A stretch of 64,000 nucleotides of DNA from positions 15,181-79,180 of the forward strand of contig CAZAXH010000004.1 of the NCBI GenBank assembly GCA_964489065.1. The letters run 5' to 3'. A program made the translations under genes and the position numbers. Origin of the DNA: an uncultured Planctomycetales bacterium (lineage in GTDB: Bacteria > Omnitrophota > Gorgyraeia > Zapsychrales > JANLHA01). How positions within the stretch are numbered: position 1 is the stretch's first letter; each line of letters opens with the position of its first letter. Under the pieces are notes generated by a model that had not been told where the DNA came from, did no database searches, and saw only the letters and a list, made by a program, of their open reading frames with translations. Positions 1 to 64,000 of this stretch are shown one piece after another.

Positions 1-221
1 GAATAATAAACATTCATTCCTTCCCGCCGGTCATTCACGATGCCTGTTAACCGCAAACGGCCCAAGTGTTTAGACAGGCTTGACTGGCTGACGTTCAAGA
101 TCAGGCACAGTTCACTCACGCTCATTTCTTGATGGCTTAATAAATTAATAACTCTCAAACGGGTGTCATCCGCAAATGATTGCAGGATTTGACGAACTTT
201 CTTAATACCCAAACAACTCAC
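1..221 (-). CDS. ArsR/SmtB-family HTH transcriptional regulator. Only the N-terminal part is inside the window. Translation from a GTG at 221 reads ...QILQSFADDTRLRVINLLSHQEMSVSELCLILNVSQSSLSKHLGRLRLTGIV...
   Basis: Manual reverse-strand translation shows the ArsR wHTH signature (ADxTRLRIL..L....ELCV..L......S.SxHL..L...G). A GGGAGGA RBS lies just upstream of the GTG. The gene runs off the window edge. Confidence 0.5.
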   Translation of the reverse strand, partial: MSCLGIKKVRQILQSFADDTRLRVINLLSHQEMSVSELCLILNVSQSSLSKHLGRLRLTGIVNDRREGMNVYY

Positions 222-508
222 TCCTCCCCGTTCCCAAAGACCTTTTCACCATATTCCCTTAAGGGAATATGCTACTAGGGCAAAATAACACTGTCAAGAT
301 TTTTCGCCCATTTATCCGCCTTCGCCGAAGACCACAGGCATACCTGCGGATAAAAACGAGCGTGGGACAAAATTTTCTACCTCGGGAATATTCATGCGTG
401 TGTTGAAAATCAGGCTGTCCCGGCCGTGACACAGGTTGTTATGAGGCCCCCTGGGGCTCCATATCCCCAATTGGCGCAATATGGCCGGGAAAGATATCCC
501 CCCGGCCT

Positions 509-733
509 TTACAGGATGCTGCCGAAGGGATTACGGGGGCCGACGTTGACTGCCCTTAAAAATGAAGGAAATTTCCGGGCCGGAATGATTATCTCCGTAA
601 CTTTTTCGCGGGTCACATCCTCAAAAATCATTTTAACGCCCACTTGTCCTTCATCATCAGAAAAATGCCTGACATAAAGACTATAACTGGAGCCGCAATC
701 ATCCCATTCAATCAATTCGTTAATTCTGGGCAA
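509..733 (-). CDS. Small hypothetical protein (74 aa)
   Basis: ORF only. No recognisable motif. Sits in an otherwise ORF-poor 1.1-kb leader region. Confidence 0.15.
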   Translation of the reverse strand: MPRINELIEWDDCGSSYSLYVRHFSDDEGQVGVKMIFEDVTREKVTEIIIPARKFPSFLRAVNVGPRNPFGSIL

Positions 734-1131
734 AGAAGTCTCCTTGTAAAAAGTTAAATAAAAAGCTGTCCGCGATTATAATATTCCTCCCCAGGGCTGT
801 CAAGACACAACGTGGAAATCGCACTCATCCCCGTCCTGTTTTTTCCTTCCCTCCCCTTTTTTTGTTTTACTTGACAAAATGCTAAACGTTGTTAAGATTG
901 ATTGAAAATATACAAGGATCCGCTATCCCGTGTCCCAGACTGAATATGTTTTTTCCAACCGCAGGTTGTGAGACCTACTCTGACAATCCGCAACGGGAAG
1001 AAAGAAACATGACAAGCGTTTAAGGTTTAGTTAACAATCTTAAAAAAGGATGTTGGCTTTGCCCTAAATGCTTTTTTTATTAAATAATTTTTAAATTTAA
1101 ACCCTTTATCAACCCATTTTAAAAGGAACCC

Positions 1132-3063
1132 ATGAGAGACACAGTAGACAGTCCCAGCGATCAACAAAAAGTTAAACCCCGCTTACAACCAGAGAAAAGG
1201 ACGTTCGGCCCGATCGATAATCTGGAAGCCCATGTATCATCGGACTGGTGGTGCCGCATCTTCAACGCCAATTATTTAAAGACCGATGCCGACGTCGTGG
1301 ATGATCCGTCCATTACTCGTGAGGAAATACAGCTTTTCCTCTCCTCCGTACAACTGCAAAAAGACCACCTTATACTTGACCTATGCTGCGGACAAGGGCG
1401 TCACTGCCTGGAACTGGCCAGGCAGGGATTTAAAAACATCTACGGCCTCGACCGCTCTCATTATCTCATCCAAAGGGCCCGTTTACAGACCAAACGGGAA
1501 GGGTTGAATATTAAATTCAAAGAAGGCGACGCCAGGAAACTTCCTTACCCTGCATGTAAATTCGACTGCGTGACCCTTCTGGGGAACAGTTTCGGGTATT
1601 TTGAAACCATTAATGACGACCTGCTGGTCTTAAAAGAAATTTTCCGGGTCATCAAGCCCTGGGGGAAAATCCTTATCGATGTTTCTGATGGAGACTATGT
1701 GCAAAAACATTTCAGCCCCCGGAGCTGGGAATGGATCGACAAAAAACATTTTGTCTGCCGGGAAAGATCTTTATCCATGGATAAACAGCGGCTCATCAGC
1801 CGGGAAGTCATCTCGCATGTGGAAAAAGGCGTGGTCGCCGACCAGTTTTACGCGGAACGGCTGTATTCCCGGGAGACATTATCCAACCTGCTGGAAAACG
1901 CGGGTTTTAAAGACATCCGCTTTGCCCAGGAGATTAAAACGCATTCCCAAAGAAACCAAGACCTAGGCATGATGGAACAGCGGGTCATTGTTACTGCGGT
2001 CGTCAAAAAAGAATGGACCCCTCCCTCGGTCGCTAAGAAGGGCGTTGCCCTAAAAAACGTAGCGGTCATCTTGGGGGACCCGCAGAAAACCGACACGCTT
2101 AAACCCTCATCGGTCTTCGATGATGACGATTTTTATACGATTGACCAAATGAAGTCTGTCCTCAACCGGCTGCCCTTGTACAAATTCACGTATTTTAACA
2201 ACCATGACAGCTTGATCAATGATCTCCTGAAAAACCGGGGTAAAATTGATCTGGTGTTTAACCTGTGTGATGAGGGCTTCAACAATATGGCCAGTAAGGA
2301 GTTACACGTCCCGGCCCTTCTGGAACTGTTAAACATCCCTTATACCGGAGCTGGCCCCCAGTGTCTGGCTCATTGTTATGACAAATCCCTGGTCAGAGGG
2401 ATCGCCAATGAAATGGGCATTATGGTGCCTCAGGCGTTCTTTATCAAAGCGGAGGACAATGTGTTTGACCTGTCCTTCCCGTTCCCCGTTCTAGTGAAAC
2501 CGAATTTCGGTGATTCCAGTCTTGGAATCACCCAAAATAGCGTGGCCTACAACATTGAAGAACTGGTTAACGCGATTCAGCAGATCCGTGATCAAATCGG
2601 TTTCGACAAACCTATTTTAGTCGAGGAATTCCTGGAAGGCGCGGATTTAAGCGTGGGAATCATCGGGAATCCGCCGGAATCCTACACAATACTCCCCATC
2701 ATTGAAGAAGATTATTCCCTCCTCCCGAAAGAACTTCCGAGGATTTGCGGGTATGAAGCAAAATGGTTGCCCCAATCCCCCTATGGAAAAATCCGGTCTA
2801 TCCCGGCCAATCTTTCGGATGAAGCAGAAAAATATATTGAAGCCTGCTGTTTAAAACTTTTCGAACGGCTGGAATGCCGGGACTACGCCCGGGTGGACTG
2901 GCGGCTGGATAAGGCAGGAAATCCAAAACTTCTGGAAGTCAACCCCAATCCCGGATGGTGCTGGGACGGCCACTTGGCCAAAATGGCAAAATTAGCAGAC
3001 ATCTCCTATGCCCGTATGCTGGAAGATATCCTAAAAGTCGCCAGCGAGCGGCTATGGAAGTAG
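1132..3063 (+). CDS. Fusion protein: N-terminal class I SAM-dependent methyltransferase plus C-terminal ATP-grasp ligase resembling D-Ala-D-Ala ligase
   Basis: Methyltransferase motif I (ILDLCCGQGRHCLELARQG) and post-I acidic residue (YGLDRS) in the N-terminal third. The C-terminal half has ATP-grasp hallmarks (PVLVKPNFGDSSLGI, VEEFLEGADLSVGIIGN, LLEVNPNPGW). RBS-like purine-rich leader before the ATG. Confidence 0.8.
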   Translation: MRDTVDSPSDQQKVKPRLQPEKRTFGPIDNLEAHVSSDWWCRIFNANYLKTDADVVDDPSITREEIQLFLSSVQLQKDHLILDLCCGQGRHCLELARQGFKNIYGLDRSHYLIQRARLQTKREGLNIKFKEGDARKLPYPACKFDCVTLLGNSFGYFETINDDLLVLKEIFRVIKPWGKILIDVSDGDYVQKHFSPRSWEWIDKKHFVCRERSLSMDKQRLISREVISHVEKGVVADQFYAERLYSRETLSNLLENAGFKDIRFAQEIKTHSQRNQDLGMMEQRVIVTAVVKKEWTPPSVAKKGVALKNVAVILGDPQKTDTLKPSSVFDDDDFYTIDQMKSVLNRLPLYKFTYFNNHDSLINDLLKNRGKIDLVFNLCDEGFNNMASKELHVPALLELLNIPYTGAGPQCLAHCYDKSLVRGIANEMGIMVPQAFFIKAEDNVFDLSFPFPVLVKPNFGDSSLGITQNSVAYNIEELVNAIQQIRDQIGFDKPILVEEFLEGADLSVGIIGNPPESYTILPIIEEDYSLLPKELPRICGYEAKWLPQSPYGKIRSIPANLSDEAEKYIEACCLKLFERLECRDYARVDWRLDKAGNPKLLEVNPNPGWCWDGHLAKMAKLADISYARMLEDILKVASERLWK

Positions 3064-3073
3064 AGAAGTCAGG

Positions 3074-3112
3074 AAAAAGGCAGCACTCTTTAATAAAAAG
3101 TACTGCCTTTTT
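3074..3112. terminator. Bidirectional intrinsic terminator between convergent genes
   Basis: AAAAAGGCAG-N19-CTGCCTTTTT. A 10-bp stem flanked by an A-run and a T-run. Lies between the stop at 3063 (+) and the stop at 3127 (-). Confidence 0.5.
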
Positions 3113-3126
3113 CCTGAAAACACTTG

Positions 3127-4530
3127 TTATTTCTTTTCCGGCTCTTTATCCTTTTTATCATCTTTAATAATAACAGTCGGTTTCTGCTTACCTCCCGCAT
3201 AATAAGGAGCAGGGGGTTCTTTTCCATCTGTCGTCTTGCCTAGGTACTCCGGCAATTGAACCCCGGCCATGCCCGCAATATCATGCAAAGCCGGTAATGA
3301 TTTAATCATGTTACTCACAAAATTCGCCGTCGAACTGCCCTTTTCCGCGTTCCCGCTGTCCCAAACGGTAATTTTATCGATCTTTAACTTCTGAATCGCT
3401 TCGGTCTGCAACTTCACGATCTCTTCCAGCTTCTCAACGAGAAGCATCGTCGCCGCATCTTTCGCGTTATCACCGCAAGAATTGACCAACTGATTATACC
3501 CTTCGGCCTTGGCATCAAGGACTTTCTGAATCCCTTCCGCCTCAGCCGACTTGACAGCGACAATCGCATCCGCCTGCCCGCGCGCCTCCCGGCGAACCCG
3601 CTCGGCTTCCGCTTCGGCCGATATTTCTATCTTCCGTTTCTCAATTTCCTTAACGACAATCTCTTCCGCCTCCAACCGCTTCGTTTCCGCAAGAGCCTTT
3701 GCCTTCTGGATTTCCGCGATAGAATTCTGACGGGCAACCTGCCCGCGGCGGTCCGCGTCCGCGGCCTTCTCCGCCAAATCCGCATTATAATTCGCTATGT
3801 TCGCCTGAGCAACATTCTCACCTTCAACAGCCTCCGAATTATACTTCGCGACCTGAATACGGCGCTCCCGTTGGGCCGCCGCGGCGCCGACATCCCCTTT
3901 TTTCTCCTGTTCCGCCACATCGATTTTAGCCTGGTTGATCGCCGTGGATGCGGCCTTTTTCCCGATGCTCTCGATATAACCTGACTCATCGGCGATATCG
4001 GTAATGTTAACGTTGATCAAGGTTAAACCGATCTTTCTCAACTCCGGCTCAATGTTATTCCGGATTGCCTGTAAAAATTTTTCCCGGTCTTGGTTAATGT
4101 CTTCAATCGTCAACGTGGCCACCGTGAGCCTCAACTGCCCGAAAATAATTTCCGTGGCCATCTTTTCGATTTCCTGCTGGCTCAATTCCAAAAGGCGGAC
4201 GGCCGCGTTATGCATGGCTTCGGTTGACGTGTCGATCGCAATCGTAAAAGTGCTGGGGACATTAATCCGAATATTCTGGAACGACAAAGCCCCTTTGAGC
4301 GGAATGCTGATTGTCATGGGTGTCAGGTCTAAAAATTTTGAATCCTGAATAAGGGGCCAGATAAAGGAGCCCCCACCGTGAAAACAGGTCACGGATTTCC
4401 CCTCGCCCACCTTTCCGTAAATCGCCAATATTTTATTGGATGGGCATCGTTTATAACAGCTGGCCAAAAACAGGATTAACGCGAACAAGAAAAAGACAAA
4501 AATCAAAACAGAAATCGCAAGTAGACTCAT
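3127..4530 (-). CDS. Flotillin-like SPFH/band-7 protein (YqiK/FloT type)
   Basis: N-terminal TM. SPFH core. Long Ala/Glu/Lys/Arg-rich coiled coil (AEQEKK...EAEAERVRREARGQADAIVAVKSAEAEGIQKV). AGGAGG RBS before the ATG. Confidence 0.85.
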   Translation of the reverse strand: MSLLAISVLIFVFFLFALILFLASCYKRCPSNKILAIYGKVGEGKSVTCFHGGGSFIWPLIQDSKFLDLTPMTISIPLKGALSFQNIRINVPSTFTIAIDTSTEAMHNAAVRLLELSQQEIEKMATEIIFGQLRLTVATLTIEDINQDREKFLQAIRNNIEPELRKIGLTLINVNITDIADESGYIESIGKKAASTAINQAKIDVAEQEKKGDVGAAAAQRERRIQVAKYNSEAVEGENVAQANIANYNADLAEKAADADRRGQVARQNSIAEIQKAKALAETKRLEAEEIVVKEIEKRKIEISAEAEAERVRREARGQADAIVAVKSAEAEGIQKVLDAKAEGYNQLVNSCGDNAKDAATMLLVEKLEEIVKLQTEAIQKLKIDKITVWDSGNAEKGSSTANFVSNMIKSLPALHDIAGMAGVQLPEYLGKTTDGKEPPAPYYAGGKQKPTVIIKDDKKDKEPEKK

Positions 4531-4544
4531 AGCCGACTCCTCCT

Positions 4545-5153
4545 TTATATTTTCTTTACCGCCACGGTTATTTGATCAACGACCCTGACAACTTCAACGG
4601 TCTGGAATGAATCGATCGCCTCTTTGTTCTCCGCGACCGCCTCGATTTCCCGGGTAATATCATTTAACACAACGTTAATCTTCCCCCGGCCGTCCACCGG
4701 AATCCTCTGATAAACAGCCCCCCGCTTCCCCACCACCTGGTCCACCGAGAAGACAGCCCCTTTACTGACGAGCTTCCTGGCGAGTTTGAAAAGATAGGCC
4801 GTTATCAGCATGCAGCCCACTCCACCCAGGAATCCGATGACCACAGAAAGGCCTCCGTTTAAAAGAAATTGTTTATGACACGTCAGGCCGATCCATCCGA
4901 ACATCATGAAAAAAGCCGTGATGGAGTTTATAGAAATGAACTCAAAATGCGTATCCGATACTGTCCCGTCATGGCCGGAGTGCCCCATGTCCACAGGCGC
5001 ATGGGTTCCTAAATCCGCGTCCACGCCGGTGTCCAATCCTCCGCCTATCACCATTAAAAAAACCCTTAAAATAAAAAAACCCGTGCCGGCAAGAGCACAG
5101 AACCAAAAAAGCGCCTCCAAAGAAGTGACTTGCTGAAAAAGGCCCCCGTCCAT
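4545..5153 (-). CDS. NfeD/YqiJ-like (DUF1449) membrane partner of the flotillin
   Basis: TM segments, a His-rich loop (GTHAPVDMGHSGHDG) and a C-terminal OB-like β-rich region. It is 15 nt upstream of the flotillin gene and co-oriented with it. Start chosen at MDGGLF with an AAGGAGGTG RBS; the ORF track extends 10 codons further 5'. Confidence 0.6.
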   Translation of the reverse strand: MDGGLFQQVTSLEALFWFCALAGTGFFILRVFLMVIGGGLDTGVDADLGTHAPVDMGHSGHDGTVSDTHFEFISINSITAFFMMFGWIGLTCHKQFLLNGGLSVVIGFLGGVGCMLITAYLFKLARKLVSKGAVFSVDQVVGKRGAVYQRIPVDGRGKINVVLNDITREIEAVAENKEAIDSFQTVEVVRVVDQITVAVKKI

Positions 5154-5316
5154 TGGACACCTCCTTTTAATTAGAAGACCCACGATAACAACCTGGCTAA
5201 ATTATAACAGACAGAAAAATCAGTGTCGATTATAAAACCGAACTGATTCTGTAACTAAACCTCCTTCCGCTGTAAAACAATGGCCGATCCGCCGTATATC
5301 CCCTCTATTGTCCGCT

Positions 5317-6948
5317 CTACTCGGACAACTTAACGATCACGCCGTTTTTACGCGCTTGCATAAAAGCGTGTTTCATAAATACCAACCCTATAACAAGATA
5401 AACAATAACTAACGTGAACCCCTTCCAAAGTACATGCCGGAGAACCGGCTCAAAGCCAAAACTTTGCCGAAAATATTCCAGGAAATATGTGATAGGGATG
5501 CCTTGCGCGCAATAGTAAAAAAATTTCGGCAATGTATTAATAGGATAATAAATCCCGCAGACCAGCATGAAAAGATACGCAAACATCCAGGCCGTTATTT
5601 CCGCTTTCTGGCCAAAACAAAGCAGAAGATAACACACAAGTGTTCCCAAAAGAAGCGCAGAGCCGAAGATCCCCAACAAAAAGATCCCGGTCACGGATAA
5701 AGACGGGAAGTGGAATCCGAAAAAACCCATGGCAGCACAGCCCAAGATCCCGAAAATAATCACTCCTCTGACAATGCCGATCACCCAGGACCCGAAAAGA
5801 TGCTCGCTGATCCCCACCGGCGTCAGGAAGGTGTGCTTTAAACTTTTGGCCCACACCTCATACAAGAGGCTGTAGGCGACATCCAACTGTGTGACCTGTA
5901 AAATGCCCGCAGTCATTGCGCCCGTGATAATAAAAGCGAGCGCCCGTTCTTCCATCTGCAGAAAATCCCCCATAAGCCCGATCGAGATCAAGCTGACGAT
6001 CGGCCAGAACACCAGTTCCATAAAAGCAAAAAAATTCCTGATCGCGTAAAGCATATTCCGGTACGTAAACGCAAAACAGCTGTTCAACCACTTGGTCGCA
6101 TCCCCGGCAAGCGGGCGCGGTCCAGCGCGTATTTCCCGCCGGCTCAAGACTTCGGTCGCCTCCGGCTGCGGCGGGGAGGCCGTGATCGGCTCTGCTATCT
6201 TGCCGGCCAGGTCAATAAAAACATCTTCCAAATCCTTCTTGCCCTGCCGTGCCTTTAATTCATCCGGAGTCGCCAGCCGGATAAGGCGCCCCTCTTTGAG
6301 AAAGGCAATCCGCTGGCACATCTTTTCCGCTTCCGGCATATAATGAGTTGTCAGCAAAATCGTCGCGCCCGTCTTCTCATAAATATCCAAAATCAGCCGG
6401 CGGATTTTAACCGCCACATCCGGATCAAACCCTACAGTCGGCTCATCAAGAAAAATAATCTTAGGGTCGTTGATCAGGCACTTGGCCAAGGCGAGCTTCT
6501 GCTTGGTCCCGCTGGAGAGTTCGTCAAAACGAAGCCGCGCGGCCTGTCCCAGTCCAAACATGTCAATCAGGGACGCCACGCGCTGTTTTAAAATTTTCCC
6601 CTTAAGGTTATACAACCGGCCGTAAAAAAACAAATTTTCTTCCAGGGTTAAACTCCAGGGGAAATTGGGGTGCCCGGAACACATATTAAAACTCTGCCGC
6701 AATTCGGAATAATGGGCCGGAACCAGTTGTTTTTCCAGCATCGTGACCGTTCCGCTGTCGGGCAAAAGCAAGGTGGAAAGGATGTTTAACAACGTCGTCT
6801 TGCCCGCGCCATTCGGCCCCAGGACCCCTAAAATTTCCCCCTCCCGGATATCCAGGGAAACATGATCCAGAGCTTTAATGCGCACATGTTTTCCCGCCTG
6901 AGAAACAAATGTCTTGCTGATATTGTTAACGGAAATCAACGTTTTCAT
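5317..6948 (-). CDS. Fused ABC transporter: N-terminal ATPase plus C-terminal ABC-2-type permease
   Basis: Walker A (GPNGAGKTT). ABC signature (LSSGTKQKLALA). Walker B (IIFLDEP). The C-terminal half has about 6 TM helices of ABC-2 permease type. Confidence 0.85.
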   Translation of the reverse strand: MKTLISVNNISKTFVSQAGKHVRIKALDHVSLDIREGEILGVLGPNGAGKTTLLNILSTLLLPDSGTVTMLEKQLVPAHYSELRQSFNMCSGHPNFPWSLTLEENLFFYGRLYNLKGKILKQRVASLIDMFGLGQAARLRFDELSSGTKQKLALAKCLINDPKIIFLDEPTVGFDPDVAVKIRRLILDIYEKTGATILLTTHYMPEAEKMCQRIAFLKEGRLIRLATPDELKARQGKKDLEDVFIDLAGKIAEPITASPPQPEATEVLSRREIRAGPRPLAGDATKWLNSCFAFTYRNMLYAIRNFFAFMELVFWPIVSLISIGLMGDFLQMEERALAFIITGAMTAGILQVTQLDVAYSLLYEVWAKSLKHTFLTPVGISEHLFGSWVIGIVRGVIIFGILGCAAMGFFGFHFPSLSVTGIFLLGIFGSALLLGTLVCYLLLCFGQKAEITAWMFAYLFMLVCGIYYPINTLPKFFYYCAQGIPITYFLEYFRQSFGFEPVLRHVLWKGFTLVIVYLVIGLVFMKHAFMQARKNGVIVKLSE

Positions 6949-7009
6949 AAATATAGGAACTGATCCCGCAGGCAGGGCTTCCGGAAATTTTGGAAAAGCA
7001 TCCCCGCTC

Positions 7010-7966
7010 CTATCCGAATAACGGACCGGCCAAAATTTTCCGGCTTATATCAAGGGCCGACTTCAAAACATATTCCGCGGCTTTTTGATTTGTAAAATAC
7101 CCGGATGTCCGGGTTGTCTTCTGCCTTATAACAAGCACAACCACATCCTGGGCCGATTTTAACTCAAGCGTAATATTCCGGGGGGCGTCTTTTATAAGAG
7201 GGTCGACTTTGTCAAAAAATTTATGAGATTTGCCTATCAAAACACAATATAAATAAGGATAATCCCGGCCTTCCACGTTATTAATGGAAATCTGCACCTG
7301 CAACCCCAGGCACTCTGCCGGCGCGGGGATAAACCTTAACATCAACCGGGCGTCCGTGGGCACGCGTTTCCCGTCTTTCGTCGGCTGGGTTGCCAGCATG
7401 GGCAGGACATGCACATCGCTCGGGGAGGATAAAAACCGCATCATCTGTTCCAGGAGTTTAATCTTAATAATAAGCTGATCTTTTTTAAGATAACTCCGCA
7501 CCCCCGTGACCCAATGAGGGGCGAAAAGGACAAACGTGTCCCAGGCCCAGAACTTAGCCAGCCGTTCCTGCCCGGCCCCCATCAGGTCAACCCAGATAAA
7601 AAGCCCAACCCCCGCGCAAACGGCTGCACAGCAAAACCCCAAAGGATTGGTGATATCAAAACAATCCTGATCCCATTTCTTCAACTGCTTCTGCTTCAAC
7701 TGTACTTTTTGATATTCATCCGGGGTGACCTGATTCCATTCCTCCGGCCCGTTCGACTTCGGGTGGGCGGAATACCCTTTAATAAGCGAGAGGGCCGTGG
7801 CCGCCGCCAGGAGAAACAATCCCCCCCAGAACTCAATCATCAGTTGCACCAGAAGCCCGATGGCGAGCAGGGCTAAAATCAGGATCAACCGGCCATGATA
7901 AGGCATCCTCTTGGCGAACAGGAAATGGATCTCCCCCCGTCTTTGCGCATCAGGCAGCCAGGTCAT
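7010..7966 (-). CDS. Integral membrane protein of unknown function. Operon member, with an ATGA overlap onto the rSAM stop.
   Basis: Several hydrophobic helices in the N-terminal half. No recognisable catalytic motif. A 4-nt overlap with the upstream gene implies translational coupling. Confidence 0.5.
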   Translation of the reverse strand: MTWLPDAQRRGEIHFLFAKRMPYHGRLILILALLAIGLLVQLMIEFWGGLFLLAAATALSLIKGYSAHPKSNGPEEWNQVTPDEYQKVQLKQKQLKKWDQDCFDITNPLGFCCAAVCAGVGLFIWVDLMGAGQERLAKFWAWDTFVLFAPHWVTGVRSYLKKDQLIIKIKLLEQMMRFLSSPSDVHVLPMLATQPTKDGKRVPTDARLMLRFIPAPAECLGLQVQISINNVEGRDYPYLYCVLIGKSHKFFDKVDPLIKDAPRNITLELKSAQDVVVLVIRQKTTRTSGYFTNQKAAEYVLKSALDISRKILAGPLFG

Positions 7967-9294
7967 GCACCCACCTCCACCGGTTTATGCTGCAGAAGCT
8001 CCGCATACCCGACCTGCCGCCAGTACAGCGGGCAGCCGCCGTTGCAGACGGCTAGGTCTTCACACGCCTGGCATTGCTCGTGAGCGAAACGTTTGCGCTG
8101 AAAATATTGAAAAGCCGGGCCGGCCCACAACTCCCGGAAACGGCCCTGCCTATCCAGAATATTTCCCATAGGCAGAGGGAAACTGGAACACGGCAGGATA
8201 TCCCCATTCGGGGCGATGCTAAGCAACCCGTCACAGGCCGCGCATCCCCGGTTCCCCAAGCCATGCACAATCGGATTAAAAATGCATAACGGCGTGGGGG
8301 AATACCACATAAATTCCAGCCCCTGCGCGACAGCTTCGCGCTGAATATCCAAAACAACCGGGCCGATATCGGAATACCGGACCAGCACCTCTCCCAAATG
8401 CGCGGCCGCCGACCCTTCGGGCATAAGCAAGTTCATAGAAAATTTATTAAAGCCCTCCTCACGCACCAAGGCCAGAACCGCGTTCAAATGATCTTTGTTC
8501 AGGGCAGAAATAGTTGTGTTGGTGTGCACCCGGATCTTCGCGTCCCGCAAGGCTCTCAACCCAACCAGGGTCTTCGCAAAGGCCCCAGGAGAACGGACAA
8601 TCCGGTCATGCAGGCGCGCGTCCGCGGCCTCCAGGCTGACCTGGGCGGAATCCAGCCCCGCGGCTTTTAAAGTGGCCGCCAAGGCGGGCGTGACCAACGT
8701 CCCATTGGTAATGAGATTCGTCCACATTTTTAACGACTTGGCGAACCGTACCAGTTCTGGCAAATCCGGCCGGAGCGTGGGTTCCCCACCGGTAAAGCTG
8801 ACGGACGGCACTTCGGCCTCTTCCCGGATCACGATCAACACACGTTTCAGCTGATCAAGCGAGCATTCCTCCGCCCGGGTATCCTTGCGGCAACCGCACC
8901 CCGCATAGCAAAACTGGCAGGCCAGGTTGCACCGGTACGTGACCGCGATCTCGCTTAAAACCGGCAGGGTGTTAAACGGAAGTTTGAAAGGATACCGCTC
9001 GACCGCTTTACGGCCGTCCCGTTCATGATAACAGCCTTTAAAGAGCGCCATGATATCACAAAAAAAATAATGCAGGTCCCGGGCGACCCCCTCTTTATCC
9101 GGATACCGGTCCACGACCGTATAAATACTGTTTCCCCCCAAAAGTGTTTTCAAAACAGACACTCCCGAAGCGTTGATTTTATGCGCCTCGTTGGGAATCT
9201 TGATGAGCAAGTGATCATGCTCCCGCACGTGGATATACGGAGAAACCCGTTTGATATATTCGTCAACCCACCGGATGTTGGCATAATATTCCAT
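7963..9294 (-). CDS. Radical SAM enzyme with C-terminal SPASM domain and about 120-aa N-terminal extension (maturase-like)
   Basis: CNLACQFCYAG (CxxxCxxC). C-terminal Cys cluster (CAACDGLL...ILPCS...CQACEDLAVCNGGCP), typical of a SPASM/twitch auxiliary Fe-S domain. Start reassigned to MEYYANIRW, with a GGAG RBS 11 nt after the stop of the upstream gene. The ORF-track start at 9411 would overlap the upstream coding repeat. Confidence 0.85.
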   Translation of the reverse strand: MEYYANIRWVDEYIKRVSPYIHVREHDHLLIKIPNEAHKINASGVSVLKTLLGGNSIYTVVDRYPDKEGVARDLHYFFCDIMALFKGCYHERDGRKAVERYPFKLPFNTLPVLSEIAVTYRCNLACQFCYAGCGCRKDTRAEECSLDQLKRVLIVIREEAEVPSVSFTGGEPTLRPDLPELVRFAKSLKMWTNLITNGTLVTPALAATLKAAGLDSAQVSLEAADARLHDRIVRSPGAFAKTLVGLRALRDAKIRVHTNTTISALNKDHLNAVLALVREEGFNKFSMNLLMPEGSAAAHLGEVLVRYSDIGPVVLDIQREAVAQGLEFMWYSPTPLCIFNPIVHGLGNRGCAACDGLLSIAPNGDILPCSSFPLPMGNILDRQGRFRELWAGPAFQYFQRKRFAHEQCQACEDLAVCNGGCPLYWRQVGYAELLQHKPVEVGA

Positions 9295-9305
9295 GGCAGA
9301 CTCCG

Positions 9306-10988
9306 TTAATGCCCGCTGCTCACGCATGCCCCATGACAGGCCCCGTGGCAGGCGGAATGACACGCGGAATGGCAGGCGGAATGACACGCAGAATGGCACG
9401 CGTCGTGGCAAACATTCTGCAAAAACGGCCCTTCATAACAAAGCGAGGAATTCCGGAAAGAGGAAAACCCTTCCTTGACCTGGGGCGCGCTCACCTCAAG
9501 CGCCCGTCCGACGTCCTGGCTCCGGCGGTAATAATCCCGGTCATGATAATACATCCGGCCGTAATAATGGTGATAATATCCGTCCCAATAATACCCGGCA
9601 TCCGTTTCCTGTTGGGGGTTTTGTTTCTCCTGTTGCAGGATGGCGTCCATACGCTGTTTGTAATACGCTTTTGTGGCGTCCACATCGCAATCCCAGATTT
9701 TTTGCTCAAGCCCCGCGGCCATGGTATGGAAAAGGTCATTGATAAATCCCTGCGGGATATTCCCGGACATATCAATCGCGTTTAAAATATTATTTTCATA
9801 AGGGTCATCCCCACCCGCCGCGCCTGAAACCCGCTCGACCTTCAGCGGATCATGGCTGATCATCTTAAGGAGGCCTTTGCGTTCAAGATTCTGGATCATC
9901 AAGCCGGCCAATGTCCCCAAAGGGATATCCAGCAGAAGCCCTGCCTCCAACGCCGTCAGGTCCTTGTTGATTTTCCCGTCCTTGCGGAACGACCCCACCT
10001 GAATTTTCGGAGGCACCCATTCGTCCCCATCCCAACGGATCGGAGCGATGCCGTCCTGAGCCGATAGCATGGACACATGCTTTCTCGTCATCATTAAAAA
10101 CGGAAAAAGAAAAAAGACAACGCCTCCGAACAGCAGCAGCCCCACCAGACCGCCGGCGGAAAGCGGCACCACCGCCAGGACACTCCCGGGGAAGTACCGG
10201 TTGAAAATATAATTTTCTTCTGCCTTCCGGAATCCGGGGGTATCCGCCCAGGGTTGGGGAGCAGCCATGGTCGTGAGATTAAAATATTTCGCGTCGAGAT
10301 ACGTCTGAATCTGAAAATGATACCGTGAGGGCAAATCATCACGGTGAAAGCGGACCGTGAACACCGGATTCCCTTGCGCGTTGGTCGCCGCCGGATAATC
10401 GATCTTATAGCGCTGATTGACATACTTTTCGGTCAAAAAGTTAACGGCGGACAGGTCCTGGGGGGAAACTTCAGGCGTGTTCATAACGACAGGGTAATGA
10501 ACGGTTACCGTTTCATGCTCCAGGGCGTCACTCCACTGAACCGGGGCCCAGTTAAAAACCGCTAACCGGCCGTGCGGGCTTTCGGTCAGGACGACATGGC
10601 CGCTCTCCTGTAAATCAGTTTCATAATTAAAACGGTAGGTAATCTCTCCGTCATGAAAAGCCTGCCCTCCCGCCAACACGATATCATATTTAGTCGACGA
10701 CAAGTATGTAATATCAAGGGAATACTGCGTGCCGTTCTCGTCAACGGCGTGCGCGTCCAGATCATTGAACCGGGGCACCCCGGCAAAACCTTCAAAATAA
10801 AACCCATGCAGGTCAGCCGCCCGGCAGGCCCAACGGACCGCATAGGAAACCCGGGCTTTCCCATCCGGGTCCAAGACCACATCCACCTCAACCCAGCGCA
10901 TTTTAAATGACCCGCACCAGGCTGGAGCAGCCAGGCTGATGAGAAATATCAGCGTTATGAGGGGAAAAATTGTCTTTTTCTTAAACAT
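9306..10988 (-). CDS. DUF2207-like membrane protein with a C-terminal Tyr/His-rich segment and a (C-H-x-A)x7 repeat tail
   Basis: Signal peptide. About 250-aa extracytoplasmic domain. TM (VLAVVPLSAGGLVGLLLFGGVVFFLFPFLMM). A C-terminal cytoplasmic region ending YYWDGYYHHYYGRMYYHDRDYY...CHDACHSACHSACHSACHSACHGACHGACVSSGH. Confidence 0.7.
   Translation of the reverse strand: MFKKKTIFPLITLIFLISLAAPAWCGSFKMRWVEVDVVLDPDGKARVSYAVRWACRAADLHGFYFEGFAGVPRFNDLDAHAVDENGTQYSLDITYLSSTKYDIVLAGGQAFHDGEITYRFNYETDLQESGHVVLTESPHGRLAVFNWAPVQWSDALEHETVTVHYPVVMNTPEVSPQDLSAVNFLTEKYVNQRYKIDYPAATNAQGNPVFTVRFHRDDLPSRYHFQIQTYLDAKYFNLTTMAAPQPWADTPGFRKAEENYIFNRYFPGSVLAVVPLSAGGLVGLLLFGGVVFFLFPFLMMTRKHVSMLSAQDGIAPIRWDGDEWVPPKIQVGSFRKDGKINKDLTALEAGLLLDIPLGTLAGLMIQNLERKGLLKMISHDPLKVERVSGAAGGDDPYENNILNAIDMSGNIPQGFINDLFHTMAAGLEQKIWDCDVDATKAYYKQRMDAILQQEKQNPQQETDAGYYWDGYYHHYYGRMYYHDRDYYRRSQDVGRALEVSAPQVKEGFSSFRNSSLCYEGPFLQNVCHDACHSACHSACHSACHSACHGACHGACVSSGH
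9318..9404. repeat. 12-nt tandem repeat (about 7 units, consensus aatgRcaSgcRg on the + strand) encoding the CHxA repeats
   Basis: Seen directly: ...aatgacacgcgg aatggcaggcgg aatgacacgcag aatggcacgcgt... Confidence 0.8.
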
Positions 10989-11130
10989 AAAAATTTATAA
11001 GGGGATAATAGTAAAAATCATTATAATAACTCTTCTGCCGGGTGTCCAGAATCCAAATATAAATTAATGTCTATCAAAAGACAAAAAATAACGGGTCTGA
11101 AGTGTCTCCGGGAACCGCTTCTATTATTTT

Positions 11131-11159
11131 TTGCATTATCCAGGTTCGTTGTTATAATG
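11131..11159 (+). promoter_or_regulatory. Sigma70-like promoter for the + strand operon (TTGCAT-17-TATAAT)
   Basis: TTGCAT at 11131-11136 and TATAAT at 11154-11159 with a 17-nt spacer, about 35 nt upstream of the 11191 ATG in an AT-rich divergent intergenic region. Confidence 0.5.
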
Positions 11160-11190
11160 TGTTTTATTATTAAACTTTAAGGAAACCACC

Positions 11191-12837
11191 ATGCGGATTA
11201 CTTTTGTAGCTCTTGGCTGGGAGCAACTCAGCATTTCCATGCTGACCGCCCTAGCGAAACTCGACGGACATGAAGTGAGCCTTGCGTTCAGTCCCGGATT
11301 GTTCCATGACCGCTATAATCTGCGTGTCCCGTTTTTAGCCGCCATCTTCGATGACCGGACCCGGGTCTTAAAAACAATCGCCCAACAAAAGCCGGATGTC
11401 CTAGCCTTTTCAGCGATGACCGGGACCTATCAGTGGCTGCTGGGAATCGCGCGAGACGCCAAACGCCTGAACCCGAACGTCAAAGTCCTGTTCGGAGGCG
11501 TGCACGCCTCCGCCGTTCCGGACCGGGTCCTTCAACAAAAACCGGTCGATTTTGTTTGCGTCGGGGAGGGAGATATGGCTTTCCGGCTTATTTTGCAGGC
11601 TATCGCCCGCAAAAATTTTTCCGACCCGATCCCCAACACACGCTACAAAACGCCCGACGGAACGATTATCCGTGGCGCACAAACCGGTTTTATCCAGGAT
11701 TTAGACAGCCTCCCGGGCTTTGACAAATCCCTCTGGGAAGACCATATCCGTCTGGGAGACATTTATTTCACCATGGCTTCCCGGGGCTGCCCGTTCCGCT
11801 GCACCTACTGTTTTAATAGTTTCTTCAGTCAATTAGGCGGGCCCGACAAGACAAAATATGTCCGCCAGCGCAGCGCCGGACACATGTTAGAGGAACTGCG
11901 TTACGCCCGCCGGAGATATCATTTGCGGTTGGTCGAATTTGAAGACGACATTTTCACGTTTAACAAAAAATGGCTGAAAGACTTTCTGGACCAGTATAAA
12001 AAGGAGATCGGGATTCCTTTTCAATGCCTCTCCCACCCTTCCTTTATGGATGACGACGTTATCCGGTGGCTTTCCGAAGCCGGCTGCCGGTTTGTCCAAA
12101 TGGGGATCCAAAGCGCGGACGAAGACTTCAAAAACCGGATGATCAAGCGTTACGAAAAGACCCGGCATATTGAGCGTGTCATGCAAACAATGCGTAAATA
12201 TCATGTTGAACTGAAAGTCGACCACATGTTTGGGCTTCCGGAAGAACCCGTGTCAGCCCAGGAAAGCGCCCGGGAGCTCTATGCCAGAATCCCGCCCTAC
12301 CGGATTCAGACATTCTGGATGAATTACTTCCCGGGCACCGAAATGACAGAATACGCCCTGACAAACGGGCTCCTGTCTCCAAAAGAGGTCGAAAATCTTA
12401 AGGACGGAAATCAGCCTGATTTCTACCGCAACAGTTCGAGGGTCATGGCCCCGGAAAACCGAAAGCTCTACGCCGCCTATGAAACCATATTCAAACTTCT
12501 GCCGATTGTTCCCCCCGCCCTCAGGGAACACCTCCTGGCCCGATCCTTCCGGGAACTCCCCAAATTCCTGAATTCCTGGATCAGTTTTATGGCCGATGTT
12601 GTCAGCGGGTTATGGAGAAGAAATCCTGATCATATCGGTTACGCGAAATACTATCTTTATCATATGACCCGGTTTATCCTGGCAAAATGCGGGCGCACAA
12701 TGCCCCCGGCCACCCGGACGCGCGGGCACGAACGTTCTTTCCCCCGCCTCCGGCAAAACTCAAATCCAGTTCCAGTCCGGGGGGGCGAGCAAGCTGTTTC
12801 TTCGGAACCGGCCCTTATTTTCCGCAAAGGGAATTAA
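11191..12837 (+). CDS. B12-binding (class B) radical SAM enzyme
   Basis: N-terminal cobalamin-binding Rossmann-like region. Radical SAM core with ASRGCPFRCTYCFNS (CxxxCxxC). About 550 aa, typical for class B rSAM methyltransferase-like enzymes. Confidence 0.8.
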   Translation: MRITFVALGWEQLSISMLTALAKLDGHEVSLAFSPGLFHDRYNLRVPFLAAIFDDRTRVLKTIAQQKPDVLAFSAMTGTYQWLLGIARDAKRLNPNVKVLFGGVHASAVPDRVLQQKPVDFVCVGEGDMAFRLILQAIARKNFSDPIPNTRYKTPDGTIIRGAQTGFIQDLDSLPGFDKSLWEDHIRLGDIYFTMASRGCPFRCTYCFNSFFSQLGGPDKTKYVRQRSAGHMLEELRYARRRYHLRLVEFEDDIFTFNKKWLKDFLDQYKKEIGIPFQCLSHPSFMDDDVIRWLSEAGCRFVQMGIQSADEDFKNRMIKRYEKTRHIERVMQTMRKYHVELKVDHMFGLPEEPVSAQESARELYARIPPYRIQTFWMNYFPGTEMTEYALTNGLLSPKEVENLKDGNQPDFYRNSSRVMAPENRKLYAAYETIFKLLPIVPPALREHLLARSFRELPKFLNSWISFMADVVSGLWRRNPDHIGYAKYYLYHMTRFILAKCGRTMPPATRTRGHERSFPRLRQNSNPVPVRGGEQAVSSEPALIFRKGN

Positions 12838-12929
12838 AACCCTGAATAAAAAAATGAAAAAGGATTCCCCCGAAGGCTCAACCTTCGATATGATATTTAT
12901 ATTCTAAACAGTCAAGTCAAAAAAATCTT

Positions 12930-14711
12930 ATGCGACACTTTTTCCTTAAAAACCTGAAATGGATTGCCGATGACCCGCTCCGGGCCCTTGTTTTATGCCT
13001 GCTTTTGACTTTTCTCGCCTACAGCAACAGCCTGGCCCATGACTTTATCATTGACGACTTCAGCTTTATCGTGGACTGGCCGTTGATTCAGGATCTGCGT
13101 AACTTCCCGGAATTTTTCGGCCCGCACAATCAGCCTCCGGGCGAAGAAGGCGTGTACTCCCCGCTTAAAACCCTCATGCACGCCCTCAATTACGCTCTTT
13201 GGGGCACGGATCCGCTGGGGCACCATCTGGTCGCTATATTAGTTCTGTTGCTTTCCACTTTCTACGTTTACCGCCTCAGTTTCCTCGTCACGGCCAACCG
13301 GCTGATCGCGTTTCTCTCCGCGGTCTTTTTCGGCCTGCATCCCATTCACACCGAAACCGCCGCCACAAAAACCGGCAGCGTGGATACCACCGGGGTCCTT
13401 TTTTTATTCATCGCTTTCTTTTACTACCTCCGGGCCCGCCAGGCCCGCGCACCCCAAACAGGGCCGGCCTCGTTCCTATGGGGAACCCGGGATTATAAAC
13501 TGGCGCTCTTATTTTCATATTTGTCCACATTCCTGCATGAACTTTGCCTGACCATCCCTCTGCTCTGGGTTTTGTATGAACTCGCTTTTCCCCTGCCCCG
13601 GGAAAAGGGAAGGATTCAACACGCCACGCTGCGCGTTCTTCCGTTCTTTATCATCACCGTCATTTATATCGCCATCAAATTCTGGCTCCTGAAAGACATT
13701 TCCCGGGGAGATTATCTGGGCGGTAGTTTTTATCTCACGATGCTCGTCATCCTGAAGGTGCAAGTCAAAAATTGTCTGATCATGTTTTTCCCGTTTACTC
13801 TGGCGGTAAAACACGTCATATCAAAAGGGATCTTTGCCGTGGACGTCTGGGACTTCGACCAGCAGGCGGTTCTGCAGCAATCTATCCTGGACCCCCAAGT
13901 CATCAGCTCCATCCTGTTTTTAGGGTTGATCGCAGCGGCAACGGTCTGGGCTTATAAAAACAACCGGCTGATTTTTTTCTGTATCGGCTGGTTCTATATC
14001 AGCGTTCTGCCGGCGGCCAACATCGTTCCCATAGAATCCTTTTTTGCTGAACGTTACCTCTACCCTGGCTCCTGGGCCTTTTGCTTACTCATCGCTTATG
14101 GCGTCTTCCTCGGGCTTGATCCGGAGAAAACCGCCCCTGTCCCCATCTTCGGACGGATGATTCCCCGGGGCCAGGTTCAAAACACGGCCATCGCCCTTCT
14201 TCTCATCACCACGACCTTCTATTTTGTGCGGACCTTTCTCCGGAACCGCGACTGGCGCACGCAATTGACCTTTTTCCAGGCAGAAGTGCGGGCCAACCCC
14301 CAAAGCGCCGATCTCTTCAACGGACTGGGGAAAGCGTATCTGCAAGACGGACAGCCCCAAAAGGCCACAGAAGCTTTTCAACGCGCAGTAGCCATTCAAC
14401 CTAAAATGCCGCTTTATTACTTCAGCCTGGCCGAGGCATACACGGCGCAAAAAGATTTTCCCCAGGCGGAAAAAATTTTACTTAAAGCCATTCACCTCGA
14501 CCCCCAATATGCTGAAGCTTATTTTAACGTGGCCATTATTAAAATTCTGCAAGGCGACATGAAAAGCGCAGAAGATTACGCGGCCCGCTCCTTTAACCTG
14601 CTCCTGGAACAAGGACGCTGGGAAGACAGCCAGCGGTACAGAAAAGCCTTTTATGATTTCTCTTATCAAAATTTTATTACTCATCCCGTGCCCAAAGAGG
14701 ACGCCTCGTAA
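12930..14711 (+). CDS. Polytopic membrane protein with C-terminal TPR repeats, resembling PMT/TMTC or GT39/ArnT-type glycosyltransferases
   Basis: About 10 TM helices followed by TPR-like repeats (AEVRANPQSADLFNGLGKAYLQDGQPQKATEAFQRAVAIQP...YFNVAIIKILQGD). This architecture is typical of TPR-bearing membrane glycosyltransferases. Confidence 0.55.
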   Translation: MRHFFLKNLKWIADDPLRALVLCLLLTFLAYSNSLAHDFIIDDFSFIVDWPLIQDLRNFPEFFGPHNQPPGEEGVYSPLKTLMHALNYALWGTDPLGHHLVAILVLLLSTFYVYRLSFLVTANRLIAFLSAVFFGLHPIHTETAATKTGSVDTTGVLFLFIAFFYYLRARQARAPQTGPASFLWGTRDYKLALLFSYLSTFLHELCLTIPLLWVLYELAFPLPREKGRIQHATLRVLPFFIITVIYIAIKFWLLKDISRGDYLGGSFYLTMLVILKVQVKNCLIMFFPFTLAVKHVISKGIFAVDVWDFDQQAVLQQSILDPQVISSILFLGLIAAATVWAYKNNRLIFFCIGWFYISVLPAANIVPIESFFAERYLYPGSWAFCLLIAYGVFLGLDPEKTAPVPIFGRMIPRGQVQNTAIALLLITTTFYFVRTFLRNRDWRTQLTFFQAEVRANPQSADLFNGLGKAYLQDGQPQKATEAFQRAVAIQPKMPLYYFSLAEAYTAQKDFPQAEKILLKAIHLDPQYAEAYFNVAIIKILQGDMKSAEDYAARSFNLLLEQGRWEDSQRYRKAFYDFSYQNFITHPVPKEDAS

Positions 14712-14726
14712 CGAATCATCGCCATT

Positions 14727-15911
14727 ATGAAACCTGTTTCTTTACAGTCTGTTCTGAAGAATATAATCTGTCAGTCCTGCCCTAACGGATGTCACCTCAG
14801 CCTTTACGGCGAAAACAGGGACTGTATAAAAATCACAGGGAATCAATGTCAAAAAGGCGTTGATTACGCTCTGCCTTTTCTCCAGGCCTTGGCTGGACCC
14901 AGCCCTTCGGCTTGCGCCGGGTCCTTTCATCCGGTTCAAATCACGGAGGCACGTTCACCTGCCCCCTCCCGGCAAATCCTGCAAGATGTCGCTACGCAGT
15001 GGGGATTGGAGATAAAAACCCTCCTTCCCGGCCTCGATATTGACGGGAGCCCGGAAAGGAGCCTCTTCCGGACTGTATTCAAAAATGCCGCCGGAGAGCG
15101 CTATATTCTGGAACAAATCCCGCAAAAATCACTGGAAGCCAGGACACGAATTGCCGGCACCCTGGCCTATTTAAAACAGCAAGGACTAAAAAAAATCCAA
15201 CCTTACCTCCCTGGGCGTCAAAACCACTTCGTCCTAAAGCACGCGGGGCAATTTTGGCAAATCATTCCGTTTATCCCGGGAACCCCGTTGGACCGGCAAC
15301 ACTACCTTTATGAAAAATGGCGGGGGACCGAGCTGGCTGATTTTCTCATCGCGTTAAGAAACAAAAGCCTCGCGCTACCGTTTTTTGACCCCAGACAATT
15401 TTTTTCGCTCACAGACTACATCAGACAGATGTCTCAAAATATTCTTAAATATCATCCTTCCCTAGGCCGATCCCTGGAGCCGGTTCTGATATTTCTGGAA
15501 GAAAATTTCTTTCCCGTTTATGACACGTTCCCGCTCGCATTTTCTCATGGAGATTATCATCCCCTTAATATTATCTGGGGGTCTGCTGACATTCAGGCGG
15601 TGATTGACTGGGAATTCGCCGGCTATAAGCCGGAACAATATGACACCGCTAATCTGATCGGATGTATCGGCATAGAACACCCATCCGGCTTACGGGGGGA
15701 ACTGGTCACTGAATTTATCAAACGGCTCCGAGCAGCCCGGGTGATCCATGACATCAGCTGGCATTATCTGGTTGAATTCATCGTTGCGGTCCGGTTCGCG
15801 TGGCTTTCAGAATGGCTCCGCAAGAAAGACTCTGACATGATCGAGATGGAAACCGTCTACATGAAACTCTTGGTGGAAGAAAAATCTGCTCTCAAAAAAG
15901 CGTGGTTTTAG
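14727..15911 (+). CDS. Kinase of the APH/choline-kinase-like phosphotransferase family with an N-terminal Cys-rich CPxGC...GNxCxxG module resembling DUF1667
   Basis: N-terminus CQSCPNGCHLSLYGE...ITGNQCQKG. Kinase catalytic motifs HGDYHPLNIIW and IDWEFAGY (Brenner and DxE motifs). Confidence 0.65.
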   Translation: MKPVSLQSVLKNIICQSCPNGCHLSLYGENRDCIKITGNQCQKGVDYALPFLQALAGPSPSACAGSFHPVQITEARSPAPSRQILQDVATQWGLEIKTLLPGLDIDGSPERSLFRTVFKNAAGERYILEQIPQKSLEARTRIAGTLAYLKQQGLKKIQPYLPGRQNHFVLKHAGQFWQIIPFIPGTPLDRQHYLYEKWRGTELADFLIALRNKSLALPFFDPRQFFSLTDYIRQMSQNILKYHPSLGRSLEPVLIFLEENFFPVYDTFPLAFSHGDYHPLNIIWGSADIQAVIDWEFAGYKPEQYDTANLIGCIGIEHPSGLRGELVTEFIKRLRAARVIHDISWHYLVEFIVAVRFAWLSEWLRKKDSDMIEMETVYMKLLVEEKSALKKAWF

Positions 15912-15954
15912 CCAGGGACGGCCCCGCAGGATTCCCGACACACGCAAAAAACCA

Positions 15955-16398
15955 TCAATAGGCCCGGGATGAATCCGGAGGAAACGGGAAGGACTCTTCC
16001 GTCCAAATTTCAATGCCGCCGGACTTCAGCAAGGAGGCGGTGATGCCGTCGCCAAAGATAATTTTTCCGGAAAAACTTCCGTCATACACCTGTCCGCACC
16101 CACATGACGCGCTCCGCTGTTTTAACAAAGCTTTTTTAATCCCCATAAGCCGCGCCATCTTCAAAACTTCCTGCGCTCCCTGCTGAAAGGCCCGCGTCAC
16201 ATCTGTCCCATCTTTGGCCACAACCCGCTGGCCCTGAATTTCTGAAGGAAGCCGGGGAGTCGGGAGCCCGCCCAATTGTTCCGGGCAAACCGGTATCAAA
16301 ATTTCTCGCCCCAGCAAAGACACCGCCCCCCGATGCGGCTTGCTTCCGGCATCATACCGGCAACACACCCCCAACAAACAGGCACTGCAAAGCATCAT
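15955..16398 (-). CDS. DUF523 family protein (TudS-like)
   Basis: N-terminal MMLCSACLLGVCCRYDAGSK matches the conserved Cys-rich DUF523 start. About 147 aa. Confidence 0.55.
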   Translation of the reverse strand: MMLCSACLLGVCCRYDAGSKPHRGAVSLLGREILIPVCPEQLGGLPTPRLPSEIQGQRVVAKDGTDVTRAFQQGAQEVLKMARLMGIKKALLKQRSASCGCGQVYDGSFSGKIIFGDGITASLLKSGGIEIWTEESFPFPPDSSRAY

Positions 16399-16533
16399 AA
16401 CACCCTCCTCTCTGAAACGGATTAAAAACCGTCCTCTCTATAACAAATAAAACCCGGAATCCCTGGAACCGGCTCACATTCTACCCATATTATCCCGGCC
16501 GTCAAGGCCGCTTCCAAAACAAAAGAAAAAAAA

Positions 16534-16561
16534 GACAGAACTCATTTTAAGAAGTTCTGTC
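16534..16561 (-). terminator. Intrinsic terminator downstream of csp
   Basis: GACAGAAC-N12-GTTCTGTC hairpin followed on the minus strand by a run of 10 T (an A-run at 16524-16533 on the + strand). Also T-rich on the + side, so it may act bidirectionally. Confidence 0.6.
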
Positions 16562-16590
16562 TTTTTACCCGGATCTATAAAAGTTCAGGG

Positions 16591-16791
16591 TTAGATTTTA
16601 ACTACATTCTTGGCTTGTTCGCCTTTAGGACCGTTAGCGATTTCGAATTCGACTTTCTGTCCTTCCTCCAAGGTCTTGTAGCCATTACCCTGTATTTCGC
16701 TGTGGTGCACAAATACATCTTCGCCAGATTCAGGAGTAATAAATCCGTAACCTTTTTGGTTGTTAAACCATTTGACTATTCCTTTTGCCAT
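16591..16791 (-). CDS. csp: Cold-shock protein (CspA family)
   Basis: [34 protein letters not shown]... The RNP1/RNP2 motifs are intact. 66 aa. Confidence 0.95.
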
Positions 16792-16842
16792 TACTCAGTG
16801 CCTCCTTTCGATAAAACTTGAGTAAATGATGGCATAACCTAA

Positions 16843-16875
16843 AAACAAAAACCGCAAGGTAAGTAACCTTCTACC
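16843..16875 (-). terminator. Hairpin plus T-run in the csp upstream region. Either the terminator of the upstream gene or a csp 5'-UTR structure.
   Basis: CCGCAAGGTA-N10-TACCTTGCGG, a perfect 10-bp stem, followed on the minus strand by TTTTTGTTTTT. Confidence 0.45.
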
Positions 16876-17088
16876 TTGCGGTCTAAGATCTCTTTTCCTT
16901 GCTTTACTCGAGGGAAATTATGCACTATTTTTTCTGTTTTGTCAATTATTTATTATTTTATTATTCTGCCTTCTAAGATTTCTCTTTTTATCGTCGGAAA
17001 CGGCTCAACAGGCAGACCGCACGATAACCCCCATCATCAAAAATCTTCCCGCTATTCTAACGGAAAACACACGAAAACCAATACGACC

Positions 17089-17517
17089 TTAAGGATTTTC
17101 CATCTTTTGAATGATGTTATTAATCGCGCAAACCAGCGGCCAGAAGCGGTCATTCTTGCGCAGAAAAATAGGCCCCCTGCGTTGGCCGCTTAAATTCTCG
17201 TTCATTTCCCGAATAATCCTGTCATACGGGCCGACAATACTGTGGGAGATCCGGTAAGCCATGACTAAAATAAATATAATGACGGTGGGGATAACCAGAA
17301 AAAGCATCTGTGTAACCTTACTGGCGGCCGGCACAATATGGTAAGCGATGGTTTCCGGGATACCGATTTGTTCCGCCGTCACGTAAAAAATAAAATAATA
17401 CAGGGAAACCGAAACGATAATCGTTGGGATGATCGCGGCACCAAAAACCAGAAAAAAAATTTCTTTATGCATGGCATTGGCAAACATCCGTTTCCGCAAA
17501 TTAGAATTTTTAGTCAT
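17089..17517 (-). CDS. Small membrane protein: 2 TM plus a HAMP-like domain only
   Basis: Two hydrophobic helices, then a HAMP-like segment (SIVGPYDRIIREMNENLSGQRRGPIFLRKNDRFWPLVCAINNIIQKM). No output domain. Confidence 0.5.
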   Translation of the reverse strand: MTKNSNLRKRMFANAMHKEIFFLVFGAAIIPTIIVSVSLYYFIFYVTAEQIGIPETIAYHIVPAASKVTQMLFLVIPTVIIFILVMAYRISHSIVGPYDRIIREMNENLSGQRRGPIFLRKNDRFWPLVCAINNIIQKMENP

Positions 17518-17518
17518 T

Positions 17519-18208
17519 TTAGTACCCCACTTTCAGGTCTTTATAAAAAGTTTCCGCGCTGGACATGGAATTATCCGAATCCGTCATTAAAGCGATGGCC
17601 CCGACAGTCCGGGGAGGCCGCCGGCCAAAGGCCCGCTGGTAATCTTTATAAATATTACGTTCTTCTGGAACCCAGCGGTCAAGGTTTTCCCGCCCTGACT
17701 CCACGACGACAAGTTTTATGTTTTTTGAAAAAGGGCTGGGCAGGATAGTCCCTTCCGGATGGGCTTCGTCCCAAACATATTCCAGGCTTTGAATCCGGGA
17801 AATATTCCAACTCAAGAAAATCACATAAACCCGGGCGGCGTAATCGTCTTGTTCGACCCATCCGCCTTTGGTTGTATCCTTTATTTTTTTATCCGGGAAG
17901 GTCTTAACTCGCCATTGCCAGCTTATCATCGGGTAACGGCAAATGTCCAGTTTAATCCTGTGAATTAATCCCGAGCTGGCGCTAAGACTGTGGGCCTGCA
18001 AAAACCCCTCCCCATGCCCGGTACTTTCGATGGAATAAAGGACCTTGCCCCGAAAAATTTTTTCCTGCCATTCATCGAGGGCTCTCTGATCGCTGAAAGG
18101 GAACCTTTTAGGAAGATTATAAGCGCTGGCGTTTAAAAAGACCCCCATCCCAAAGAAACCAGCCAACAAACTTATACCGACTATTTTATCAAACTTTATT
18201 TTGCTCAT
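17519..18208 (-). CDS. Secreted DUF3047-like protein
   Basis: Signal peptide. About 230 aa. Weak resemblance to DUF3047. Tightly packed between the MCP gene and the HAMP-only gene. Confidence 0.4.
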   Translation of the reverse strand: MSKIKFDKIVGISLLAGFFGMGVFLNASAYNLPKRFPFSDQRALDEWQEKIFRGKVLYSIESTGHGEGFLQAHSLSASSGLIHRIKLDICRYPMISWQWRVKTFPDKKIKDTTKGGWVEQDDYAARVYVIFLSWNISRIQSLEYVWDEAHPEGTILPSPFSKNIKLVVVESGRENLDRWVPEERNIYKDYQRAFGRRPPRTVGAIALMTDSDNSMSSAETFYKDLKVGY

Positions 18209-18220
18209 AATCCCCTCCTC

Positions 18221-19711
18221 TCATCCAGAATTTTCAACAACAGCCGCTTCCCGCAACCCGTTAGGAGGCGGCAAAGGATCATCGGATGAGATCCTGAATT
18301 GGTCCACCAGTGTCTTCAGGACGTTCGCCTGCAAAAAGATAACATTGGACAAATTCGCCAACCCCTGGCAGGTATTCGTATTGGATTCCGTAACCGACGA
18401 AACCTGCTCCACCGTCACCGCCTGCTGCTGAGTGGCTTCGGAAATAGATTGGATTTGCTGAGCGACTTTCGTCGTATTGTCCAGGATAAAACGGAGATGC
18501 TCGCCTGCGTTCTTTACCAAACTAACGCCATCGACAACCTGCTTATTATTTTCCTGGATCAGCGCCCTGATCTGCTTGGCCGCCGAAGCGCTGCGTTCGG
18601 CGAGTTTCCGGACCTCATCCGCGACGACCGCAAACCCCCGGCCGTGAACCTGGGCGCGAGCCGCTTCAATGGCTGCGTTTAAAGCCAATAAATTAGTCTG
18701 TTCCGCAATCTCGGTAATGATATTGACCGCCGCTGAAATCTGTTTAGAGCTTGCTTCAATCGCCCCCATCGCCTTAATCACCCGCTCCATATCATAGCCG
18801 GCTTTCTGGGCTTCCTGCAAACTCTCCTGGGCCTTGGTATTCGCAGAAAATGCATTATCGGCGTTGCTCTGGAAAGACGTAGATATCTGGGAATAGCCGG
18901 CCGCCTGTTCCTCCGCCCCGACGGAAATCTGCTGCGTGTGCGCCCGGATTTCTTCGGTGGAATCAACAAACTTTCGGGTCGTCTCTCTGATCTCTGTAAT
19001 GATAGCCGATATCTTTGCCACAAAGGTGTTAAACCCTTCCATGACCCGGTCAAGCTCATCCTTCTTATCCCCGGACTTGGTTGCGGCTGGGATCCGCACC
19101 CATAAATCCCCCGCCGCAACCCTCTTTAAACTGTCAGCCAACAGAGAAAGGCGGCGGAGGATCAGATCCCGGATCATGGTTAAAAGGAAAAAGCTGACCA
19201 TGACCCCCTCAAGGAATAAGGCCAAAATCAACCCCAACAAAAGACGTTTTCTGGCCTGCAAAAACTTAAACTCCATATCTACCATGGTATTTCGGTTCAG
19301 CCTAAGACAAACAGAACCCAGGGTCACCCCCTGATAGATAATCGGAGAACGGTATTCTTTGAAAAAAGACTGGCCTTCCTTCCCCGGGATATCTGTCAGC
19401 GGCTTCCCATTCTTGTCAAAATACTCCACGCGGTCGATAGACGGGTCCTTCAAGGCTTCCTCGACATAAACGGCCAGCAAATCATAATCAAAATTCAAAA
19501 TCGGCATAACGGCTGTTCGCGAAAAAAACTGCAAAAAATATTCTCCTCGTTTTTCCAGGCGGGCATAAGCATCCTGAACCATAATCTCTAACGTCATTTG
19601 CTGAATCATAAAAACGAATATCGCAAAAACCGCTATCCCTAAAAAAACAATACTGAGGGTTCGGCCAACGAATTTTTCCCAAAATACCGAAATATCCTTT
19701 TGAACAAACAT
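18221..19711 (-). CDS. Methyl-accepting chemotaxis protein
   Basis: N-terminal TM-bounded sensor region. HAMP. Conserved MCP signalling hairpin ([33 protein letters not shown]). Confidence 0.9.
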
Positions 19712-19743
19712 CTTATCTTGAACCCTCTTTATAAAAAAATATT

Positions 19744-20619
19744 TTACTGACTGCGTTCTTTAAGAAAATACAAGGAACTCTCCTTATTTAAAGACTCCTT
19801 GACCCTATCGCCAATCGTAGGATTAATAGCGCCCTTTCCCAAAAAGAAATAATGCTCATAACCGTAATATTCCAGGTAATACTGTAACCAGCGGACCTGC
19901 TTGCCGACATTATCATGCATCAACAAAAGCTTGTCTTTAAATTCCCCCGCTTTCAAAAGAGGCAGGAGCCGATCTAAAGGAATATTCCGTAACAACGGGA
20001 TATCCGGGATTACATCCCGCTGAATGGGATCGCGGATATCAATCACCATACTATTTTCTTCCTGCGCTTTTAAAAGGAAAACATCAAAATCGTCAATGAT
20101 CTTGGCCCGGAAACTTTCTTCAGAAATAATTTTCTCCACCGGGACAGGGGTTTCCCCCATCAAAATGCCTCTTTCAGGATACGCTTTGATCCATTCAAAA
20201 ATCCCTGTATCATAAACATAACACTGCTTAAAACCATTCTCTTGAGCCCGCTTAACAGCGTCGTAACTCTTCGGGCAAGTTGTTCCATTGCAATAAAAAA
20301 CAATTTTTTTAAACGAGTCTTTCGCCCTAAGATTTTCCAGCTCGACAAGAAAGGATTCCAAGGCAATGGGGACGTGAACCGCTTTTGCGATGCTCACAAC
20401 GTCATATTCGAAATTTGAACGCACATCCACGATGATCACATTTTCATATTCCGCAGCCAAATCCTCCATGCTGATAAAAGGTACTTCGGGATACGCCTCC
20501 CGCAAAGGAAATTTCCCCTCCTCTTCAGAAGCCGCCACAGGAAAACTGGCCACCAAGCACACACCTAAAACCAAAAATCGCGCGACGGAATTCAAGAAAC
20601 TCATATTTCCCTTTTTCAT
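19744..20619 (-). CDS. Secreted tandem rhodanese-domain protein
   Basis: Two rhodanese-like segments ([13 protein letters not shown]...[14 protein letters not shown], and a second MVIDIRDP... domain). Signal peptide. Start ambiguous between MKKGNMSF and MSF. Confidence 0.65.
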
Positions 20620-20831
20620 AAATTTAAACATCAAAAATATCACTTTTTTTCATTATGCCATAACTGCTAGTCAGTACAATATTTATCTTAAATAATTTTT
20701 ATTTCTCCCCCCGTTTTTTCGCCGAAACACCCCCTCATATCGGCTCATCGACAGCGTTGCTTATCCCCCCAACAGAAAACATCTGTGCAATGTATTGACC
20801 CATAACCCTTCCTCGTCTATAATTCATTTCA

Positions 20832-22442
20832 ATGAATATTTTATATATAAATTTTTTAGTGATTATCGGCGAACTGGGATTCCTGTGCCTCGCTGGATTA
20901 CTTATAAAAATTTTTTTCCGCGGGGTTATAAGAATTTGCGTTAATCTCCCGGCCTTCAAAAAAGCCCAGGGATCTTTTCACACCGTTGAACGAAAGGGAA
21001 TACGTTTTCTGCAGGCCATTCTTTTCTGCGCGGCGGGAGGGATATTGCTTACAAACGGGGTGCTCGTTTATTTGCAGAAAGACCTGCTGGCCCTTCTCCA
21101 AACCTGGCTATCGCATGTCTCTCCGCGTTTTTGGACTGATATTATCCTGGGAGCGGTGAAATCCCTGCTTTTAGCCGCTGTGGTGAATTACAGCATCCAG
21201 AAAATTCACGCCTTATTGATGGTCGGGATGGATCGCGCGAAAGCTTATGAACAAATCAAAACCAATGATGAAAGCATTGAACTGGCCTTCCGGAGTCTGG
21301 ACACCATCCAGCAAAAAGCCCTCTGGATAGGATACGCCTATACAACGGCCCGTTTCCTTTTGCTCCCGGATATCATAGGAGCGTCCCTTTTGATCGTCCT
21401 TAAAATTTACCTTTACATCTCCCTGGGGCTTTTGATTGTGAAAGCCGTCACAGCCGTCATCGACAGCCTGGATGCCCTAAGCGTGAAGTACCAAAAAGAA
21501 GATAACCTTTTGCGATATTATGACCACCTGCGATGTCTCGTCCCTCTTTTGCGCCGGTGCCTGGAATACATCATTTACATCGTCGTTGCCACGCTCGTTT
21601 CAATGCAGGTGGAATTCATTGCCCGGTTTGCGCAATACGGCCCCCGGGCGATTCAGGCGATCGGGATTTTCTTCCTGAGCCGGGTCGCGGTCGAGGTGGT
21701 TTACCTTCTTATAGACAATTTTATCTTAAAAACAAAAGATATCTCCGGGGAAGTCCTTCAACGGCACCTCACCCTTATCCCGCTGATTAAAAGCTTGTTC
21801 AAATATATTATTTATTTTATAGCCTTTGTCTTGGTTCTCAAGGCCTTTCAGATGAATCCGACTCCCATCCTCGCCGGAGCGGGAATAGTCGGCGTCGTGG
21901 TGGGGCTGGGAGCACAGCCGCTGATCAACGACCTGGTGTCCGGGTTTTTTATCATCTTTGAAAACCTGTTTCTAGTCGGCGATTATATAGAAACCGGCAG
22001 CGCCAGCGGAATCGTGGAAGCGATTGACATCAGGACAACCCGGCTGCGGCACGTGAATGGCCAGTTGTATATACTACGCAACGGGCAAATTAACGAAATC
22101 GTGAATTACAGCAAAAAATATATTTATGCGGTTGTCGAAGTGGGCGTGGCCTACGATTCCGACCTCAACCAGGTCTATGCGACACTGGAAGAAGTGGGCA
22201 AACAATTAACGGCTCAAAACCCGAATGTTCTGGAACCCACCCGGGTCAGCGGGCTTAAAAATTTTGGGGAATCAGAACTCACGATCCGAACGGTTACGAA
22301 AGTAAAGCCCGGACACCATTTGACGGTTGCTTACGACCTGCGCAAACGCATCAAAGAAGCCTTTGATCGCCATCATATTGAAATCCCCTTCCCCCGGCGA
22401 GTCGTTATCCTGAAAAACGAAGACACTCCCCCGCCTGCTTAA
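20832..22442 (+). CDS. MscS-family mechanosensitive channel with an extended N-terminal TM domain
   Basis: MscS core (GVVVGLGAQPLINDLVSGFFIIFENLFLVGDYIE...GIVEAIDIRTTRLRHVNGQLYILRNGQI). Confidence 0.85.
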   Translation: MNILYINFLVIIGELGFLCLAGLLIKIFFRGVIRICVNLPAFKKAQGSFHTVERKGIRFLQAILFCAAGGILLTNGVLVYLQKDLLALLQTWLSHVSPRFWTDIILGAVKSLLLAAVVNYSIQKIHALLMVGMDRAKAYEQIKTNDESIELAFRSLDTIQQKALWIGYAYTTARFLLLPDIIGASLLIVLKIYLYISLGLLIVKAVTAVIDSLDALSVKYQKEDNLLRYYDHLRCLVPLLRRCLEYIIYIVVATLVSMQVEFIARFAQYGPRAIQAIGIFFLSRVAVEVVYLLIDNFILKTKDISGEVLQRHLTLIPLIKSLFKYIIYFIAFVLVLKAFQMNPTPILAGAGIVGVVVGLGAQPLINDLVSGFFIIFENLFLVGDYIETGSASGIVEAIDIRTTRLRHVNGQLYILRNGQINEIVNYSKKYIYAVVEVGVAYDSDLNQVYATLEEVGKQLTAQNPNVLEPTRVSGLKNFGESELTIRTVTKVKPGHHLTVAYDLRKRIKEAFDRHHIEIPFPRRVVILKNEDTPPPA

Positions 22443-22500
22443 AAATACCGGGGCCCCAAGTCCCCATGTGACTGCGGGCCCCGCAAAAATCCGAGTCCCG

Positions 22501-22875
22501 TCAGGGGATTTCAGCCAGTTCCTGCTGTGCTTGCTCTACCCAAAATCCGCTTTGGTAACGCTCAATCAGGGCCTGAAAAGAAGCCCTGGCTTCCGTAAAA
22601 TTATTCATATGCCGGTAACACTGCCCCAGGCGGAATAATATCACTTCGTGTAACCGGCTGTTCGGCTGCTCCCGAAGGTAAGTCTGATAATGCTGCGCCG
22701 CCTCCTCATAACGGCCCCTTTCAAACAGGTCTTTGGCTTTCAGGTAATCATCCGTCCGAGGGGAGGAATACTGGGCGGAAGAACAACCAGTAGAGAAAAG
22801 CAACAAAGCCATCCCCAAGACCGAAAGAGCCAACAGGTCCGTAAACTTATTGCGGAAAACATGAGATTTGATCAT
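22501..22875 (-). CDS. TPR-repeat lipoprotein
   Basis: Lipobox-like LFSTGC. Two or three TPR-like repeats (AKDLFERGRYEEAAQHYQTYL...). Confidence 0.55.
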   Translation of the reverse strand: MIKSHVFRNKFTDLLALSVLGMALLLFSTGCSSAQYSSPRTDDYLKAKDLFERGRYEEAAQHYQTYLREQPNSRLHEVILFRLGQCYRHMNNFTEARASFQALIERYQSGFWVEQAQQELAEIP

Positions 22876-23100
22876 TTTCTGGTCCCCTCGTTTTAAATTT
22901 TATGTCTGTCTTTAGCGCACCCACAATGAAGTAGTCTCATGCATAATTTTTTAATTTACCATCGTTACCCTTTCTGTCAAATAGTCTACGGGACAAAAAA
23001 GGACTGCCGACTGTTTTAACCGCACGGGCCTCAAAAAAAATCTCCCGCGATGTCCTTGTCCTCGACCCCGGGTAGGAAAACCCCCGTGCCACGTAAAGGA

Positions 23101-23631
23101 TCAAATGGTTTCCGGCTCAAAATGTTCTTTCGCATGCTGGCAACAAGGGCATTTCACCGGCGGCTCCGTCCCTTCGTGGATATACCCGCAGACACTGCAT
23201 TTCCACTGGATAGAAGTAGACCGGGAATACACGGTACCATCTTCCACCATCTTCAACAATTTCTTATACCTCTCGGCGTGCTCCTGCTCGACTCGGGCGA
23301 TCTGCTTAAAAAGCCACGCCACGTCTTTGTGCCCTTCCGCTTCCGCATCTTTGGCAAACTCCGGATACATCGTCATCGTTTCATACAGTTCCCCTTCCAT
23401 CGCCGCCTTAAGGTTCTCTTTCGTGTTGCCGATACCATTCATAAGCTTAAACTCATCTTTGGCGTGACTTAACTCATTCTGCGCGGTCTCTTCAAAAATC
23501 TTCGCGATGTAAAGATAGCCTTCTTTCCTGGCCACTTGGGCGAAATACGTGTACTTATTACGGGCCTGTGATTCCCCGGCAAATGCCGTTTTTAAATTTT
23601 GTTGAGTCCTGGGACCTAGCGGTTGGCTCAT
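23101..23631 (-). CDS. rbr: Rubrerythrin with C-terminal rubredoxin-like domain
   Basis: Di-iron ExxH motifs in the four-helix bundle. C-terminal CSVCGY...CPCCQ (two CxxC pairs). Confidence 0.9.
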   Translation of the reverse strand: MSQPLGPRTQQNLKTAFAGESQARNKYTYFAQVARKEGYLYIAKIFEETAQNELSHAKDEFKLMNGIGNTKENLKAAMEGELYETMTMYPEFAKDAEAEGHKDVAWLFKQIARVEQEHAERYKKLLKMVEDGTVYSRSTSIQWKCSVCGYIHEGTEPPVKCPCCQHAKEHFEPETI

Positions 23632-23784
23632 AATCTTCCCTCCCTTGGGTTTTGGAATACTTTTTGGACGTCATTATAATAGAAAACATCGGGTTAGAGC
23701 AAGAAGAAGATCAGGCCGTCCCCAAAACCCGGAAGGAGAAAGCAATCCGCCTTCTCCCCATCCCCGGCCATTGGCACTCCCAAC

Positions 23785-24177
23785 TTATTCACCACAATAA
23801 GATTCGTATTCCCAATGCCCTCCATTCTCAACTTTATATCGGATAAAATGCGCTTCCACAATGACCCGTCCACGGGATTCATCATACTCTTCATGTTCCG
23901 GGATGTATCTTCTTTCCCATCTATAATGCGGCACCCAAACCTTTCTCGAACAATCCCTTCGCCGTGCCATCGGCCGGGGGTAGTCAGCCCTACGGACCTC
24001 ATGCCGGCCTGTCCCCGTAAGAGTTCCAATCACATCAATCTCTCCTCGCGACAACACCCGCAACCCCTCGATGACCGTCAACGCTTTCCCGGCGTCATCC
24101 CAATGACTAGCAAATCCAGACGCGGGACACACCAAAAACAATGTCAGGAATAAAACACTTGTTATAATTTTCTTCAT
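23785..24177 (-). CDS. Secreted hypothetical protein (about 130 aa)
   Basis: Start reassigned to MKKIITSV with an AGGAGGTG RBS. Signal peptide. No recognisable family. Confidence 0.4.
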   Translation of the reverse strand: MKKIITSVLFLTLFLVCPASGFASHWDDAGKALTVIEGLRVLSRGEIDVIGTLTGTGRHEVRRADYPRPMARRRDCSRKVWVPHYRWERRYIPEHEEYDESRGRVIVEAHFIRYKVENGGHWEYESYCGE

Positions 24178-24344
24178 ATCCACCTCCTGTCCTGAACGTT
24201 TATAGAAACGCCCTTTATCCATTCCCTTAGACAACAGGAGGTGCAAAAATGTTGCATAAAATTTTTAAAATAAGGAAACCGAAAGGCGCCGGGAGTATGA
24301 CTCTTTTACCACCTAGGCGAACAAATTGACGGTACAAAATTAAT

Positions 24345-24402
24345 CAAAGGTATAAACCCCAGAGCAAACTCGGGATTCCATTAACCGCAACAAGCTGCGG
24401 AG
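24345..24402 (+). repeat. Intergenic repeat element, copy A (twin-hairpin core only)
   Basis: caaaggtataaaccccagagcaaactcgggattccattaaccgcaacaagctgcggag. It shares the core with the copies at 33011 and 35348. Confidence 0.7.
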
Positions 24403-24446
24403 AGGGAAAGAAAAAAGAGGGGACATTAAAGAGGGAAACAAATTTG

Positions 24447-24866
24447 TCATGACTTCCAAAACAAGGTCAAAAACCAAAATAACACCCCCAGCATAAGACC
24501 AAAAACCGGGCCCAAAATCAGTCCCGCTTGAATGCCATAAGCGGCCGTACACGTCAACGCCCCGTTGACCGTTCCGACCAAAAGGCCGATCAACAGCCCA
24601 TACCACAGCCCCCACAAGGCGTTGCGCGTTTTAGACAACCGGGCTGACAATAAACAGCCGCCACAAAGGCCGCAGGCCCCTCCCCAAAGAAGCCCCCACA
24701 GGATCCAGAGAAGCATCGGCAGATCTCTTAAGAAGGGGACACGAATTCCCCCGCCATAACCATAATACCTCGCACCGGCGACCGTGAAATAAGCGCTCAA
24801 TAAACTGCACGAAACCAGGCTGAGCGCAACGATAACTTGATTCGCTTTGCTATAGGAGTTTTGCAT
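24447..24866 (-). CDS. Gly-rich small membrane protein, hypothetical. The start is uncertain and overlaps the upstream gene end.
   Basis: Hydrophobic Gly-zipper-like helices (GLLWGGACGLCGGCLL...). No motif. Confidence 0.3.
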   Translation of the reverse strand: MQNSYSKANQVIVALSLVSCSLLSAYFTVAGARYYGYGGGIRVPFLRDLPMLLWILWGLLWGGACGLCGGCLLSARLSKTRNALWGLWYGLLIGLLVGTVNGALTCTAAYGIQAGLILGPVFGLMLGVLFWFLTLFWKS

Positions 24867-25933
24867 GAGCAGTCCTCTCTCAGCAAGGTTTGTTGCGGCG
24901 CCTTTTCTGTAATGTCCTCAATCTTAAAACGCACGGGAATAATCGGGCTGAAAACAAGACTAAACACCACTTTTTGCATATTTTCCGATAACAGTTCGCT
25001 GTCCAAAATTAATTCCCCCCCACGCAGCGGTTGCTCCACGTCTAAAACAGCCACCACGCTATCTCCGGCAAGAAGAGCCGTTTTCTCACCGACATGACTC
25101 CCTGTCATCTCTTCTAAAACTTTCGCGTCCGCGTCTTTAAACTTCAAAATAAGGTCCCTTTTATTATACCCGGCGTCCCGGAAATCCGCCGTTTCCACGG
25201 CCCACACCGTTAGCCAAGGCTGTTTTTCCATCAGCAATTTCTGTTGATTAATTTCGATCCACTCATATTCAGAACTTGGGTTCTGCGTATTTTGCTGAAT
25301 GACAGCCGGGTCTGATTCAATGCCTTTGAAATAAAGGACCCCGGGAGAAGAAAACAGCATAACAAAATCCTCCGGATCAAACAGGCTGTTTATTCTGAGA
25401 GAGGCCCCATTCTGTTCCACGATCAAAGAATAATCCGCCTCCACGATGCCGGCAAACATAAGCCGCGCCTTGAGAAATTCCTCCAATTTTTGCAACGCAG
25501 TGGCAAGCCTGTCTCCCTTTTTTTCCTTTTCATCCAGGGTCATCCGCCAAGCCGAATTCCTGATCTTCCGTTCCAAGCTCTGGATAACGCGCTCCTCTTT
25601 AATAGGGATATCTCCGTACTCAAATTTAAAAGGAACCCCCCAAAGCACGCCGTTATTATACGTTGCCCGTTCGGCAAGCAGGCCGTTAGTATAATATTTC
25701 TTATTAATTCCGTGAAGTTTTCCGTCCTTATAAAAGGATTCCTCCCTTAGAAACCCGTTTTCATAATAAAACTTCGCCGGGCCGTTTAATTGGCCATCCT
25801 GATAATTGTATTCCGCTTTAATCTTCCCTGATTCATAATACTCTGTATAAATTCCGTTCCGGGGAACATCAGCGGACGTTAGCGTCACGGGAGCGGCGCA
25901 TATTAAAAGTCCTATTAATATAAGTTTGTTCAT
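24797..25933 (-). CDS. Secreted MORN/YwqK-repeat protein with an uncharacterised C-terminal domain
   Basis: Signal peptide. Four or more MORN-like repeats (YYESGKIKAEYNYQDGQLNGPAKFYYENG...). Confidence 0.65.
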   Translation of the reverse strand: MNKLILIGLLICAAPVTLTSADVPRNGIYTEYYESGKIKAEYNYQDGQLNGPAKFYYENGFLREESFYKDGKLHGINKKYYTNGLLAERATYNNGVLWGVPFKFEYGDIPIKEERVIQSLERKIRNSAWRMTLDEKEKKGDRLATALQKLEEFLKARLMFAGIVEADYSLIVEQNGASLRINSLFDPEDFVMLFSSPGVLYFKGIESDPAVIQQNTQNPSSEYEWIEINQQKLLMEKQPWLTVWAVETADFRDAGYNKRDLILKFKDADAKVLEEMTGSHVGEKTALLAGDSVVAVLDVEQPLRGGELILDSELLSENMQKVVFSLVFSPIIPVRFKIEDITEKAPQQTLLREDCSCKTPIAKRIKLSLRSAWFRAVY

Positions 25934-26246
25934 ATGATATATGGATAAAAAAAATCAACACATTCACGAGATATAAAGAAGGACAGCCCCCCGATTTTCT
26001 ACGGCTGCCCCCATAATGTCCAGTTATTATCAACGGATTTATTTAATCTCGCCGCCTTGAAAAGGAGACAAGAAATCAATAGCCATGATTAAGCTAACAT
26101 ACAACCTATTCCCATTCAAGCATTTTTGTTGTAATATAAAAGCTGGAGACGGGGCTTTTAAACGATTTTTTATTGCCTTCCGCTCCTCTCAATGATAATA
26201 TTCTCGAAATTAATTATACCGGGCGCAGACAAAAGGAGAAAAGCCA

Positions 26247-26653
26247 TGAAAATTTTTATCACCGCCTTGTGCATTCTGGGCCTATGTATAAACGTCCTTG
26301 CAGCAGAAGACATTGTTCTCAATGATCAGATAATGAGTAAATTCATAATCATATTTGCCCAATATAAAAAAATGGCAACAAAATATGGAGAAAACATTAA
26401 TAATATCAATGCGGTGCCCGCCAGCATGGATTTTCAAAATGAGCGAGACCAATTGCTGAAGACTCAGGGGTGGACTATGGAAGAATTTTCCCTGTTAATC
26501 CAGAAAATTGCCACAGGCATGACAGTCATCAAGCTAAGGGAAAACGAGTTGCCGGACATGTTCGCCGGCTTGCAACAGCTGTCCACCGCCTCGGAGGAAG
26601 AACTGGCGGTCATTGAAAAAAACCTCGCGCAGCTCGAGATGCTTTTCAGATAA
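26247..26653 (+). CDS. Secreted hypothetical protein
   Basis: Start reassigned to MKIFITALCILG (AAAAGGAG RBS). Signal peptide. It is 13 nt upstream of the AsmA-like gene. Confidence 0.45.
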
Positions 26654-26665
26654 CTATAAAGCCGG

Positions 26666-29008
26666 ATGACAACGGTGCAAAAGAAACTCGCCTTTATATT
26701 CATAGGGCTTCTATTAACTTACGGAATCATCGGTTCTGTCATTATACCCTGCACCCTGCAGTGGATACTGATCCCTACAGTCTCTCCCTTTCTTAACCAC
26801 ACCATTTATGTCCGGAAAATACATTTCAACCCCTTTCAATTCAGGTTCACCATACAGCAATTTGAATTGGTCAGCCCGTCCGGAACCCGGATGGCCGGGT
26901 TTGAAGGTCTGGACATTGATTTTCAACTCTCTTCCCTTTGGGGTGACAGTTGGACCTTTAAACACATATTTTTAGACCAGCCTTATATCAACATCGCCTT
27001 AAATCGGGACGGCCGTTTAAACCTGCTCGACCTGATGCCGCCCCCTCAAACCTCCTCCCCGGCAGATGATGGAACACCACCTGCCCCTCCGAAGCAACAG
27101 ATCGGGAAAGAGAACGAAGCCCCCAACACCCCCAAGCCCTTTCTTATCTCTGACTTCAGCCTCACCAACGGAGCCGTCTATTTTTGCGATGAAACACCGC
27201 AAACCCCTTTTAAATTTTCCCTCCGGCCCATCAATACCCGGCTCGAACATGTCACCACCCAGACGGATAAAGCAAGCGGCCTGCAAATCCGTTTACTCAA
27301 CGGCTCCCAGGGCACCATCGCCGTTCAGGGTGCCTGTTCCATCGGGGCTTTAGCCTGTCACACAACGGTCGATATTCAGACCCTCCCTTTAAATATCCTT
27401 CAACCGTACATCGCCCACACTCTCCCCTTGCAACTCAAGGACGGGACGGTTTCCCTGAACGGGGAGATATCGTACCGGGCAGAGAATCAAAGCCAGCCTA
27501 ATGTCGGATTCAAAGGACATCTGCGTTTGGCAGGGTTAAAAATTCTTGACCCCCAGGACCAACGCGAGGTGCTGGGATGGGAAAATCTCCTTTTTTATAA
27601 TATCAACGCGTCCCTCTTGACCCAATCTTTAACCATTGACGAGATCCTGTTAGATAAGGGCTCTGTGTCTACCGTTATGGACCCCAAAGGCCAAATCAAC
27701 CTTGCGCGGCTATTCTCCCCAGCCCCAACCGCCTCCTCGCAAACAGAACAAAAGCCCGCCCCATCGCCGCCAGGGAATCCCGGTCAGGATGACACGGCAA
27801 CCGCTCCCAATCCAGCTTTTCAATTTCTAATCAGCCGGGTACGGATCCAGAACGGGGCTATTTCCTTTACCGATGAATCCGTCACGCCTCATTTCAACAC
27901 AAATCTGTCTTCCCTCAATCTGACTCTCTCGCCTCTTTCTCAGGAAAGCAGCCAGCGCACAGATTTCGATTTCAACACCCGGTTAAATCAAACCGGCACC
28001 GTGATCATCAAGGGTTATGTGCATCCGTTGAACATTGACGCGGATAAAAATTTCAGCCTGTCAGTGCAGGATTATGACATGACCGGCCTTTCCCCGTATT
28101 TCGGGAAATATCTGGGATATACGATTGACCTAGGGCGGTTGAAAACCGACATCAATTACGACATCAAACCTCAGCAAATGACCGGGAACCACCATCTGGT
28201 CCTGAACAAATTCACACTGGGCAACAGAGTCGACAGCCCGGATGCCGTCAATGTGCCCATTAAACTGGCCCTGGCGATTCTGGAAGACAGCCGTCAGCAA
28301 ATCGACCTGACGGTTCCTGTCAAAGGAAACCCGGCAGAGCCGGAATTTGAATTCAAACAAATTATTCTGATGGCTTTTAAAAATATTTTCACAAAAATTA
28401 TCACCGCTCCTTTCAGCGTGCTTGCCGGTCTAGTGGGTGGAAGCGACGCCAGCGAACCGCTTGACTACATAGGTTTCCCGGCCGGGTCAGCCCAGCTCAC
28501 CGGCCTGCAGAAAGAAAAAGCCTTAAAAATATCCCAAGCACTCCAGGACCGGCCCAAACTGATCCTGGAAATCCAGGGGGCGTACGACCCACAAAACGAC
28601 ATGGCCGCCTTAAGGCTCGCCGCATTCCAAAACAGCTACGGGCAGGCAAAACAGGAATCCAGCAAGTCCGAGGAGGTCATCCTGGAACAGATGTACAAAA
28701 AATATGTCGGATGGATCCCGTTAACCGAATTGCGTGATAAATACCGGAAGCTGGCCCGGGGAGGGCAAAACAAGATGGAAAACAAAGCCGCCTTTTACGA
28801 AGAACTTCGTAAACAGCTGGTGGAACGATATCAGGTCGAAACAGCCGTCCTGAAAGACCTCGGGAATCAACGGGCGGAAACGCTGAAGGCCCTGCTGATC
28901 AAAGACGGGGGGGTGCCGGAAGCCCGTCTGCAGATTAAAACCAGTATCAGCGAAAGCGAGTCCGCGGATCACCTCGTTAAAATCCCGCTCTCCCTCACCG
29001 CTCAATAA
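26666..29008 (+). CDS. AsmA/DUF748-like large envelope protein with an N-terminal TM anchor and long β-rich periplasmic region
   Basis: N-terminal anchor. About 700 aa of low-complexity β-rich sequence with repeated hydrophobic-alternating segments. Pro/Ser/Thr-rich linkers. The family assignment is tentative. Confidence 0.45.
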   Translation: MTTVQKKLAFIFIGLLLTYGIIGSVIIPCTLQWILIPTVSPFLNHTIYVRKIHFNPFQFRFTIQQFELVSPSGTRMAGFEGLDIDFQLSSLWGDSWTFKHIFLDQPYINIALNRDGRLNLLDLMPPPQTSSPADDGTPPAPPKQQIGKENEAPNTPKPFLISDFSLTNGAVYFCDETPQTPFKFSLRPINTRLEHVTTQTDKASGLQIRLLNGSQGTIAVQGACSIGALACHTTVDIQTLPLNILQPYIAHTLPLQLKDGTVSLNGEISYRAENQSQPNVGFKGHLRLAGLKILDPQDQREVLGWENLLFYNINASLLTQSLTIDEILLDKGSVSTVMDPKGQINLARLFSPAPTASSQTEQKPAPSPPGNPGQDDTATAPNPAFQFLISRVRIQNGAISFTDESVTPHFNTNLSSLNLTLSPLSQESSQRTDFDFNTRLNQTGTVIIKGYVHPLNIDADKNFSLSVQDYDMTGLSPYFGKYLGYTIDLGRLKTDINYDIKPQQMTGNHHLVLNKFTLGNRVDSPDAVNVPIKLALAILEDSRQQIDLTVPVKGNPAEPEFEFKQIILMAFKNIFTKIITAPFSVLAGLVGGSDASEPLDYIGFPAGSAQLTGLQKEKALKISQALQDRPKLILEIQGAYDPQNDMAALRLAAFQNSYGQAKQESSKSEEVILEQMYKKYVGWIPLTELRDKYRKLARGGQNKMENKAAFYEELRKQLVERYQVETAVLKDLGNQRAETLKALLIKDGGVPEARLQIKTSISESESADHLVKIPLSLTAQ

Positions 29009-29045
29009 ACATTTAGAAAATCCGGAACATTTCTTACGGCAGGAA

Positions 29046-30029
29046 TCACTCCGCGCCTGTCGCGGGAAAACCAAGAATTCCAAAAAGTTCCGGGGAAGAC
29101 ACAAGGCAGCCCGCTTCCCGCACACGCGAAAGCCAATACTCACGGAGCTCTGCCGTACCGTGCAAACGGCTGTTGCCCCACCTCATGGGCGCGAACATCG
29201 GCAGCCGGTCCCAATCGCTGTTAATATACGAAACAAACTGGATATCTTCCTTTTCAATCAGATCAAAAAACCGCCTCAGCCAATCCATCTTTCCTCGGGC
29301 CGTATAAAGGCCGGCCGGCGCGGCCTCCGCAATCATAACCGGCTTCCCGTGCCCGCGGGCCAGGTGGCAAAACGCTTCAACGGCCCGACTTTGCTGCGTG
29401 GAAAAAAAAGAAATGCCGAACCAGTCGACATAAGCATCTCCGGGATACCAATCCATCAGATTCATCCCGGCTTCAAAAGAAGCCATGGAATGCCAGACAA
29501 AAGCCGCATTGGTTACCCCCTGCTTCCTGAACATCTTCACGATATAACGAAAGGCCTCTTGATACGACGCCGGATCATAACGATTCTCTTTATTATCAAA
29601 TTCATATCCAACCCGCAGGTACACCGGCCGGCGGGTCTTACGGACCCATTCCCCCAGCTGTGTGATATGATCATCATAATTCCCGGCGAGGATTCCCGGC
29701 AGCGCGTCGACCATATACAACCCGACCTGCAGGACTGTTTCCGGATACGTGTCCACCCAATACTGTCCATGGCCCACTCCAGCCCCCTTATCATCAGGGC
29801 ACTCAAGCCCGTCCAACTCCTGAATGGATGTGTAAAGCATAAATCCTGCCGGGACAGCCTCAAATTCTTTAATATATATTTCCATGCTGTCTTTCTGCTG
29901 GCCGATAACAAGCACCCGCCCGCGGGAAGGGACAAAAGCGGTGCCAGCCCCGGCCTCCGGGCAAGGACCGGCGACAGTCAAGATCACGAACAAAACATTC
30001 AAAAAAATATATATATTACGTCTGGTCAT
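29046..30029 (-). CDS. Secreted glycoside hydrolase, (β/α)8 type, GH26-like (tentative)
   Basis: Signal peptide. YLRVGYEFDN and MIAEAAP segments are compatible with acid/nucleophile positions of clan GH-A enzymes. The specific family is uncertain. Confidence 0.4.
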   Translation of the reverse strand: MTRRNIYIFLNVLFVILTVAGPCPEAGAGTAFVPSRGRVLVIGQQKDSMEIYIKEFEAVPAGFMLYTSIQELDGLECPDDKGAGVGHGQYWVDTYPETVLQVGLYMVDALPGILAGNYDDHITQLGEWVRKTRRPVYLRVGYEFDNKENRYDPASYQEAFRYIVKMFRKQGVTNAAFVWHSMASFEAGMNLMDWYPGDAYVDWFGISFFSTQQSRAVEAFCHLARGHGKPVMIAEAAPAGLYTARGKMDWLRRFFDLIEKEDIQFVSYINSDWDRLPMFAPMRWGNSRLHGTAELREYWLSRVREAGCLVSSPELFGILGFPATGAE

Positions 30030-30239
30030 CTGAAGATGTCATAATTTTTTAACCCCATTTTAACAGGAAACTCCCGACCCTGTTAATAATTCGTTTAGCC
30101 GAATGATCTGACTTCTTAACATCCAGAGCAGAAGACCTTGTTACCTTCTTGCTTTCATCCGCGGACATGGCCATGGTCCTCTACGGAGGCGGATAAAACT
30201 TACATGACTCACTGCCCTTTCAGAATCTTTCCCCCGGCA

Positions 30240-31295
30240 TTATTTAAATAATGATTTATACTGCCCATACCCCTCTTTCTCCAATTCCTCCCGGGGGACA
30301 AATCGCAATGCCGCGGAATTAATACAATACCGCCGTCCCGTAGGTAAAGGGCCATCGGGGAACACATGCCCCAGGTGAGAATCCGCCCCTTGGCTCCGGA
30401 CTTCCGTGCGAGCGGGCAGGAAAGTGCTGTCGTTTTTTTCCACAAGGCTCTCTTCCTTCAGGGGACGCGTGAAACTCGGCCATCCAGTTCCGGAGTCGTA
30501 TTTATCAAGCGAACTGAATAGCGGTTCTCCGGAAACAATGTCAACGTATAGGCCGGCCCTTTTATTGTTCCAGTATTCATTTCTAAACGGCGGCTCCGTC
30601 CCATTTTCCTGGGTGACCTTAAACTGTAACGGTGTCAATCTCTTCTTAAGTTCCTGGCCCTGTCCGGACAAGCGCTCCCCAATCTTCTGTTCGGACGTTC
30701 CCCAGACCTTCTGAAAAAACTCATCGCGACCGGAGCCGGCACGGTAACGTTTGTACTGTGCAGGATATACCCGGCAGTAATTTTGGTGAAATTCTTCCGC
30801 CGGATAAAAAACCCCGGCCGGCAGTATCTCTGTTACGATGGTTTTTTGAAAAAGGCTCCTTGACTCCAAGTCGGCTTTCGACTTTTCAGCGAGACGCTTC
30901 TGCTCCTCATCAAAATAAAAGATGGCCGTCCGATACTGAGGCCCCCGGTCCACAAACTGTCCTTGTCCATCCGTTGGATCAATCTGCCGCCAGTAAAGAC
31001 CGAGCAGGTCCTCATAGCTTACTCTTTGGGGGTCAAAAGTGATTTCAACGACCTCGAGATGCCCTTTAAGCGCATAATCATCGTATGTGGGGTCAGCCCC
31101 TGTCCCTCCGGAATAACCGGCAACCACCTTGAGAACCCCGTCTGTTTTCTGAAAGGGCGGCTCAAGGCACCAGAAACAGCCTCCCGCCAGCATGGCTTTG
31201 CGGGACACCGGGGGCACAGGCCCCCCGGTGGGAGCCCCGCCACCGGCCCCCTGGGCGAACGCCATCATGAGCGACAAGAAAAAAAGTGTTCTCAT
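30240..31295 (-). CDS. msrAB: Secreted bifunctional peptide-methionine sulfoxide reductase MsrA-MsrB
   Basis: MsrA motif GGCFWCLEP. MsrB motif RYCINSAAL plus a CxxC pair. Start reassigned to MRTLFFLSL (signal peptide, AAGGAGGG RBS). The ORF-track N-terminal 94 codons are rejected. Confidence 0.9.
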
Positions 31296-31979
31296 AGTCC
31301 CCTCCTTTTCCCCTGCACTATGATTTCCAATCTTTAGTCTCTCTGATCGCAAAAACCTTACACTCCAAGGCCTGCGGCATCCCCCAGGCGGGTATTGCAA
31401 AAAAATCCGGCGGTCGAAACCTACCGGCCGTTTTCCAGCCGTCTCATGATTATTTTCGAAAAATAACCCGCCCCATATTGCCCCCACATGATCAAAGTCT
31501 CTAAAAAAATTATCCGGGATAGGAATATTTACGGATGACTGTTTCAGCCAAACTGCGATAAAACTCGACAAACCCACGGGGGGATCCGGCCTCGGTAGGT
31601 TTTATGCAGCGGGGTCGTCAGCAGGATCAGATTAACCCGTCGGTCCTCGCAATAGACGCAATCTTGAACAAATAATATATTTGTAAAGACGACAGTCCTT
31701 GAACTTCCCCGCCCTGATAAAAATGGATGTCGATCGTCCTGTTCAGGTATTTTTCTTCCAGCAAATTCTTGGCCCCCTCGCGAAAATGCCCCCAAAAACA
31801 GAAATCCGAAACCCGAAGAGTGCCAAGCGCAAGTTTATACAATAGATGGAAAAAGCCTCATTCGCGGCCGGCGGCACACGAAGAAAGCCCCCCAAGACAC
31901 AACAGGAGCCGGCTATCAGCACAAACCCTTTCTTTAAAAAATCAACGTCAACGTGTTGTTGAAAAAAAAGGCGTATATG

Positions 31980-33008
31980 TCAGATCCGACCAATTTTATC
32001 CGCAATAAACGTTCCCGAAAAGCCGAGAGAATCCTCCCACACCCCGAAAATCACCTCTTTGGATTTATCCAGCCGTCCCCTGACGTGAATGCGGACATGC
32101 TTATCCGAAAAAAAGGCATAACTGAATACGCCCGTCCGCTTATCAAAGGCTTCCATCTTCCCGGGGGAAAACACCAAACCGCTGGCCAGTTCCCCGCCAA
32201 GGATACGGCCTGTTTCATCCGTCTCGGCATGCACCTCCAAGGGGATATTCAGCAAAAAATATCTCCCCCGCCAGGTTCCTTGGAAATCAGTTCGAGAATA
32301 TTGTATCCCTTTTCTTTCCAACGCCGGGAAAGAAGAATAGACCATCGTGACCTCCCGGGAATACGCCAAGTCGTCGGGCGTGATCATCAACCGACCAAGC
32401 GGCAGACGTCCGCCGGACAAAGAACGTATCTGGCGTTCATAAGGGACCCAATTCAATTCCCCGAGGCTGACAAAATCAGTCAAGCGGAGTCCCCCGCCCT
32501 GTTCCACAGCCTTGTAAATCAGTTCCGAACAGTAAATCGCAGAATCATCCCATTGATACTGCCTATCATAAGGATGGCCGGCATAACGACCAGCTTCCCG
32601 GATAATACGGGGAATATACCGGCGGTGCTCGGGTTTCAACCTGACAATGGTCATGCGCGCGCCAACGCCCCGAGCCACCCACGCGTTAAGCGGCGTCCAT
32701 GTCACCGGGTCAATAGCTTCCAAAACAAACCATTGTCCGGATTTCTTTACGATGATTCCGCAATGAGAATAGGCACTTTGTGTCACGGCCGCGATCATCT
32801 CGGTCAGAGGCCCGGGTAAGTGTTGAAAAATCAAATCCCCTTCCCTGATATCCATATTATCCGTGTATCGGATCATTTTGGCTTTTGTGAGCGTCAAGGC
32901 GTACGAGCGCGGTGCCTGGTATAAAATATTTATCATTCCCAAGACAAGCGTTCCGAGCAGGATGCGCTTTCTAATGACGACTCTGCTGTGAAAAGAATGT
33001 GGTGTCAT
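31980..33008 (-). CDS. YiiX/YaeF-like permuted papain-fold protein (DUF830) with an about 170-aa C-terminal extension
   Basis: DIREGDLIFQHLPGPLTEMIAAVTQSAYSHCGIIV and a later CSELIYKAVEQ match the YiiX family. The ORF-track N-terminal 17 codons fall inside the repeat element and are probably not coding. Confidence 0.5.
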   Translation of the reverse strand: MTPHSFHSRVVIRKRILLGTLVLGMINILYQAPRSYALTLTKAKMIRYTDNMDIREGDLIFQHLPGPLTEMIAAVTQSAYSHCGIIVKKSGQWFVLEAIDPVTWTPLNAWVARGVGARMTIVRLKPEHRRYIPRIIREAGRYAGHPYDRQYQWDDSAIYCSELIYKAVEQGGGLRLTDFVSLGELNWVPYERQIRSLSGGRLPLGRLMITPDDLAYSREVTMVYSSFPALERKGIQYSRTDFQGTWRGRYFLLNIPLEVHAETDETGRILGGELASGLVFSPGKMEAFDKRTGVFSYAFFSDKHVRIHVRGRLDKSKEVIFGVWEDSLGFSGTFIADKIGRI

Positions 33009-33010
33009 AA

Positions 33011-33135
33011 TCAAGGTGTGAACCCCAGAGCAAGCTCTGGACTCAATTAACCGCAGCAAGCTGCGGGGTGTTCAACCAATATTCTTCGACTCGTTCGCTT
33101 GGCTCACTCGCGCTGAAGGATCAATTCGCATTTTT
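33011..33135 (+). repeat. Intergenic repeat element, copy B (full length, about 125 nt)
   Basis: tcaaggtgtgaaccccagagcaagctctggactcaattaaccgcagcaagctgcgggg...ggctcactcgcgctgaaggatcaattcgcattt. Two 7-bp-stem hairpins (CCAGAGC-AA-GCTCTGG and CCGCAGC-AA-GCTGCGG). Confidence 0.75.
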
Positions 33136-33216
33136 AATTTACACGCCCTTGGGTCGTGCAAATTAAATACTCATTGAATAAAACATTAACCATTCAATTA
33201 TACAAACAAAAAAATT

Positions 33217-33687
33217 TCACGCCGTCAAAGAGGCTAACCATTTCATCAAAAGGACGGACAAAGTATCCTGCTCTTTTTTAGAAAGAGGATCCATGAATCC
33301 ATGCATTTTCTGAATGTATTGCCCCCAAAGGCTATCCAATAAATCTTCAGCTTTCTTCGTCACCTTAACCACATTGACTCGCCGGTCTCCGGCACAGGCT
33401 GAACGGCTCACAAGGCCCTCCTGTTCAAGTTTATCAATTAACTTGGTCATATTAGAAGGAGTCACAATAAGATGCTTGCTGACTTCCACCTGGCTTAGTC
33501 CGGCCTTGCCGCCATGATACCGGATAGCCACCAAGATATTCAACTTCCCGGGAGTAAGCTGATAGGGTCTAAGAAACGCCGTTAATTCATTATGACAAAT
33601 ATTAAAAATCAGCGCCAAACTGTACAACGCTCTTTCTTGGCTAGGGGTCTCTTTTTCTATAATGCCGTAGCGGCTTAAATCGCTCAT
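33217..33687 (-). CDS. MarR-family transcriptional regulator
   Basis: wHTH with the typical layout (LTPGKLNILVAIRYHGG...SQVEVSKHLIVTPSNMTKLIDKLEQEGLVSR..DRRV). Confidence 0.85.
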   Translation of the reverse strand: MSDLSRYGIIEKETPSQERALYSLALIFNICHNELTAFLRPYQLTPGKLNILVAIRYHGGKAGLSQVEVSKHLIVTPSNMTKLIDKLEQEGLVSRSACAGDRRVNVVKVTKKAEDLLDSLWGQYIQKMHGFMDPLSKKEQDTLSVLLMKWLASLTA

Positions 33688-33764
33688 AAAAATCTCCTTA
33701 GGCTACTTAAAGTTTACCATTCAATTATCAATATGGCAACAAGTAAAATTTTATTTCCTGCTTC

Positions 33765-35015
33765 TTAAGGCTCCTGCTCCCCGCAGGGACCGGGAGTTTC
33801 CCCCTGGAATATCCTGTCACAAGCCAGCTTAAACCGGGTCCACAGTTCGTCAGCCTGTTCGGGAGGAACAGCCCCGATCATTTTCCATTTCTTTTGAATT
33901 TCTTTGACCTCTTCCCTCACCCTGACAAGATCCCGCAAAGAATACAAACTTTCCACTTCCTGGCAAAGCTGTTCTTTTTCCCTCAAATGTGCCAGCCGTT
34001 CCTCGTCACGTGCTTTAAAATACGCGTGCCGGCGTTCAAAAAACCGATCATGCGCGGCCTTAAAACGCATCCAAACCTGATCGCTATCCTGCTTGGGAAC
34101 CGGACCGATGTTCTTCCATTCCTCCTGCAGTTGTTTTAACTCTTCGCCGGCCGCTTTCCAATCTTCAGAGGCAGACAAGACTTCTGAACGTTCGCACAAA
34201 ACTTCCTTTCTCTTCAGATTCTCCAGCCTTTGCTGTTCTCGTTCCGCATAATAGGAATCCCTGCGTTCAAAAAACGTATCGCTGGCCGTTTTAAATCTCT
34301 GCCAAACATATTCTGTTTTTTCCCGGGGAACCGGGCCGATCAATTTCCACTCCTCCATTAAATGTTTCAGCGCCTCTCCCGCTTGTTTCCAGTCCGAGGA
34401 TTGGCTTAATTCTTCCGATTTACGGCACAAGTCCAATTTTTTCTGATAATTATCTTCTTTCTGCCGGTCCAATTCCGCAAAAAACAAACGCCTGTTCTCA
34501 AAAAACTGATCACAAACCGCCCGGAAACGATCCCACTGCGCCCGGGATTGATGCTCCGGGACAGGGCCAGTCAGCTTAAACTGGGCCTGCAATTTCTTGA
34601 CCTCTTCCGTCGCCACTTTCCAATCCGAAGGATGCAACAACTCCTCGACCCGGGCACATAACCTCTCCTGTTCTTCTAAATGGACATTCAGCTCAGCATC
34701 CAGGACTTCTTTCATAGCTATCAGCCGGCCCATTAAATCATCAAAATTGCCCAAGGCATCGGATTCGACGATGAAATCAAGCATGCGGTTAATTTTATCC
34801 ACCAAACCAGGCCGGTCATGGCCTTGCTCAAACTGCGCCTGCAGCTCACCCTGATACTGTTCCAACTTTTCAAACCGCAACGCATAATAGGCCAACACCT
34901 CTTCCGGGCTTTTTCCATCCAGCCGCCCGATCTGACGGCCTTTAAAATATTGGCAATCCTTCTGCCACACCTGCCCCTCATGATTCACATAACCCCATTG
35001 TTCCGGAAAAGACAT
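33765..35015 (-). CDS. DUF349 repeat protein
   Basis: Six or more tandem repeats of about 60 aa with a conserved W..(I/T)GPVP......W.RF pattern. Confidence 0.7.
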   Translation of the reverse strand: MSFPEQWGYVNHEGQVWQKDCQYFKGRQIGRLDGKSPEEVLAYYALRFEKLEQYQGELQAQFEQGHDRPGLVDKINRMLDFIVESDALGNFDDLMGRLIAMKEVLDAELNVHLEEQERLCARVEELLHPSDWKVATEEVKKLQAQFKLTGPVPEHQSRAQWDRFRAVCDQFFENRRLFFAELDRQKEDNYQKKLDLCRKSEELSQSSDWKQAGEALKHLMEEWKLIGPVPREKTEYVWQRFKTASDTFFERRDSYYAEREQQRLENLKRKEVLCERSEVLSASEDWKAAGEELKQLQEEWKNIGPVPKQDSDQVWMRFKAAHDRFFERRHAYFKARDEERLAHLREKEQLCQEVESLYSLRDLVRVREEVKEIQKKWKMIGAVPPEQADELWTRFKLACDRIFQGETPGPCGEQEP

Positions 35016-35054
35016 GGCCTCTCTCCGTTATATGTAAATATAAATTTCCGATTC

Positions 35055-35330
35055 TTAAAGACCCTGGCCCTCCGCGTCCAGTGTCCCGCGAGAACTTTTT
35101 ATCAACGCGATTTTAGACGACCGGGACAAAGCTTTGATTTGGGATTCCCGCTTCAAAGCCAGCCCCCGGGAAGGGAATTCCTCCGTATATAATAATTTGC
35201 GCACGCCATAAATCCTTGTATAGCGGGCTCCCCGGCCTTGGTCGTGCTCAGCAAGGCGTCTGGCCAAATTATTGGTGATACCGGTATAAAAAGTCCCTTT
35301 CCTCGTTTCCAAAATGTAAGCATACCACAT
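35055..35330 (-). CDS. GIY-YIG nuclease superfamily protein (UPF0213-like)
   Basis: MWYAYILETRKGTFYTGITNNLARRLAEH (GIY...YTG...R...H). Confidence 0.8.
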   Translation of the reverse strand: MWYAYILETRKGTFYTGITNNLARRLAEHDQGRGARYTRIYGVRKLLYTEEFPSRGLALKRESQIKALSRSSKIALIKSSRGTLDAEGQGL

Positions 35331-35347
35331 ATTATTATTATATCAAA

Positions 35348-35445
35348 TCAAAGGTATGTACCCCAGAGCAAGCTCTGAACCTCAATGAACCGCAGCCACT
35401 TCGACCCGCTGGGCTCACTCGCCTGAAGGATCAATTCGCATTTCC
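35348..35445 (+). repeat. Intergenic repeat element, copy C
   Basis: caaaggtatgtaccccagagcaagctctgaacctcaatgaaccgcagcc...gggctcactcgcctgaaggatcaattcgcattt. Confidence 0.75.
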
Positions 35446-35644
35446 AGTTTGGGGTGAAGACGGGGACAGTATAAAAATATCAACCAGGCATTCTCCCCCC
35501 TATGGTCCCCCTTCTTTCCCCGTATCTGTGGCATACTTGAACCCCAGCCGTGTTGGGGGACAAAGAATTAATAGGGGATTCTCAATCGTCATCATTTTTG
35601 CTAGAATGTTAATAATTATAAACTCTCTATGGCAAAAAAAACTT

Positions 35645-36205
35645 ATGATGAAAAAAGCTTTGGTTATTTTAGCAGACGGCTTTGAAGACATCGAGGCCAT
35701 AACGCCCATAGATCTTCTCATGCGGGCCGGCACCCAAGTCACCGTGGCGGGGTTAACCTCCACTCACGTCAAAGCAGCGAAGTCAGGGCTGACGATCATT
35801 GTGCCCACAAGACTGTCGGAAGCGCAGGACACTTTTGACGCCCTGATTCTTCCGGGCGGAATGCCTGGAGCGGAAAACCTGGCCAACTCGTCAGAAGTTG
35901 TGACGCGCGTCCGTCTGATGAATCAACAAAAAAAAATAATCGCGGCTATATGCGCCGCCCCAGCGCTGGTTTTAACCAAAGCCGGCGTTCTGGAAGGGAA
36001 AAACGCGACCTGTTTCCCGGGCATGGAAAACCTCTTTCCCAAAACGACAACATTCGTGGCCTCCCCCGTAGTCCAGGACGGCAACATCATCACCAGCCGC
36101 GGGGCGGGAACAGCCTTCAGTTTCGGGATAACCATTGTCGGGGCTTTGCTAGGGAAGGGGCCCCGTGAAAAAATTGAACAGACCACGGTCTTTAAGGCTT
36201 CTTAA
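35645..36205 (+). CDS. DJ-1/PfpI (ThiJ) family protein
   Basis: ALVILADGFEDIEAITPIDLL...AAICAAPALVLTKAGVLEGKNATCFPG, with the conserved nucleophile-elbow Cys. Start reassigned to MMKKALVIL. Confidence 0.85.
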   Translation: MMKKALVILADGFEDIEAITPIDLLMRAGTQVTVAGLTSTHVKAAKSGLTIIVPTRLSEAQDTFDALILPGGMPGAENLANSSEVVTRVRLMNQQKKIIAAICAAPALVLTKAGVLEGKNATCFPGMENLFPKTTTFVASPVVQDGNIITSRGAGTAFSFGITIVGALLGKGPREKIEQTTVFKAS

Positions 36206-36422
36206 GGATAATCCCGGGGCGAGACCACTGGTTTTCAAGTTTATTTTTTTGCGCAACGAAATTATATATAATAAACTTTAAAATATGCTAAAATTTTCTA
36301 AACATATCAGCAGCGGGACGGCCAGGAACAAATGCCCCGTCCCGGGAACAGAAAATATCCGCACATAGGATATAAAAAAATCATTTTACGACAGAACCCT
36401 TAAGCACGGACAGGAGGCCCCC

Positions 36423-37577
36423 TTGAGAGCATTCATTATCGCAATTTTTATCGTCTGCATGACACAACCGTTATCGGCTGACACCATCCTTTTAAAAAAC
36501 GGAAAAACCCTGGAAGGACCGATTATCGAAAAGACCAAACGCCACATAAAAATGCAAACCAAAAACGGCGTTATCAAAGTTCCTTTCACCATGATGGAGG
36601 AAGCAACGGCGGAAGAGGTCAAGAAAATCCCGGAAAAAATAATGATAAAAGACGAACCCCCTCTTCTTTATAAAGGGAAAAAGATTACCAAAGAAGATAT
36701 TGATGTGGAGAAAATACTGCAGCCGGTTTTCGCCAAGTTCAAAGACATGTCTTCCTTTCAATGCAACGGGACCGGGGTTTCCAACAGCATTCGGGATAAT
36801 GTCATGGATACAACGCAGACATATATAACCATGAAATTCCAACGGCCCAATTACTTCCTGATTGTCCTAGACAACACCCTCAGCAAAGGGCAAAAAGAAA
36901 TCCTGGCCGCCTGGAATAACGGGGCGACCCCCCTGTCTTACAGCAGTACCGCCAAAACCTACAACTACGCGTCCAACGACACTATGGCCTTGATGGATAT
37001 CGGATATCTTAAAATTCTCCACCAACTGTTTTCCGGATGCGAAGCGGAATGCCCGCTTCTTCAAGATCTGACGTATCTGGGAAACACGGATTTAAACGGA
37101 GAATCCTGCTACCTTTTGTCCCGGACCATGCCAATCGGCTACTATGTTCTTTGGGTATCCAAAAAACGGAATATTGTGATCAGGCTTGATTACACTCTCT
37201 TCGGATATCCGGATGAATTTTACCGGCAGCCAACGACCGACGCCGAACTCGAAACAATCCTGCAGGCCATGGAGATGGAACCCACAGAAGAAAATTTAAA
37301 AAAAGCCAGGCAGGTCATTCTCAATATCCAGCCTCCCCCTGAGGACGAAGAGGACGAGGATGATGCGGCCAAAAAGAAAGAAAAGAAAAAGAAGAAAGCC
37401 CCTCCGCCCCCTCCGCCACCACCGAGAGGGCCTAAATACCAAACAAGCATTTACGCTGAATTAACCCTGGATAATTTTGAATTTGACTGGGAAATTGATC
37501 CGGGAGAATTCCGATTCGGAATCCCAGAGGGGACAAAGTTTGTGCCTGCAGAGGACTTTAAGAAACAATTTGAATAA
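36423..37577 (+). CDS. Secreted protein of an uncharacterised family (paralog 1) with an acidic, Lys-rich and Pro8 low-complexity insert
   Basis: TTG start with an AGGAGG RBS. Signal peptide. Conserved blocks shared with the 39545 gene: LYKGxKIxKEE, MxSFQCNGxG, YITxKFQRPxY, CEGECP(L/F)L, ENCYL, WVS, TARQVI. Confidence 0.6.
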   Translation: MRAFIIAIFIVCMTQPLSADTILLKNGKTLEGPIIEKTKRHIKMQTKNGVIKVPFTMMEEATAEEVKKIPEKIMIKDEPPLLYKGKKITKEDIDVEKILQPVFAKFKDMSSFQCNGTGVSNSIRDNVMDTTQTYITMKFQRPNYFLIVLDNTLSKGQKEILAAWNNGATPLSYSSTAKTYNYASNDTMALMDIGYLKILHQLFSGCEAECPLLQDLTYLGNTDLNGESCYLLSRTMPIGYYVLWVSKKRNIVIRLDYTLFGYPDEFYRQPTTDAELETILQAMEMEPTEENLKKARQVILNIQPPPEDEEDEDDAAKKKEKKKKKAPPPPPPPPRGPKYQTSIYAELTLDNFEFDWEIDPGEFRFGIPEGTKFVPAEDFKKQFE

Positions 37578-37627
37578 ACGACCGGGCGTCCTCTCCGCTT
37601 CTGCCCAAAAATAAGCTCCAATGTTAA

Positions 37628-37653
37628 CCGGGATGATGGTATCGTCATCCCGG
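37628..37653. terminator. Hairpin between convergent genes (CCGGGATGA-N8-TCATCCCGG), nested inside an 11-bp inverted repeat (AAACGACCGGG / CCCGGTCGTTT)
   Basis: Seen in sequence. Weak T-run (tcgtttt) downstream on the + strand. Confidence 0.4.
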
Positions 37654-37683
37654 TCGTTTTAAATAGCCCCCAAAATTCCCGTA

Positions 37684-38406
37684 TCATCTGCGGCGAAGCT
37701 TCGACAGGAAACGCAGAATCTCCATATACAGCCAGATTAAAGTGACCATAAGGCCAAAAGCTCCGTACCATTCCATATATCTGGGAACACCCATGCGGGA
37801 CCCCTGCTCAATAAAATCGAAATCTAGCACCAAATTTAAAGCGGCAATAATAACAACAATAAGGCTGAACCCGATTCCAATCGGGCCGCTGTCGTATATG
37901 AGCGGCATGCGAACCTGAAAGAAACCCAAGACCAAAGTCAAAAGATAATATAACGCAATCCCCCCGGTGGCAGCCACGATCCCCATCCGGAATTGATCCG
38001 TAACCGTTATCATGCCGGATCTATAAACAATTAATAACGCGCATAATGTCGCCCCCGTGAGGCCGACGGCCTGCTTGACAATCCCCGGATACGATTGTTC
38101 AAAAATAACAGAAACGGTCCCCAAGACAACCCCCTCCAAAAGAGCGTATATCGGCGCCGTGACCGGAGACCACTCTTTCTTAAAAACAGTGACCAGGGCG
38201 GTCAAAAATCCCCCCACTAAAGCCGGCAATAAAAAAGGACTGGCTCCCCCGGGGTTGCTCCAAGCCCAAGTCGCTGTCAGCATCACCAGGAAAAGCAGGA
38301 TGAAACTTTTGTTCGTCGTCCCCTGGATCGACATGACATGACCCGAATCATACGACCTGACCTCGCTAAAAGTGTCGTTTGTTAACACAGGATTTCCTGA
38401 ACGCAT
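37684..38406 (-). CDS. 7-TM membrane protein, Bax-inhibitor-1/YccA-like (tentative)
   Basis: About 240 aa. Seven hydrophobic helices. A charged C-terminus (LSKLRRR) as in the BI-1 family. Confidence 0.45.
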   Translation of the reverse strand: MRSGNPVLTNDTFSEVRSYDSGHVMSIQGTTNKSFILLFLVMLTATWAWSNPGGASPFLLPALVGGFLTALVTVFKKEWSPVTAPIYALLEGVVLGTVSVIFEQSYPGIVKQAVGLTGATLCALLIVYRSGMITVTDQFRMGIVAATGGIALYYLLTLVLGFFQVRMPLIYDSGPIGIGFSLIVVIIAALNLVLDFDFIEQGSRMGVPRYMEWYGAFGLMVTLIWLYMEILRFLSKLRRR

Positions 38407-38497
38407 ACCCCCCTCCTTTCATTAAATCACAACAATCTTTTTTGTAACCCCCTTGAACCCTTTCAAAATCCTTTCTCCCGAAACAGGATGACAATTC

Positions 38498-39310
38498 CTA
38501 AGGAGTCTTGGGCTTATAATATTTCATCGCTTCGGGGATCGCCGCCACAATTTTATTGATCCGGGTCTGGTCCGACGGATGGGTGCTTAGAAATTCCGGC
38601 GAAGCCGCCCCCTTCTTCTGCTGCGCCATCCTCTCCCAAAACGCGACGGCCCGGTTGGGGTCATACCCGGCCATGGCCATAAAAATCAGGCCCAAATGGT
38701 CCGCCTCATTTTCGTGAAGTCGGCTATACGGCAAAATAATCCCCAAATTACTCCCCACCCCGAAAGCGGCCATCCAGAGTGCTTTGGTTTTCTCCGGTTT
38801 TGTTTCCAGGGCCGTTGAGAGGGCAAAGCCTCCCAGTTCCGTGAGCAACCCCTGGCTCATGCGCTCATCCCCGTGCTTGGCAATGGCATGCGCGATTTCA
38901 TGCGATAAAACAACCGCCAGCCCGCTTTCATCCTGCGTGATGGGGAAAATCCCTGTATAAACGACGACTTTGCCGCCGGGCATGCACCAGGCGTTGGCCT
39001 CTTCGCTTTCGACCAAATTAAATTCCCAAACATATCCATTTAATCGCGCCGAAAGACCTTGTTCCATCATATAATCCTCCACCGCACGCTGTATCCTCTC
39101 CCCCACATTTTGGACCATCCGGGTTTTCTCTTTGTCTATACTGAGTTTATGATTCTTCAAGAAATCATCATATTGCTGAAGGCTCATGGAAAGCATTGTA
39201 CTGGCCGGGATAATATCCAATTGGGTCCGGCCTGTTATCGGGACGGTCGCGCAAGAAGCCAAAAAACAGACAAAAATATAAACAAAGACCAGCCTGATTT
39301 TAGATAACAT
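38498..39310 (-). CDS. M48-family Zn-metallopeptidase lipoprotein (YcaL/BepA-like)
   Basis: Lipobox FLASC. HEIAHAIAKH (HExxH) plus a downstream Glu. About 270 aa. Confidence 0.8.
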   Translation of the reverse strand: MLSKIRLVFVYIFVCFLASCATVPITGRTQLDIIPASTMLSMSLQQYDDFLKNHKLSIDKEKTRMVQNVGERIQRAVEDYMMEQGLSARLNGYVWEFNLVESEEANAWCMPGGKVVVYTGIFPITQDESGLAVVLSHEIAHAIAKHGDERMSQGLLTELGGFALSTALETKPEKTKALWMAAFGVGSNLGIILPYSRLHENEADHLGLIFMAMAGYDPNRAVAFWERMAQQKKGAASPEFLSTHPSDQTRINKIVAAIPEAMKYYKPKTP

Positions 39311-39544
39311 AAAACACGCTCCTTGATTACGGCGCTAAAAATGCGACGAACGGATATCAGAATCGAAACAGCACCCATTCAGTGATAAAAAATTTTATAT
39401 TTGGGAAATTTATTATAATACGATACGCGGGCGTATTCAACCCTTTCAAGAATGCCTTTCTATGCTGAAAAATAACTTGTTTTGATTTTTAGAATTTTAT
39501 GTTTTATTATTGTTGTATATTCATAATATAAAAGGAGTTCTTCC

Positions 39545-40627
39545 ATGCAAAAACGTTCAGCCATACTTATGCTTATTTTATTATCGGCCAATATGGCATT
39601 TGCCGAATCTGTGGTGCTTAAAAGCGGGATGATCGTCCAAGGGGAGGTCATCGAGAAAACCCAAGAGTATATCAAGGTCGATACCGGAAGCAACGTTCTA
39701 AAAATCCCCTTCAAACGGATGGATGAAGAATTCGCCGCCGCCTACCAGGCCCTTCCGGAAAAAATCGCCGACCCCCAGGATGTCCTTCTGTACAAAGGCC
39801 AAAAGATTTCAAAAGAAGAGGTTCAACCCGAGGCCATTTTAAAAGCCGTGCTGGCCCGTTATAAGGAAATGACGTCGTTCCAATGCAACGGGAGCGGGAT
39901 AACGAGTACCAGTTACGGAGAAGCTCTTGTGAACGGGCAGAAGTACATTACCGTTAAATTTCAGCGCCCTCATTATTATTTGACCATAGATAAAACATCC
40001 CTGCCCAAACGCAAGAAAAAATTCGGAGAAGAAACACGGGCGGCATGGTCCAATGGGGAAGGCCATTATTACTATAAAAGCACCGCCCAAAAATATTTTC
40101 AGCTCCCGACCGACACGATGGCGCGCATGGGCATGGCCTATATAAATATCCTGTATAATTTTTTTACCGTCTGCGAAGGCGAATGCCCCTTCCTTAAAAC
40201 ATTCTCATACTTCGGGAATGCCAGTTTCGGCGGAGAAAACTGCTATCTATTCAAACAGGATGTCAGTTCAGGATCATATATGATTTGGGTCTCCCAAGCG
40301 AGCAACCTGATCGTAAAAATCGATTATGAATTCGAAGGGCAGCCGGATGAATTCTTTGCGCGGGGCATGAATATAGAAGAAATCAACAGCATCTTCCCTC
40401 CTCTAGAGATGGAACTCACGGCCGAAAATCAAAAGACCGCCCGGCAGGTGATCAAAGATATCCATGCTATTCGATGGGGGCAGACAACCAAATCCTATGT
40501 CGAAGTCACGCTTGAAAATATCATCACAAACGAGGAGCTCAAGCCGGAAAGTTTTCAATATCCTTATCCCCAGGACACGGCTTTTGAATCAGAAGAGGAT
40601 TTCAAAAAACGGTTTGAAAAAAAGTAG
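39545..40627 (+). CDS. Secreted protein of an uncharacterised family (paralog 2)
   Basis: Signal peptide. Conserved blocks shared with the 36423 gene (see that entry). AAGGAG RBS. Confidence 0.6.
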   Translation: MQKRSAILMLILLSANMAFAESVVLKSGMIVQGEVIEKTQEYIKVDTGSNVLKIPFKRMDEEFAAAYQALPEKIADPQDVLLYKGQKISKEEVQPEAILKAVLARYKEMTSFQCNGSGITSTSYGEALVNGQKYITVKFQRPHYYLTIDKTSLPKRKKKFGEETRAAWSNGEGHYYYKSTAQKYFQLPTDTMARMGMAYINILYNFFTVCEGECPFLKTFSYFGNASFGGENCYLFKQDVSSGSYMIWVSQASNLIVKIDYEFEGQPDEFFARGMNIEEINSIFPPLEMELTAENQKTARQVIKDIHAIRWGQTTKSYVEVTLENIITNEELKPESFQYPYPQDTAFESEEDFKKRFEKK

Positions 40628-40825
40628 TTGTTGAGAGAGCCCTTATACCCGTCGCCCACCCCGACGGAATATAGACACCGTGAAAACCCGTGTTAAACTA
40701 AAACGCTTTGCCCCTTTCCTGTTACTGGTCCACGGAACGCGCGTTCTGGTTCAAATTTTATATTGATCTCCCCTTCCCATAATCATTTTTTCCGCTACAA
40801 TATTTTCTAGATCATAGGAGATTAT

Positions 40826-41863
40826 ATGCACATTCACACCCCGCGGGCGTCATGCCTTACGCGCCTGATCAGCCTGATTATCGTTGGCGCAGTCTGTTTC
40901 TATATAGGAGCCTATAAAGACCGGATATCCAGCTTTGTGGAACAATATTTCCCGGAAGTAAAAAAAGCGGTGGCAAAGCGGGTCGCCCAAATTCAAAAAA
41001 GTGCCAAGCCCCGGATCATAACCATAACGCCTGCGCCGGACAAGAATCCAGAGCCAGCGCAAGACAACGCCCCGGAACAAAAGCACCCTTCCCCAAGAGA
41101 TATCCGCCTCGCTTCTTTTTATGTCAACTCACCTTCTGATGATACGGTCTCGCCAGGACTTGCCTATACGGCACAAATTGTCAAATACTTTGATGTGGCG
41201 GCTATCCAAGGGATCGAAACAGAAGCCGTCCTCAAAAAAATTGTGGATATTCTAAAAAGCCTCGGATTATCCTACGCCTATCTTTGGGCCGGATCCCCTC
41301 AAAACGGGACCACATGTTTTCAGGCGTTTTTATACCGCCAAGATAAAATTTCAGTCCTGCAAGGAGGGAAAATCTATGAGGCGAACGCCTCCCCGTTTCT
41401 TCAAGAGCCTTATTATGCCAGATTCCAGGCCGGCCGTTTTGACTTCACCCTTATCAGCATTCATGTCTCCCGGGGCGTCCATGAAGAAGACCGCCGCAAG
41501 GAAATTAAAGCCCTCCCCGACCTCTATAATGTCATACAAAAAGAATTCCCCGTTGAGCAGGATATCATCCTGCTCGGACATTTTAACCTTCCTCCTGAAG
41601 ACCCTGCCTGGGATGACCTCAAGCGGTTTCCAACGATGTCCCACCTCATCAAGCCTCCGGACACGACCAACATCGCCGGAACCAGGCTTTACGACAACAT
41701 CTGGTTCCAGAAAAAATACTGTCGGGAATACACCGGCCGCTCCGGGGTAATAAAATTTGACGAAAACATGTTTAAAGATGACGATAAAAAAGCCGGGGAC
41801 GCTGTTTCCGACTACCGCCCGGTGTGGGGAGATTTCCACGTCACGCAGCCGGACGATGACTAA
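40826..41863 (+). CDS. Membrane-anchored endonuclease/exonuclease/phosphatase (EEP, DNase-I-like) family protein
   Basis: N-terminal TM. EEP-like blocks (IRLASFYV, AAIQGIE, LLGHFN, SDYRPVWGDF). Confidence 0.55.
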   Translation: MHIHTPRASCLTRLISLIIVGAVCFYIGAYKDRISSFVEQYFPEVKKAVAKRVAQIQKSAKPRIITITPAPDKNPEPAQDNAPEQKHPSPRDIRLASFYVNSPSDDTVSPGLAYTAQIVKYFDVAAIQGIETEAVLKKIVDILKSLGLSYAYLWAGSPQNGTTCFQAFLYRQDKISVLQGGKIYEANASPFLQEPYYARFQAGRFDFTLISIHVSRGVHEEDRRKEIKALPDLYNVIQKEFPVEQDIILLGHFNLPPEDPAWDDLKRFPTMSHLIKPPDTTNIAGTRLYDNIWFQKKYCREYTGRSGVIKFDENMFKDDDKKAGDAVSDYRPVWGDFHVTQPDDD

Positions 41864-41994
41864 CCCCGTCTAACCGCAGGCGCACCCTTTTTAATCAGCC
41901 TGGTCGACCCAATTCCTGTTTTTTTTATTCGACTTTCTTTTTTCCATATTTCCTTTATAATAATCACATACTATTTTTCAATTCTCTTGCTACC

Positions 41995-43191
41995 ATGAAA
42001 CTATTGCTGTTAACCAATGAATATCCGCCCTATATCTACGGCGGAGCGGGAGTTCATGTCGCCAACCTCAGCCACGAACTGGCAAAATTATGCCATGTTG
42101 AAGTGCGATGTTTCGGCGATCAGGCCAGCACGCAGCCCAAGCTCAAAGTAACCGGCTATCAGAACTCCACCGAGCATTATTCCAGCGAGGACGGGCACAC
42201 AAGGGTTTTCGACGCCCTGCAACGCTGCCTGCACTTCAACACCGACAAAATCGACGCAGACATCGTCCATGCCCACACCTGGTACACCCATTGGGGAGGG
42301 ATCCTGGCGAAGCTTAATTACTCCATCCCACTGGTGATCACGGTTCATTCTCTGGAACCTCTCCGCCCCTGGAAAAGAGAGCAACTGGGCGGAGGCTACG
42401 ATTTCACATCCTGGGTTGAAAAAACCGCTCTTGAAATGGCGGACGCCATTATAGCCGTGTCAGAAGACACCAAAAAAGACATTCTCCGGTTCTCCCGGGC
42501 CCCGGCATCCAGAATCCACGTCATTCCCAACGGCATCAATCCGCTTATTTATAAACCGGTCCGGGCCCCTTCGGTTTTAAAAAGGTTCGGAATCGACCCT
42601 TCCCGGCCTTTTGTCCTTTTCGTCGGCAGGATCACGAGGCAGAAAGGGATCCTGCACCTGGTGAACGCCATCCCTTTCATGAAAAAAAATTTTCAGATCG
42701 TACTCTGCGCCGGGTCTCCCGACACGCCGGAATTTGGGCGGGAGATGGCGGCCCTTGTCAAGCAAGCCCAGGATATCCATCCGGGAGTCATCTGGATAAA
42801 AGACATGATCCGCGAGGAGGAGAAAGTCGCGCTTTATTCCCACGCCGCTGTTTTTTGCTGCCCATCCGTCTACGAACCGTTCGGGATTATCAATCTGGAA
42901 GCCATGGCCTGCTCGACTCCCGTAGTGGCTTCAGCCGTCGGCGGGATTAAGGAAGTTGTGGAAGACAAAAAAACAGGGCTGCTGGTCCCGGTTGCGCTGA
43001 AGAAGAATTCTCAAATTGGACCGGCCCATCCGCAAAAATTCTCACGACAACTGGCCCTGAACATCAATCAGCTTATGGATGACGAAAAGTTAAGAGCCCG
43101 GTACGGCCAAGCCGGACGCCGTCGGGTCCTCAAATATTTCACCTGGGAAAAAGTCGCCAGGAAAACCCTGGCTCTCTATAAAAAGCTGTAA
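41995..43191 (+). CDS. GT4-family glycosyltransferase (retaining, GT-B)
   Basis: N-terminal LLLTNEYPPYIYGGAGVHV. C-terminal EPFGIINLEAMACSTPVVASAVGGIKEVV (the GT4 E-x7-E region). Confidence 0.8.
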   Translation: MKLLLLTNEYPPYIYGGAGVHVANLSHELAKLCHVEVRCFGDQASTQPKLKVTGYQNSTEHYSSEDGHTRVFDALQRCLHFNTDKIDADIVHAHTWYTHWGGILAKLNYSIPLVITVHSLEPLRPWKREQLGGGYDFTSWVEKTALEMADAIIAVSEDTKKDILRFSRAPASRIHVIPNGINPLIYKPVRAPSVLKRFGIDPSRPFVLFVGRITRQKGILHLVNAIPFMKKNFQIVLCAGSPDTPEFGREMAALVKQAQDIHPGVIWIKDMIREEEKVALYSHAAVFCCPSVYEPFGIINLEAMACSTPVVASAVGGIKEVVEDKKTGLLVPVALKKNSQIGPAHPQKFSRQLALNINQLMDDEKLRARYGQAGRRRVLKYFTWEKVARKTLALYKKL

Positions 43192-43302
43192 AAATCTCCC
43201 TCCGGGACCTTTCCTTTTGCTGCATCAATGCTTGTCATAATTCATCCGGGGCCGCTGTCCGTCGACAGACTGGCTCCGGCCCGGAAACCAGGCCCAAAAG
43301 GA

Positions 43303-45627
43303 TTATAATTTTATTTTGCTTAATCTCAAGGCGTTGCCGATCACAGAAACCGAGCTGAAACTCATGGCGGCGCCGGCGAACATAGGATTCAGGAGAATAC
43401 CCGAAAACGGATACAAGACGCCGGCCGCAACCGGCAATCCCAAAGCGTTATATAAAAAAGCAAAAAACAAATTCTGGCGGATATTCCGCATCACACTGCG
43501 GCTTAATTTGATGGCCCGCACAATCCCGTTTATATCCCCCTTAACCAAGGTTATCCCGGCGCTTTCAATCGCCACATCCGTGCCAGTCCCCATAGCCACA
43601 CCCACATCCGCCTGAGCTAAAGCCGGGGCATCATTAATACCGTCTCCGGCCATCATCACCCTGGCGCCCCGGGAGGCCAGGTCCCGGATCACCTGTTGTT
43701 TGTCCTGCGGTTTGAGTTCAGCCCGGACATCATCGATATTGAGCTCCCGGGCAATAGCCCAAGCGGTCTTAGGATTATCCCCTGTTAACATAATGACCTT
43801 CAGGCCCAAACGATGAAGCTCCTGAACCGCCGCCAATGTGGTTCTTTTTAAAGGATCAGCAATGCCGATAACGCCCAGAACCTTTGGGCCCCGGGCCGCC
43901 CAGACAACAGTCTGGGCCGAATTTTCCAGTTCCAGGGCCCTGGCTTTTAACGCTTCGGGAAGCTCCCCGACGGTTTCCTGCAGGAAACGCGCTTGTCCCA
44001 GCCGCACAGGCTGTCCATCCATAATTCCGGTCACACCCCCGCCGCTCACCGCGACGAACTGATCCACATTCTGAAACGCTATCTCCCGGGCCCGGACGTA
44101 TTCCCGGACTGCGTGAGCCAAAGGATGTTCACTGGACTGCTCCAGGGACCCGGCGACAGCCAACAGTTCTTTTTCTTCCCCGGGACGCGCGGGGAAAACC
44201 GCCGTAATACGGGGCCTGCCTTCCGTCAATGTCCCGGTTTTATCGATCAACACATGCGTAATTTTTTCGGTCTTTTCAATGGCTTCGGCGTTCTTTATCA
44301 GGATCCCGGCCCGCGCCGCCCGACCCACACCCACCAGAATCGACATGGGCGTGGCCAACCCCAAAGCGCAAGGACAGGCAATAATCAAAACGGCTATCGC
44401 GTTAACGAGCGCATGCGCCAGAACCATTTCCCGCCCCCAGATCATCCAGGCCAAAAACGTGAGTACCGAAAGGCCCATCACCCCGGGCACAAAAAGTCCA
44501 GACACTTTATCGGCCACTCCCTGGATAGGGGCCCGGCTGCGCTGGGCTTCAGAGACCATCTGAATAATTTGGGATAAAAGTGTTTCCTCCCCGACCTTTT
44601 CCGTCCTCATAATAAAAGTACCGGCCTGATTGACCGTCGCCCCGATCACGGGATCCCCGGTTCCTTTTTCCACCGGTGCCGGCTCGCCGGTTATCATGGA
44701 TTCGTCCACGGTGCTCTTCCCTTGCACGAGGACCCCGTCCAACGGCACCTTCTCACCAGGGCGCACCCGCAGCAGATCCCCGGCCTGGACATCTTCCACA
44801 GGGACTTCTTCCTCAAGGCCGTCTTTGATCCGGTGCGCCTTCTTCGCCGCCAGGCCCAATAAAGCTTTGATGGCCTGACCGGTTCGCGCCCGGGCGCGCG
44901 CCTCCAAATATTGCCCGAGGATCACCAACACCGTAATCACGGCGGCCGATTCAAAATATAATCCCACACGGCCGTGAACCTTCATGGAATCCGGGAAAAA
45001 ATGCGGAACAAAAACCGCGACCGCACTGTAAACATAGGCCGCGCCGACGCCCATAGCAATCAGGGTAAACATGTTGGGGCTGCGGTTCCTCACCGATGCC
45101 CAGGCGCGAACAAATAAAAAATCCCCGCACCCAAACACCACCCAAGAGGTCAGGCATAGTTGAATCCAACCCGAAAATGTATAAACACCGCCTTCTTTCA
45201 AACGCACGGCGGGAAACATCTCCGCCATAGCCAGGAATAAAACCGGGACGGCTAACAGCACTCCCGTCCAAAATTTCTTTTCAAAAATCCTGATTTCCGG
45301 TGATCCTTCTCCTCTTCCCGCAGGGATACCCCGCACCTCCAGGGCCATGCCGCACTTGGGGCAATCCCCCGGATTATCCTGCGCAACCTCCGGGTGCATG
45401 GGGCAAACGTATATCCCCTCTCCCGACCGTTCTCGGGACGCCTTCCGTCGGCCTTCACCAACACCTTCATGACAAGAGGGAGAAACACGGGAAGCGGGGA
45501 GGGGGTTATCCCGCATAAACTTATCTTTACACCCCTGACAGCAAAAATAATAAACCTTCCCGTCTTTTTCCGCCCGGACGGCTTTTGCCACATCCACCGT
45601 CATTCCGCAAACAGGATCTTTCTCCAT
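43303..45627 (-). CDS. copA: Cu(I)-translocating P1B-type ATPase with N-terminal TRASH/YHS and CxxC metal-binding modules
   Basis: CGMTVD...YYFCCQGC (TRASH). CPMHPE...CPKCGM. The TM CPC motif (ACPCALG). [15 protein letters not shown]. Confidence 0.95.
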
Positions 45628-45721
45628 AGTTCCGCCTTTTTCATTAGCGTATCAAAAACACAGTGGGCAGGCAACTCTTTCTTGCCCCGAAATCGCCTTG
45701 AAACGCGCATCTTCTGCGCCT

Positions 45722-45743
45722 CCCCTTTTCTAAAGAAAAGGGG
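45722..45743. promoter_or_regulatory. 22-bp perfect palindrome CCCCTTTTCTAAAGAAAAGGGG, about 95 nt upstream of the copA start. Candidate metalloregulator operator.
   Basis: Seen in sequence. There is no flanking T-run, so it is unlikely to be a terminator. Confidence 0.35.
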
Positions 45744-45802
45744 GCAGCCCCGCAGGAGCCGTCCCCTTCACCAACACGATTGAGGCATTGTTCAGTGTCC
45801 TC

Positions 45803-46066
45803 CTAAAAACGCCGGCCCCACCCATTCTTAATGACGGTCAGCTTCCGGGGGGCTCCCGCAACCCGGCGGGCATGGCCGGCAAGGATAACGCGGATATCGT
45901 TCGGCTGAGCGCCGAACTGTTTCGCGGCCCGCACAAGCTCGGCACAATCTTCATAACGTTCCTGTGCCAGAGCTTCTTCAAGATACTGCAAAGCCGTTAC
46001 TTTTAAAACCCTATCCGCGCCCCATGTGCGCGTTTCATTGTTTTCAATGACTATGTCGTTTTTCAT
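45803..46066 (-). CDS. Small hypothetical protein (87 aa) with a UVR-like helical motif
   Basis: Start reassigned to MKNDIVIEN with an AAGGAGGTG RBS. LQYLEEALAQERYEDCAELVRAAKQFG resembles a UVR-domain helix pair. Family unknown. Confidence 0.35.
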   Translation of the reverse strand: MKNDIVIENNETRTWGADRVLKVTALQYLEEALAQERYEDCAELVRAAKQFGAQPNDIRVILAGHARRVAGAPRKLTVIKNGWGRRF

Positions 46067-46330
46067 CCTTATCACCTCCTTCACCTTCACGCCATTCACC
46101 CTTCTCCTTTTCTTCTCAAATTCTCCCACTGTCTTAACAGGTTAAAGAATTCGAGGATGACTGTGGTATTTAAAACAATCATTTCCATATGCACCTCCTT
46201 TCTATTTGAGTTTACTTTCCACCCGGCGTTAACATCGTTCCGGCCCCGGCCGCCGAAATCCGCGGGCCCCTAAAAGCCCCTGACTTCAAGCGCCGCCGCA
46301 GGGACGATTCCGTTACGCCTCCAACAGAAA

Positions 46331-46366
46331 AGCCACCGTCTCCTTAGAGGCGGTGGCTTTTTTAGA
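46331..46366. terminator. Hairpin AGCCACCG-N12-CGGTGGCT flanked by A- and T-runs. Bidirectional terminator.
   Basis: Strong T-run (TTTTTTAG) on the + strand and TTTTCTGTT on the minus strand. Downstream of the minus-strand 46522 gene. Confidence 0.45.
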
Positions 46367-46521
46367 TTGCCGAAAAATTTCAGCTTAACGAATTAAAACA
46401 CACCTCCCCTGACCCTTTGTCTCCAGGCCGGAGAACGGGTAATCCCGCAAACGTGCATTTTAAGATTCGTGAAGTTCTTCATAACGCCCAAAGTCTATCA
46501 CACCTTTTCAATAATGTCAAA

Positions 46522-47307
46522 TCAAGAAAAATGACCAATTCCGGGCGCGGCCTCAGGATGGTCCGGAGAAGACATTTCAACCAGATGTTTCCAGTAACGC
46601 CGGGGCAGGAATCGCCGCTGCAGCCGCGGATTCAAGCGCGACTCAATAGCGATGGTTTTGAAATATTCCCGCCAAAGCCGCTGATAATCATATTCGTCCC
46701 CGCTGTACGCCGGAGAACAGGCCAGCTGAATGTCCACGATGCGGCACGCCCCGCTGCCGTTCACCGCCGCTATCCGGCGGCGCACGTCATGAATAACCCA
46801 ACGCTCCCGGCGCATGCGTTTGACAAAATAAGACGAAATCAAAGGCAGAATATTGTGGGCAGGTTCAACTGCAGCGTAGAAAACTCCGTCGGCCAGTTCT
46901 TTAAAACGCACCAGCCCCTGCATGCGTTGGGCCTCCCGCGAAACTTTGTAAAACAAATCTTCCACCCGCGACACCTCTTCTTCAGACAAAAAACGCCCCG
47001 CCTGATGCCCATGCTCAAAAACAAAAATTAAATACCGATAAGCCAGCATCCCGCGGCAGGGAACGTCCGAGAGATACGTATAAAAAATCTTCTTCATCGT
47101 TACGCCGGGCGTTTCCCGCCTGAGCCTCTCGATAAAATCATGCAGGCGCCGGGCACAAGGCTCGGCCCTGATAGCCTGGGCGAATAAAGACGGGACAAAA
47201 TCTTTTTCCGGCACAATATCTTCCGGCGGAAGGCCCGGCTGCAGGGCGGCCTCCAGCGCGGCGAGAAATCCCTCAAACGACCCGTTGTAAACATAAATAC
47301 GGTTCAT
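46522..47307 (-). CDS. DUF4130 / TIGR03915-like putative DNA-metabolism protein (partner of the rSAM)
   Basis: N-terminal MNRIYVYNGSFEGFLAALEAAL resembles the conserved start of the family. Overlaps the rSAM stop by 4 nt. Confidence 0.6.
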   Translation of the reverse strand: MNRIYVYNGSFEGFLAALEAALQPGLPPEDIVPEKDFVPSLFAQAIRAEPCARRLHDFIERLRRETPGVTMKKIFYTYLSDVPCRGMLAYRYLIFVFEHGHQAGRFLSEEEVSRVEDLFYKVSREAQRMQGLVRFKELADGVFYAAVEPAHNILPLISSYFVKRMRRERWVIHDVRRRIAAVNGSGACRIVDIQLACSPAYSGDEYDYQRLWREYFKTIAIESRLNPRLQRRFLPRRYWKHLVEMSSPDHPEAAPGIGHFS

Positions 47308-48590
47308 AGTTCTCCGGTGACGGACGACGCCAATGCCCGGGGATTTTCTTCCGGTGAGCCAAAAAGCGTCAATTGAGCAGAGGCCTTCGCCCCCGCAGCG
47401 GCTGTATCCAGTTTCCGCCGGATCTCCTCCGGCTCCAGCGCGACATCGCCGTGATAATGCCCGTTGACCAGAATAAAATACTGCGCCCGTTTTAAGACAA
47501 CGCGAAGCTTCTGTAGGTCCTCAAACCGGATTTTCTTGACTTTCCGGACCGCCATAATCCTGGCGGCGGAACGCACCCCCACGCCCGGAATCCGCACCAG
47601 TTGGCGATAACTCGCCGTATTGATTTCCAGGGGGAACGCCCCAATATGCCGCAGGGCCCAGCTGACTTTCGGATCCAGGCCAGCTTCAAAGTCCGGGTGC
47701 TGCTCATCCAGAATCTCCGACGCGTCAAACCCGTAAAACCGTAAAAGCCAATCCGCCTGATAAAGGCGGTGCTCCCGTAAAAGTGGCGGCCGGGGCAGCG
47801 CGGGCAGGTTCTTGCCGGAGTTGACCGGAACATAAGCCGAATAATACACCCGCCGCAGGCGCACGGTCTGATAAAGAAAAGCGCTTAACTTTAAAATCTG
47901 CAGATCCCGTTCCGGGGAGGCGCCGATGATCATCTGCGTGCTTTGCCCGGCGGGAGCGAATTTTATTCCGTGTTTCGTGTTCCGGTTGTCCTCTTTATTC
48001 CGAACAATAATGTTATGAATATGCCGCATCGGAGACAGAATCGCCGGGTAGCTTTTCTGAGGGGCCAAGAGGGACAGGCTCTGCGGAGACGGGAGTTCAA
48101 TGTTGACGCTCACCCGGTCAGCCAGACGGCCGGCGGCGTCCACCAAAGCCGGGGAAGCGCCCGGAATCACTTTGACATGAATATACCCCCGGAACTGATA
48201 CGTTTCCCGCAGAAGACGCATCGTGCTGTTTAAAAGCTCCATGGTATGGTCCGGGGTCCTGACGATGGCCGAGCTTAAAAACAATCCTTCGACGTAATTC
48301 CTTTTATAAAAATTAACCGTGAGCCGCGCCAGTTCCCCGGGAGTAAACTCGGCCCGGCAGACGTCGTTGCTCCTGCGGTTAATACAGTAAGCGCAATCAA
48401 AAATACAGTTATTCGTGAACAACACCTTTAATAATGAGATGCACCGGCCGTCCGCCGACCAGCTGTGGCAGATCCCCGCCAGACTGGCCCGGCCCAGAGC
48501 GCCCCCCTGACGGCTCGAACCGCTGGACGCGCAACTGACGTCATATTTAGCGCTGTTCGCCAAAATGGATAATTTCTCTAAGACATGCAT
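47304..48590 (-). CDS. Radical SAM protein of the putative DNA-modification/repair family (TIGR03916-like) with a C-terminal HhH
   Basis: LEKLSILANSAKYDVSCASSG. CIFDCAYCINRR (CxxxCxxC). C-terminal LVRIPGVGVRSAARI (helix-hairpin-helix). Confidence 0.75.
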   Translation of the reverse strand: MHVLEKLSILANSAKYDVSCASSGSSRQGGALGRASLAGICHSWSADGRCISLLKVLFTNNCIFDCAYCINRRSNDVCRAEFTPGELARLTVNFYKRNYVEGLFLSSAIVRTPDHTMELLNSTMRLLRETYQFRGYIHVKVIPGASPALVDAAGRLADRVSVNIELPSPQSLSLLAPQKSYPAILSPMRHIHNIIVRNKEDNRNTKHGIKFAPAGQSTQMIIGASPERDLQILKLSAFLYQTVRLRRVYYSAYVPVNSGKNLPALPRPPLLREHRLYQADWLLRFYGFDASEILDEQHPDFEAGLDPKVSWALRHIGAFPLEINTASYRQLVRIPGVGVRSAARIMAVRKVKKIRFEDLQKLRVVLKRAQYFILVNGHYHGDVALEPEEIRRKLDTAAAGAKASAQLTLFGSPEENPRALASSVTGEL

Positions 48591-48638
48591 ACCGGAAGAA
48601 TCTTACCACACTTATGTGTGGGTAGCAACGCTTTTTCT

Positions 48639-49372
48639 TTAATCCCCCGGCTCATGGTGAGCAACTTCAGAAGAAACGGCAGGAAGCTCCTCCTTACTCT
48701 TAATCCACAGAAAATACGCCTCCCGGAACGCCAGGCAGAGGCGCAAAAAAATAATCAACGATGTTTTCAGTCCCTTGTATTCTCCCCAGTTTTTGAAAAT
48801 CCCCGGATAAGACACCGGCCCCAGCGCCTCATGGAGCGCTAATCCATTCTCTTCGATCATCCCTTTAAAAGAATCCGCCCGCGTGTACCAGATGCTTTCA
48901 ATAAATAGAATCGTCCCTTGCGGAGCGAGGTGCTTTTTAATGTCCTGAAAAAACTTTTTGTGAACCCGGCCGTCAGGGTCACACACCGCGATCTCTTTCG
49001 TGTTCTTGGTGTCGAGCACCCACGGCGGGTTGCCTACGACCAGGTCCCACTGTTCCGTCGAAGGGATGGCGTCCAGGCAATCCGATTGATACACCGTCAC
49101 CCGGTCCTGGAGACGGTTCTTTTCAACCGTGTCTTTTAAAACATCCACGGCCAGGGGATTCACGTCCGCCAGGGTCAGCCGGTCGCACAGGCCGTTCGCC
49201 AGCAGGGCGAACCCGATAAACCCCGGCCCGGCGCAGTATTCGAACACGTGCCCAACCTTTCCTATGTTCCGGGAGACGATATGCACGAATTCATGGGCGA
49301 AAATGATCCCGCCTCCGTTCAGCCGCCACAGAAAACTTACTTCGAGATCTTTATATTTAATTTTTGAGTACA
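48639..49372 (-). CDS. Class I SAM-dependent methyltransferase with an NPPW motif (HemK/RsmC-like small-domain methyltransferase)
   Basis: VFEYCAGPGFIG (motif I). LADVNP. VVGNPPW (motif IV). Start reassigned to MYSKIKY with a GGAG RBS. Confidence 0.7.
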
Positions 49373-49701
49373 TAAATTTCAGCTCTCCGGCCCGTAAAAT
49401 CATTATCCCCAACGAGACAGCCGGACGCAACATCTATATAAAATATCTACCGCTTGGAACCGGACATCTTAGCCTCCGCCGCCCCCCACGGGCATAGCGG
49501 TCTTGATTAGCAATTCTCCGCAGGCTGATCTGACTTCTTAATCTACTTATAACCATCCCCGAAGCAGAAGACCTTGTCCGATCTCGCCTTCATCCCCGCA
49601 GAACCGCCCATGCTCTTCTGCGAAAGCGAAAAAAAATGCTGGCTTTGTCCCCTTAAAATTAAGGACAAAGCCAGCGTAGGAAGGTTTTCACTCGTGATGA
49701 A

Positions 49702-52700
49702 TTATGGATGCCTGGGAACGGTCACCGTGGCTGCGGCGGTCGCACTGTTCCCGGAGACGTCCGTGGCAGAGTAAAGAAGCGTATAAATCCGGCCATTCGA
49801 CGACCCTTGCCGCTCAGCGCGCAAATAAATCTGGCCGTTCGCATCAACCCGAATGTCGGCTGTCGTATCCCCATCCGGCACCCCGGCATCATAATTAGGA
49901 TCATAGGTGTTGATTTGATCGCCTTCGTTCATAGTAATAGACGTTAACCTCACCAGAGGACCGGGATCGCAGGTATCCGCGGCCGTAACGACTGGCGTTA
50001 TCTTGACCATTTTATGATTTGGCGGCCACAAAACAGCGAGGTTCACGCTCACACTGATCTGTGGCGGGGTGGTGTCCCGGACAGTCACCTGCCCTGTTTG
50101 GGAATCGGCTGCGCCCATGGGATCTTCCACCGTCAAAGAAAAAGAATAAACACCCAAAGGAAGCGTGACGGTTTGGGTGACACCGGACAGATTCCCCCAA
50201 GGCCCGGACCAGAGATACGTTAAAGGATCTCCGTCCTCATCCGTAGACGCTGAACCATCCAGTACAACCGCACAGCCCTGCGGCCCGGTGCATTCCACGA
50301 CCCAATCCGAACCGGGCTGCGATTGAGGGGCATGGTTCAAAACCTCGGTCGTCCCGGCAGCCACTGCAATCTGCCGCCCCCGGAATGTCAGGACAACCGT
50401 CCTCGTCCCGTTGTTAATCAATGTTAATGTATCCGGATAAAAAATAATCTTATCCCCGGTTTCCAGCACGGCCGCGGCCACATCCCCGGAAAGCGCGTTC
50501 AATTCCACGTTCACAGGACCGCTTACGATATCCGCGCCGATACTGCCGCAGGTCACGACAACTTCGTCTCCGGGAGATAAAAATATATTCCCCGCCTCCG
50601 AACAGGCCGTCACTTCCGCCTGTACAGCGCCGCCGCTTGCATCGACCTTGATTCTGACCCCTGCTAAAGGATCAAAATCATCAACGATGGTCAGAACCTG
50701 ATCCCCCCGGCTCAGGATCTCGCCGTACGTGGCAGGATCGCTATGGTCATTAAAACTATTGGAATACCCGGTCACGTCACCGTCAACGGCGTCGGACAGC
50801 CCGTCGCCGTCATAATCAATCCGGTCAAGACTTCCGGTCACGGCATTGATTAACGAAACATTGGCGACATGATGCAGGGCCGTGTCATACTTGGACAGTT
50901 TCCGTTCCAGGTCAGCCTGGCTGTCCTCGTCGAAATTGGGCAGAGTCTCATCATAGAGAAAATGATTATATAAGCCCCAATTGTTCGGGTAACTGTGTAC
51001 TTTGTAGGACCACAACGACCAGCTCCAGCCTTCGGCATTGAAACGGCTCAAATAATACTCCCAAGCGTCCTTGATTCCGAACGCGTTAAATTCACCGACT
51101 AAAACAGGGACGTCATAATCTTCCTGGTAAACCTGTGAATCCGACACCTTCTGGTCAACAAACGCCTTATGATAGTCTATAACGTCAGTAAATGTCAGAT
51201 TAGGAATAAGTTCAGAATATTCTTCTGGGTTATACGCAGGGCAGGTCTCACCCAAGACAGGAAGCAGAAGTTCCCCGGTTGCCTCATTTCTATTTTCCCA
51301 ACAATAATAATGAAACTGGTACATCACGTTTTCCCAACTCATATCTTCCGGCTTGGGCAAAGAATCCCAATCCCAGGCGCCTTCCATGACGATGAGATGA
51401 TCCTCATCACCCACGGTATCGCGGATTTCCTGATAGATATCATCATAAAGGGCGTGCAGCAAAGCGAGACCGCCCACATAATCTTCAAATCCGGTCGGCT
51501 CATTTAAAAGATCATAGCCAAGCACTGCCGGATTATCCTTATAATGATCAGCGATCTTATTCCACAGTTCTACCGTCCGGTCCCGGTAAGCGCTCACCGC
51601 CGGATTAAATAACTGATGGAAATATCCGGGTTCCGGCGGTTCCACCGATTCCCGCCCGGTATGAAACTCCCGGCTCTGGCTTCCCGGAGCGCCGTGCAGA
51701 TCCAGAAGCACATAAATCCCGCGGTCCGCGCAGGCGTTCACGATTTCGTCAATCTTACTGAAATCAAAATTACCGCCGCAGGCCCAATTACCGCTTTCAT
51801 CCAGGTCGCAGATATTCCGGTAATAGAGCGGCAGTCGGACGTAATTGAACCCCATCCGCAGAATATTATCAAAGTCGCTTTCCTGAATATATGCGTCCTG
51901 ATAAACATTCAAAATATTTTGGGCCTCGGCACCTAAATATTCCCGAATGGTCCAGTCGTCAAAATACTTGCCTCCCTCCGGCTCATCCAGATGTTTTTCA
52001 AACTCCGGGCCCTTGCCCAACATCCAGGATTCAAGGAGCAGGTAATTGCCCAAGTTTACCCCTTTGAGTTGCACCACATCCCCGGCGCCATTCTGTTCCC
52101 GGAGATGAAGCCCCGCCGCCCGCACAAAGCCTTGCGGGTCATACAACAACGCCGGGCTCCACGCGCCGCTGTCAACCTCACCCACCGCGCGCACGCGGTA
52201 CCATTTACCGATGTCGGAACCCGACAAAGTTAACGTGGTCTGCGGCCCGCTGTAAATCTGCGTCCAGCCGCCGTCACGGCTGGCCCCTTCTTCCACCACA
52301 TAGGAAACCGCCAGCGGCTGGGCCGTCCATTCTACATACCCTTCCTGCAAGCGGGCATATTTAATCAGCGCCGGTTTAGCGAAATACTGAACCGCCTCGC
52401 TCCAATCAGACTCCACCAAGACAACCCCGTCGATTTCATTGGGGATGCCCCAGCGTACCCGCAGCCAGGAACTCTCCAGTTCCTGAAGCGCGACGCTCGT
52501 TTCCGTGCCGGAATAAATCGTTGTCCACGGCCCCTCTGACCCCGCAGCGCTCTGCTGCAGCGTGTAATGCGCACCGTCTAGATATTTATTCCAGGAAGCC
52601 ACCCCTTCCGGAAGCGCGGCCTGATTGATCGTCACCTCCGGCAACGCCGTGGCCCGGATGTCATCAAAGTAATACGTCCCCGGCCAAAAAATCTGAAGCT

Positions 52701-55590
52701 TAACTTCATATAAATCCTGTAAATTAAAGATCTTCCCCTCAGAAAGGCTCTTCTCTTGTATGGCGCTGAAAGGAATGTCCAGACGGGTCCATTGCCCATA
52801 TTCAGCACTTTTTTCCGTCCAAATTGATAAAGGAGAATTTCTGTAATCCCCGTTATCCAAAAGCTGCACGTTAACATTATTGCTCATCCCATTCTCGGCC
52901 AACTGATACACCCAAAATGTCAGTTTGTCAAACTGCGGCAGGACAAGATGTGCCGGGTTTAGGTTGACATGACGGTAATCATCCCCATTATCAGGTCTAT
53001 AACAGTAGTCGCCAGAAGCATCACAAGCACGTTCCTGAGATATCAACCACACCCCCGCCCATTCACCGGATTTACCGGGATTAGTGACGAGTTTCCAAGA
53101 AGAGGTGCCTTCATAAACTGGTTCTCCCGAACCAGAATATCCCGCAGTGCCAAACCAGGCACCACCCGGATATCCCCACGGCAACGGGCCATCAAGCACA
53201 TTCTGCTCAAAAGCCTGATAAGGGCGATCACCCAAAACAACCCGCATATCATCAAAATAATACGTTCCGGCGTGATAGTTGACGAAATTTATTTTCACGA
53301 CATGATTCAAGTTAAAATCATCCGGCAGTTGTGAGAATAAAACCGTCAACTCTGACCATTGGCCGATTTCAACTTTTTTAGTGGTCCAAACTTCAAAACC
53401 CGGGTGACTTATCCCATCATACAAACTGTCATCAAAAAACCGCACCGCAACGTTATTCGGGCCCGTCGCCGCTAAAGGATAAATCCAAAAACTCAATCGG
53501 TCATTATGCTCTGGGTCAAAATCTATATAGCCTGCCGGGCTCTGGGGATACACGGTTATCCCTCCCCAAGTGGAACCTACTTGCTCACAAGAAGAATTTC
53601 CAGAGCGGACAATGTTTGTAGACACGCCAGCGGTTGCGCCATTAATCCCCTGACAATACATGGCTGGAGTGCCATTGCCCGCCTCAAAATCCTGGTACAC
53701 GCGTCCCCGGGAAACCCCGTTGTACAAGGCGAGAACCTCCTCGGAGGAAATCACCCGGTTATAAATATAAACCTCATCCACAAACCCCTTCCAGTGCCGG
53801 TTCGCTTCCGTGGAATACCCGTTGCCGACAGCCACATGGTTCAAATCCAGGGTTATCGGCCGGTAAGAACCGGCGGTGCCGAGGTTGGGATGCACTTGAA
53901 CATCCGCGGCCGGATGGAAGCTTGTGAAAACCAGTTGCCCGTCCAAATACCCGTAATCGCGGGCTCCATCCCAGGCGTAAACCACATGGTACCAGCGGTT
54001 AGCCTGAAGAGAATCCGTGTAAGTTTCTTCATACACGCCCTCCGGGGCCGGGCTCACCGTGCTCAACCCCAAAGCGCCCATGGTGAACTTCCCGTCAACA
54101 CTTTCTTCAAAACGGATATTATCATCCCAACTGGCGTAATCCGTGGAGAAAGGGTTGCGCCAGTTTTCCACCGTGTCCGCTTTCATCCAGAAAGAAATCG
54201 TGCCGGCCGGTTGATACCCCAGGTCATCATTCACCAGGATAACGTCATTGCTCCCGTCAAAATGATACGCCCCCCCGAAACGGCCTTCACTAGTATAAGC
54301 CGCGCCGTTGAGAACCGCGGCATTATGCCCGTTGCCGCTTTCATCCAGTACAATACTGCCGTTATCATGGGAGAACGTGTACTTCAAAAGCAAACCTTCC
54401 CCTAAAGAAGGAAACGGCGGCTCGTAATCCAAATCAAGCACAGTTAGTCCCACGGGTATCCCGCCCACAGCGGCATCGATTTGTGACGCCGGGGCCAGCG
54501 TGCCATCACCATTTCCCAAATAAACAGAAACTTTTTGATCTTCCAGGTTCCCGAAAACAACATCAATCAACCCATCGCCATTAAAATCCGCCGTTGCCAT
54601 CCCGCTAGGTGTATAGACCAGATTTTCGATTTGAGAATTCAAATGAGAAACAAATTCTTGATTACCAGCATCCCACAGAAAAACCGACAAAAACCATTGT
54701 CCGGACAGTCTGGTGAATGTCACTAAGTCCGTGTAAGTATCATTATTAAAATCCCCGATACGAACTATGCCTGACCCGCCCAAATCCGTGTTAAGGCTCA
54801 ATTCCTGGCGGGTAAAAGTGTTATCGCCGTTGTTCCAAAACACCGTTACCGCCGGGTTCAAAGCGCAGGCCAGGACAAGGTCATCATCGCCGTCATGATC
54901 AAAATCGCTCGTTTGGATATTTTGCGGACGTATTTCAGTGGCTAACTTCTGATCTGATAAAAAGCCGCCGTTACCATTACCATAGAGGATAGTAATCTCC
55001 GATGAGGTCCAATTGCACACCGCGCCATCAAGGTTCCCGTCCTTGTTATAATCCCCCACGGTAACATTATTGGCCCAGCCATCGACAGCCCAGGTGGCGG
55101 AAAGAGAAAAATTCCCATTACCATCCCCCGCAAGGATCTGCACCATTCCTCCGGGATTCCAGTTTGGCACCAGAATATCCAGATGGCCGTCTTTATTAAA
55201 ATCCCCCATGGCCACACCATTGGCAACTTCATACCCCACATCATAAATGGTGCGCGGCTCAAACTCGCCATTGCCCTTCCCTTTAAGAAATCCTAACGTA
55301 TGCCCTCCCCTTCCATTAACGGCCACCAGATCCGGGATATCATCTTCATTAAAATCAGCGGCAGCGACATAATTAGGATAACTGCCCAACACCACATCAG
55401 GAATAATCCTAGTGAACGTGTTATCCTCATTGTTCACTAATACTGAACCGGTTTCAATATTTTCATTGGCCGTGATGATGTCCGCGTAAGGGCCGGCCGC
55501 GTAAGCGGGAACTCCTAACGCAAACACAGCCGCTGAAAGCACGGCCGCTACGATTGTTTTCCAGTGCTGGGGGGGCATGTGTTGGGGCAT
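49702..55590 (-). CDS. Giant secreted multidomain protein (1962 aa): FG-GAP/VCBS β-propeller repeats, LamG/ConA-like lectin domain, two jelly-roll CBM-like modules, a GH5 catalytic domain, and C-terminal Ig/cadherin-like domains
   Basis: Signal peptide. Repeated DFN(K/E/N)DGxxD FG-GAP motifs. The GH5 NEP acid/base (DLLNEPTG) and downstream nucleophile region. C-terminal β-sandwich repeats. Confidence 0.85.
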   Translation of the reverse strand: MPQHMPPQHWKTIVAAVLSAAVFALGVPAYAAGPYADIITANENIETGSVLVNNEDNTFTRIIPDVVLGSYPNYVAAADFNEDDIPDLVAVNGRGGHTLGFLKGKGNGEFEPRTIYDVGYEVANGVAMGDFNKDGHLDILVPNWNPGGMVQILAGDGNGNFSLSATWAVDGWANNVTVGDYNKDGNLDGAVCNWTSSEITILYGNGNGGFLSDQKLATEIRPQNIQTSDFDHDGDDDLVLACALNPAVTVFWNNGDNTFTRQELSLNTDLGGSGIVRIGDFNNDTYTDLVTFTRLSGQWFLSVFLWDAGNQEFVSHLNSQIENLVYTPSGMATADFNGDGLIDVVFGNLEDQKVSVYLGNGDGTLAPASQIDAAVGGIPVGLTVLDLDYEPPFPSLGEGLLLKYTFSHDNGSIVLDESGNGHNAAVLNGAAYTSEGRFGGAYHFDGSNDVILVNDDLGYQPAGTISFWMKADTVENWRNPFSTDYASWDDNIRFEESVDGKFTMGALGLSTVSPAPEGVYEETYTDSLQANRWYHVVYAWDGARDYGYLDGQLVFTSFHPAADVQVHPNLGTAGSYRPITLDLNHVAVGNGYSTEANRHWKGFVDEVYIYNRVISSEEVLALYNGVSRGRVYQDFEAGNGTPAMYCQGINGATAGVSTNIVRSGNSSCEQVGSTWGGITVYPQSPAGYIDFDPEHNDRLSFWIYPLAATGPNNVAVRFFDDSLYDGISHPGFEVWTTKKVEIGQWSELTVLFSQLPDDFNLNHVVKINFVNYHAGTYYFDDMRVVLGDRPYQAFEQNVLDGPLPWGYPGGAWFGTAGYSGSGEPVYEGTSSWKLVTNPGKSGEWAGVWLISQERACDASGDYCYRPDNGDDYRHVNLNPAHLVLPQFDKLTFWVYQLAENGMSNNVNVQLLDNGDYRNSPLSIWTEKSAEYGQWTRLDIPFSAIQEKSLSEGKIFNLQDLYEVKLQIFWPGTYYFDDIRATALPEVTINQAALPEGVASWNKYLDGAHYTLQQSAAGSEGPWTTIYSGTETSVALQELESSWLRVRWGIPNEIDGVVLVESDWSEAVQYFAKPALIKYARLQEGYVEWTAQPLAVSYVVEEGASRDGGWTQIYSGPQTTLTLSGSDIGKWYRVRAVGEVDSGAWSPALLYDPQGFVRAAGLHLREQNGAGDVVQLKGVNLGNYLLLESWMLGKGPEFEKHLDEPEGGKYFDDWTIREYLGAEAQNILNVYQDAYIQESDFDNILRMGFNYVRLPLYYRNICDLDESGNWACGGNFDFSKIDEIVNACADRGIYVLLDLHGAPGSQSREFHTGRESVEPPEPGYFHQLFNPAVSAYRDRTVELWNKIADHYKDNPAVLGYDLLNEPTGFEDYVGGLALLHALYDDIYQEIRDTVGDEDHLIVMEGAWDWDSLPKPEDMSWENVMYQFHYYCWENRNEATGELLLPVLGETCPAYNPEEYSELIPNLTFTDVIDYHKAFVDQKVSDSQVYQEDYDVPVLVGEFNAFGIKDAWEYYLSRFNAEGWSWSLWSYKVHSYPNNWGLYNHFLYDETLPNFDEDSQADLERKLSKYDTALHHVANVSLINAVTGSLDRIDYDGDGLSDAVDGDVTGYSNSFNDHSDPATYGEILSRGDQVLTIVDDFDPLAGVRIKVDASGGAVQAEVTACSEAGNIFLSPGDEVVVTCGSIGADIVSGPVNVELNALSGDVAAAVLETGDKIIFYPDTLTLINNGTRTVVLTFRGRQIAVAAGTTEVLNHAPQSQPGSDWVVECTGPQGCAVVLDGSASTDEDGDPLTYLWSGPWGNLSGVTQTVTLPLGVYSFSLTVEDPMGAADSQTGQVTVRDTTPPQISVSVNLAVLWPPNHKMVKITPVVTAADTCDPGPLVRLTSITMNEGDQINTYDPNYDAGVPDGDTTADIRVDANGQIYLRAERQGSSNGRIYTLLYSATDVSGNSATAAATVTVPRHP

Positions 55591-55827
55591 AAAAGTCTCC
55601 TTTGTGGGGTTGATAATATATTACAAGGGGCAATTCATGAATCAGGAAAGTCTGTATTAGGCCGATATACAGATAAAAGCGAAAAAAAGTCCGGGAAACA
55701 GAAACCGCTCTATTAATATTAGACGAAATAGTTTAAAAAATCTAACATTCCCAAATCATAATCTGATCCATCTTTTAACCGCAACGCCGCGAGACGACAC
55801 ATATTATACCTCCCGGGAACAAAAAAA

Positions 55828-55854
55828 GCCCTGTTTCCTGATAAGAAACAGGGC
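55828..55854 (-). terminator. Intrinsic terminator (GCCCTGTTTC-N7-GAAACAGGGC followed by a T-run on the minus strand)
   Basis: Seen in sequence. About 40 nt downstream of the 55895 stop. Confidence 0.55.
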
Positions 55855-55894
55855 CGGAAAAAAGGAATTTCTCTAAAAACCGTTTCAGCGGTCT

Positions 55895-56329
55895 TTATTC
55901 TTCTGTGGTCCCAAGCGTATCCAGCAGGCCGGACGTCACGCGCCCCGCCTTTTCCTTCGTTAATTCAGCAAGTTTAGCCTTGGCTGTTTCAAAAATCTTC
56001 TGAGCGTCGGCATTTTGGGGATCAAAACTCAAAATGTTTTGAGCCACGGCAATTGCGTCTTTATACTGTCCTTCGTCCAAAAACTGCTGGGCCCGGGCCA
56101 AAAAAACTTTAGCCTTTTCAGCCAAATCTTCAGCCAAAGGGGTTTTCTCGGGAACAGCCTCAACCTCATTGACCACCACTTCGCTGACTTCATCCGTTAA
56201 AGTATCCAACGGATCGGCCGTTTGAGCGAGGAGGGGGCCGGCGGCCATAACCAGGACACCAAGGCTCATCAACAACATTGATATTATTTTATTCATCGAC
56301 TTTTCCTTTCCTCTTGTGTCATTTACCAT
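55895..56329 (-). CDS. Secreted TPR-like helical protein
   Basis: Signal peptide. Acidic N-terminal half. One or two TPR-like repeats (QYKDAIAVAQNILSFDPQNADAQKIFETAK). Confidence 0.45.
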   Translation of the reverse strand: MVNDTRGKEKSMNKIISMLLMSLGVLVMAAGPLLAQTADPLDTLTDEVSEVVVNEVEAVPEKTPLAEDLAEKAKVFLARAQQFLDEGQYKDAIAVAQNILSFDPQNADAQKIFETAKAKLAELTKEKAGRVTSGLLDTLGTTEE

Positions 56330-56535
56330 TAAATGACAGGAATTTTATTTTACACCTTTTGTTTTAAAAAATCTTTAATATTTTAAAACTAAATTTCCGA
56401 CGCGCGCGACCACGTTGCAATCCTGTCTTCACTTAGGAACCCAATGGGACTTGCCTTAAAATTACATAACCTACTGATAAGAAACATTTTCTGGCCACAA
56501 GAAAAAGTCTGACCGGCTCCGTACCCGCTTAAAGA

Positions 56536-57300
56536 TCAACAACCGCCAGACGGAGAGTCTTCCGGGTCGGGATAAACTAAAAAATAGGCCTTAATTTTTG
56601 AGGACGGAACCGTTAAACACGAAATGTCCCGGGCATCAGCCTCGGTTTTTCTTTTAACTCCCATAAACTGCAAATAGCCGGTCAAATCAAAGGCCAACGC
56701 CCTGATTTCAGGCAGTCCCTCTCCGATAAACAGGATCGCATCCAGTCCCCCCAGGCTTGCGATAAAAGCTCCTATATATTTCAAAATCCGATAACAAAAT
56801 ACGCCCCTGGCAAATTCCGCTTCCGGGTCCCGTCTTTGAAGAACATTACGCAACTTACAGCACCCCCCGGCCAGAGCCTTAAACCCGCTTTGCCGAGACA
56901 ACAACGCCTCTATCCGTTTCCCCGGAACTCCGTCAGCAAGCATCTGAAAAATGATAGAACTGTCAACCGCCCCGCAGCCAGTTTCCGAAAAGAGACCATC
57001 GAGAGAAGAGAACCCGTCGCTGACATCAATGGGCCGGCCATCCTGAATAGCCGCAAGGTTTATAGCCCGGCCGATAAAAATACTTATGATTTTATGAAAT
57101 CTTTGCCTGGCCCCGTTTTTAACCGCCCCGAGGGCCCATTGATGAACCTTTCCCTCCCGGCCGTATTTTTGAACGCCCCGGCGCGATAACTCGTAGGGGA
57201 TAGCGTATATCCTGGCACATTCAGGCAGGCGCTCAAAAAACATATCTTGTCTTTTTGGAATCATACCCCACCCCCCAGAAGCCGCCCGCCTTCCAGGCAA
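56536..57300 (-). pseudogene. Truncated, degenerate acetate-kinase paralog (C-terminal domain only). Catalytic motifs are lost.
   Basis: Homology to the Ack C-terminal half is clear (IDVSDGFSSLDGL vs VDTSMGASPNTGL; GVFCYRILKYIGAFIASLGGLDAILFIGEG vs Ack YxHRxxKYIGAY...DAxVFTGGIGE). However RYGFHGxSH is replaced by KYGREGKVHQ, and there is no N-terminal domain. Confidence 0.55.
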
Positions 57301-58475
57301 ATCATAAGCTCTTCATCCGTAGGCATCGTGACGATGGGCACCTGGGATGAAGAGGCCTGAATAAGAGCCGAACCGTTCTTCGGCGCCCGGCGGTTTTTTC
57401 CCCTATCCAAAATAATCCCTGCCCAACGTAACGACGCGCACACCTTCTCCCGGATCAACGGATTGTCCACGCCTATGTCATCCGTGAAAACCAACGCGTC
57501 GATCCGGCCACCGAGCACCAGGACATAGCTTCCGACATACTGTTTCAACCGGTGGATATACGCATCAAAAGCCAACCGGGCCCTTTTCTGGGAACGATGA
57601 TCCTGCATGCGATCCATGATATCCGTGATATCGCTTGAAAACCCTGAAATCCCCAGAAGTCCGCTTTTTCTATTCAACAGTTCCTCAACCTCCTCGGCAC
57701 CGAGGCCCTGGGTCCGCATCAAATGGAAAATTAAAAACGGATCAATGTCCCCCGACCGAGTACTCATAATCAGCCCTGTATTGGGGGAAGCCCCCATAGA
57801 GGTATCCACAGACCTCCCTCCCCTCACCGCTGTCACGCTGGCCCCACCCGTGCCTAAATGACAAATAATCAGGTTGACCGCCGCCGGATCAACGTTCAAA
57901 AATTCCGGAACCCGGCGGCAGATGTACGAACAGGAAATGCCGTGAAACCCGTAACGGCGATATTTATACCTCCGGATGATTCCTTTCGGCAGCGGATACA
58001 CATACGCCTGGACGGGCAAAGTCGCGTGAAAGGCGGAATCAATAACGGCATACTGCGGGACACGCGGGAACAGCCTTTGCGCTTCCTGAATAACGCTAAA
58101 AGATATCGGGTTATGCAACGGCGCCAGAGGCAGGCACTGTTCCAGCTTCTTCAAATTCTTACCATCAATACGCGCGGACCGTTTAAAATATTCTCCGCCA
58201 TGAACAAAACGGTGGCCGACCGCTTCAACTTTGATTTCATTCCTTTTCATATAGTCCGCTGCCAACACGGCGGCAGCGGCATGATCCGGGATAAGGACGG
58301 TTTTTGTTTCCGTGCTGCCCTTAAAATGATTTTCCATGTACGCGTCCCGGATTCCTTTGACGCCGACACGATAGGCCTTCCCCTTAAGGATCAAATCAAC
58401 GTCCCGAGGGTTATGCCAATCAAAAATTTTATAGCTCAAGGATGAGCTTCCGGCGTTAAAGACAAGTATACGCAT
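57261..58475 (-). CDS. ackA: Acetate kinase
   Basis: MRILVFNAGSSSLSYKIF. RYGFHGISCSY. HLGTGGASVTAV..SVDTSMG. The full set of Ack motifs is present. Confidence 0.9.
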   Translation of the reverse strand: MRILVFNAGSSSLSYKIFDWHNPRDVDLILKGKAYRVGVKGIRDAYMENHFKGSTETKTVLIPDHAAAAVLAADYMKRNEIKVEAVGHRFVHGGEYFKRSARIDGKNLKKLEQCLPLAPLHNPISFSVIQEAQRLFPRVPQYAVIDSAFHATLPVQAYVYPLPKGIIRRYKYRRYGFHGISCSYICRRVPEFLNVDPAAVNLIICHLGTGGASVTAVRGGRSVDTSMGASPNTGLIMSTRSGDIDPFLIFHLMRTQGLGAEEVEELLNRKSGLLGISGFSSDITDIMDRMQDHRSQKRARLAFDAYIHRLKQYVGSYVLVLGGRIDALVFTDDIGVDNPLIREKVCASLRWAGIILDRGKNRRAPKNGSALIQASSSQVPIVTMPTDEELMICLEGGRLLGGGV

Positions 58476-59460
58476 AATGTTTATCTAAATTAATCACCAC
58501 GTTTTCCCGGGAGAAACAATGTCTTTTCTGGGCCCGGAGAGCCGTGATAGCCGCGCTGTCGATAACATCGTCGACACTACATCCCCGCGACAGATCGCTG
58601 CAAGGCTGCAGTGTCCCTAAAATGACCGGGCCAACGGCGCGGGCATGGGCTAACCGCTCGGTCAGCTTATAGCTGATATTGCCCGCATCCAGAGAGGGAA
58701 AAATCAGGACGTTGGCCTTGCCCGCGACATCACTGCCCTTCACTTTACGGGCGGCGATTTCCGGGACAAGAGCGGTGTCCACCTGCAACTCTCCATCGAT
58801 AAAGAAATCTTTCTTCAGATCTTTCGCCAATTCCACGGATTTTCTCACTTTCTCAACCATCTCCCCGCCCGCGCTGCCCTTCGAAGAAAAGCTCAACATG
58901 GCCACCCGGGCCATTGTCCCCATGATGTCCTGAAAAAATTGGGCGCTGGAAACCGCGATCCTCGCCAGCTGTTCGCTGGTCGGATTGGGGATCACGCCGC
59001 AGTCCGCATAACAAAGGACGCCATCTTCCCCGTAGGAACAATGCGGAACCCCCATCAGAAAACAACTCGTCGTCAGCCCGATCCGGTCGTTGATCTCCAA
59101 GCAATGAATGACCGCGCGCATCACCGCCGCCGTCGAATGAGAGGCCCCCGACACCATCCCGTCCACGAAACCGCAGCGCAGCATCATCGCCGCATAAAAG
59201 AGCACGTCCTCCATCAATTCCCGAGCCTTCCCATACGTCATGCCCCTTGACTTGCGCAATTCATAAAGCAAATAAGCAAAGTGGTCCTGCTGGAAGGGGT
59301 CCAGGTCTTTTCGTGACAGCAGAAAAGGTTCGGCAATGCCTTCCGCCCTGATGTAATCAACGGCGCGCAGAACCCGGTCGTCCTCCGTTTCCGGGAAAAT
59401 AATCCTTTGCGGATCCTTTTTCGCCTGTTCCCGGATCCGTCCTAAAACGTCAGCGAACAT
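58456..59460 (-). CDS. pta: Phosphate acetyl/butyryltransferase (PTA_PTB family)
   Basis: About 330 aa. PTA_PTB fold motifs. Overlaps the ackA start (operon pta-ackA). Confidence 0.85.
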   Translation of the reverse strand: MFADVLGRIREQAKKDPQRIIFPETEDDRVLRAVDYIRAEGIAEPFLLSRKDLDPFQQDHFAYLLYELRKSRGMTYGKARELMEDVLFYAAMMLRCGFVDGMVSGASHSTAAVMRAVIHCLEINDRIGLTTSCFLMGVPHCSYGEDGVLCYADCGVIPNPTSEQLARIAVSSAQFFQDIMGTMARVAMLSFSSKGSAGGEMVEKVRKSVELAKDLKKDFFIDGELQVDTALVPEIAARKVKGSDVAGKANVLIFPSLDAGNISYKLTERLAHARAVGPVILGTLQPCSDLSRGCSVDDVIDSAAITALRAQKRHCFSRENVVINLDKHYAYTCL

Positions 59461-59502
59461 AACATCACTCCTTTTTTCTCTATTTATCCTGTCAAAAAAA
59501 TT

Positions 59503-60462
59503 CTAACATCCATAGAGGCACGCCTCATTCCTGCCCGTCTCTTTGGCCATATATAAACCGAGATTCGTCTTCAATAAAAGTTCCTGCGTCGTCATCCCGG
59601 GGATATACCGACTCAGGCCCATGCTGCATGTCACCGGTGTTTGAAAAAACGATTTCTGAATAACATCTTTAACGGTCTTCGCGATGGACAACGCCTCTTC
59701 TTTCTTGGTTTCCGGCAAAATGACCAAAAACTGATCCTGCGATTGCCGGCACACGATATCCGTATCACGAAAATTCTTACGAAGAAGGGCCCCCACGTCC
59801 TTGATCAAGGTGTCCCCCTCCTTACGGCCAAATTGGTTGTTGAAGGCCTCCAAATGATCGATGTCTATCATGATCAAACTCAACGGCTGAAAAAACCGGT
59901 CCGCCCGCAGGATCTCGGCTTCCAAGCACCGCATAAAATACTGATAATTATAAAGCCCTGTCAGGGGATCCCGGATCAACTTGTCGAGCGCGCGGCACGT
60001 TTCTTCATCCTCATAGGCCCAATCATGAATTCCCTGGCCCTTGTTTCCCCGGACTTCTTGTTCCTCCGAAAGCTCCTTGACAATCCCTTGCACCCCCACG
60101 ACCCGCCCCGTTTTATCCTTCAAAAAATTGCTCCGGGTGGAAACGACGACCCGGCTGCCGTCTTTCCGGACCATAGGAATGATATAATCGGAAACAAAAC
60201 CGTTTTCCATCAATTGCCGCAAAAAAGTGATCCGGTCTTTTCTTTTTTCATACAAATTCTCCGCTAAATTCAACCCCACAATATCATCCCGGGTGCGGTA
60301 CTGAAAAATTTCAGCAAAAGCCTGGTTCGCGAAGGAAATATTGCCGTTATTATCCGCGACGTAAAGCCCACTTTTCATGGAATGAATAATATCATCCAAA
60401 TTAACGCGGCTCTCCACGCCAAAATTATCCCCCTGGTCTCCCTCATTGTGTCTTAAATTCAT
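59503..60462 (-). CDS. PAS-domain protein with a degenerate GGDEF domain (GGDEF replaced by SQDQF)
   Basis: PAS (ISFANQAFAEIF...DGSRVVV). GGDEF fold blocks (DPLTGLYNYQYF, LIMIDIDHLEAFNNQFGRKEGD). The active-site motif reads RQSQDQF. Confidence 0.7.
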   Translation of the reverse strand: MNLRHNEGDQGDNFGVESRVNLDDIIHSMKSGLYVADNNGNISFANQAFAEIFQYRTRDDIVGLNLAENLYEKRKDRITFLRQLMENGFVSDYIIPMVRKDGSRVVVSTRSNFLKDKTGRVVGVQGIVKELSEEQEVRGNKGQGIHDWAYEDEETCRALDKLIRDPLTGLYNYQYFMRCLEAEILRADRFFQPLSLIMIDIDHLEAFNNQFGRKEGDTLIKDVGALLRKNFRDTDIVCRQSQDQFLVILPETKKEEALSIAKTVKDVIQKSFFQTPVTCSMGLSRYIPGMTTQELLLKTNLGLYMAKETGRNEACLYGC

Positions 60463-60583
60463 CTTACCCTCCTGTTCTATTGTTCCCTGATCCTCCCCGG
60501 GCCAGGGTTCCCGCCACCATATGTTAAGTATTTATTTATTATATTAAGTATTAGTTAACACAAAAGACAAAAAAATTTGACCG

Positions 60584-61135
60584 TTAAAAACTGGGCGGCG
60601 TGACAACCCATAAGGCCTCGGTTTCTCCTTTATTTAAATTTTTAAAAGAATGCGGCGTACTGGAGTTGAAATAAATGCTGTCACCTTTTTTAAGCTGATA
60701 ATTCTTCTCCCCCAAGATGATCTCAATCGCCCCCTTGAGGACCAAAACAAACTCCTGGCCATAGTGTGCGTAGGACGTTTCTCCCGAGGCCGCATTGACG
60801 GCTAATTTAAATAACAAAGGTTGCATTTGTTTATACGGGCTGACCTCCGACAAGAGATACATCTGTATCCCCTGGCTGACTTGCTTGAGGGATTTCCTTT
60901 CATCTTCTTTCGTGATAAGTTTTTCTTTCTGCTGGAGGTCTTCGCCAACCAAATTCCCGATTGTCGTCTGCAACGCATCGGCGATAGCTTTTAAAGTCGT
61001 CAATGAGGGCGAGGCCTTGCCTTTTTCAACCTGGGAAAGAAAACTCGGGCTCACCCCGATATCTTTAGCCATCTCACGCAGGGTTATTCCTTGCTCCTCC
61101 CGCAGCCTTTTTAAATTAATCCCCAAACTTTTCAT
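60584..61135 (-). CDS. XRE-family HTH plus cupin-domain transcriptional regulator
   Basis: N-terminal HTH_XRE (LKRLREEQGITLREMAKDIGVSPSFLSQVEKGKASPSLTTL). C-terminal cupin (GETSYAHYGQEFVLVLKG...GDSIYFNSSTPH). Confidence 0.8.
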   Translation of the reverse strand: MKSLGINLKRLREEQGITLREMAKDIGVSPSFLSQVEKGKASPSLTTLKAIADALQTTIGNLVGEDLQQKEKLITKEDERKSLKQVSQGIQMYLLSEVSPYKQMQPLLFKLAVNAASGETSYAHYGQEFVLVLKGAIEIILGEKNYQLKKGDSIYFNSSTPHSFKNLNKGETEALWVVTPPSF

Positions 61136-61259
61136 GGTTATGTTTTCCGTTGAAATGAAGTATACATTAAAGCCGGGCTTGTGTCAAGCATGACTTAACA
61201 TTTTTTTCAAATATTAAGTATTACTTTACAAAAACCGGCTGCAGTAAGCTTGCCAGCCA

Positions 61260-61907
61260 TTAAATAGTCTTTTTGGGCAACGTGATAATCAATTTCCCCC
61301 CCTTATTTTCCGTTGTCATCCGCGAAGTATCAGCATCCGGCGGGACGGATATCGTTTTCATAAACGTAGCGTAACTCTGGAAACTTAAGGACCGCTCCGC
61401 GCCCTCTTCCTCCTGCTGCGCTTTCTGTTCGCCTCTCACCGTCACTGACCGCTGGTTAACCTGAATATCAATTTTTCCTTCGTTCATTCCCGCCATATCG
61501 AATTCAATGACATACTTATCGTCTTTTTCTTCCATGGCGAAGGTATCGTCATAATACATGTTACTTCTAAACATCCCTTTGCTAGCCGGGCCGCCCATGA
61601 AAAAAGAATCCTGAAACATCCGATCCATTTCCGCCTGCATACGATAAATCTCGGCAAAAGGGTCCCATCGGTCCGGGCTTGCTTTAAAATAACTCCCAGG
61701 GCCTTCCGGGTTTTTCTGCGCCGATCCGGTCTGGCTAGCCTCCAATTCCTGCACACGCTTTTGCAGGGCCTCGATCTGCTTCTTTAAAACTTCCACATGA
61801 TCCTCCTCTGCGAAGGCCACAAAACCCCGGCTAAACAAAAGAACGCCGACGAGCAAGACAAGGCTGCCCATAAGAAAAATTTTAAATTTTTGATTCATAA
61901 ATAACAT
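61260..61907 (-). CDS. Secreted Hsp20/α-crystallin-like protein with an N-terminal coiled coil
   Basis: Signal peptide and TM (MGSLVLLVGVLLFS). Coiled coil (LKKQIEALQKRVQELE). C-terminal α-crystallin-like (DDKYVIEFDMAGMNEGKIDIQV...GGKLIITLPKK). Confidence 0.5.
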   Translation of the reverse strand: MLFMNQKFKIFLMGSLVLLVGVLLFSRGFVAFAEEDHVEVLKKQIEALQKRVQELEASQTGSAQKNPEGPGSYFKASPDRWDPFAEIYRMQAEMDRMFQDSFFMGGPASKGMFRSNMYYDDTFAMEEKDDKYVIEFDMAGMNEGKIDIQVNQRSVTVRGEQKAQQEEEGAERSLSFQSYATFMKTISVPPDADTSRMTTENKGGKLIITLPKKTI

Positions 61908-61948
61908 CCCCCTTAAAAATTCCAGGTATTCTTTATAAAATCCTGAAA

Positions 61949-62200
61949 TTAAAAAATTTCAAAAAGTTCACTCCTGAACCCGTCATATTGTTTACGAAAC
62001 CGCCGCATGGTCCAGGCCGAGCCGATCAGGATCAGGCCGATCACGACAAAAAACGATGCGACCATGGCCACCAGCAGTTGCGGGAGCAGTACAATAATAC
62101 ACCCGAACAACAGGAACAAAATCCCCTGGAGCAATTGATGTTTCCAGGTATAAGAAAAACCGTCAAAAAAAGCATCAAACACGTCAATCTTGTTCATCAC
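61949..62200 (-). CDS. Small 2-TM membrane protein
   Basis: 83 aa. Two hydrophobic helices. Sits between the Hsp20 genes. Confidence 0.35.
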   Translation of the reverse strand: MMNKIDVFDAFFDGFSYTWKHQLLQGILFLLFGCIIVLLPQLLVAMVASFFVVIGLILIGSAWTMRRFRKQYDGFRSELFEIF

Positions 62201-62240
62201 GTCCCCCTTTTTGAGGGGGGATAGAAAATATCCCCCCTCC

Positions 62241-62636
62241 TTAACTTTTAATGGCTATTTTACAAGGCTGGACCGCCTCCACTTTGGCCAGCAGGATTTT
62301 TAATATTCCGTCCTGATACTCGGCCTCGACAGAGCCGCGGTCAATGTCCGTATTAATTTCAAACCTCCGCTCATAAGCGACCGGGCTCCTTTCCTGATAA
62401 AGCGGCTTATACTCTTTACCTACCTCCTCTTTCCTCTTCCTGGCTTGGATAATCAATTGCGTGCCGTTCAGACGCACGTCCAGCGTGCTTTTATCCACCC
62501 CCGGCATCTCCAAAGCAAGGATAATGTTTCTGTCCTTTTCGTACATGTTGGCAAAAGGGGCAACGACGAAAACCTCTTCCTGTTTTCTCTTTATTTTTTC
62601 CAACATTTTAACCACCTCCTCCCGGCAAGGCTCCAC
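62241..62636 (-). CDS. Hsp20 family small heat-shock protein
   Basis: α-crystallin domain blocks (NIILALEMPGVDKSTLDVRLNG...GILKILLAK). Confidence 0.8.
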   Translation of the reverse strand: MEPCREEVVKMLEKIKRKQEEVFVVAPFANMYEKDRNIILALEMPGVDKSTLDVRLNGTQLIIQARKRKEEVGKEYKPLYQERSPVAYERRFEINTDIDRGSVEAEYQDGILKILLAKVEAVQPCKIAIKS

Positions 62637-62655
62637 GGGCTTGGCCCCCCTGATA

Positions 62656-63135
62656 TTATTTAACGTTAATGGTGATCTGTTTCGGTTTTGCTTCTTCTTT
62701 TTTCGGCAACGTCAGGGTCAAAACCCCGTCCTGGTATTGGGCGTCGACTTTACCGGCGTCGACCTCATCCGGCAACGGAATCATCCGGCAAAAACTCCCG
62801 TAAAATCTTTCCGTCCTGAAATAATCTTCCTCTTTAATTTCACCGTCTTTTTTCTTTTCTCCTTTCAAAATAAGGTTATTATTCTGAATGGTCACTTCAA
62901 TTTCATCTTTGGTCAAGCCCGGCAAATCCGCTTTCACTAAAAAATTGTCTTGGGAGTCATAAATATCAACCGCCGGGGACCATTGTCCTCCCAGCAAAGT
63001 GACGTCTCCCAATAGGCCGCGAGACAAGGAAAAATCAAAAATTTGATTCATCTGCTTCTGGATATTCTCTAACTCAACAAACGGATCCAGCCACCCGTTC
63101 TCCCTTCGGTAAGGTATAAGCGCCATATTAATCAC
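62656..63135 (-). CDS. Hsp20 family small heat-shock protein
   Basis: SPAVDIYDSQDNFLVKADLPGLTKDEIEVTIQNN...GVLTLTLPKKEE. Confidence 0.85.
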   Translation of the reverse strand: MINMALIPYRRENGWLDPFVELENIQKQMNQIFDFSLSRGLLGDVTLLGGQWSPAVDIYDSQDNFLVKADLPGLTKDEIEVTIQNNNLILKGEKKKDGEIKEEDYFRTERFYGSFCRMIPLPDEVDAGKVDAQYQDGVLTLTLPKKEEAKPKQITINVK

Positions 63136-63321
63136 CTCCTTATTATTTATATTTATCTTTTTATCTCTTTAATTAAACCGCCCATATTTCTTAATTTGCC
63201 AATAATTTTGCCGATAAATTTCTCAACAACTTTCATCTTCTCTCACCTCCCTCCGGGCTCGGCATGTTTTTGCATCCCTGGCACTCATGCAATACGAGTG
63301 CTAATTTATTGACAAAAAAAA

Positions 63322-63621
63322 TTAACTCATTTTTTCTTTTTCCATTTCCAAAATAATTTTAAGCGCCGGGATATTGACCCTCTTCTCACTCATATAACAC
63401 CAGCATATTTGAATCTTCTTTAACTCCCGTTTTGAATACAGCCGAATTCGCCCCTTTTTTCTGAGAGGCGTGACAATACCTTCCGTATCAAGCTGTTTTA
63501 ACACATGATGAGGCACCGATAAAAGCTTACAAATAACCCCCGTTGTAAAGATCGGCTCATCATTATCAATGGGGACTTCGATAAAATCCCCCTTTTTATC
63601 ACATATCTTCTTCCCCGCCAT
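63322..63621 (-). CDS. MerR-family (HspR-like) heat-shock transcriptional regulator
   Basis: HTH (IFTTGVICKLLSVPHHVLKQLDTEGIVTPLR). Positioned as the first gene of the Hsp20 operon. Confidence 0.65.
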   Translation of the reverse strand: MAGKKICDKKGDFIEVPIDNDEPIFTTGVICKLLSVPHHVLKQLDTEGIVTPLRKKGRIRLYSKRELKKIQICWCYMSEKRVNIPALKIILEMEKEKMS

Positions 63622-63644
63622 GCGTCATTCCTTTTTCTGGATTT

Positions 63645-63673
63645 AAATATACCACTTCTAGAATATTTGTCAA
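63645..63673 (-). promoter_or_regulatory. Sigma70-like promoter of the hspR-like gene, with a TTCTAGAA palindrome inside the spacer
   Basis: Minus strand: TTGACA (63673-63668), a 17-nt spacer containing TTCTAGAA (63656-63663), and ATATTT (63650-63645). Confidence 0.4.
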
Positions 63674-63759
63674 GCAATTCTGGAAAATATTTTCCTATTA
63701 TTGGAATTCAAATTCCGCGCGATAGAATCCCGCCCTTCCCCCTCTATGAGTGTTCAGCT

Positions 63760-64000
63760 CTACACGCATTCCTTATTCTTGTCCGCCAAGATCCGTTCTA
63801 TCAGACTTACGGCCTGGCTGTAGTCCAGGCTCTTCTCCAGAAAACCATCCGCCCCGAAAATCTTTGATTTGCCTTCTCGGATCGAGCTATTCTGCGCCGT
63901 CAGCATGATGACCGGTAAAGCAGGCTTTCTTTTCTTGATTTCAAACAAACATTCAAATCCGTCCATGGGCTGCATGTTCACATCCAAAAACACGACATCA
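63760..64000 (-). CDS. Response-regulator receiver domain, C-terminal part. The gene continues beyond the window.
   Basis: FLDVNMQPMDGFECLFEIKKRKPALPVIMLTAQ matches the receiver LLDxxMPxMDG...PVIxLTA block. The phospho-Asp region lies upstream, outside the window. Confidence 0.7.
   Translation of the reverse strand, partial: DVVFLDVNMQPMDGFECLFEIKKRKPALPVIMLTAQNSSIREGKSKIFGADGFLEKSLDYSQAVSLIERILADKNKECV

Follow-up and report, generated by a model that had tools for sequence, protein, structure and literature searches.

A single gene in the window (the whole 64,000-nucleotide stretch of DNA that was analysed) encodes a SAM-dependent methyltransferase and an ATP-grasp ligase of the D-Ala-D-Ala ligase (Ddl) type within one polypeptide, and the same full-length fusion is carried by at least 593 GTDB species from dozens of bacterial phyla, the Asgard archaea, and the Methanosarcinales. 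A plausible function for this protein is that it ligates and N-methylates one and the same small molecule. Four observations point that way: constraint is equal in the two halves, each with its catalytic residues preserved; the methyltransferase is similar to NmbA and other amine N-methyltransferases; the ligase fold is completely that of Ddl; and rare standalone members of the ligase clade adjoin methyltransferase genes. Architecture, conservation, fold, and the catalytic residues kept in each half come directly from the analysis; the substrates, the order of the two steps, and the physiological role are what we infer from here on. The gene is placed as follows:

1132–3063, + strand: fusion gene open reading frame with an ATG start, 643 aa, bifunctional SAM methyltransferase/ATP-grasp ligase

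The first-pass annotation had proposed such a fusion, and it is real, with Pfam matches in both halves and hundreds of full-length homologues. All of the motifs quoted for the two halves are present in the 643-aa frame (ILDLCCGQG at aa 81–89, PVLVKPNFGDSSLGI at aa 452–466, VEEFLEG at aa 497–503, and LEVNPNPG at aa 601–608). Both modules stand as well, but the limits originally given to them (~60–250 and ~330–640) were too narrow, and the modules extend over aa 26–293 and 308–642.

The carriers are mostly uncultured anaerobic bacteria and archaea, joined among the eukaryotes by the choanoflagellate Monosiga and chytrid fungi. Conservation is almost independent of taxonomy, with ~70% identity between phyla and between domains that holds from the Thermotogota and Planctomycetota to the Asgard archaea and methanogens. 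The best 120 homologues are all 631–724 aa long, share 65–95% identity, and carry both domain sets, and the homology search called for at the outset therefore found the fusion kept rather than split into unlinked genes. The two halves are under like constraint (mean top-residue frequency of 0.76–0.85), and the 146 positions that are at least 98% identical among 283 members include those of the SAM motifs and of the catalytic residues of the ligase. Among metagenome loci retrieved with ligase-clade patterns, 76 of 80 were fusions, and the fusion is the dominant form of its ligase clade. A search of 72,556 plasmids and 50,697 phages returned no full-length match to the fusion. That the fusion arose by chance in this one contig, or from an assembly or frameshift error, can be practically dismissed, as the same uninterrupted frame occurs in hundreds of independent assemblies and sources. 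In databases the protein goes by ‘D-alanine--D-alanine ligase’ or by ‘methyltransferase domain-containing protein’, and a search of the literature and of curated families found no description, publication, or curated family for the fusion.

The gene is monocistronic, as first proposed, lying between a divergent 74-aa open reading frame on its 5′ side (509–733, − strand) and a convergent Band_7 gene on its 3′ side. A Shine-Dalgarno-like AAGGA site sits 8 nt 5′ of the ATG. Three further elements flank the coding sequence:

871–898, + strand: sigma-70-like promoter of the fusion gene (TTGACA, 16 nt, TG-TAAGAT), putative, with 10 of 12 consensus matches and an extended −10 TG
1014–1078, + strand: leader hairpin (1014–1073, −23.9 kcal/mol) followed by seven T, predicted from the fold, ~55 nt before the start codon
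3065–3121, bidirectional: intrinsic terminator hairpin separating the fusion gene from the convergent Band_7 gene, from the fold compared with shuffled sequence

A 400-nt leader had been claimed, and while an upstream stretch of that size exists (398 nt), it is better read as a divergent-promoter region. The putative promoter, invariant in the close relatives L086 and L087, would give the gene a 5′ UTR of ~230 nt. Within this UTR the hairpin may act as an attenuator-like element, a role suggested by its fold; it is kept in L086 and L087 and was not found upstream of the fusion gene in other phyla, such that its conservation is confined to close relatives. A permissive-threshold Rfam search of positions 1–3600 yielded no match in the leader, just spurious miRNA-hairpin matches at the terminator on both strands, and a riboswitch search of 19 loci from diverse phyla gave no Rfam match at the gathering score. 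A 25-codon leader-peptide frame, read by eye, was rejected because it is not kept in L087. The terminator attributed to the gene was borne out in the form of a 57-nt hairpin directly after the stop codon (−31.2 kcal/mol, z = −5.8 against shuffled sequence).

The N-terminal half is a class I methyltransferase with a beta-strand cap and intact SAM motifs:

1207–2010, + strand: methyltransferase module, aa 26–293, with N-terminal helices (PDWWR-IFN-YLKTD-DVVDD), Rossmann core, and beta-strand cap, from Pfam, the NmbA alignment, and AlphaFold2
1372–1398, + strand: SAM-binding motif I ILDLCCGQG, aa 81–89, with D83, G87, and G89 at least 98% identical among 283 members
1702–1926, + strand: cap (substrate-binding) subdomain, aa 191–265, with near-invariant W199, E200, W201, R210, E211, R212, R224, E225, R243, and Y245

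Pfam Methyltransf_25, 11, 31, and 23 match aa 75–261 above their gathering scores (E = 7e-20 to 4e-14), the module is modelled with a pLDDT mostly above 90, and D107 and N152 are near-invariant along with the three motif I residues. The nearest solved methyltransferase is NmbA (PDB 9RI2), which aligns to aa 73–263 (E = 6.4e-25; 185 residues, 33.5% identical). Amine N-methyltransferases make up the remaining matches across both core and cap, namely glycine/sarcosine N-methyltransferase, a daptide N-methyltransferase, CypM, and GNMT. The PADLOC defence-system search returned a generic methyltransferase match and nothing else.

NmbA is the bacillithiol N-methyltransferase and methylates the free cysteinyl alpha-amine of an aminoacyl-amide (PMC12719100). 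The two proteins have in common a Rossmann core with a beta-strand cap, an SFGYFE motif, and two cap arginines (R212 and R243 of the fusion, in an alignment read by eye). Such a resemblance could suggest that the fusion belongs to an N-methyl-bacillithiol-type thiol route, with the ligase standing in for the cysteine ligase BshC and the methyltransferase as an orthologue of NmbA; an aminoacyl-amide with a methylated free cysteine amine does fit the logic of ligation followed by methylation. However, NmbA is a standalone protein of 266 aa found in bacillithiol producers, and its published network holds homologues at 35–95% identity, with orthologues of similar length and >80% coverage (PMC12719100). 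The 643-aa fusion falls below that identity floor over its 185 aligned residues, and the caps are only 26% identical. Further, many of the carriers are archaea or eukaryotes, domains from which BshA, BshB, and BshC are reported to be absent (PMC12719100), and across 86 fusion loci neither these three genes (flanks up to 10 kb) nor a glycosyltransferase or deacetylase partner recurs near the gene. The thiol route is on these grounds very unlikely.

The C-terminal half has the complete fold and the catalytic set of the Ddl family (DdlB, VanA, and the D-Ala-D-Lac ligases; EC 6.3.2.4 and relatives), combined with a substrate region of its own:

2053–3057, + strand: ATP-grasp ligase module, aa 308–642, with the complete three-subdomain Ddl fold
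2260–2277, + strand: clade hallmark NLCDEG, aa 377–382, where Ddl has its LHGxxGEDG loop, close to the first-substrate site
2749–2766, + strand: omega-loop motif GYEAKW, aa 540–545, with the catalytic Lys retained and Ddl Tyr216 replaced by Trp545
2932–2973, + strand: LEVNPNPG-WCWDGH, aa 601–614, with the Mg ligands E602 and N604 and, after them, a clade-specific segment

Pfam Dala_Dala_lig_C matches aa 448–634 above its gathering score (E = 2.5e-26), and hhalign pairs the ligase half with DdlB at a probability of 99.8%. The AlphaFold2 model (pLDDT 91.6), built on a diverse alignment of 60 sequences after a shallow-alignment version (pLDDT 64) was discarded, contains the N-terminal, central, and C-terminal subdomains of Ddl, and its top 50 Foldseek matches in the PDB are all Ddl, VanA, or D-Ala-D-Lac ligases (TM 0.80–0.83 normalised to the target, ~340 columns). 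K418, K456, S462, E498, K544, R587, D589, E602, and N604 correspond to DdlB K97, K144, S150, E180, K215, R255, D257, E270, and N272, and most of these positions reach at least 98% identity among the 283 members. Because all of these ATP, Mg, and catalytic residues are kept, the amide-forming chemistry through an acyl phosphate is very likely common to the ligase half and Ddl.

The likeness does not extend to the specificity residues. Identity to Ddl is ~21–24%, and the half scores 122.5 and 121.3 bits against NCBIfam NF002378 and TIGR01205, about half of their cut-offs (243 and 245.65), as it does far below the cut-offs of all the Van and Ddl equivalog models. The Ddl specificity residues Glu15, Tyr216, and Ser281/Leu282 are not matched; WCWDGH stands where Ddl has MTSHSL, the segment with the D-Ala2-binding Ser281/Leu282, and the omega-loop region exceeds that of DdlB by 11 residues. 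The N-terminal subdomain, which holds Glu15 and the first substrate in Ddl, gave no alignment to Ddl by hhalign, and D332 or D333 may be the Glu15 equivalent, judged from secondary-structure register. The C-terminal half is not an ordinary Ddl, and its substrate pocket differs.

These differences bear directly on a cell-wall function, either as a D-Ala-D-X ligase for a methylated peptidoglycan precursor or as a Ddl with an irrelevant extra domain. The fold, the catalytic residues, and the name given in some databases would suit such an enzyme, as would P0134, a standalone clade member with 50% identity that is placed after murD-ftsW-murG. P0134 is, however, the lone exception with a mur context, and no mur or dcw genes flank the fusion at any of the 86 loci. 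To our knowledge, archaea and eukaryotes lack murein, and with Asgard archaea, Methanosarcinales, a choanoflagellate, and chytrids among the carriers and no mur genes beside the fusion, the cell-wall option is disfavoured and, given the family-model scores and altered specificity residues, extremely unlikely. The suggestion of a modified cell-wall precursor, one of the products first put forward, is disfavoured with it.

The two modules are joined by a segment that is far less constrained:

2020–2061, + strand: variable, disordered linker, aa 297–310, with the lowest conservation in the protein barring the N-terminal tail

The linker reads through in frame between conserved residues, and its pLDDT is <50 at aa 297–303. 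The full-protein model has a pTM of 0.57, which leaves a defined interface between the modules unsupported and counts, as a modelled property, against the coupled reading. The modules would be separate rigid bodies on a flexible linker of ~14 residues, and therefore any coupling would operate by proximity and without a fixed tunnel. The same lack of any sign of a fixed interface would be expected if the halves were independent activities with unrelated substrates, fused for co-expression or stability. Against this, the fusion persists near-unchanged in all three domains as the dominant form of its clade, both halves are similarly constrained, and the ligase, where it occurs alone, tends to adjoin a methyltransferase gene; independent activities are accordingly quite improbable.

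Gene neighbourhoods, compared by clustering the open reading frames of the 86 fusion loci with flanks of up to 10 kb, show a nearly always solitary gene with no partner common to these loci. The fusion loci also yielded no transporter, regulator, or riboswitch of the kind expected beside a metabolite pathway. The sole recurrent neighbours come from one Planctomycetota lineage (at most 14 of the 86 loci), in which the start of the fusion overlaps the stop of trmD inside an ffh-rpsP-trmD-X...rplS ribosomal operon, an arrangement of translational coupling. Some rare standalone ligases, in turn, neighbour methyltransferases of two unrelated folds: L092 lies in an overlapping operon with a SET methyltransferase, L089 adjoins class I and SET methyltransferases, and L091 adjoins a class I methyltransferase. 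SET domains are known as protein lysine methyltransferases. When the SET-linked standalone ligase was used as a query it proved to be a singleton with fusions as its closest relatives. Other clade relatives are fused to LRR repeats or to prolyl oligopeptidase, and the SET, LRR, and peptidase variants are all rare offshoots.

Three further contexts were observed among the relatives. An apparent SET fusion, P0133, has fragmented gene calls on a frameshifted-looking contig whose name suggests a nanopore assembly, and calls for caution. One standalone relative lies beside Na+/H+ exchanger and trehalose genes, a hint at an osmotic link. A distant relative is located on a Thioflavicoccus plasmid within a diamino-acid small-molecule cluster.

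The main rival to a small-molecule product is a protein- or peptide-modifying role, in which the ATP-grasp half would attach an amino acid to some conserved protein in the style of RimK, TTL, or LysX. The target could be a translation component found in all three domains, with the methyltransferase acting on the added residue or on a nearby amine. As ATP-grasp amide ligases, RimK, TTL, and LysX would provide a model that accounts for both the extreme conservation across Bacteria, Archaea, and Eukarya and the trmD linkage. An identity of ~70% across phyla and domains would be unusual for a small-molecule accessory enzyme and suits a universal macromolecular substrate better; the trmD coupling and the lack of metabolite-pathway partners likewise count against a small molecule, the SET links and the LRR and prolyl oligopeptidase fusions hint at peptides or proteins, and the PDB matches include CypM, which methylates peptide N-termini. 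Conversely, the ligase half is not closest to RimK, TTL, or LysX by sequence or structure: each of the top 50 structural neighbours is a small-molecule ligase of the Ddl type, with no RimK, TTL, or LysX chain among them, while in Pfam TTL scores 13.7 bits where 20.1 are required and RimK gives no match. The nearest methyltransferase relatives also work on small molecules, the trmD linkage belongs to one lineage, and the SET, LRR, and peptidase variants are rare, with one SET contig that looks frameshifted. On balance, protein modification is unlikely, yet it is the alternative that deserves the most weight.

For the preferred small-molecule reading, we give an even chance to a scheme in which the ligase forms a dipeptide or aminoacyl-amide whose free amine the methyltransferase then N-methylates. 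In detail, the Ddl-type ligase would activate the carboxylate of one amino acid by phosphorylation, and the resulting acyl phosphate would react with a second amino acid, through its amine, or with another amine, giving a dipeptide or aminoacyl-amide with a free amino group left. That amine would be N-methylated, once or more, by the NmbA/GNMT-type methyltransferase; methylation could alternatively come first and ligation second. An amino acid is named as the first substrate by inference, since sequence alignment to Ddl fails in the subdomain that would bind it. The expected product is a dipeptide-like metabolite with N-methylation, and because it would be made from common cellular precursors no partner genes would be needed. 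Its role is most readily guessed as that of a compatible solute, or of a protective or redox metabolite in anaerobes. The cluster around the distant relative on the Thioflavicoccus plasmid counts for a small molecule.

Known systems offer a precedent for this logic. Ngg combines N-acetylation with peptide-bond formation to produce the osmolyte NAGGN (PMC8070244). Like the fusion, Ngg unites an N-modifying domain and an ATP-grasp ligase in one polypeptide, in its case for a capped dipeptide made from common amino acids, and by analogy it counts for the best reading as a resembling case of bifunctional small-molecule synthesis. The cap in Ngg is an acetyl group transferred by a GNAT domain, whereas the N-modifying domain of the fusion is a class I methyltransferase, and Ngg works with an adjacent asnO amidotransferase while the fusion has no conserved neighbour. 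The ATP-grasp domain of Ngg presumably belongs to another clade than the fusion ligase; the Ngg/NAGGN pathway was reportedly treated by Sagot et al. in 2010. GshF has a Ddl-like ATP-grasp domain, fused to another enzyme, that completes the synthesis of a small protective peptide. For anserine, an ATP-grasp dipeptide synthase (carnosine synthase) acts first and carnosine N-methyltransferase, a separate protein that methylates the imidazole ring, acts second. GshF and the carnosine/anserine enzymes have partner domains and substrates unlike those of the fusion.

The name ‘D-alanine--D-alanine ligase’ is misleading for this family, above all in archaea, where it can be read as evidence for peptidoglycan synthesis. 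It is possible, at somewhat less than an even chance, that the fusion makes an undescribed N-methylated dipeptide or aminoacyl-amide metabolite (a new compatible solute or a new low-molecular-weight protective or redox compound) or else places an aminoacylation-plus-methylation mark on a universal protein. Should the ligate-and-methylate scheme hold true, the enzyme would be a compact catalyst for both steps. If its product is a new metabolite, it would be a feature of subsurface anaerobe physiology that is widespread but has been overlooked, common to hundreds of mostly uncultured anaerobic lineages, the Asgard archaea and methylotrophic methanogens included, as well as to a few eukaryotes.

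The methyltransferase and Ddl-like ATP-grasp ligase that the first-pass annotation had placed on a single polypeptide do occur in one ORF, confirmed by Pfam domains on both halves, and the four motifs it quoted were all found in their places. The fusion and the other features of the window considered here are:

509-733, minus strand: 74-aa ORF, divergent from and upstream of the fusion; L087, the locus of a close relative, has an ORF of matching size and position (427..651, minus strand)
1014-1073 and 1072-1078, plus strand: leader hairpin and T-run, in the 5' UTR (900-1131)
1132..3063, plus strand: fusion ORF, 643 aa, with an ATG start and AAGGA upstream
3127-5183, minus strand: SPFH/Band_7 flotillin-like protein (467 aa) and 212-aa membrane protein, convergent with the fusion
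49702-55590, minus strand: 1962-aa protein with FG-GAP repeats, a Laminin_G_3 lectin-like domain and a GH5 cellulase domain

Above Pfam gathering scores, class I methyltransferase models cover aa 75-261, with E-values as low as 7e-20, and Dala_Dala_lig_C covers aa 448-634 (E 2.5e-26). A high-confidence AlphaFold2 model (mean pLDDT 91.6), computed on an alignment of 60 diverse members, contains two compact modules (aa 26-293 and 308-642) connected by a disordered segment (aa 297-303); its pTM is only 0.57, leaving the relative orientation of the modules undefined.

The distribution of the family speaks directly to the concern that homologues might be split and unlinked, or the joining peculiar to this contig. 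With each GTDB species represented by one genome, at least 593 species encode a relative, and the 80 loci kept from that scan match over nearly the full length at 62-69% identity. The best 120 homologues in a collection of 5.8 billion proteins are all 631-724 aa long and have both sets of domains, at 65-95% identity across 96-100% of the query. The fusion is neither an artefact nor a chance joining, and faulty assembly is the least likely of all the explanations weighed here. Among bacteria, carriers are found in Planctomycetota, Atribacterota, Omnitrophota, Sumerlaeota, Spirochaetota, Chloroflexota, Desulfobacterota, Thermotogota, Chlamydiae, Bacteroidales, Nitrospira and other groups, and among archaea in, for example, Jord-, Odin-, Wukong-, Hod- and Promethearchaeota, Methanococcoides, Methanomethylovorans, Methanolobus and Nitrososphaeria. 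Some MAG taxon labels may be binning errors, but the archaeal presence is backed by several independent lineages and long contigs (e.g., Methanococcoides, 316 kb; Odinarchaeota, 154 kb). Eukaryotic fusions, from Monosiga brevicollis (on a 1.3-Mb scaffold) and two chytrid fungi, are more divergent, with ligase halves 42-47% identical. No copy was found among sequenced plasmids or phages.

Across 283 members the two halves are under the same constraint (mean top-residue frequency 0.76-0.85); 146 positions are ≥98% identical, and only aa 1-25 (the N-terminal tail) and aa 297-310 (the linker) vary. Members with the same phylum label have a median identity of 74%, against 70% for members of different phyla and 69% for pairs of an archaeal and a bacterial member; for only 34 of 53 members is the nearest neighbor one of the same phylum label. 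Judged by these sequence comparisons, the conservation floor of the family is almost independent of taxonomy, a pattern that points to very strong purifying selection together with lateral spread. In two homologues (P0080 and P0116), the N-terminal segment 'KPPQR...PDWWR-IFN-YLKTD' is tandemly duplicated before the methyltransferase core (columns 1-100 of the family alignment); elsewhere this tail is basic and variable.

The ligase half adopts a complete three-subdomain Ddl fold, and its top 50 PDB structural matches are all Ddl, VanA or D-Ala-D-Lac ligases (TM 0.80-0.83, normalized to target). Every ATP, Mg and catalytic residue of E. coli DdlB (reference sequence checked identical to 1IOV/2DLN) is retained in the fusion, as K418, K456, S462, E498, K544, R587, D589, E602 and N604. 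It is nevertheless not the ordinary Ddl that the first-pass annotation had allowed for, as its scores are only about half as high as the curated Ddl cut-offs and its substrate-site residues differ. The hhalign alignment begins only at DdlB residue 66, indicating that the Glu15 subdomain has diverged; Trp545 takes the place of Tyr216, an invariant WCWDGH replaces the D-Ala2-binding Ser281/Leu282 segment, NLCDEG stands where Ddl has the HGxxGEDG loop, and the omega-loop region is 11 residues longer. Assignment as a Ddl was rejected on this combination of score, subdomain, residues and loops. Standalone relatives (340-370 aa, 35-58% identical) carry the same hallmarks, which places the ligase half in a distinct ATP-grasp clade of which the fusion is the dominant form.

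The methyltransferase half has intact SAM motifs, and its nearest solved structure by a wide margin (9RI2, E 6.4e-25; next methyltransferase 2.8e-12) is NmbA, which N-methylates the cysteinyl amine of bacillithiol (PMC12719100). Overall identity to NmbA is 33.5%, the core (40%) being closer than the cap (26%). The remaining matches spanning core and cap are likewise amine N-methyltransferases: CypM and GNMT in the PDB, and the glycine/sarcosine and daptide N-methyltransferases of NCBIfam, both far below cut-offs. Near-invariant cap residues (W199, E200, W201, R210, E211, R212, R224, E225, R243, Y245) include arginines, and conserved arginines in the substrate cleft were also noted by the NmbA authors (PMC12719100). 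Orthology with NmbA was rejected, since identity lies below the 35% floor of that study, the architecture differs, and the same study reports no bacillithiol genes from archaea or eukaryotes (PMC12719100). A role in the N-methyl-bacillithiol route is less likely than protein modification.

The best-supported mechanism, to which we give an even chance, is that the fusion makes an aminoacyl-amide or dipeptide and then N-methylates it. The Ddl-type half would form the amide or dipeptide, and the NmbA/GNMT-type half would methylate the free amine of that product. The chemistry of each half is well supported; that they share a substrate, which step comes first and what the enzyme does in the cell are inferred, and two independent activities joined in one protein are less probable than the protein-modifying alternative. 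The order parallels the BshC-then-NmbA sequence to N-methyl-bacillithiol, and Ngg, which carries out N-acetylation as well as ligation of glutamine on the way to the osmolyte NAGGN (PMC8070244), similarly combines N-modification and ligation in one protein. As common precursors would be used, no partner genes would be needed.

Across 86 loci there is no broadly shared neighbor, and the sole recurrent arrangement is the Planctomycetota operon ffh-rpsP-trmD-[fusion]...rplS, in which the fusion start overlaps the trmD stop. In one lineage only (L002-L005, ~5350-7750), the fusion gene is directly preceded, on the same strand, by genes for a DUF202 protein and a 676-aa amino-acid permease, possibly a substrate-uptake link. 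The rare non-canonical relatives of the ligase clade are informative, though few. A database-singleton standalone ligase at L092 (6276-9125) forms an overlapping operon with a minimal SET-domain protein (121 aa) and an FGE-sulfatase-domain protein (464 aa); this domain, which occurs also in the sulfoxide synthases EgtB and OvoA, hints at thio-amino-acid chemistry. Another standalone ligase adjoins a class I methyltransferase gene, one sits beside Na+/H+ exchanger and trehalose genes, and a SET gene comes after a methyltransferase-ligase that is probably frameshifted. Lokiarchaeia have an LRR-ligase architecture, and in Monosiga a ligase-prolyl oligopeptidase protein has the locus tag next in number to that of the fusion. 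That the fusion modifies a protein or peptide is the main alternative, rated as improbable. It would account for the extreme conservation and spread over three domains, for the linkage to trmD and for the association of relatives with SET, LRR and peptidase domains, but the resemblance to Ddl in fold and the affinity of the methyltransferase half with small-molecule enzymes speak against it. A cell-wall role is less likely still, although the standalone ligase P0134 (L088, 4025-12969) follows murD-ftsW-murG in the usual ddl slot, ahead of a 458-aa protein without Pfam match and an 807-aa two-ATP-grasp protein, a run that may represent a non-canonical cell-wall peptide pathway. Distant plasmid relatives (~30% identity) lie in diamino-acid clusters or adjoin a CapA gene. 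On Thioflavicoccus mobilis plasmid pTHIMO01 (L176, 3500-8981), genes for a DABA transaminase, SbnA, an SbnB-like cyclodeaminase and a Ddl-like ATP-grasp protein on one strand, with a convergent KamA-family aminomutase gene at the end, look like a cluster for a peptide of diamino or beta-amino acids.

Within the window, the fusion gene is monocistronic with its own terminator, as first annotated, lying between the divergent ORF and a strong bidirectional terminator. A perfect TTGACA-17-TATAAT promoter-like consensus (803->775) precedes the 74-aa ORF. In the 5' UTR, the 60-nt leader hairpin and a run of seven U behind it lie ~55 nt ahead of the start codon, with a second stem-loop upstream; the arrangement resembles a transcription attenuator or unclassified riboregulator. 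The hairpin has no Rfam match and is kept with few base changes in the stems in both close relatives (L086 and L087), but other phyla did not show it. A search for riboswitches in the window and in 19 loci of diverse phyla found none. Past the terminator, the flotillin/NfeD-like pair is conserved in both relatives, its 212-aa member lacking a Pfam match and occupying the usual NfeD position. Further along (5317-12837), genes for a fused ABC ATPase/ABC-2 permease, two proteins without Pfam match (318 and 560 aa), a radical SAM/SPASM enzyme and a divergent B12-binding radical SAM enzyme, in identical order in L086, form a possible peptide-maturation (RiPP-like) cluster, read from the enzyme genes. 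The large 1962-aa protein probably sits at the surface and degrades glycans. All 2-kb bins of 1-64000 have a negative GC skew (-0.05 to -0.25, cumulative -4.6), and the lack of a sign change places the whole window on one replichore with a C-rich plus strand.

Both folds are already known, and the sequences are public under generic or misleading names. The fusion falls outside Ddl, NmbA, Ngg and RimK/TTL in membership tests, scores above the cut-off of no NCBIfam family model, and is recognized by Pfam through generic domains only; no published description of the family was found in the literature searched. Rated here as a capped-dipeptide-type bifunctional ATP-grasp enzyme, the fusion is notable for the breadth of its family and its extraordinary conservation.

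Follow-up and report, generated by a model that had tools for sequence, protein, structure and literature searches.

A Cys-His repeat of near-constant unit number at the end of a membrane protein, the probable tethered substrate of an adjoining radical-SAM/SPASM enzyme

The 12-nt tandem array at the 3' end of gene A, a membrane protein gene in a 64,000-nt stretch of DNA from an uncultured Planctomycetales bacterium (the window), is a peptide motif under stabilising selection and not a contingency locus. This conclusion rests on the constancy of the unit count, on the lack of excess identity between the units and on the rarity of unit gains and losses. The explanation that we consider best for the locus, with a probability of roughly 0.6, is that the array is a conserved motif selected for its count and that the tail it encodes is the tethered substrate of the radical-SAM (rSAM)/SPASM enzyme encoded by gene B, in a cassette of genes A, B and C (Table 1).

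Results

The array and its flanks

Gene A lies on the minus strand, and its seven units, in order from 9410 to 9327, encode CHDA, CHSA, CHSA, CHSA, CHSA, CHGA and CHGA, so that the protein ends in the motif C-(H-x-A-C)7 followed by VSSGH. The tandem repeat, its seven units and the Cys-His tail that they encode at the extreme 3' end of the gene had been read correctly in the original prediction, but the array had been placed at 9318-9404, offset by about 6-9 nt, and the description of the units as near-identical was too strong: the mean pairwise nucleotide identity is 69%, and only units 2-5 agree at 10-12 of 12 positions. Within this central block, units 2-3 and 4-5 form a 24-nt duplication with 23 of 24 nucleotides identical. 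TRF reported a period of 12 at 9352-9402 (82% matches) and a period of 24 at 9346-9402 (93% matches), and the pattern (TGYCAYNNNGCN)x3 gave five overlapping matches on the minus strand at 9328-9410, compared with none in 100 shuffles.

The array ends (9324) 29 nt before the ATG of gene B (9294) and 19 nt before its GGAG, where 25 and 11 nt had been given, whereas the proposed tight coupling of the two genes is borne out by an 11-nt gap between the gene A stop and the gene B start that carries the GGAG. Folding of 9280-9420 (minus strand) revealed nothing special that would join the array to the ribosome-binding site as an RNA structure (z = -0.41). On its other side, the array is preceded by a conserved segment in which C517 is invariant and G520 and F522 are nearly so in alignment A1, and which is a candidate leader-like recognition element for a maturase.

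Table 1 Features of the cassette in the window.
Feature	Position	Strand	Basis
Promoter-like TGGACA-17-TATAAT (11/12), ~30 nt upstream of gene A	11020..11048	-	consensus match only
Gene A, 560 aa, membrane protein	9306..10988	-	ORF, Pfam, AlphaFold model, Foldseek
Pre-repeat segment FSSFRNSSLCYEGPFLQNV	9411..9467	-	conserved in alignment A1
Seven in-frame 12-nt units (TGY CAY NNN GCN)	9327..9410	-	read from sequence, pattern scan, TRF
Closing Cys codon (9326-9324), VSSGH (9323-9309), TAA (9308-9306)	9306..9326	-	conserved end, read from sequence
GGAG ribosome-binding site of gene B, 6 nt before ATG	9301..9304	-	sequence
Gene B, 443 aa: PqqD-like N-domain, radical-SAM core, SPASM	7963..9294	-	Pfam, homology
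PqqD/RRE-like region, gene B residues ~35-83	9046..9192	-	homology
Radical-SAM cluster motif C122-x3-C126-x2-C129, gene B	8908..8931	-	invariant columns, alignment A3
SPASM domain, gene B residues 351-421: CAAC...Gx4C + Cx2Cx5Cx3C	8032..8244	-	Pfam SPASM residues 351-412
Gene C, 318 aa: four TM helices + cytoplasmic beta-rich domain	7010..7966	-	ORF; 4-nt overlap with gene B end

The unit number is nearly fixed among orthologues

The array had been interpreted as a slippage-prone coding microsatellite, with a unit number that fluctuates in populations and thereby varies the number of modification sites. Among 154 complete orthologous tails from at least ten phyla, the array was present in every one, and every one (154/154) closed with one more Cys and then VSxG(x)H/R. 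The C-H-x-A pattern was almost never broken, and position 3 was small or polar. The unit count was 7 or 8 in 145 of the 154 tails (94%) within a range of 3 to 11; thus the comparison of orthologues for a fixed count, suggested with the original prediction, found a count that is nearly but not strictly fixed. Selection holds the unit number at 7 or 8.

Closely related sequences gave the same picture. The count was equal in 29 of 29 pairs with at least 98% protein identity and in 39 of 41 pairs at 90-98%, and within 90% clusters the tails were identical among members, including alleles found in up to 13 contigs. The window's own relatives, at 96%, 91% and 71% identity, keep the 7 units (assemblies L001, L002/L082 and L003/L083 have 7 each), and they differ from the window in the array by independent synonymous changes only. 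Whole units have been gained and lost in frame during evolution, as the original prediction supposed, and one case is a pair at 93% identity, with 5 units in L024 and 7 in L047, separated by a clean 24-nt deletion between near-identical 24-nt blocks. These events of 12 or 24 nt are rare, at least 20 over 151 tips, and the count tracks phylogeny, with a Fitch minimum of 20 changes on those tips compared with 57±3 when the counts were shuffled.

Unit identity is accounted for by the peptide

We compared the observed identity between units with that expected from the peptide sequence and codon usage in 129 arrays. The unit-to-unit nucleotide identity was 73.0% observed and 73.0% expected, so there was no excess of overall unit identity in the 129 arrays that would be a signature of concerted evolution or slippage. 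Adjacent units even shared fewer codons than expected (0.456 vs 0.514), with z-values that ignore shared ancestry. In the DNA, the 12-nt periodicity reflects a conserved peptide motif. Since whole-unit gains and losses are rare and the units are not homogenised at the nucleotide level, the array is not a variable locus driven by slippage.

A few observations lean the other way. Head-to-tail 12-nt units do exist, their number does vary over the range given above, and some close pairs, such as L024 and L047, do differ. In the window, the near-perfect 24-nt duplication includes a longest exact in-register match of 20 nt, a marginal excess over the ~12±3 nt expected (p~0.04), and in all arrays the longest in-register matches were slightly above expectation (16.3 vs 14.2 nt). 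The array thus resembles contingency loci and coding simple-sequence repeats in its tandem in-frame units and in gain and loss that keep the frame, the unit indels here being rare; unlike those loci, its units are imperfect, their identity is fully accounted for by the peptide, and their count is constant among near-identical genomes. A contingency locus or coding microsatellite is accordingly not supported, the tandem units being present, the excess DNA identity being absent and the count being equal in all 29 pairs with at least 98% identity and in 39 of 41 at 90-98%. Against the dominance of 7-8 units, the equality of close pairs and clusters, the purely synonymous differences among the window's relatives and the absence of surplus identity, we regard a microsatellite that generates population heterogeneity as the least probable of the readings considered here.

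The membrane protein encoded by gene A

Gene A encodes a signal peptide, an extracytoplasmic beta-sandwich that is DUF2207-like and a single TM helix (residues 278-314), followed by a predicted cytoplasmic part in which a Tyr/His-rich linker joins a winged-helix-like and helical domain to the (CHxA)7C tail. Pfam DUF2207 (PF09972), the family to which the gene had been assigned, matched the window protein below threshold (16.1 bits, E 0.014; GA 24.4), whereas in an aligned set made up of the window protein and 15 homologues, 10 of the 16 matched at E<=0.01, the best at 3.5e-7. In the AlphaFold model, the beta-sandwich has pLDDT >90 and the tail <40. Foldseek returned generic beta-sandwiches only, like the M1 aminopeptidase N-domain or ribophorin I. 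The tail is predicted to face the cytoplasm because the protein has a signal peptide and only one TM helix, which precedes the tail, and a cytoplasmic tail would be placed where rSAM enzymes act.

Canonical DUF2207 membrane proteins, which are often paired with LemA, share with gene A an extracytoplasmic beta-sandwich at the N-terminus and a TM segment after it. Unlike them, gene A stays below the gathering score, carries a Cys-His tail, has an rSAM partner and has no conserved LemA gene nearby. Two papers describe DUF2207 as a domain of unknown function (PMC10457818, PMC12631010). Our literature search found no paper that links DUF2207 with radical SAM or a CXXX repeat with radical SAM, and did not find the string CHSACHSACH in papers. 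Relatives of gene A numbered 367 in species-representative genomes and 392 in metagenome data, and the ~500-aa body, comprising the extracytoplasmic and cytoplasmic domains, is conserved along with the tail. An exact-sequence search of a table of 15 billion proteins gave no match to the window protein; the gene A sequence of the window was located in Logan run SRR15237810.

Gene B, gene C and the cassette

The gene B protein matched Pfam Radical_SAM (93 bits) and SPASM (40.6 bits), both above the cut-offs, and the SPASM cysteines C351, C354, C369, C408, C411, C417 and C421 are invariant in alignment A3. The PqqD profile gave no direct match to the window protein; it scored above the gathering threshold in the orthologues P0160 and P0161 (residues 36-84) and matched 13 of 40 orthologues, and the N-terminus of the window protein aligns with that of P0161 ungapped at 62% identity. 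The remote relatives of gene B in the PDB are PqqE, SkfB, SuiB, CteB and anSME. No NCBIfam family cut-off was reached, including those of HxsC, SCIFF and the other rSAM maturase equivalogs. The best scores were those of the tetrapyrrole-modifying AhbD (140.8 bits; cut-off 500) and NirJ2 (134 bits), slightly above those of peptide maturases such as PqqE (111.9/381), GeoRSP (110.4/400) and ACGX TIGR04340 (99.2/400).

Gene C had no Pfam or NCBIfam match, and its 195 homologues are all labelled 'hypothetical'. Its predicted structure (model pLDDT 83) had no PDB match at E<=0.001, the best being weak YbjN-like matches. Gene C was also compared with the small neighbours of other CHxx-tail loci and is unrelated to them.

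In the best 80 genome loci of gene A relatives, A, B and C were present in 79, 78 and 76 loci, respectively, and all three stood in one order in each locus that had sufficient flanking DNA. Gene B adjoins gene A in all 78 genome loci having downstream DNA, and gene C follows gene B in 76 of the 80. The three are the sole conserved genes among these loci, which span Omnitrophota, Elusimicrobiota, Planctomycetota, Hydrogenedentota, Armatimonadota, Aminicenantes and others, and no conserved protease or exporter was found in them. Two neighbours in the window, a fused ABC ATPase-permease gene (5317-6948) and a B12-binding rSAM gene (11191-12837), were rejected as parts of the system because they are present only among L001-L004.

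The tail as a substrate of the gene B enzyme

The gene A tail is most likely a tethered substrate of the gene B enzyme, that is, a 'core peptide' that stays on its protein. Several features of RiPP-type maturases are present, namely the CxxxCxxC core, the SPASM auxiliary-cluster cysteines and a substrate gene that adjoins the enzyme gene. An analogy lends support: (CHxx)n tails also occur on unrelated proteins whose genes adjoin unrelated rSAM/SPASM genes. In a possible sequence of events, the PqqD-like domain of the enzyme would dock on the conserved FxxFRxxxxCYEGxF segment that directly precedes the array, and the enzyme would then modify the units one after another. Each unit would most probably receive a single Cys-derived thioether cross-link, for instance in the form of an H-x-A-C ring, and the product would be a rigid His-studded tail at the inner membrane face that may work together with gene C.

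A small leader-core precursor with a protease and/or an exporter was not found; here the precursor would be a membrane protein of 560 aa, an unusual case among RiPP-type systems. Another proposal is that the tail is a true RiPP core, cleaved off after modification to leave the cell as a free peptide, which in this lineage would be exported via the downstream ABC transporter. The transporter gene does follow the cassette in the window and its closest relatives L001-L003, but it is absent from the other 77 genome loci, no protease is conserved, and a body of ~500 aa that is conserved together with the tail would be wasteful as a leader. We therefore judge release of a free peptide very improbable.

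A different role would be that of a ligand array, in which the eight Cys and seven His serve as ligands of metal ions, Fe-S clusters or a tetrapyrrole and the AhbD/NirJ-like gene B enzyme makes or attaches the cofactor with no peptide cross-linking. This reading draws on the invariance of Cys and His beside a position 3 that is small or polar, on haem b synthase AhbD and NirJ2 as the top NCBIfam matches of gene B, on the cassette being free of a protease or exporter, and on the array itself, which can be read as repeated, overlapping C-x3-C-H that resembles variant haem c sites. The AhbD and NirJ2 scores, however, are far under the cut-offs (141 vs 500 bits) and point to generic SPASM similarity, and the orthologues of gene B carry a PqqD-like domain of the peptide-recognition type. 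Moreover, in further Cxxx-repeat proteins whose genes adjoin rSAM genes, position 2 is Tyr, Glu or Gln and not His, as would be expected of a substrate more than of a ligand set. Haem is attached covalently in the periplasm, whereas the predicted location of the tail is cytoplasmic; a c-type haem site (CXnCH) in an exported segment was not found, and the motifs here overlap one another. On account of the predicted topology, the haem reading of CxxxCH is kept only as a low-probability rival, and we consider the ligand array as a whole unlikely.

Relation to known systems

The closest known kinds are the CXXX-repeat radical-SAM targets, PapB/freyrasin and ACGX, and none of their family cut-offs was reached. 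The Cys-Xaa-Xaa-Xaa repeat radical-SAM targets TIGR04117 and PF27846 were defined in silico, and we know of no established chemistry for them. They share with gene A a Cys at every fourth residue near the C-terminus and an adjoining radical-SAM/SPASM gene, and the gene A orthologue P0013 carries the precomputed Pfam label PF27846 tSAM_targ_Cxxx_rpt. TIGR04117 (Syntroph_Cxxx) gave 15.3 bits (E 0.016) with the 53-aa tail and 11.3 bits with the C-terminal 264 aa of gene A; since the cut-off is 50, the tail is not a member. Unlike the TIGR04117 targets of ~100 aa, the array is strictly C-H-x-A in 7-8 units that end in CVSxGH, is borne on a 560-aa bitopic DUF2207-like membrane protein, and is accompanied by a conserved 4-TM partner, gene C, in place of any known accessory protein.

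Three further systems invite comparison with the substrate reading. First, in freyrasin each of the six CX3D motifs receives one thioether from the RRE-rSAM-SPASM enzyme PapB (PMC9413430). Genes A and B would resemble PapA and PapB in that one enzyme may form many identical small rings; unlike in freyrasin, the acceptor Asp/Glu is absent from the gene A units or variable at position 3, and PapA is a small leader-bearing peptide. Gene B does not belong to the PapB family, which was not among its best 25 NCBIfam matches, all far below the cut-offs. Second, NxxcB enzymes form a beta-thioether within a four-residue motif. NxxC peptides are like the gene A tail in having a four-residue motif that ends in Cys, and H-x-A-C could ring like N-x-x-C; the acceptor, however, would be His and not Asn, with seven tandem copies on a membrane protein, and this NxxC/NxxcB family (named in PMC11851443) was compared via NCBIfam only. 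Third, the ACGX system likewise pairs a four-residue Ala-Cys repeat with an rSAM/SPASM enzyme, but the gene A repeat is A-C-H-x and not A-C-G-x and the substrate would not be a small peptide; at 99 bits against a cut-off of 400, gene B is therefore not a TIGR04340 member.

Discussion

The near-constant unit number is the opposite of the variable microsatellite that had been proposed, and the comparison of observed unit identity with that expected from codon usage provides a reusable test that separates peptide constraint from slippage in coding tandem repeats. Because the count is strictly 7-8 and C, H and A are invariant, with breaks almost absent, the tail offers a very clean biochemical target within a compact three-gene cassette, two of whose three proteins have no assigned function. 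We put forward only tentatively the fuller proposal that A-B-C is a widespread uncharacterised cassette of hundreds of species, mostly of uncultured anaerobic phyla, in which the rSAM enzyme rebuilds a cytoplasmic tail in place into a fixed ladder of 7-8 Cys-His-derived rings that stays tethered to its protein. If this is true, RiPP-type chemistry would extend to a tethered, non-secreted substrate on a full-size membrane protein, and the tail may act as a metal-, redox- or signal-coupling module tied to the extracytoplasmic domain rather than as a secreted product.

Unit number and DNA repetitiveness of the array

The tail of protein A, a DUF2207-like membrane protein, is encoded by seven tandem 12-nt units, which on the minus strand read TGC CAC GAC GCG / TGC CAT TCT GCG / TGT CAT TCC GCC / TGC CAT TCC GCG / TGT CAT TCC GCC / TGC CAC GGG GCC / TGT CAT GGG GCA and are followed by TGC GTG AGC AGC GGG CAT TAA (C-VSSGH-stop). 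The in-frame 12-nt repeat encoding a Cys-His tail at the 3' end of the gene is real, as judged from this reading, from TRF, which reported periods of 12 (82% matches) and 24 (93%), and from a shuffle test, in which a degenerate three-unit pattern had five overlapping matches versus none in 100 shuffles. The original prediction placed it a few bases off, and its description of the units as near-identical was overstated, the mean pairwise unit identity being 69%. Folding of the mRNA around the array revealed no unusual structure (z -0.41).

Features at the A-B-C cassette of the window
Feature	Position	Strand	Remark
Fused ABC ATPase and ABC-2 permease gene	5317-6948	minus	downstream of C; only in closest relatives L001-L003
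Gene C	7010-7966	minus	4-nt overlap with B
Gene B, 443-aa radical-SAM/SPASM ORF	ATG at 9294	minus	GGAG at 9304-9301
Stop codon of gene A	9308-9306	minus
Gene A, 560-aa ORF	9306-10988	minus	closed by the array
ORF of 158 aa	9309-9785	plus	antisense to tail region
Alternative in-frame ATG of B	9325-9327	minus	overlaps last unit and closing Cys codon
Seven 12-nt units	9327-9410	minus	CHDA CHSA CHSA CHSA CHSA CHGA CHGA
Tyr/His/Arg/Asp-rich low-complexity tract YYWDGYYHHYYGRMYYHDRDYY	9520-9568	minus (coding)	about 40 residues upstream of array
B12-binding radical-SAM gene	11191-12837	plus	divergent from gene A

Relatives of A were found in 367 species-representative genomes and 392 metagenome contigs, and the best 80 of each were compared as loci. 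The window lineage is Candidatus Omnitrophota; the closest relatives are JAGOJP010000091 (96%), JAKQKX010000069 (91%) and OY759724 (71%), and the exact protein was found in Logan run SRR15237810. The record of one locus (L067) is labelled Bathyarchaeia archaeon, although the cassette elsewhere occurs in bacteria, which may reflect binning contamination or gene transfer; in another (L014), part of the array reads as a run of N, owing to masking or a gap in the assembly.

Units were counted as the run of C[HY]xA in 154 complete tails, a regular expression that in part imposes a constant C and A by itself; an interruption would shorten the run, and this was found essentially once (L139). Seven units were present in 72 tails and eight in 73, the others having three (2 tails), five (3), six (1), nine (2) or eleven (1). 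Position 3 of the unit was S, D, G, A, N or T, and all 154 arrays were closed by an extra Cys and a VSxG(x)H or R end. All 29 pairs at ≥98% protein identity agreed in count, as did 39 of 41 pairs at 90-98% and 59 of 69 at 80-90%, and by Fitch on a neighbour-joining tree the count changed at least 20 times over 151 tips, compared with 57±3 after shuffling. Tails were identical among members of 90% clusters, including a three-unit allele on 13 contigs from several sources and a five-unit allele in two assemblies. The window relatives at 96, 91 and 71% have seven units each, their sole differences being synonymous changes that arose independently in single units. Genuine unit indels do exist: L024 (five units) is 93% identical to L047 (seven units) but lacks 24 nt, cleanly deleted between two 24-nt blocks that are nearly identical, and the L132 array contains duplicated blocks.

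As a null model for each of 129 distinct arrays (L001-L161), codons encoding an unchanged peptide were redrawn according to the codon usage of that locus. The mean pairwise unit identity was 73.0% both observed and expected; therefore, the DNA periodicity is explained by the peptide periodicity. The longest exact in-register self-match was 16.3 nt (14.2 nt expected) across the 129 arrays and 20 nt in the window (12±3 nt expected, p~0.04). Identical-codon sharing was lower than expected between adjacent units (0.456 vs 0.514; nominal z -6.4, ignoring shared ancestry) and slightly higher between units two apart (0.536 vs 0.518, again ignoring shared ancestry). If anything, neighbouring units are de-homogenised, and the sole trace of duplication or conversion is on the 24-nt scale; this lag pattern may stem from an ancestral period of 24 nt or from selection that disfavours perfect tandem repeats. 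Slippage-driven heterogeneity of unit number is thus disfavoured, both by the constancy of the count across relatives and by a unit identity no higher than codon usage predicts, and the proposal that the repeat is a length-variable coding microsatellite found largely no support in the counts, the close pairs or the resampling.

A conserved three-gene cassette

Protein A had no NCBIfam match, and its N-domain matched Pfam DUF2207 below threshold (16.1 bits vs 24.4); in the family alignment of the window protein with 15 homologues, 10 of the 16 sequences match this domain. In the AlphaFold model (mean pLDDT 78), a signal helix precedes a confidently modelled beta-sandwich (residues 27-232), which is similar to the M1 aminopeptidase N-domain and to ribophorin I. 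A single long TM helix (278-314) comes next, then a winged-helix-like element (346-386), further helices and the tail at pLDDT <40. A signal peptide combined with only one TM helix predicts a cytoplasmic tail. The YYWDGYYHHYYGRMYYHDRDYY tract is an imperfect period-18 repeat by TRF, present but variable in orthologues. The antisense ORF does not count as evidence for a gene, since ORFs like it turn up at other loci merely as shadows of the conserved A and B.

Enzyme B carries C122-x3-C126-x2-C129 and the full SPASM cysteine set. It missed every NCBIfam cut-off (best AhbD, 141 vs 500 bits), and its remote solved relatives are GDGT-MAS, PqqE, SkfB, SuiB, CteB and anSME. Its N-terminal 110 residues are strongly conserved across the family; PqqD matched 13 of 40 orthologues, scoring above the Pfam gathering score in P0160 and P0161, the latter aligning gaplessly with the window N-terminus at 62% identity. 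The alternative ATG, called as the start in Logan record L001 and in P0146, would give a 454-aa protein; because the extension is impossible in orthologues where A and B lie further apart, the ATG at 9294 with its GGAG is preferred.

Protein C combines four TM helices with a cytoplasmic domain rich in beta structure, with no family and no significant fold match. By tblastn, the order A-B-C was the same wherever the downstream DNA sufficed, and it was incomplete only in loci truncated by a contig end. All-against-all ORF clustering of 80 loci recovered A in 79, B in 78 and C in 76, and no other conserved gene; the remaining recurrent clusters were antisense shadow ORFs or lineage-specific neighbours. 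The B12-binding radical-SAM protein best matched HpnJ/ApyD-like families, far under cut-offs, and since its gene adjoins the cassette only in L001-L004, it is probably unrelated.

The tail as a candidate substrate of B

The tail is most likely a tethered substrate of B: it is strictly conserved, of fixed array length and predicted to be cytoplasmic, and it always lies next to an enzyme that joins a radical-SAM core and a SPASM domain to a PqqD-like domain assigned by homology. The last 45 residues of A, queried against 1.84 billion representative proteins, had only 37 matches: besides A-family fragments, these included arrays of (CYxx)n and of (C[EQ]xx)n, and unrelated proteins whose (CHxx)n tails end in CHGSRGWR. 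Both (CHxx)n-tailed proteins checked, P0285 and P0301, adjoin an rSAM/SPASM gene of a different subfamily, which independently supports the substrate reading. In L162 (366-4195) two such genes lie alongside P0285, and in L164 (382-2451) one accompanies P0301, overlapping the target gene start. Together with P0302, these unrelated proteins, with tails ending CHGSRGWR or CHGSRARR, look like a second, separate Cys-His-repeat target family. P0276, P0292, P0294 and P0279 carry long (CYxx)n or (C[EQ]xx)n arrays (37-42% identity to the query) and are otherwise unrelated.

Alternatively, the tail is possibly an array of ligands for metal, Fe-S or haem: its Cys and His never vary, CxxxCH motifs overlap, and the top matches of B are AhbD and NirJ, but B probably has a PqqD-like domain, the tail is predicted to be cytoplasmic and sister repeat families show Tyr, Glu or Gln variants. 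It is unlikely to be a cleaved, exported RiPP, since neither a protease nor an exporter is conserved and the tail co-evolves with the large body of A.

An initial C and an additional closing C bound every array, which places a Cys three residues after each His (H-x-A-C), the same spacing as in NxxC-type rings. We infer a candidate docking site for B in the conserved FxxFRxxxxCYEGxF segment, as we do the acceptor residue and the chemistry. PapB modifies six CX3D motifs, each with a single thioether (PMC9413430), and by analogy B would make one Cys-derived cross-link per unit.

Relation to known systems

In silico catalogues already contain Cxxx-repeat targets with rSAM/SPASM maturases, and multi-ring chemistry of the PapB type is established. 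The tail weakly resembles TIGR04117, 'Cys-Xaa-Xaa-Xaa repeat radical SAM target protein' (15.3 vs 50 bits), and orthologue P0013 has the precomputed Pfam label tSAM_targ_Cxxx_rpt; when tested, the cassette belonged neither to TIGR04117, nor to the ACGX system, nor to any NCBIfam maturase family. A literature search found no paper describing it. The new features are as follows: First, the strict C-H-x-A unit is held at 7-8 copies. Second, the array sits on a 560-aa DUF2207-like bitopic membrane protein. Third, the 4-TM partner C is conserved. Fourth, export and cleavage genes are absent from the cassette. Finally, the cassette is spread broadly in uncultured anaerobic phyla. The repeat is real, its reading as a microsatellite is largely unsupported, and behind it stands the A-B-C cassette.

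Follow-up and report, generated by a model that had tools for sequence, protein, structure and literature searches.

A class-B radical SAM gene and a TMTC-like glycosyltransferase gene as a probable conserved unit, independent of its neighbours, in an Omnitrophota genome

Background

In a 64-kb stretch of DNA from an uncultured member of the Omnitrophota (hereafter the window), three genes on the + strand face, across a short AT-rich region, a divergent cassette encoding a 560-aa protein, a radical SAM (rSAM)/SPASM enzyme and a 318-aa protein. The first-pass annotation of this DNA had read both units as a single modification locus, and the question raised by this locus is which of these genes belong together and what they may do.

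Gene layout and the divergent intergenic region

The three + strand ORFs occur at the coordinates given by the first-pass annotation and with the spacing that it claimed, 92 nt between ORF1 and ORF2 and 15 nt between ORF2 and ORF3. The shared AT-rich region, described there as being of about 200 bp, is also present and has a GC content well below that of the window (49%). The features considered here are the following:

10989..11190, no strand: divergent intergenic region, 202 bp, 31% GC, with promoter-like sites in both directions
11191-12837, + strand: class-B radical SAM gene (ORF1), 548 aa
11242-11589, + strand: B12-binding domain of ORF1 (aa 18-133), Pfam PF02310, 68.5 bits against a cutoff of 32.1
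11779-12258, + strand: rSAM core of ORF1 (aa 197-356), Pfam PF04055 Radical_SAM, 65.1 bits
12838..12929, + strand: rSAM-to-glycosyltransferase spacer, 92 nt, AT-rich
12930-14711, + strand: TMTC-like glycosyltransferase gene with TPRs (ORF2), 593 aa
12930..14249, + strand: GT-C membrane domain of ORF2 (aa 1-440), TMTC-like by AF2 model, Foldseek and motifs
14250..14711, + strand: C-terminal TPR domain of ORF2 (aa ~441-582), about four TPR motifs
14727-15911, + strand: APH-fold kinase gene (ORF3), 394 aa
14769-14861, + strand: N-terminal 4-Cys module of ORF3 (aa 15-45), conserved in homologues
15063-15707, + strand: APH domain of ORF3 (aa 113-327), PF01636, 64.7 bits against a cutoff of 23.2

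Co-transcription of the + strand genes is predicted from their spacing; no terminator-like site was found in either the 92-nt or the 15-nt gap, and in other Omnitrophota the ORFs of the B12-rSAM and of the TMTC-like gene touch or overlap. Both hexamers of the promoter proposed earlier (TTGCAT-17-TATAAT) exist, at positions 11131 and 11153, but the spacer between them is of 16 and not 17 nt. The scanner gives TTTGCA-17-TATAAT with a TG extension for the + strand (11130-11158, 10 of 12 matches) and TGGACA-17-TATAAT for the - strand (11048-11020, 11 of 12 matches), both being consensus matches only. Such sites are weakly enriched in the intergenic region (9 against 4.8 +/- 2.5 expected), with a consensus that may not be that of the Omnitrophota. 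Rfam and tRNA scans of the window returned no match, so that no cobalamin riboswitch or other RNA was found near the operon.

The B12 radical SAM enzyme

The identification of ORF1 as a class-B (cobalamin) radical SAM enzyme agrees with its two Pfam domains and with a CxxxCxxC cluster motif (C200/C204/C207) that is invariant in 30 homologues; cobalamin binding and methyl transfer by ORF1 are putative. Class-B rSAMs are not all methylases, and ring contraction, dehydration and cyclisation are also catalysed by members of this class. None of the NCBIfam equivalog cutoffs was reached by ORF1 (HpnJ, HpnR, BchE, ApyD, KedN5, PhpK and Mmp10-type groups): the top score was obtained with HpnJ (117.3 bits against a cutoff of 577.6), while ApyD gave 109.6 against 750, BchE 75.2 against 481 and HpnR 47.2 against 650, and rSAM_ocin_1, which like ApyD is a model for B12-rSAM peptide C-methyltransferases, was also among the weak matches. 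None of the named B12-rSAM families, BchE, HpnJ, HpnR and ApyD among them, was thus retained for ORF1, and the names carried by its homologues at JGI ("Mg-protoporphyrin IX monomethyl ester cyclase", "YgiQ") were set aside as generic labels. With HMM scores so far below the cutoffs, the alternative raised by the first-pass annotation, a known bacteriochlorophyll or hopanoid B12-rSAM orthologue, does not apply.

At least 1534 relatives of ORF1 were detected at E<=0.001 among 8000 candidates scored; the 120 relatives listed share 50-96% identity with ORF1 and have Omnitrophota and Chitinophagales among their names. The nearest solved structures are all remote (AprD4 with 55 bits, CysS and TokK). 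On sequence grounds, ORF1 is assigned to a large B12-rSAM family without a characterised orthologue.

The TMTC-like glycosyltransferase

ORF2 has a polytopic N-domain followed by TPR_1, TPR_2 and related Pfam families at residues ~430-560, a part that comprises eight helices in the AF2 model. Full-length Foldseek searches against the PDB gave TPR proteins only, and TPR matches likewise dominated when PDB sequences were searched with a profile of the full-length alignment; the N-domain was re-modelled alone (pLDDT 94.7, with 94.5 for ORF2). In the Foldseek search with this domain, ranks 1-26 were all occupied by GT-C or GT-C-related membrane enzymes, namely ArnT (5f15, the top match), Pmt4, STT3, AglB, PglB, ALG3, a GPI-transamidase chain, Pmt1/2 and EmbB/C, with query-normalised TM-scores of 0.30-0.52 and probabilities of 0.77-1.00.

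Conserved positions in ORF2 include D42-D43, H137-P138, E142, E204 and E374-R375-Y378. Among 53 homologues, D43 of the DD motif is invariant and D42 is at least 90% conserved, as is each of E374, R375 and Y378 of the ERxxY motif. In the TMTC/PMT clan, motif M1 is an acidic DD/DE in the first external loop and motif M7 is an ERxxY, whose Arg binds phosphate, in the loop that precedes the final two TM helices (PMC7801869). An animal (arthropod) TMTC aligns to ORF2 with 25% identity over 87% of the query (E 3.9e-23). Precomputed Pfam lists report PMT_2 (PF13231), PMT (PF02366) or TMTC_DUF1736 (PF08409) for several ORF2 homologues, and in ORF2 itself neither PMT_2 nor TMTC_DUF1736 was matched at E <= 0.01.

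The resemblance to PMT/TMTC proteins with C-terminal TPRs that had been proposed is therefore borne out by the fold, as classified by structure, by the DD and ERxxY motifs and by the TPR families, and the models place ORF2 as a GT-C glycosyltransferase of the PMT/TMTC clan for which sugar transfer is predicted. By analogy with the TMTC architecture (PMC7801869), the TPR domain would share the periplasmic side with the catalytic loops. O-mannosylation of Ser/Thr with polyprenyl-phosphate-mannose as donor is putative and draws indirect support from DPMS/GtrB/ArnC-like GT2 enzymes in other genomes.

The APH-fold kinase

ORF3 was correctly described as an APH-like kinase: in addition to the APH domain, the catalytic segments are recognised in the alignment (S-H-G-D-Y-H-P-L-N for the HGDxxxxN loop and I-D-W-E for the metal-binding Asp). 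It reaches no NCBIfam equivalog (homoserine kinase, 22 bits against 271). The DUF1667-like label had to be abandoned, since PF07892 had no match at E <= 10 in the N-terminus of ORF3 or in six homologous N-termini; it is also missing from the precomputed Pfam lists of 120 ORF3 homologues. The 4-Cys module as such is genuine, CxxCPxGC occurring in 96 of 120 homologues. The only, weak, resemblance of the 4-Cys module is to Molybdop_Fe4S4 (E 0.002-0.19, below cutoff). The ORF3 family is widespread in Syntrophales/Smithella in unrelated gene contexts, where acetyl-CoA hydrolase/acetyltransferase and NADH-dehydrogenase-like Fe-S proteins gave no functional lead, and in two related loci (L003 and L004) a TPP-enzyme gene on the opposite strand stands between the kinase and the rSAM/TMTC pair. 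The kinase is probably a neighbour gene located outside this conserved pair.

Conservation of the pair and its canonical Omnitrophota cluster

To assess conservation, 71 distinct loci with a more distant B12-rSAM were compared, from genomes taken one per species. In 19 of these the B12-rSAM has a TMTC-like gene within +/-10 kb, and in 13 the two are directly adjacent; a small GT2 gene occurs nearby in 32, including 27 within three genes; 31 loci have neither. Loci of the Omnitrophota type invariably have the TMTC-like gene after the last rSAM and in the same orientation. The usual order, rlmN–[B12-rSAM]1-3–[TMTC-like]1-3–GT2, is part of a wider envelope cluster in which comM<, DUF212, LysM/YkuD and accA precede rlmN. 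The association outlives rearrangement, with copy numbers varying from 1 to 3 and one locus (L174) in the order TMTC-GT2-rSAM, and TMTC-like genes are also found near members of the rSAM family in Bacteroidota (six loci) and Myxococcota (one locus). Much of the adjacency in Omnitrophota could nevertheless reflect inherited synteny instead of selection. Since TMTC-GT2 pairs also exist without any rSAM (L173 and L175), the rSAM is an accessory and not an obligate partner.

A 566-aa membrane protein family of Bacteroidota often adjoins rSAMs of this family; profile comparison with the TMTC N-domain gave a suggestive 88% probability over the N-terminal half only, and no PDB sequence was matched.

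The GT2 of the canonical locus has as closest solved structures the P. furiosus Dol-P-Man synthase (E 3.3e-14), GtrB and ArnC, and its NCBIfam matches (ArnC, PgfS, AglJ and PpgS) are all below cutoff; by sequence, it resembles polyprenyl-phosphate-sugar synthases. No small GT2 of this type is encoded in the window, so that the link to a donor synthase is indirect for this genome.

The situation in a relative with 70% identity (OY759724.1) bears on the origin of the pair. Its canonical locus (L173) reads rlmN > TMTC-like > GT2 without rSAM, and the rSAM + TMTC pair is found ~250 kb away, beside the SPASM cassette. As the canonical locus of this relative has no B12-rSAM, the pair has probably moved, and its GT2 partner would then be encoded outside the window. 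In a rough NJ tree, the rSAM of the window clade falls among the sequences that represent the first copy after rlmN. We propose that, in the clade of the window, the rSAM and one TMTC-like gene left the cluster and would have landed between the rSAM/SPASM cassette and a kinase-containing block, the pair being probably a displaced piece of the Omnitrophota envelope-glycosylation cluster. Of the three + strand genes coupled by the first-pass annotation, the B12-rSAM and the glycosyltransferase thus stay together, and the kinase, separable and found elsewhere in unrelated contexts, does not. That the rSAM/TMTC module is a conserved unit, independent of its neighbours, is on balance probable.

Possible function and comparison with known systems

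In the mechanism that we favour, the GT2 would put a sugar on polyprenyl phosphate at the cytoplasmic face, the B12-rSAM would tailor the resulting lipid-linked sugar, or a precursor of it, with C-methylation as the simplest possibility, and the GT-C would, after flipping, move the sugar to periplasmic or envelope acceptors that the TPR domain may recruit. Within this inferred scheme, the specific role of the rSAM as tailor of a lipid-linked sugar is put forward tentatively. The broader proposal is rather doubtful, namely that a widespread B12-rSAM family tailors polyprenyl-phosphate sugars in the cytoplasm (C-methylation being one option, and each locus having one to three such enzymes) for transfer by a TMTC-like GT-C to envelope proteins, which would amount to a protein O-glycosylation system with radical SAM decoration in Omnitrophota and in relatives among Bacteroidota and Myxococcota.

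Several known systems share parts of this scheme. ORF2 resembles the animal O-mannosyltransferases TMTC1-4 in having a multi-span GT-C N-domain followed by TPRs, with DD and ERxxY; it differs from them in its bacterial origin, in its smaller size with about four TPR motifs, in the replacement of the K of the KE(T/Q)xxT motif (THEL) and in scoring below Pfam PMT_2 and DUF1736. To our knowledge, no TMTC has a radical SAM partner. In the actinobacterial Ppm1/Pmt system, as outlined in PMC5882110, a cytoplasmic GT2 supplies the polyprenyl-phosphate-sugar that a GT-C then uses for transfer on the outer side of the membrane. GT2 and GT-C genes are likewise paired in the canonical Omnitrophota locus, but the GT-C is here of TMTC type with TPRs, whereas Pmt is of PMT type with a MIR domain; in addition, the GT2 lies outside this window and a B12-rSAM is present.

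The Arn pathway (ArnC/ArnD/ArnE-F/ArnT) offers a precedent for a polyprenyl-phosphate sugar that is tailored cytoplasmically before flipping and GT-C transfer, although its tailoring enzyme is a deformylase and its acceptor lipid A, whereas the candidate here is a radical SAM enzyme and the GT-C has a protein-binding TPR domain. For the hopanoid head group, the GT2 HpnI attaches a sugar to the lipid and the radical SAM enzyme HpnJ remodels this sugar (PMC12324291). The window rSAM has HpnJ as its best NCBIfam match but, at 117 bits against 577.6, is not an HpnJ orthologue, and unlike in the HpnI/HpnK/HpnJ pathway no hopanoid genes occur near the pair among the genes examined (window positions 1132-22442). 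Sugar carbons are the targets of AprD4, GenK and GenD1, rSAMs of aminoglycoside pathways with a B12-type domain. AprD4 being the closest solved structure, ORF1 shares a likeness with such enzymes, and Bacteroidota loci of the family resemble sugar-tailoring clusters (DegT, GFO/IDH/MocA, carbamoyltransferase and PhyH genes); this similarity is however very remote, and AprD4-type enzymes act on soluble pseudo-oligosaccharides without a GT-C partner.

Some of these likenesses would also fit a B12-rSAM whose substrate is a lipid of the membrane or envelope (for instance an acyl chain, an isoprenoid chain or a molecule like lipid A), with an ArnT-like GT-C that transfers sugar to lipid. In structure, the GT-C domain matches ArnT best, the GT2 resembles ArnC, HpnJ acts on a lipid-linked sugar, and rSAM-GT2 lies beside gpsA in some Omnitrophota loci. 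Bacteroidota loci combine a DegT aminotransferase, a GFO/IDH/MocA oxidoreductase, Asp/Arg (LpxO-type) hydroxylases, an LPG_synthase_TM protein and a small 3-TM protein, a set that is Arn-pathway-like as a whole. This explanation is nonetheless unlikely: the TPR domain, the DD and ERxxY motifs and the TMTC match favour the protein-glycosylating TMTC branch, the region examined holds no lipid A gene any more than a hopanoid one, and the matches to lipid-acting rSAMs are all far under cutoff.

The B12-rSAM could also modify a protein acceptor before export, by C-methylation or another radical change, the GT-C later glycosylating the same proteins. In RiPP pathways, class-B rSAMs of the PoyB/C and ApyD families are known to methylate peptides. 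Protein-type hydroxylases (Asp/Arg hydroxylase, JmjC/Cupin_8, PhyH) abound in Bacteroidota loci, and small secreted proteins are encoded between rSAM and GT2 in some loci. We consider this improbable, however, as the commonest partner of the rSAM is the GT2 rather than anything recognisable as a precursor peptide, the pair in the window has no conserved small ORF beside it, and the RiPP model scores are far under cutoff.

The divergent rSAM/SPASM cassette

The full cassette trio was recovered in 46 of 76 more distant metagenome loci of the 560-aa family; for the DUF2207 label given earlier, the divergent gene scores below the cutoff (16 bits where 24.4 are required, E 0.014). Of the 35 trio loci with at least 3 kb upstream, not one has a B12-rSAM, a TMTC-like gene or a kinase as neighbour, and none of the 71 more distant B12-rSAM loci has the cassette or the kinase. 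Pair and cassette adjoin only in relatives with a B12-rSAM identity of at least 70% (L003, L004/L013, L011, L012, L094, L095 and L111), which spans about five lineages and 70-96% B12-rSAM identity. The two operons are thus not syntenic in relatives, which the first-pass annotation had itself named as speaking against its proposal, and, as the kinase also occurs in other contexts, a pathway joining methylation, glycosylation, phosphorylation and crosslinking has no comparative support. No relevant description of a B12-rSAM/TMTC/GT2 or DUF2207/rSAM system was found in the literature.

It is accordingly highly improbable, and already largely refuted by synteny, that both operons act on a common substrate such as the 560-aa protein or its Cys/His-repeat tail, with crosslinking by the rSAM/SPASM enzyme, methylation by the B12-rSAM, glycosylation by the GT-C and phosphorylation by the kinase: the common promoter region, the adjacency in every relative above the identity limit and the weak matches to peptide C-methyltransferase models (ApyD, rSAM_ocin_1) are set against the above counts, an ancestral rSAM context of rlmN/TMTC/GT2, the TPP-enzyme gene that splits off the kinase, and a repeat tail that would be cytoplasmic while the GT-C active site is periplasmic. 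The pair probably has in the kinase and the divergent operon two unrelated neighbours, each a system of its own, although adjacency across about five lineages may indicate a clade-specific functional link between pair and cassette. Gene adjacency within one clade and a shared promoter region thus gave the false impression of a four-activity pathway.

Significance

Full-length TMTC homologues in bacteria have been noticed but not studied (PMC7801869). The recurrent pairing of a TMTC-like gene with a GT2 resembling polyprenyl-phosphate-sugar synthases suggests a route of donor supply, and the frequent pairing with one to three B12-rSAMs points to unexplored chemistry with lipid-linked sugars, or the acceptors of these sugars, as substrate. 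Confirmation of this would provide a function for a B12-rSAM family of at least 1534 relatives (E<=0.001) and for envelope glycosylation in an uncultured phylum.

Organization of the window around the divergent operons

Three plus-strand ORFs were recovered where the first-pass annotation had placed them, and lie opposite a minus-strand operon (hereafter the cassette) encoding a 560-aa protein, a radical SAM (rSAM)/SPASM enzyme and a 318-aa protein.

11191-12837, plus strand: gene 1, B12-type radical SAM enzyme, 548 aa
12930-14711, plus strand: gene 2, TMTC-like glycosyltransferase, 593 aa
14727-15911, plus strand: gene 3, APH-fold kinase, 394 aa
9306-10988, minus strand: 560-aa protein of the cassette
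7963-9411, minus strand: rSAM/SPASM ORF of the cassette

The gaps previously reported, 92 nt between genes 1 and 2 and 15 nt between genes 2 and 3, were also found, and no terminator-like site occurs in either. The divergent intergenic region (10989-11190) is 202 bp long, with a GC content of 31% versus 49% in the window. The promoter proposed there, TTGCAT-17-TATAAT, is correct in its two hexamers, located on the plus strand at 11131 and 11153, and not in its spacer, which is of 16 nt; in a promoter scan this site was scored as a TG-extended TTTGCA-17-TATAAT, and a stronger match was returned on the minus strand (TGGACA-17-TATAAT, 11048-11020). Overall, the region contains 9 promoter-like sites when 4.8 +/- 2.5 are expected, a small excess of what are consensus matches, Omnitrophota promoters being uncharacterised.

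The window belongs to a Candidatus Omnitrophota genome; the nearest public contigs bear the names of Omnitrophota MAGs of sludge and digester origin. The full gene layout of the divergent operons is kept in the close relatives L003 (75% identity), L004/L013 (70%), L011 (82%) and L012 (96%). The far end of the block encodes a 643-aa protein in which a class-I SAM methyltransferase is fused to a D-Ala-D-Ala-ligase-type ATP-grasp domain (1132-3063, plus strand); it is conserved there in L003 and L011. A very long ORF of 1962 aa occupies positions 49702-55590 on the minus strand.

Gene 1 and gene 2 products

Each of the products of genes 1, 2 and 3 adds a new member to a superfamily already known. 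Gene 1 combines a B12-binding domain (residues 18-133) with a radical SAM core (residues 197-356) that carries the cluster motif C200-x3-C204-x2-C207, in agreement with its initial description as a cobalamin-type rSAM. None of the curated orthologue models was reached, the best scores being 117 bits for HpnJ (cutoff 577.6), 110 for ApyD (750) and 75 for BchE (481). Scores this far below the BchE and HpnJ cutoffs rule out a bacteriochlorophyll or hopanoid B12-rSAM, the well-characterised orthologues that the first-pass annotation had set against its own reading. The nearest solved structures, AprD4, CysS and TokK, are all remote. At least 1534 relatives were found at E<=0.001 out of 8000 candidates scored; the 120 listed share 50-96% identity with the query, with names that include Omnitrophota and Chitinophagales. 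The family is large and well conserved.

In the gene 2 protein, Pfam detected TPR repeats alone (residues 430-560), and PMT_2, PMT or TMTC_DUF1736 were present in several of its homologues. An arthropod TMTC aligns with it at 25% identity over 87% of the query (E 3.9e-23). Across 53 homologues, D43, H137, P138 and P288 are invariant, and conservation is 90% or higher at D42, E142, E204, E374, R375 and Y378. Among these, D42-D43 corresponds to the DD motif and E374-R375-x-x-Y378 to the ERxxY motif of TMTC1-4, which have been assigned to catalysis and donor-phosphate binding (PMC7801869); full-length bacterial TMTC homologues have already been noted (PMC7801869). Two AlphaFold models are of high confidence, with a pLDDT of 94.5 for the full-length protein and of 94.7 for residues 1-432. 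TPR proteins dominated a fold search with the full-length model; when the N-domain was searched by itself, ranks 1 to 26 were all GT-C or GT-C-related membrane enzymes, including ArnT, Pmt4, STT3, AglB, PglB, ALG3, a GPI-transamidase chain, Pmt1/Pmt2 and EmbB/C. Because homologue domains, alignment, motifs, models and fold matches agree, the PMT/TMTC-like identity first suggested for gene 2 is confirmed.

Recurrent association with a small glycosyltransferase

One-genome-per-species contigs scanned for the B12-rSAM yielded 79 loci in which ORFs were called, searched with all window proteins and clustered. Not one of the 71 more distant, distinct loci contains the kinase or any of the three cassette proteins (rSAM/SPASM, 560 aa and 318 aa). 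A TMTC-like gene is found in 19 of these, 13 of which have it immediately next to the rSAM, and a small glycosyltransferase (GT2, ca. 238 aa) in 32, within three genes in 27. Among solved structures, those closest to this GT2 all belong to polyprenyl-phosphate glycosyltransferases (Pyrococcus Dol-P-Man synthase, GtrB and ArnC), and its NCBIfam matches agree, all below cutoff. The three genes recur together in Omnitrophota in the order comM<, DUF212, LysM/YkuD, accA, rlmN, one to three B12-rSAM, one to three TMTC-like genes and GT2, followed on the opposite strand by a gene for a secreted 173-aa protein.

A TMTC N-domain profile further detected TMTC-like proteins of 600-980 aa near the rSAM family in six Bacteroidota loci and one Myxococcota locus. 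Another family, of 566 aa with ca. 8 TM segments (cluster c6: L028, L031, L039, L045, L051, L054, L068, L079), adjoins the B12-rSAM in 9 of 17 cases; it has no Pfam or PDB match, and in profile-profile comparison it aligns with the TMTC N-domain over its N-terminal 207 columns (88% probability, E 3e-6), so that it may be a divergent GT-C. In Bacteroidota loci (L007, L050, L054, L075, L076, L082 and others), one to five copies of B12-rSAM homologues occur in large clusters together with DegT aminotransferases, GFO/IDH/MocA oxidoreductases, carbamoyltransferases, GT2, PMT_2 proteins, ABC-2 transporters and oxygenases, the latter comprising up to nine tandem PhyH, Asp/Arg hydroxylases and JmjC/Cupin_8. 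These clusters resemble an elaborate tailoring pathway that is so far undescribed, and support a sugar- or envelope-tailoring theme without fixing the substrate.

The genome OY759724.1, which carries L004/L013, also has the canonical Omnitrophota locus (L173), intact up to rlmN and continuing with a TMTC-like paralogue (P0181) and GT2; the B12-rSAM is absent from it and is found with a TMTC-like gene beside the cassette, ca. 250 kb away. In an approximate neighbour-joining tree, built without support values, rSAM sequences of the window clade fall among those of the first copy after rlmN. The simplest reading is that the rSAM left the canonical cluster and took one glycosyltransferase gene with it, and such a joint move is in itself evidence for joint function. 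Two other loci qualify this reading: one has the order TMTC-GT2-rSAM (L174) and the other has TMTC-GT2 without rSAM (L175), so that the GT-C/GT2 pair is the core and the rSAM a frequent accessory. Just downstream of the TMTC-like gene and GT2, L173 also has a pair of PMT_2/STT3-like GT-C genes (510 and 502 aa; 11385-14422, minus strand); this lineage therefore encodes several polyprenyl-phosphate-dependent glycosyltransferases at a single site.

Putative activity of the rSAM/TMTC-like/GT2 module

The analysis establishes the GT-C fold and motifs, the domain composition of the rSAM, the recurrence of the three genes together and their independence from the kinase and the cassette; the steps that follow are inferred. 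Assignment of the three genes to one module is reasonably probable. GT2 would make a polyprenyl-phosphate-sugar, and the cytoplasmic rSAM would tailor this lipid-linked sugar or its precursor, the acceptor being a less likely target. After flipping, the GT-C would pass the sugar to periplasmic acceptors bound through its TPR domain, as is supposed for TMTCs. Precedents exist for the tailoring of a lipid-linked sugar before or after its transfer, ArnD of the Arn pathway being one. HpnJ, which acts on the sugar attached by the GT2 HpnI (PMC12324291), is another. That the reaction is a C-methylation of the sugar is a tentative suggestion. Less probably, the rSAM would act on a lipid, with the GT-C in an ArnT-like role, or on a protein; a further, unlikely rival is the coupled two-operon pathway of the first-pass annotation (see below).

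Gene 3 and the cassette

Gene 3 is an APH-like kinase as initially described (PF01636, 64.7 bits; HGDxxxxN and IDWE segments recognisable). Its N-terminal module, CxxCPNGCxL...GNxC (CxxCPxGC in 96 of 120 homologues), had been called DUF1667-like, an assignment rejected here since no DUF1667 match was obtained at any threshold tried; it weakly resembles the 4-Cys Molybdop_Fe4S4 domain and nothing else. Family members are frequent in Syntrophales and Smithella (44-50% identity, nearly full length), and no rSAM or glycosyltransferase neighbour was found around the two Syntrophales-type homologues looked at. Many of the kinase homologues (P0248-P0360, e.g. Smithella) have an extra N-terminal GIY-YIG nuclease-type domain, an unusual fusion partner for a kinase of the small-molecule type. 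In two relatives at 70-75% identity, the glycosyltransferase and the kinase are separated by a ca. 500 bp spacer and an opposite-strand TPP-enzyme gene (TPP_enzyme_N/M/C, 567-583 aa; L003 13455-15206 and L004 13587-15290, minus strand) that the window lacks. Membership of the kinase in the transcription unit is therefore not obligate, and the 15-nt gap results either from a deletion in the lineage of the window or from an insertion in the others.

For the cassette, metagenome contigs were scanned with an alignment of five 560-aa orthologues, giving 79 loci of which 76 are not close relatives. The full trio is present in 46 of the 76, in the same order and strand in 45; 35 loci include 3 kb or more of sequence upstream of the gene for the 560-aa protein. 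None of the 76 has a B12-rSAM, a TMTC-like domain or the kinase. With 0/71 in the reciprocal direction, the B12-rSAM unit and the cassette are conserved independently. The first-pass annotation had joined both operons in one pathway of methylation, glycosylation, phosphorylation and crosslinking and had named a lack of synteny in relatives as its refutation. This is what is observed: synteny supports the pathway from neither side, the operons meeting only in the narrow clade of the window.

The 560-aa protein (also in L094-L166) ends in ca. 8 tandem four-residue units. This tail is 100% identical in the five orthologues, which otherwise share 71-96% identity, and a tail of the form (ACH[S/D/G])n...ACVSGG[A/S][H/R] occurs in practically all full-length homologues, including those at only ca. 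30% identity. It always accompanies the rSAM/SPASM enzyme and the 318-aa protein (46 trios). It is likely a fused maturase substrate or a metal-binding tail. The 560-aa protein reached no NCBIfam model, and the rSAM/SPASM enzyme scored 98.8 bits against rSAM_ACGX (cutoff 400). The TTG start of the latter at 9411 overlaps the 560-aa gene by 106 nt; its true start is probably further downstream, since gene callers give 443-454 aa on identical or related contigs.

The (A-C-H-x)n tail beside its rSAM/SPASM enzyme is more striking than the gene 1-gene 2 pair. As for the latter, no description was found in the literature searched of a B12-type rSAM family associated with a TMTC-like GT-C and a polyprenyl-phosphate-sugar-synthase-like GT2, an absence that is not proof of novelty. 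What stands is a moderately interesting and testable pair formed by gene 1 and gene 2.
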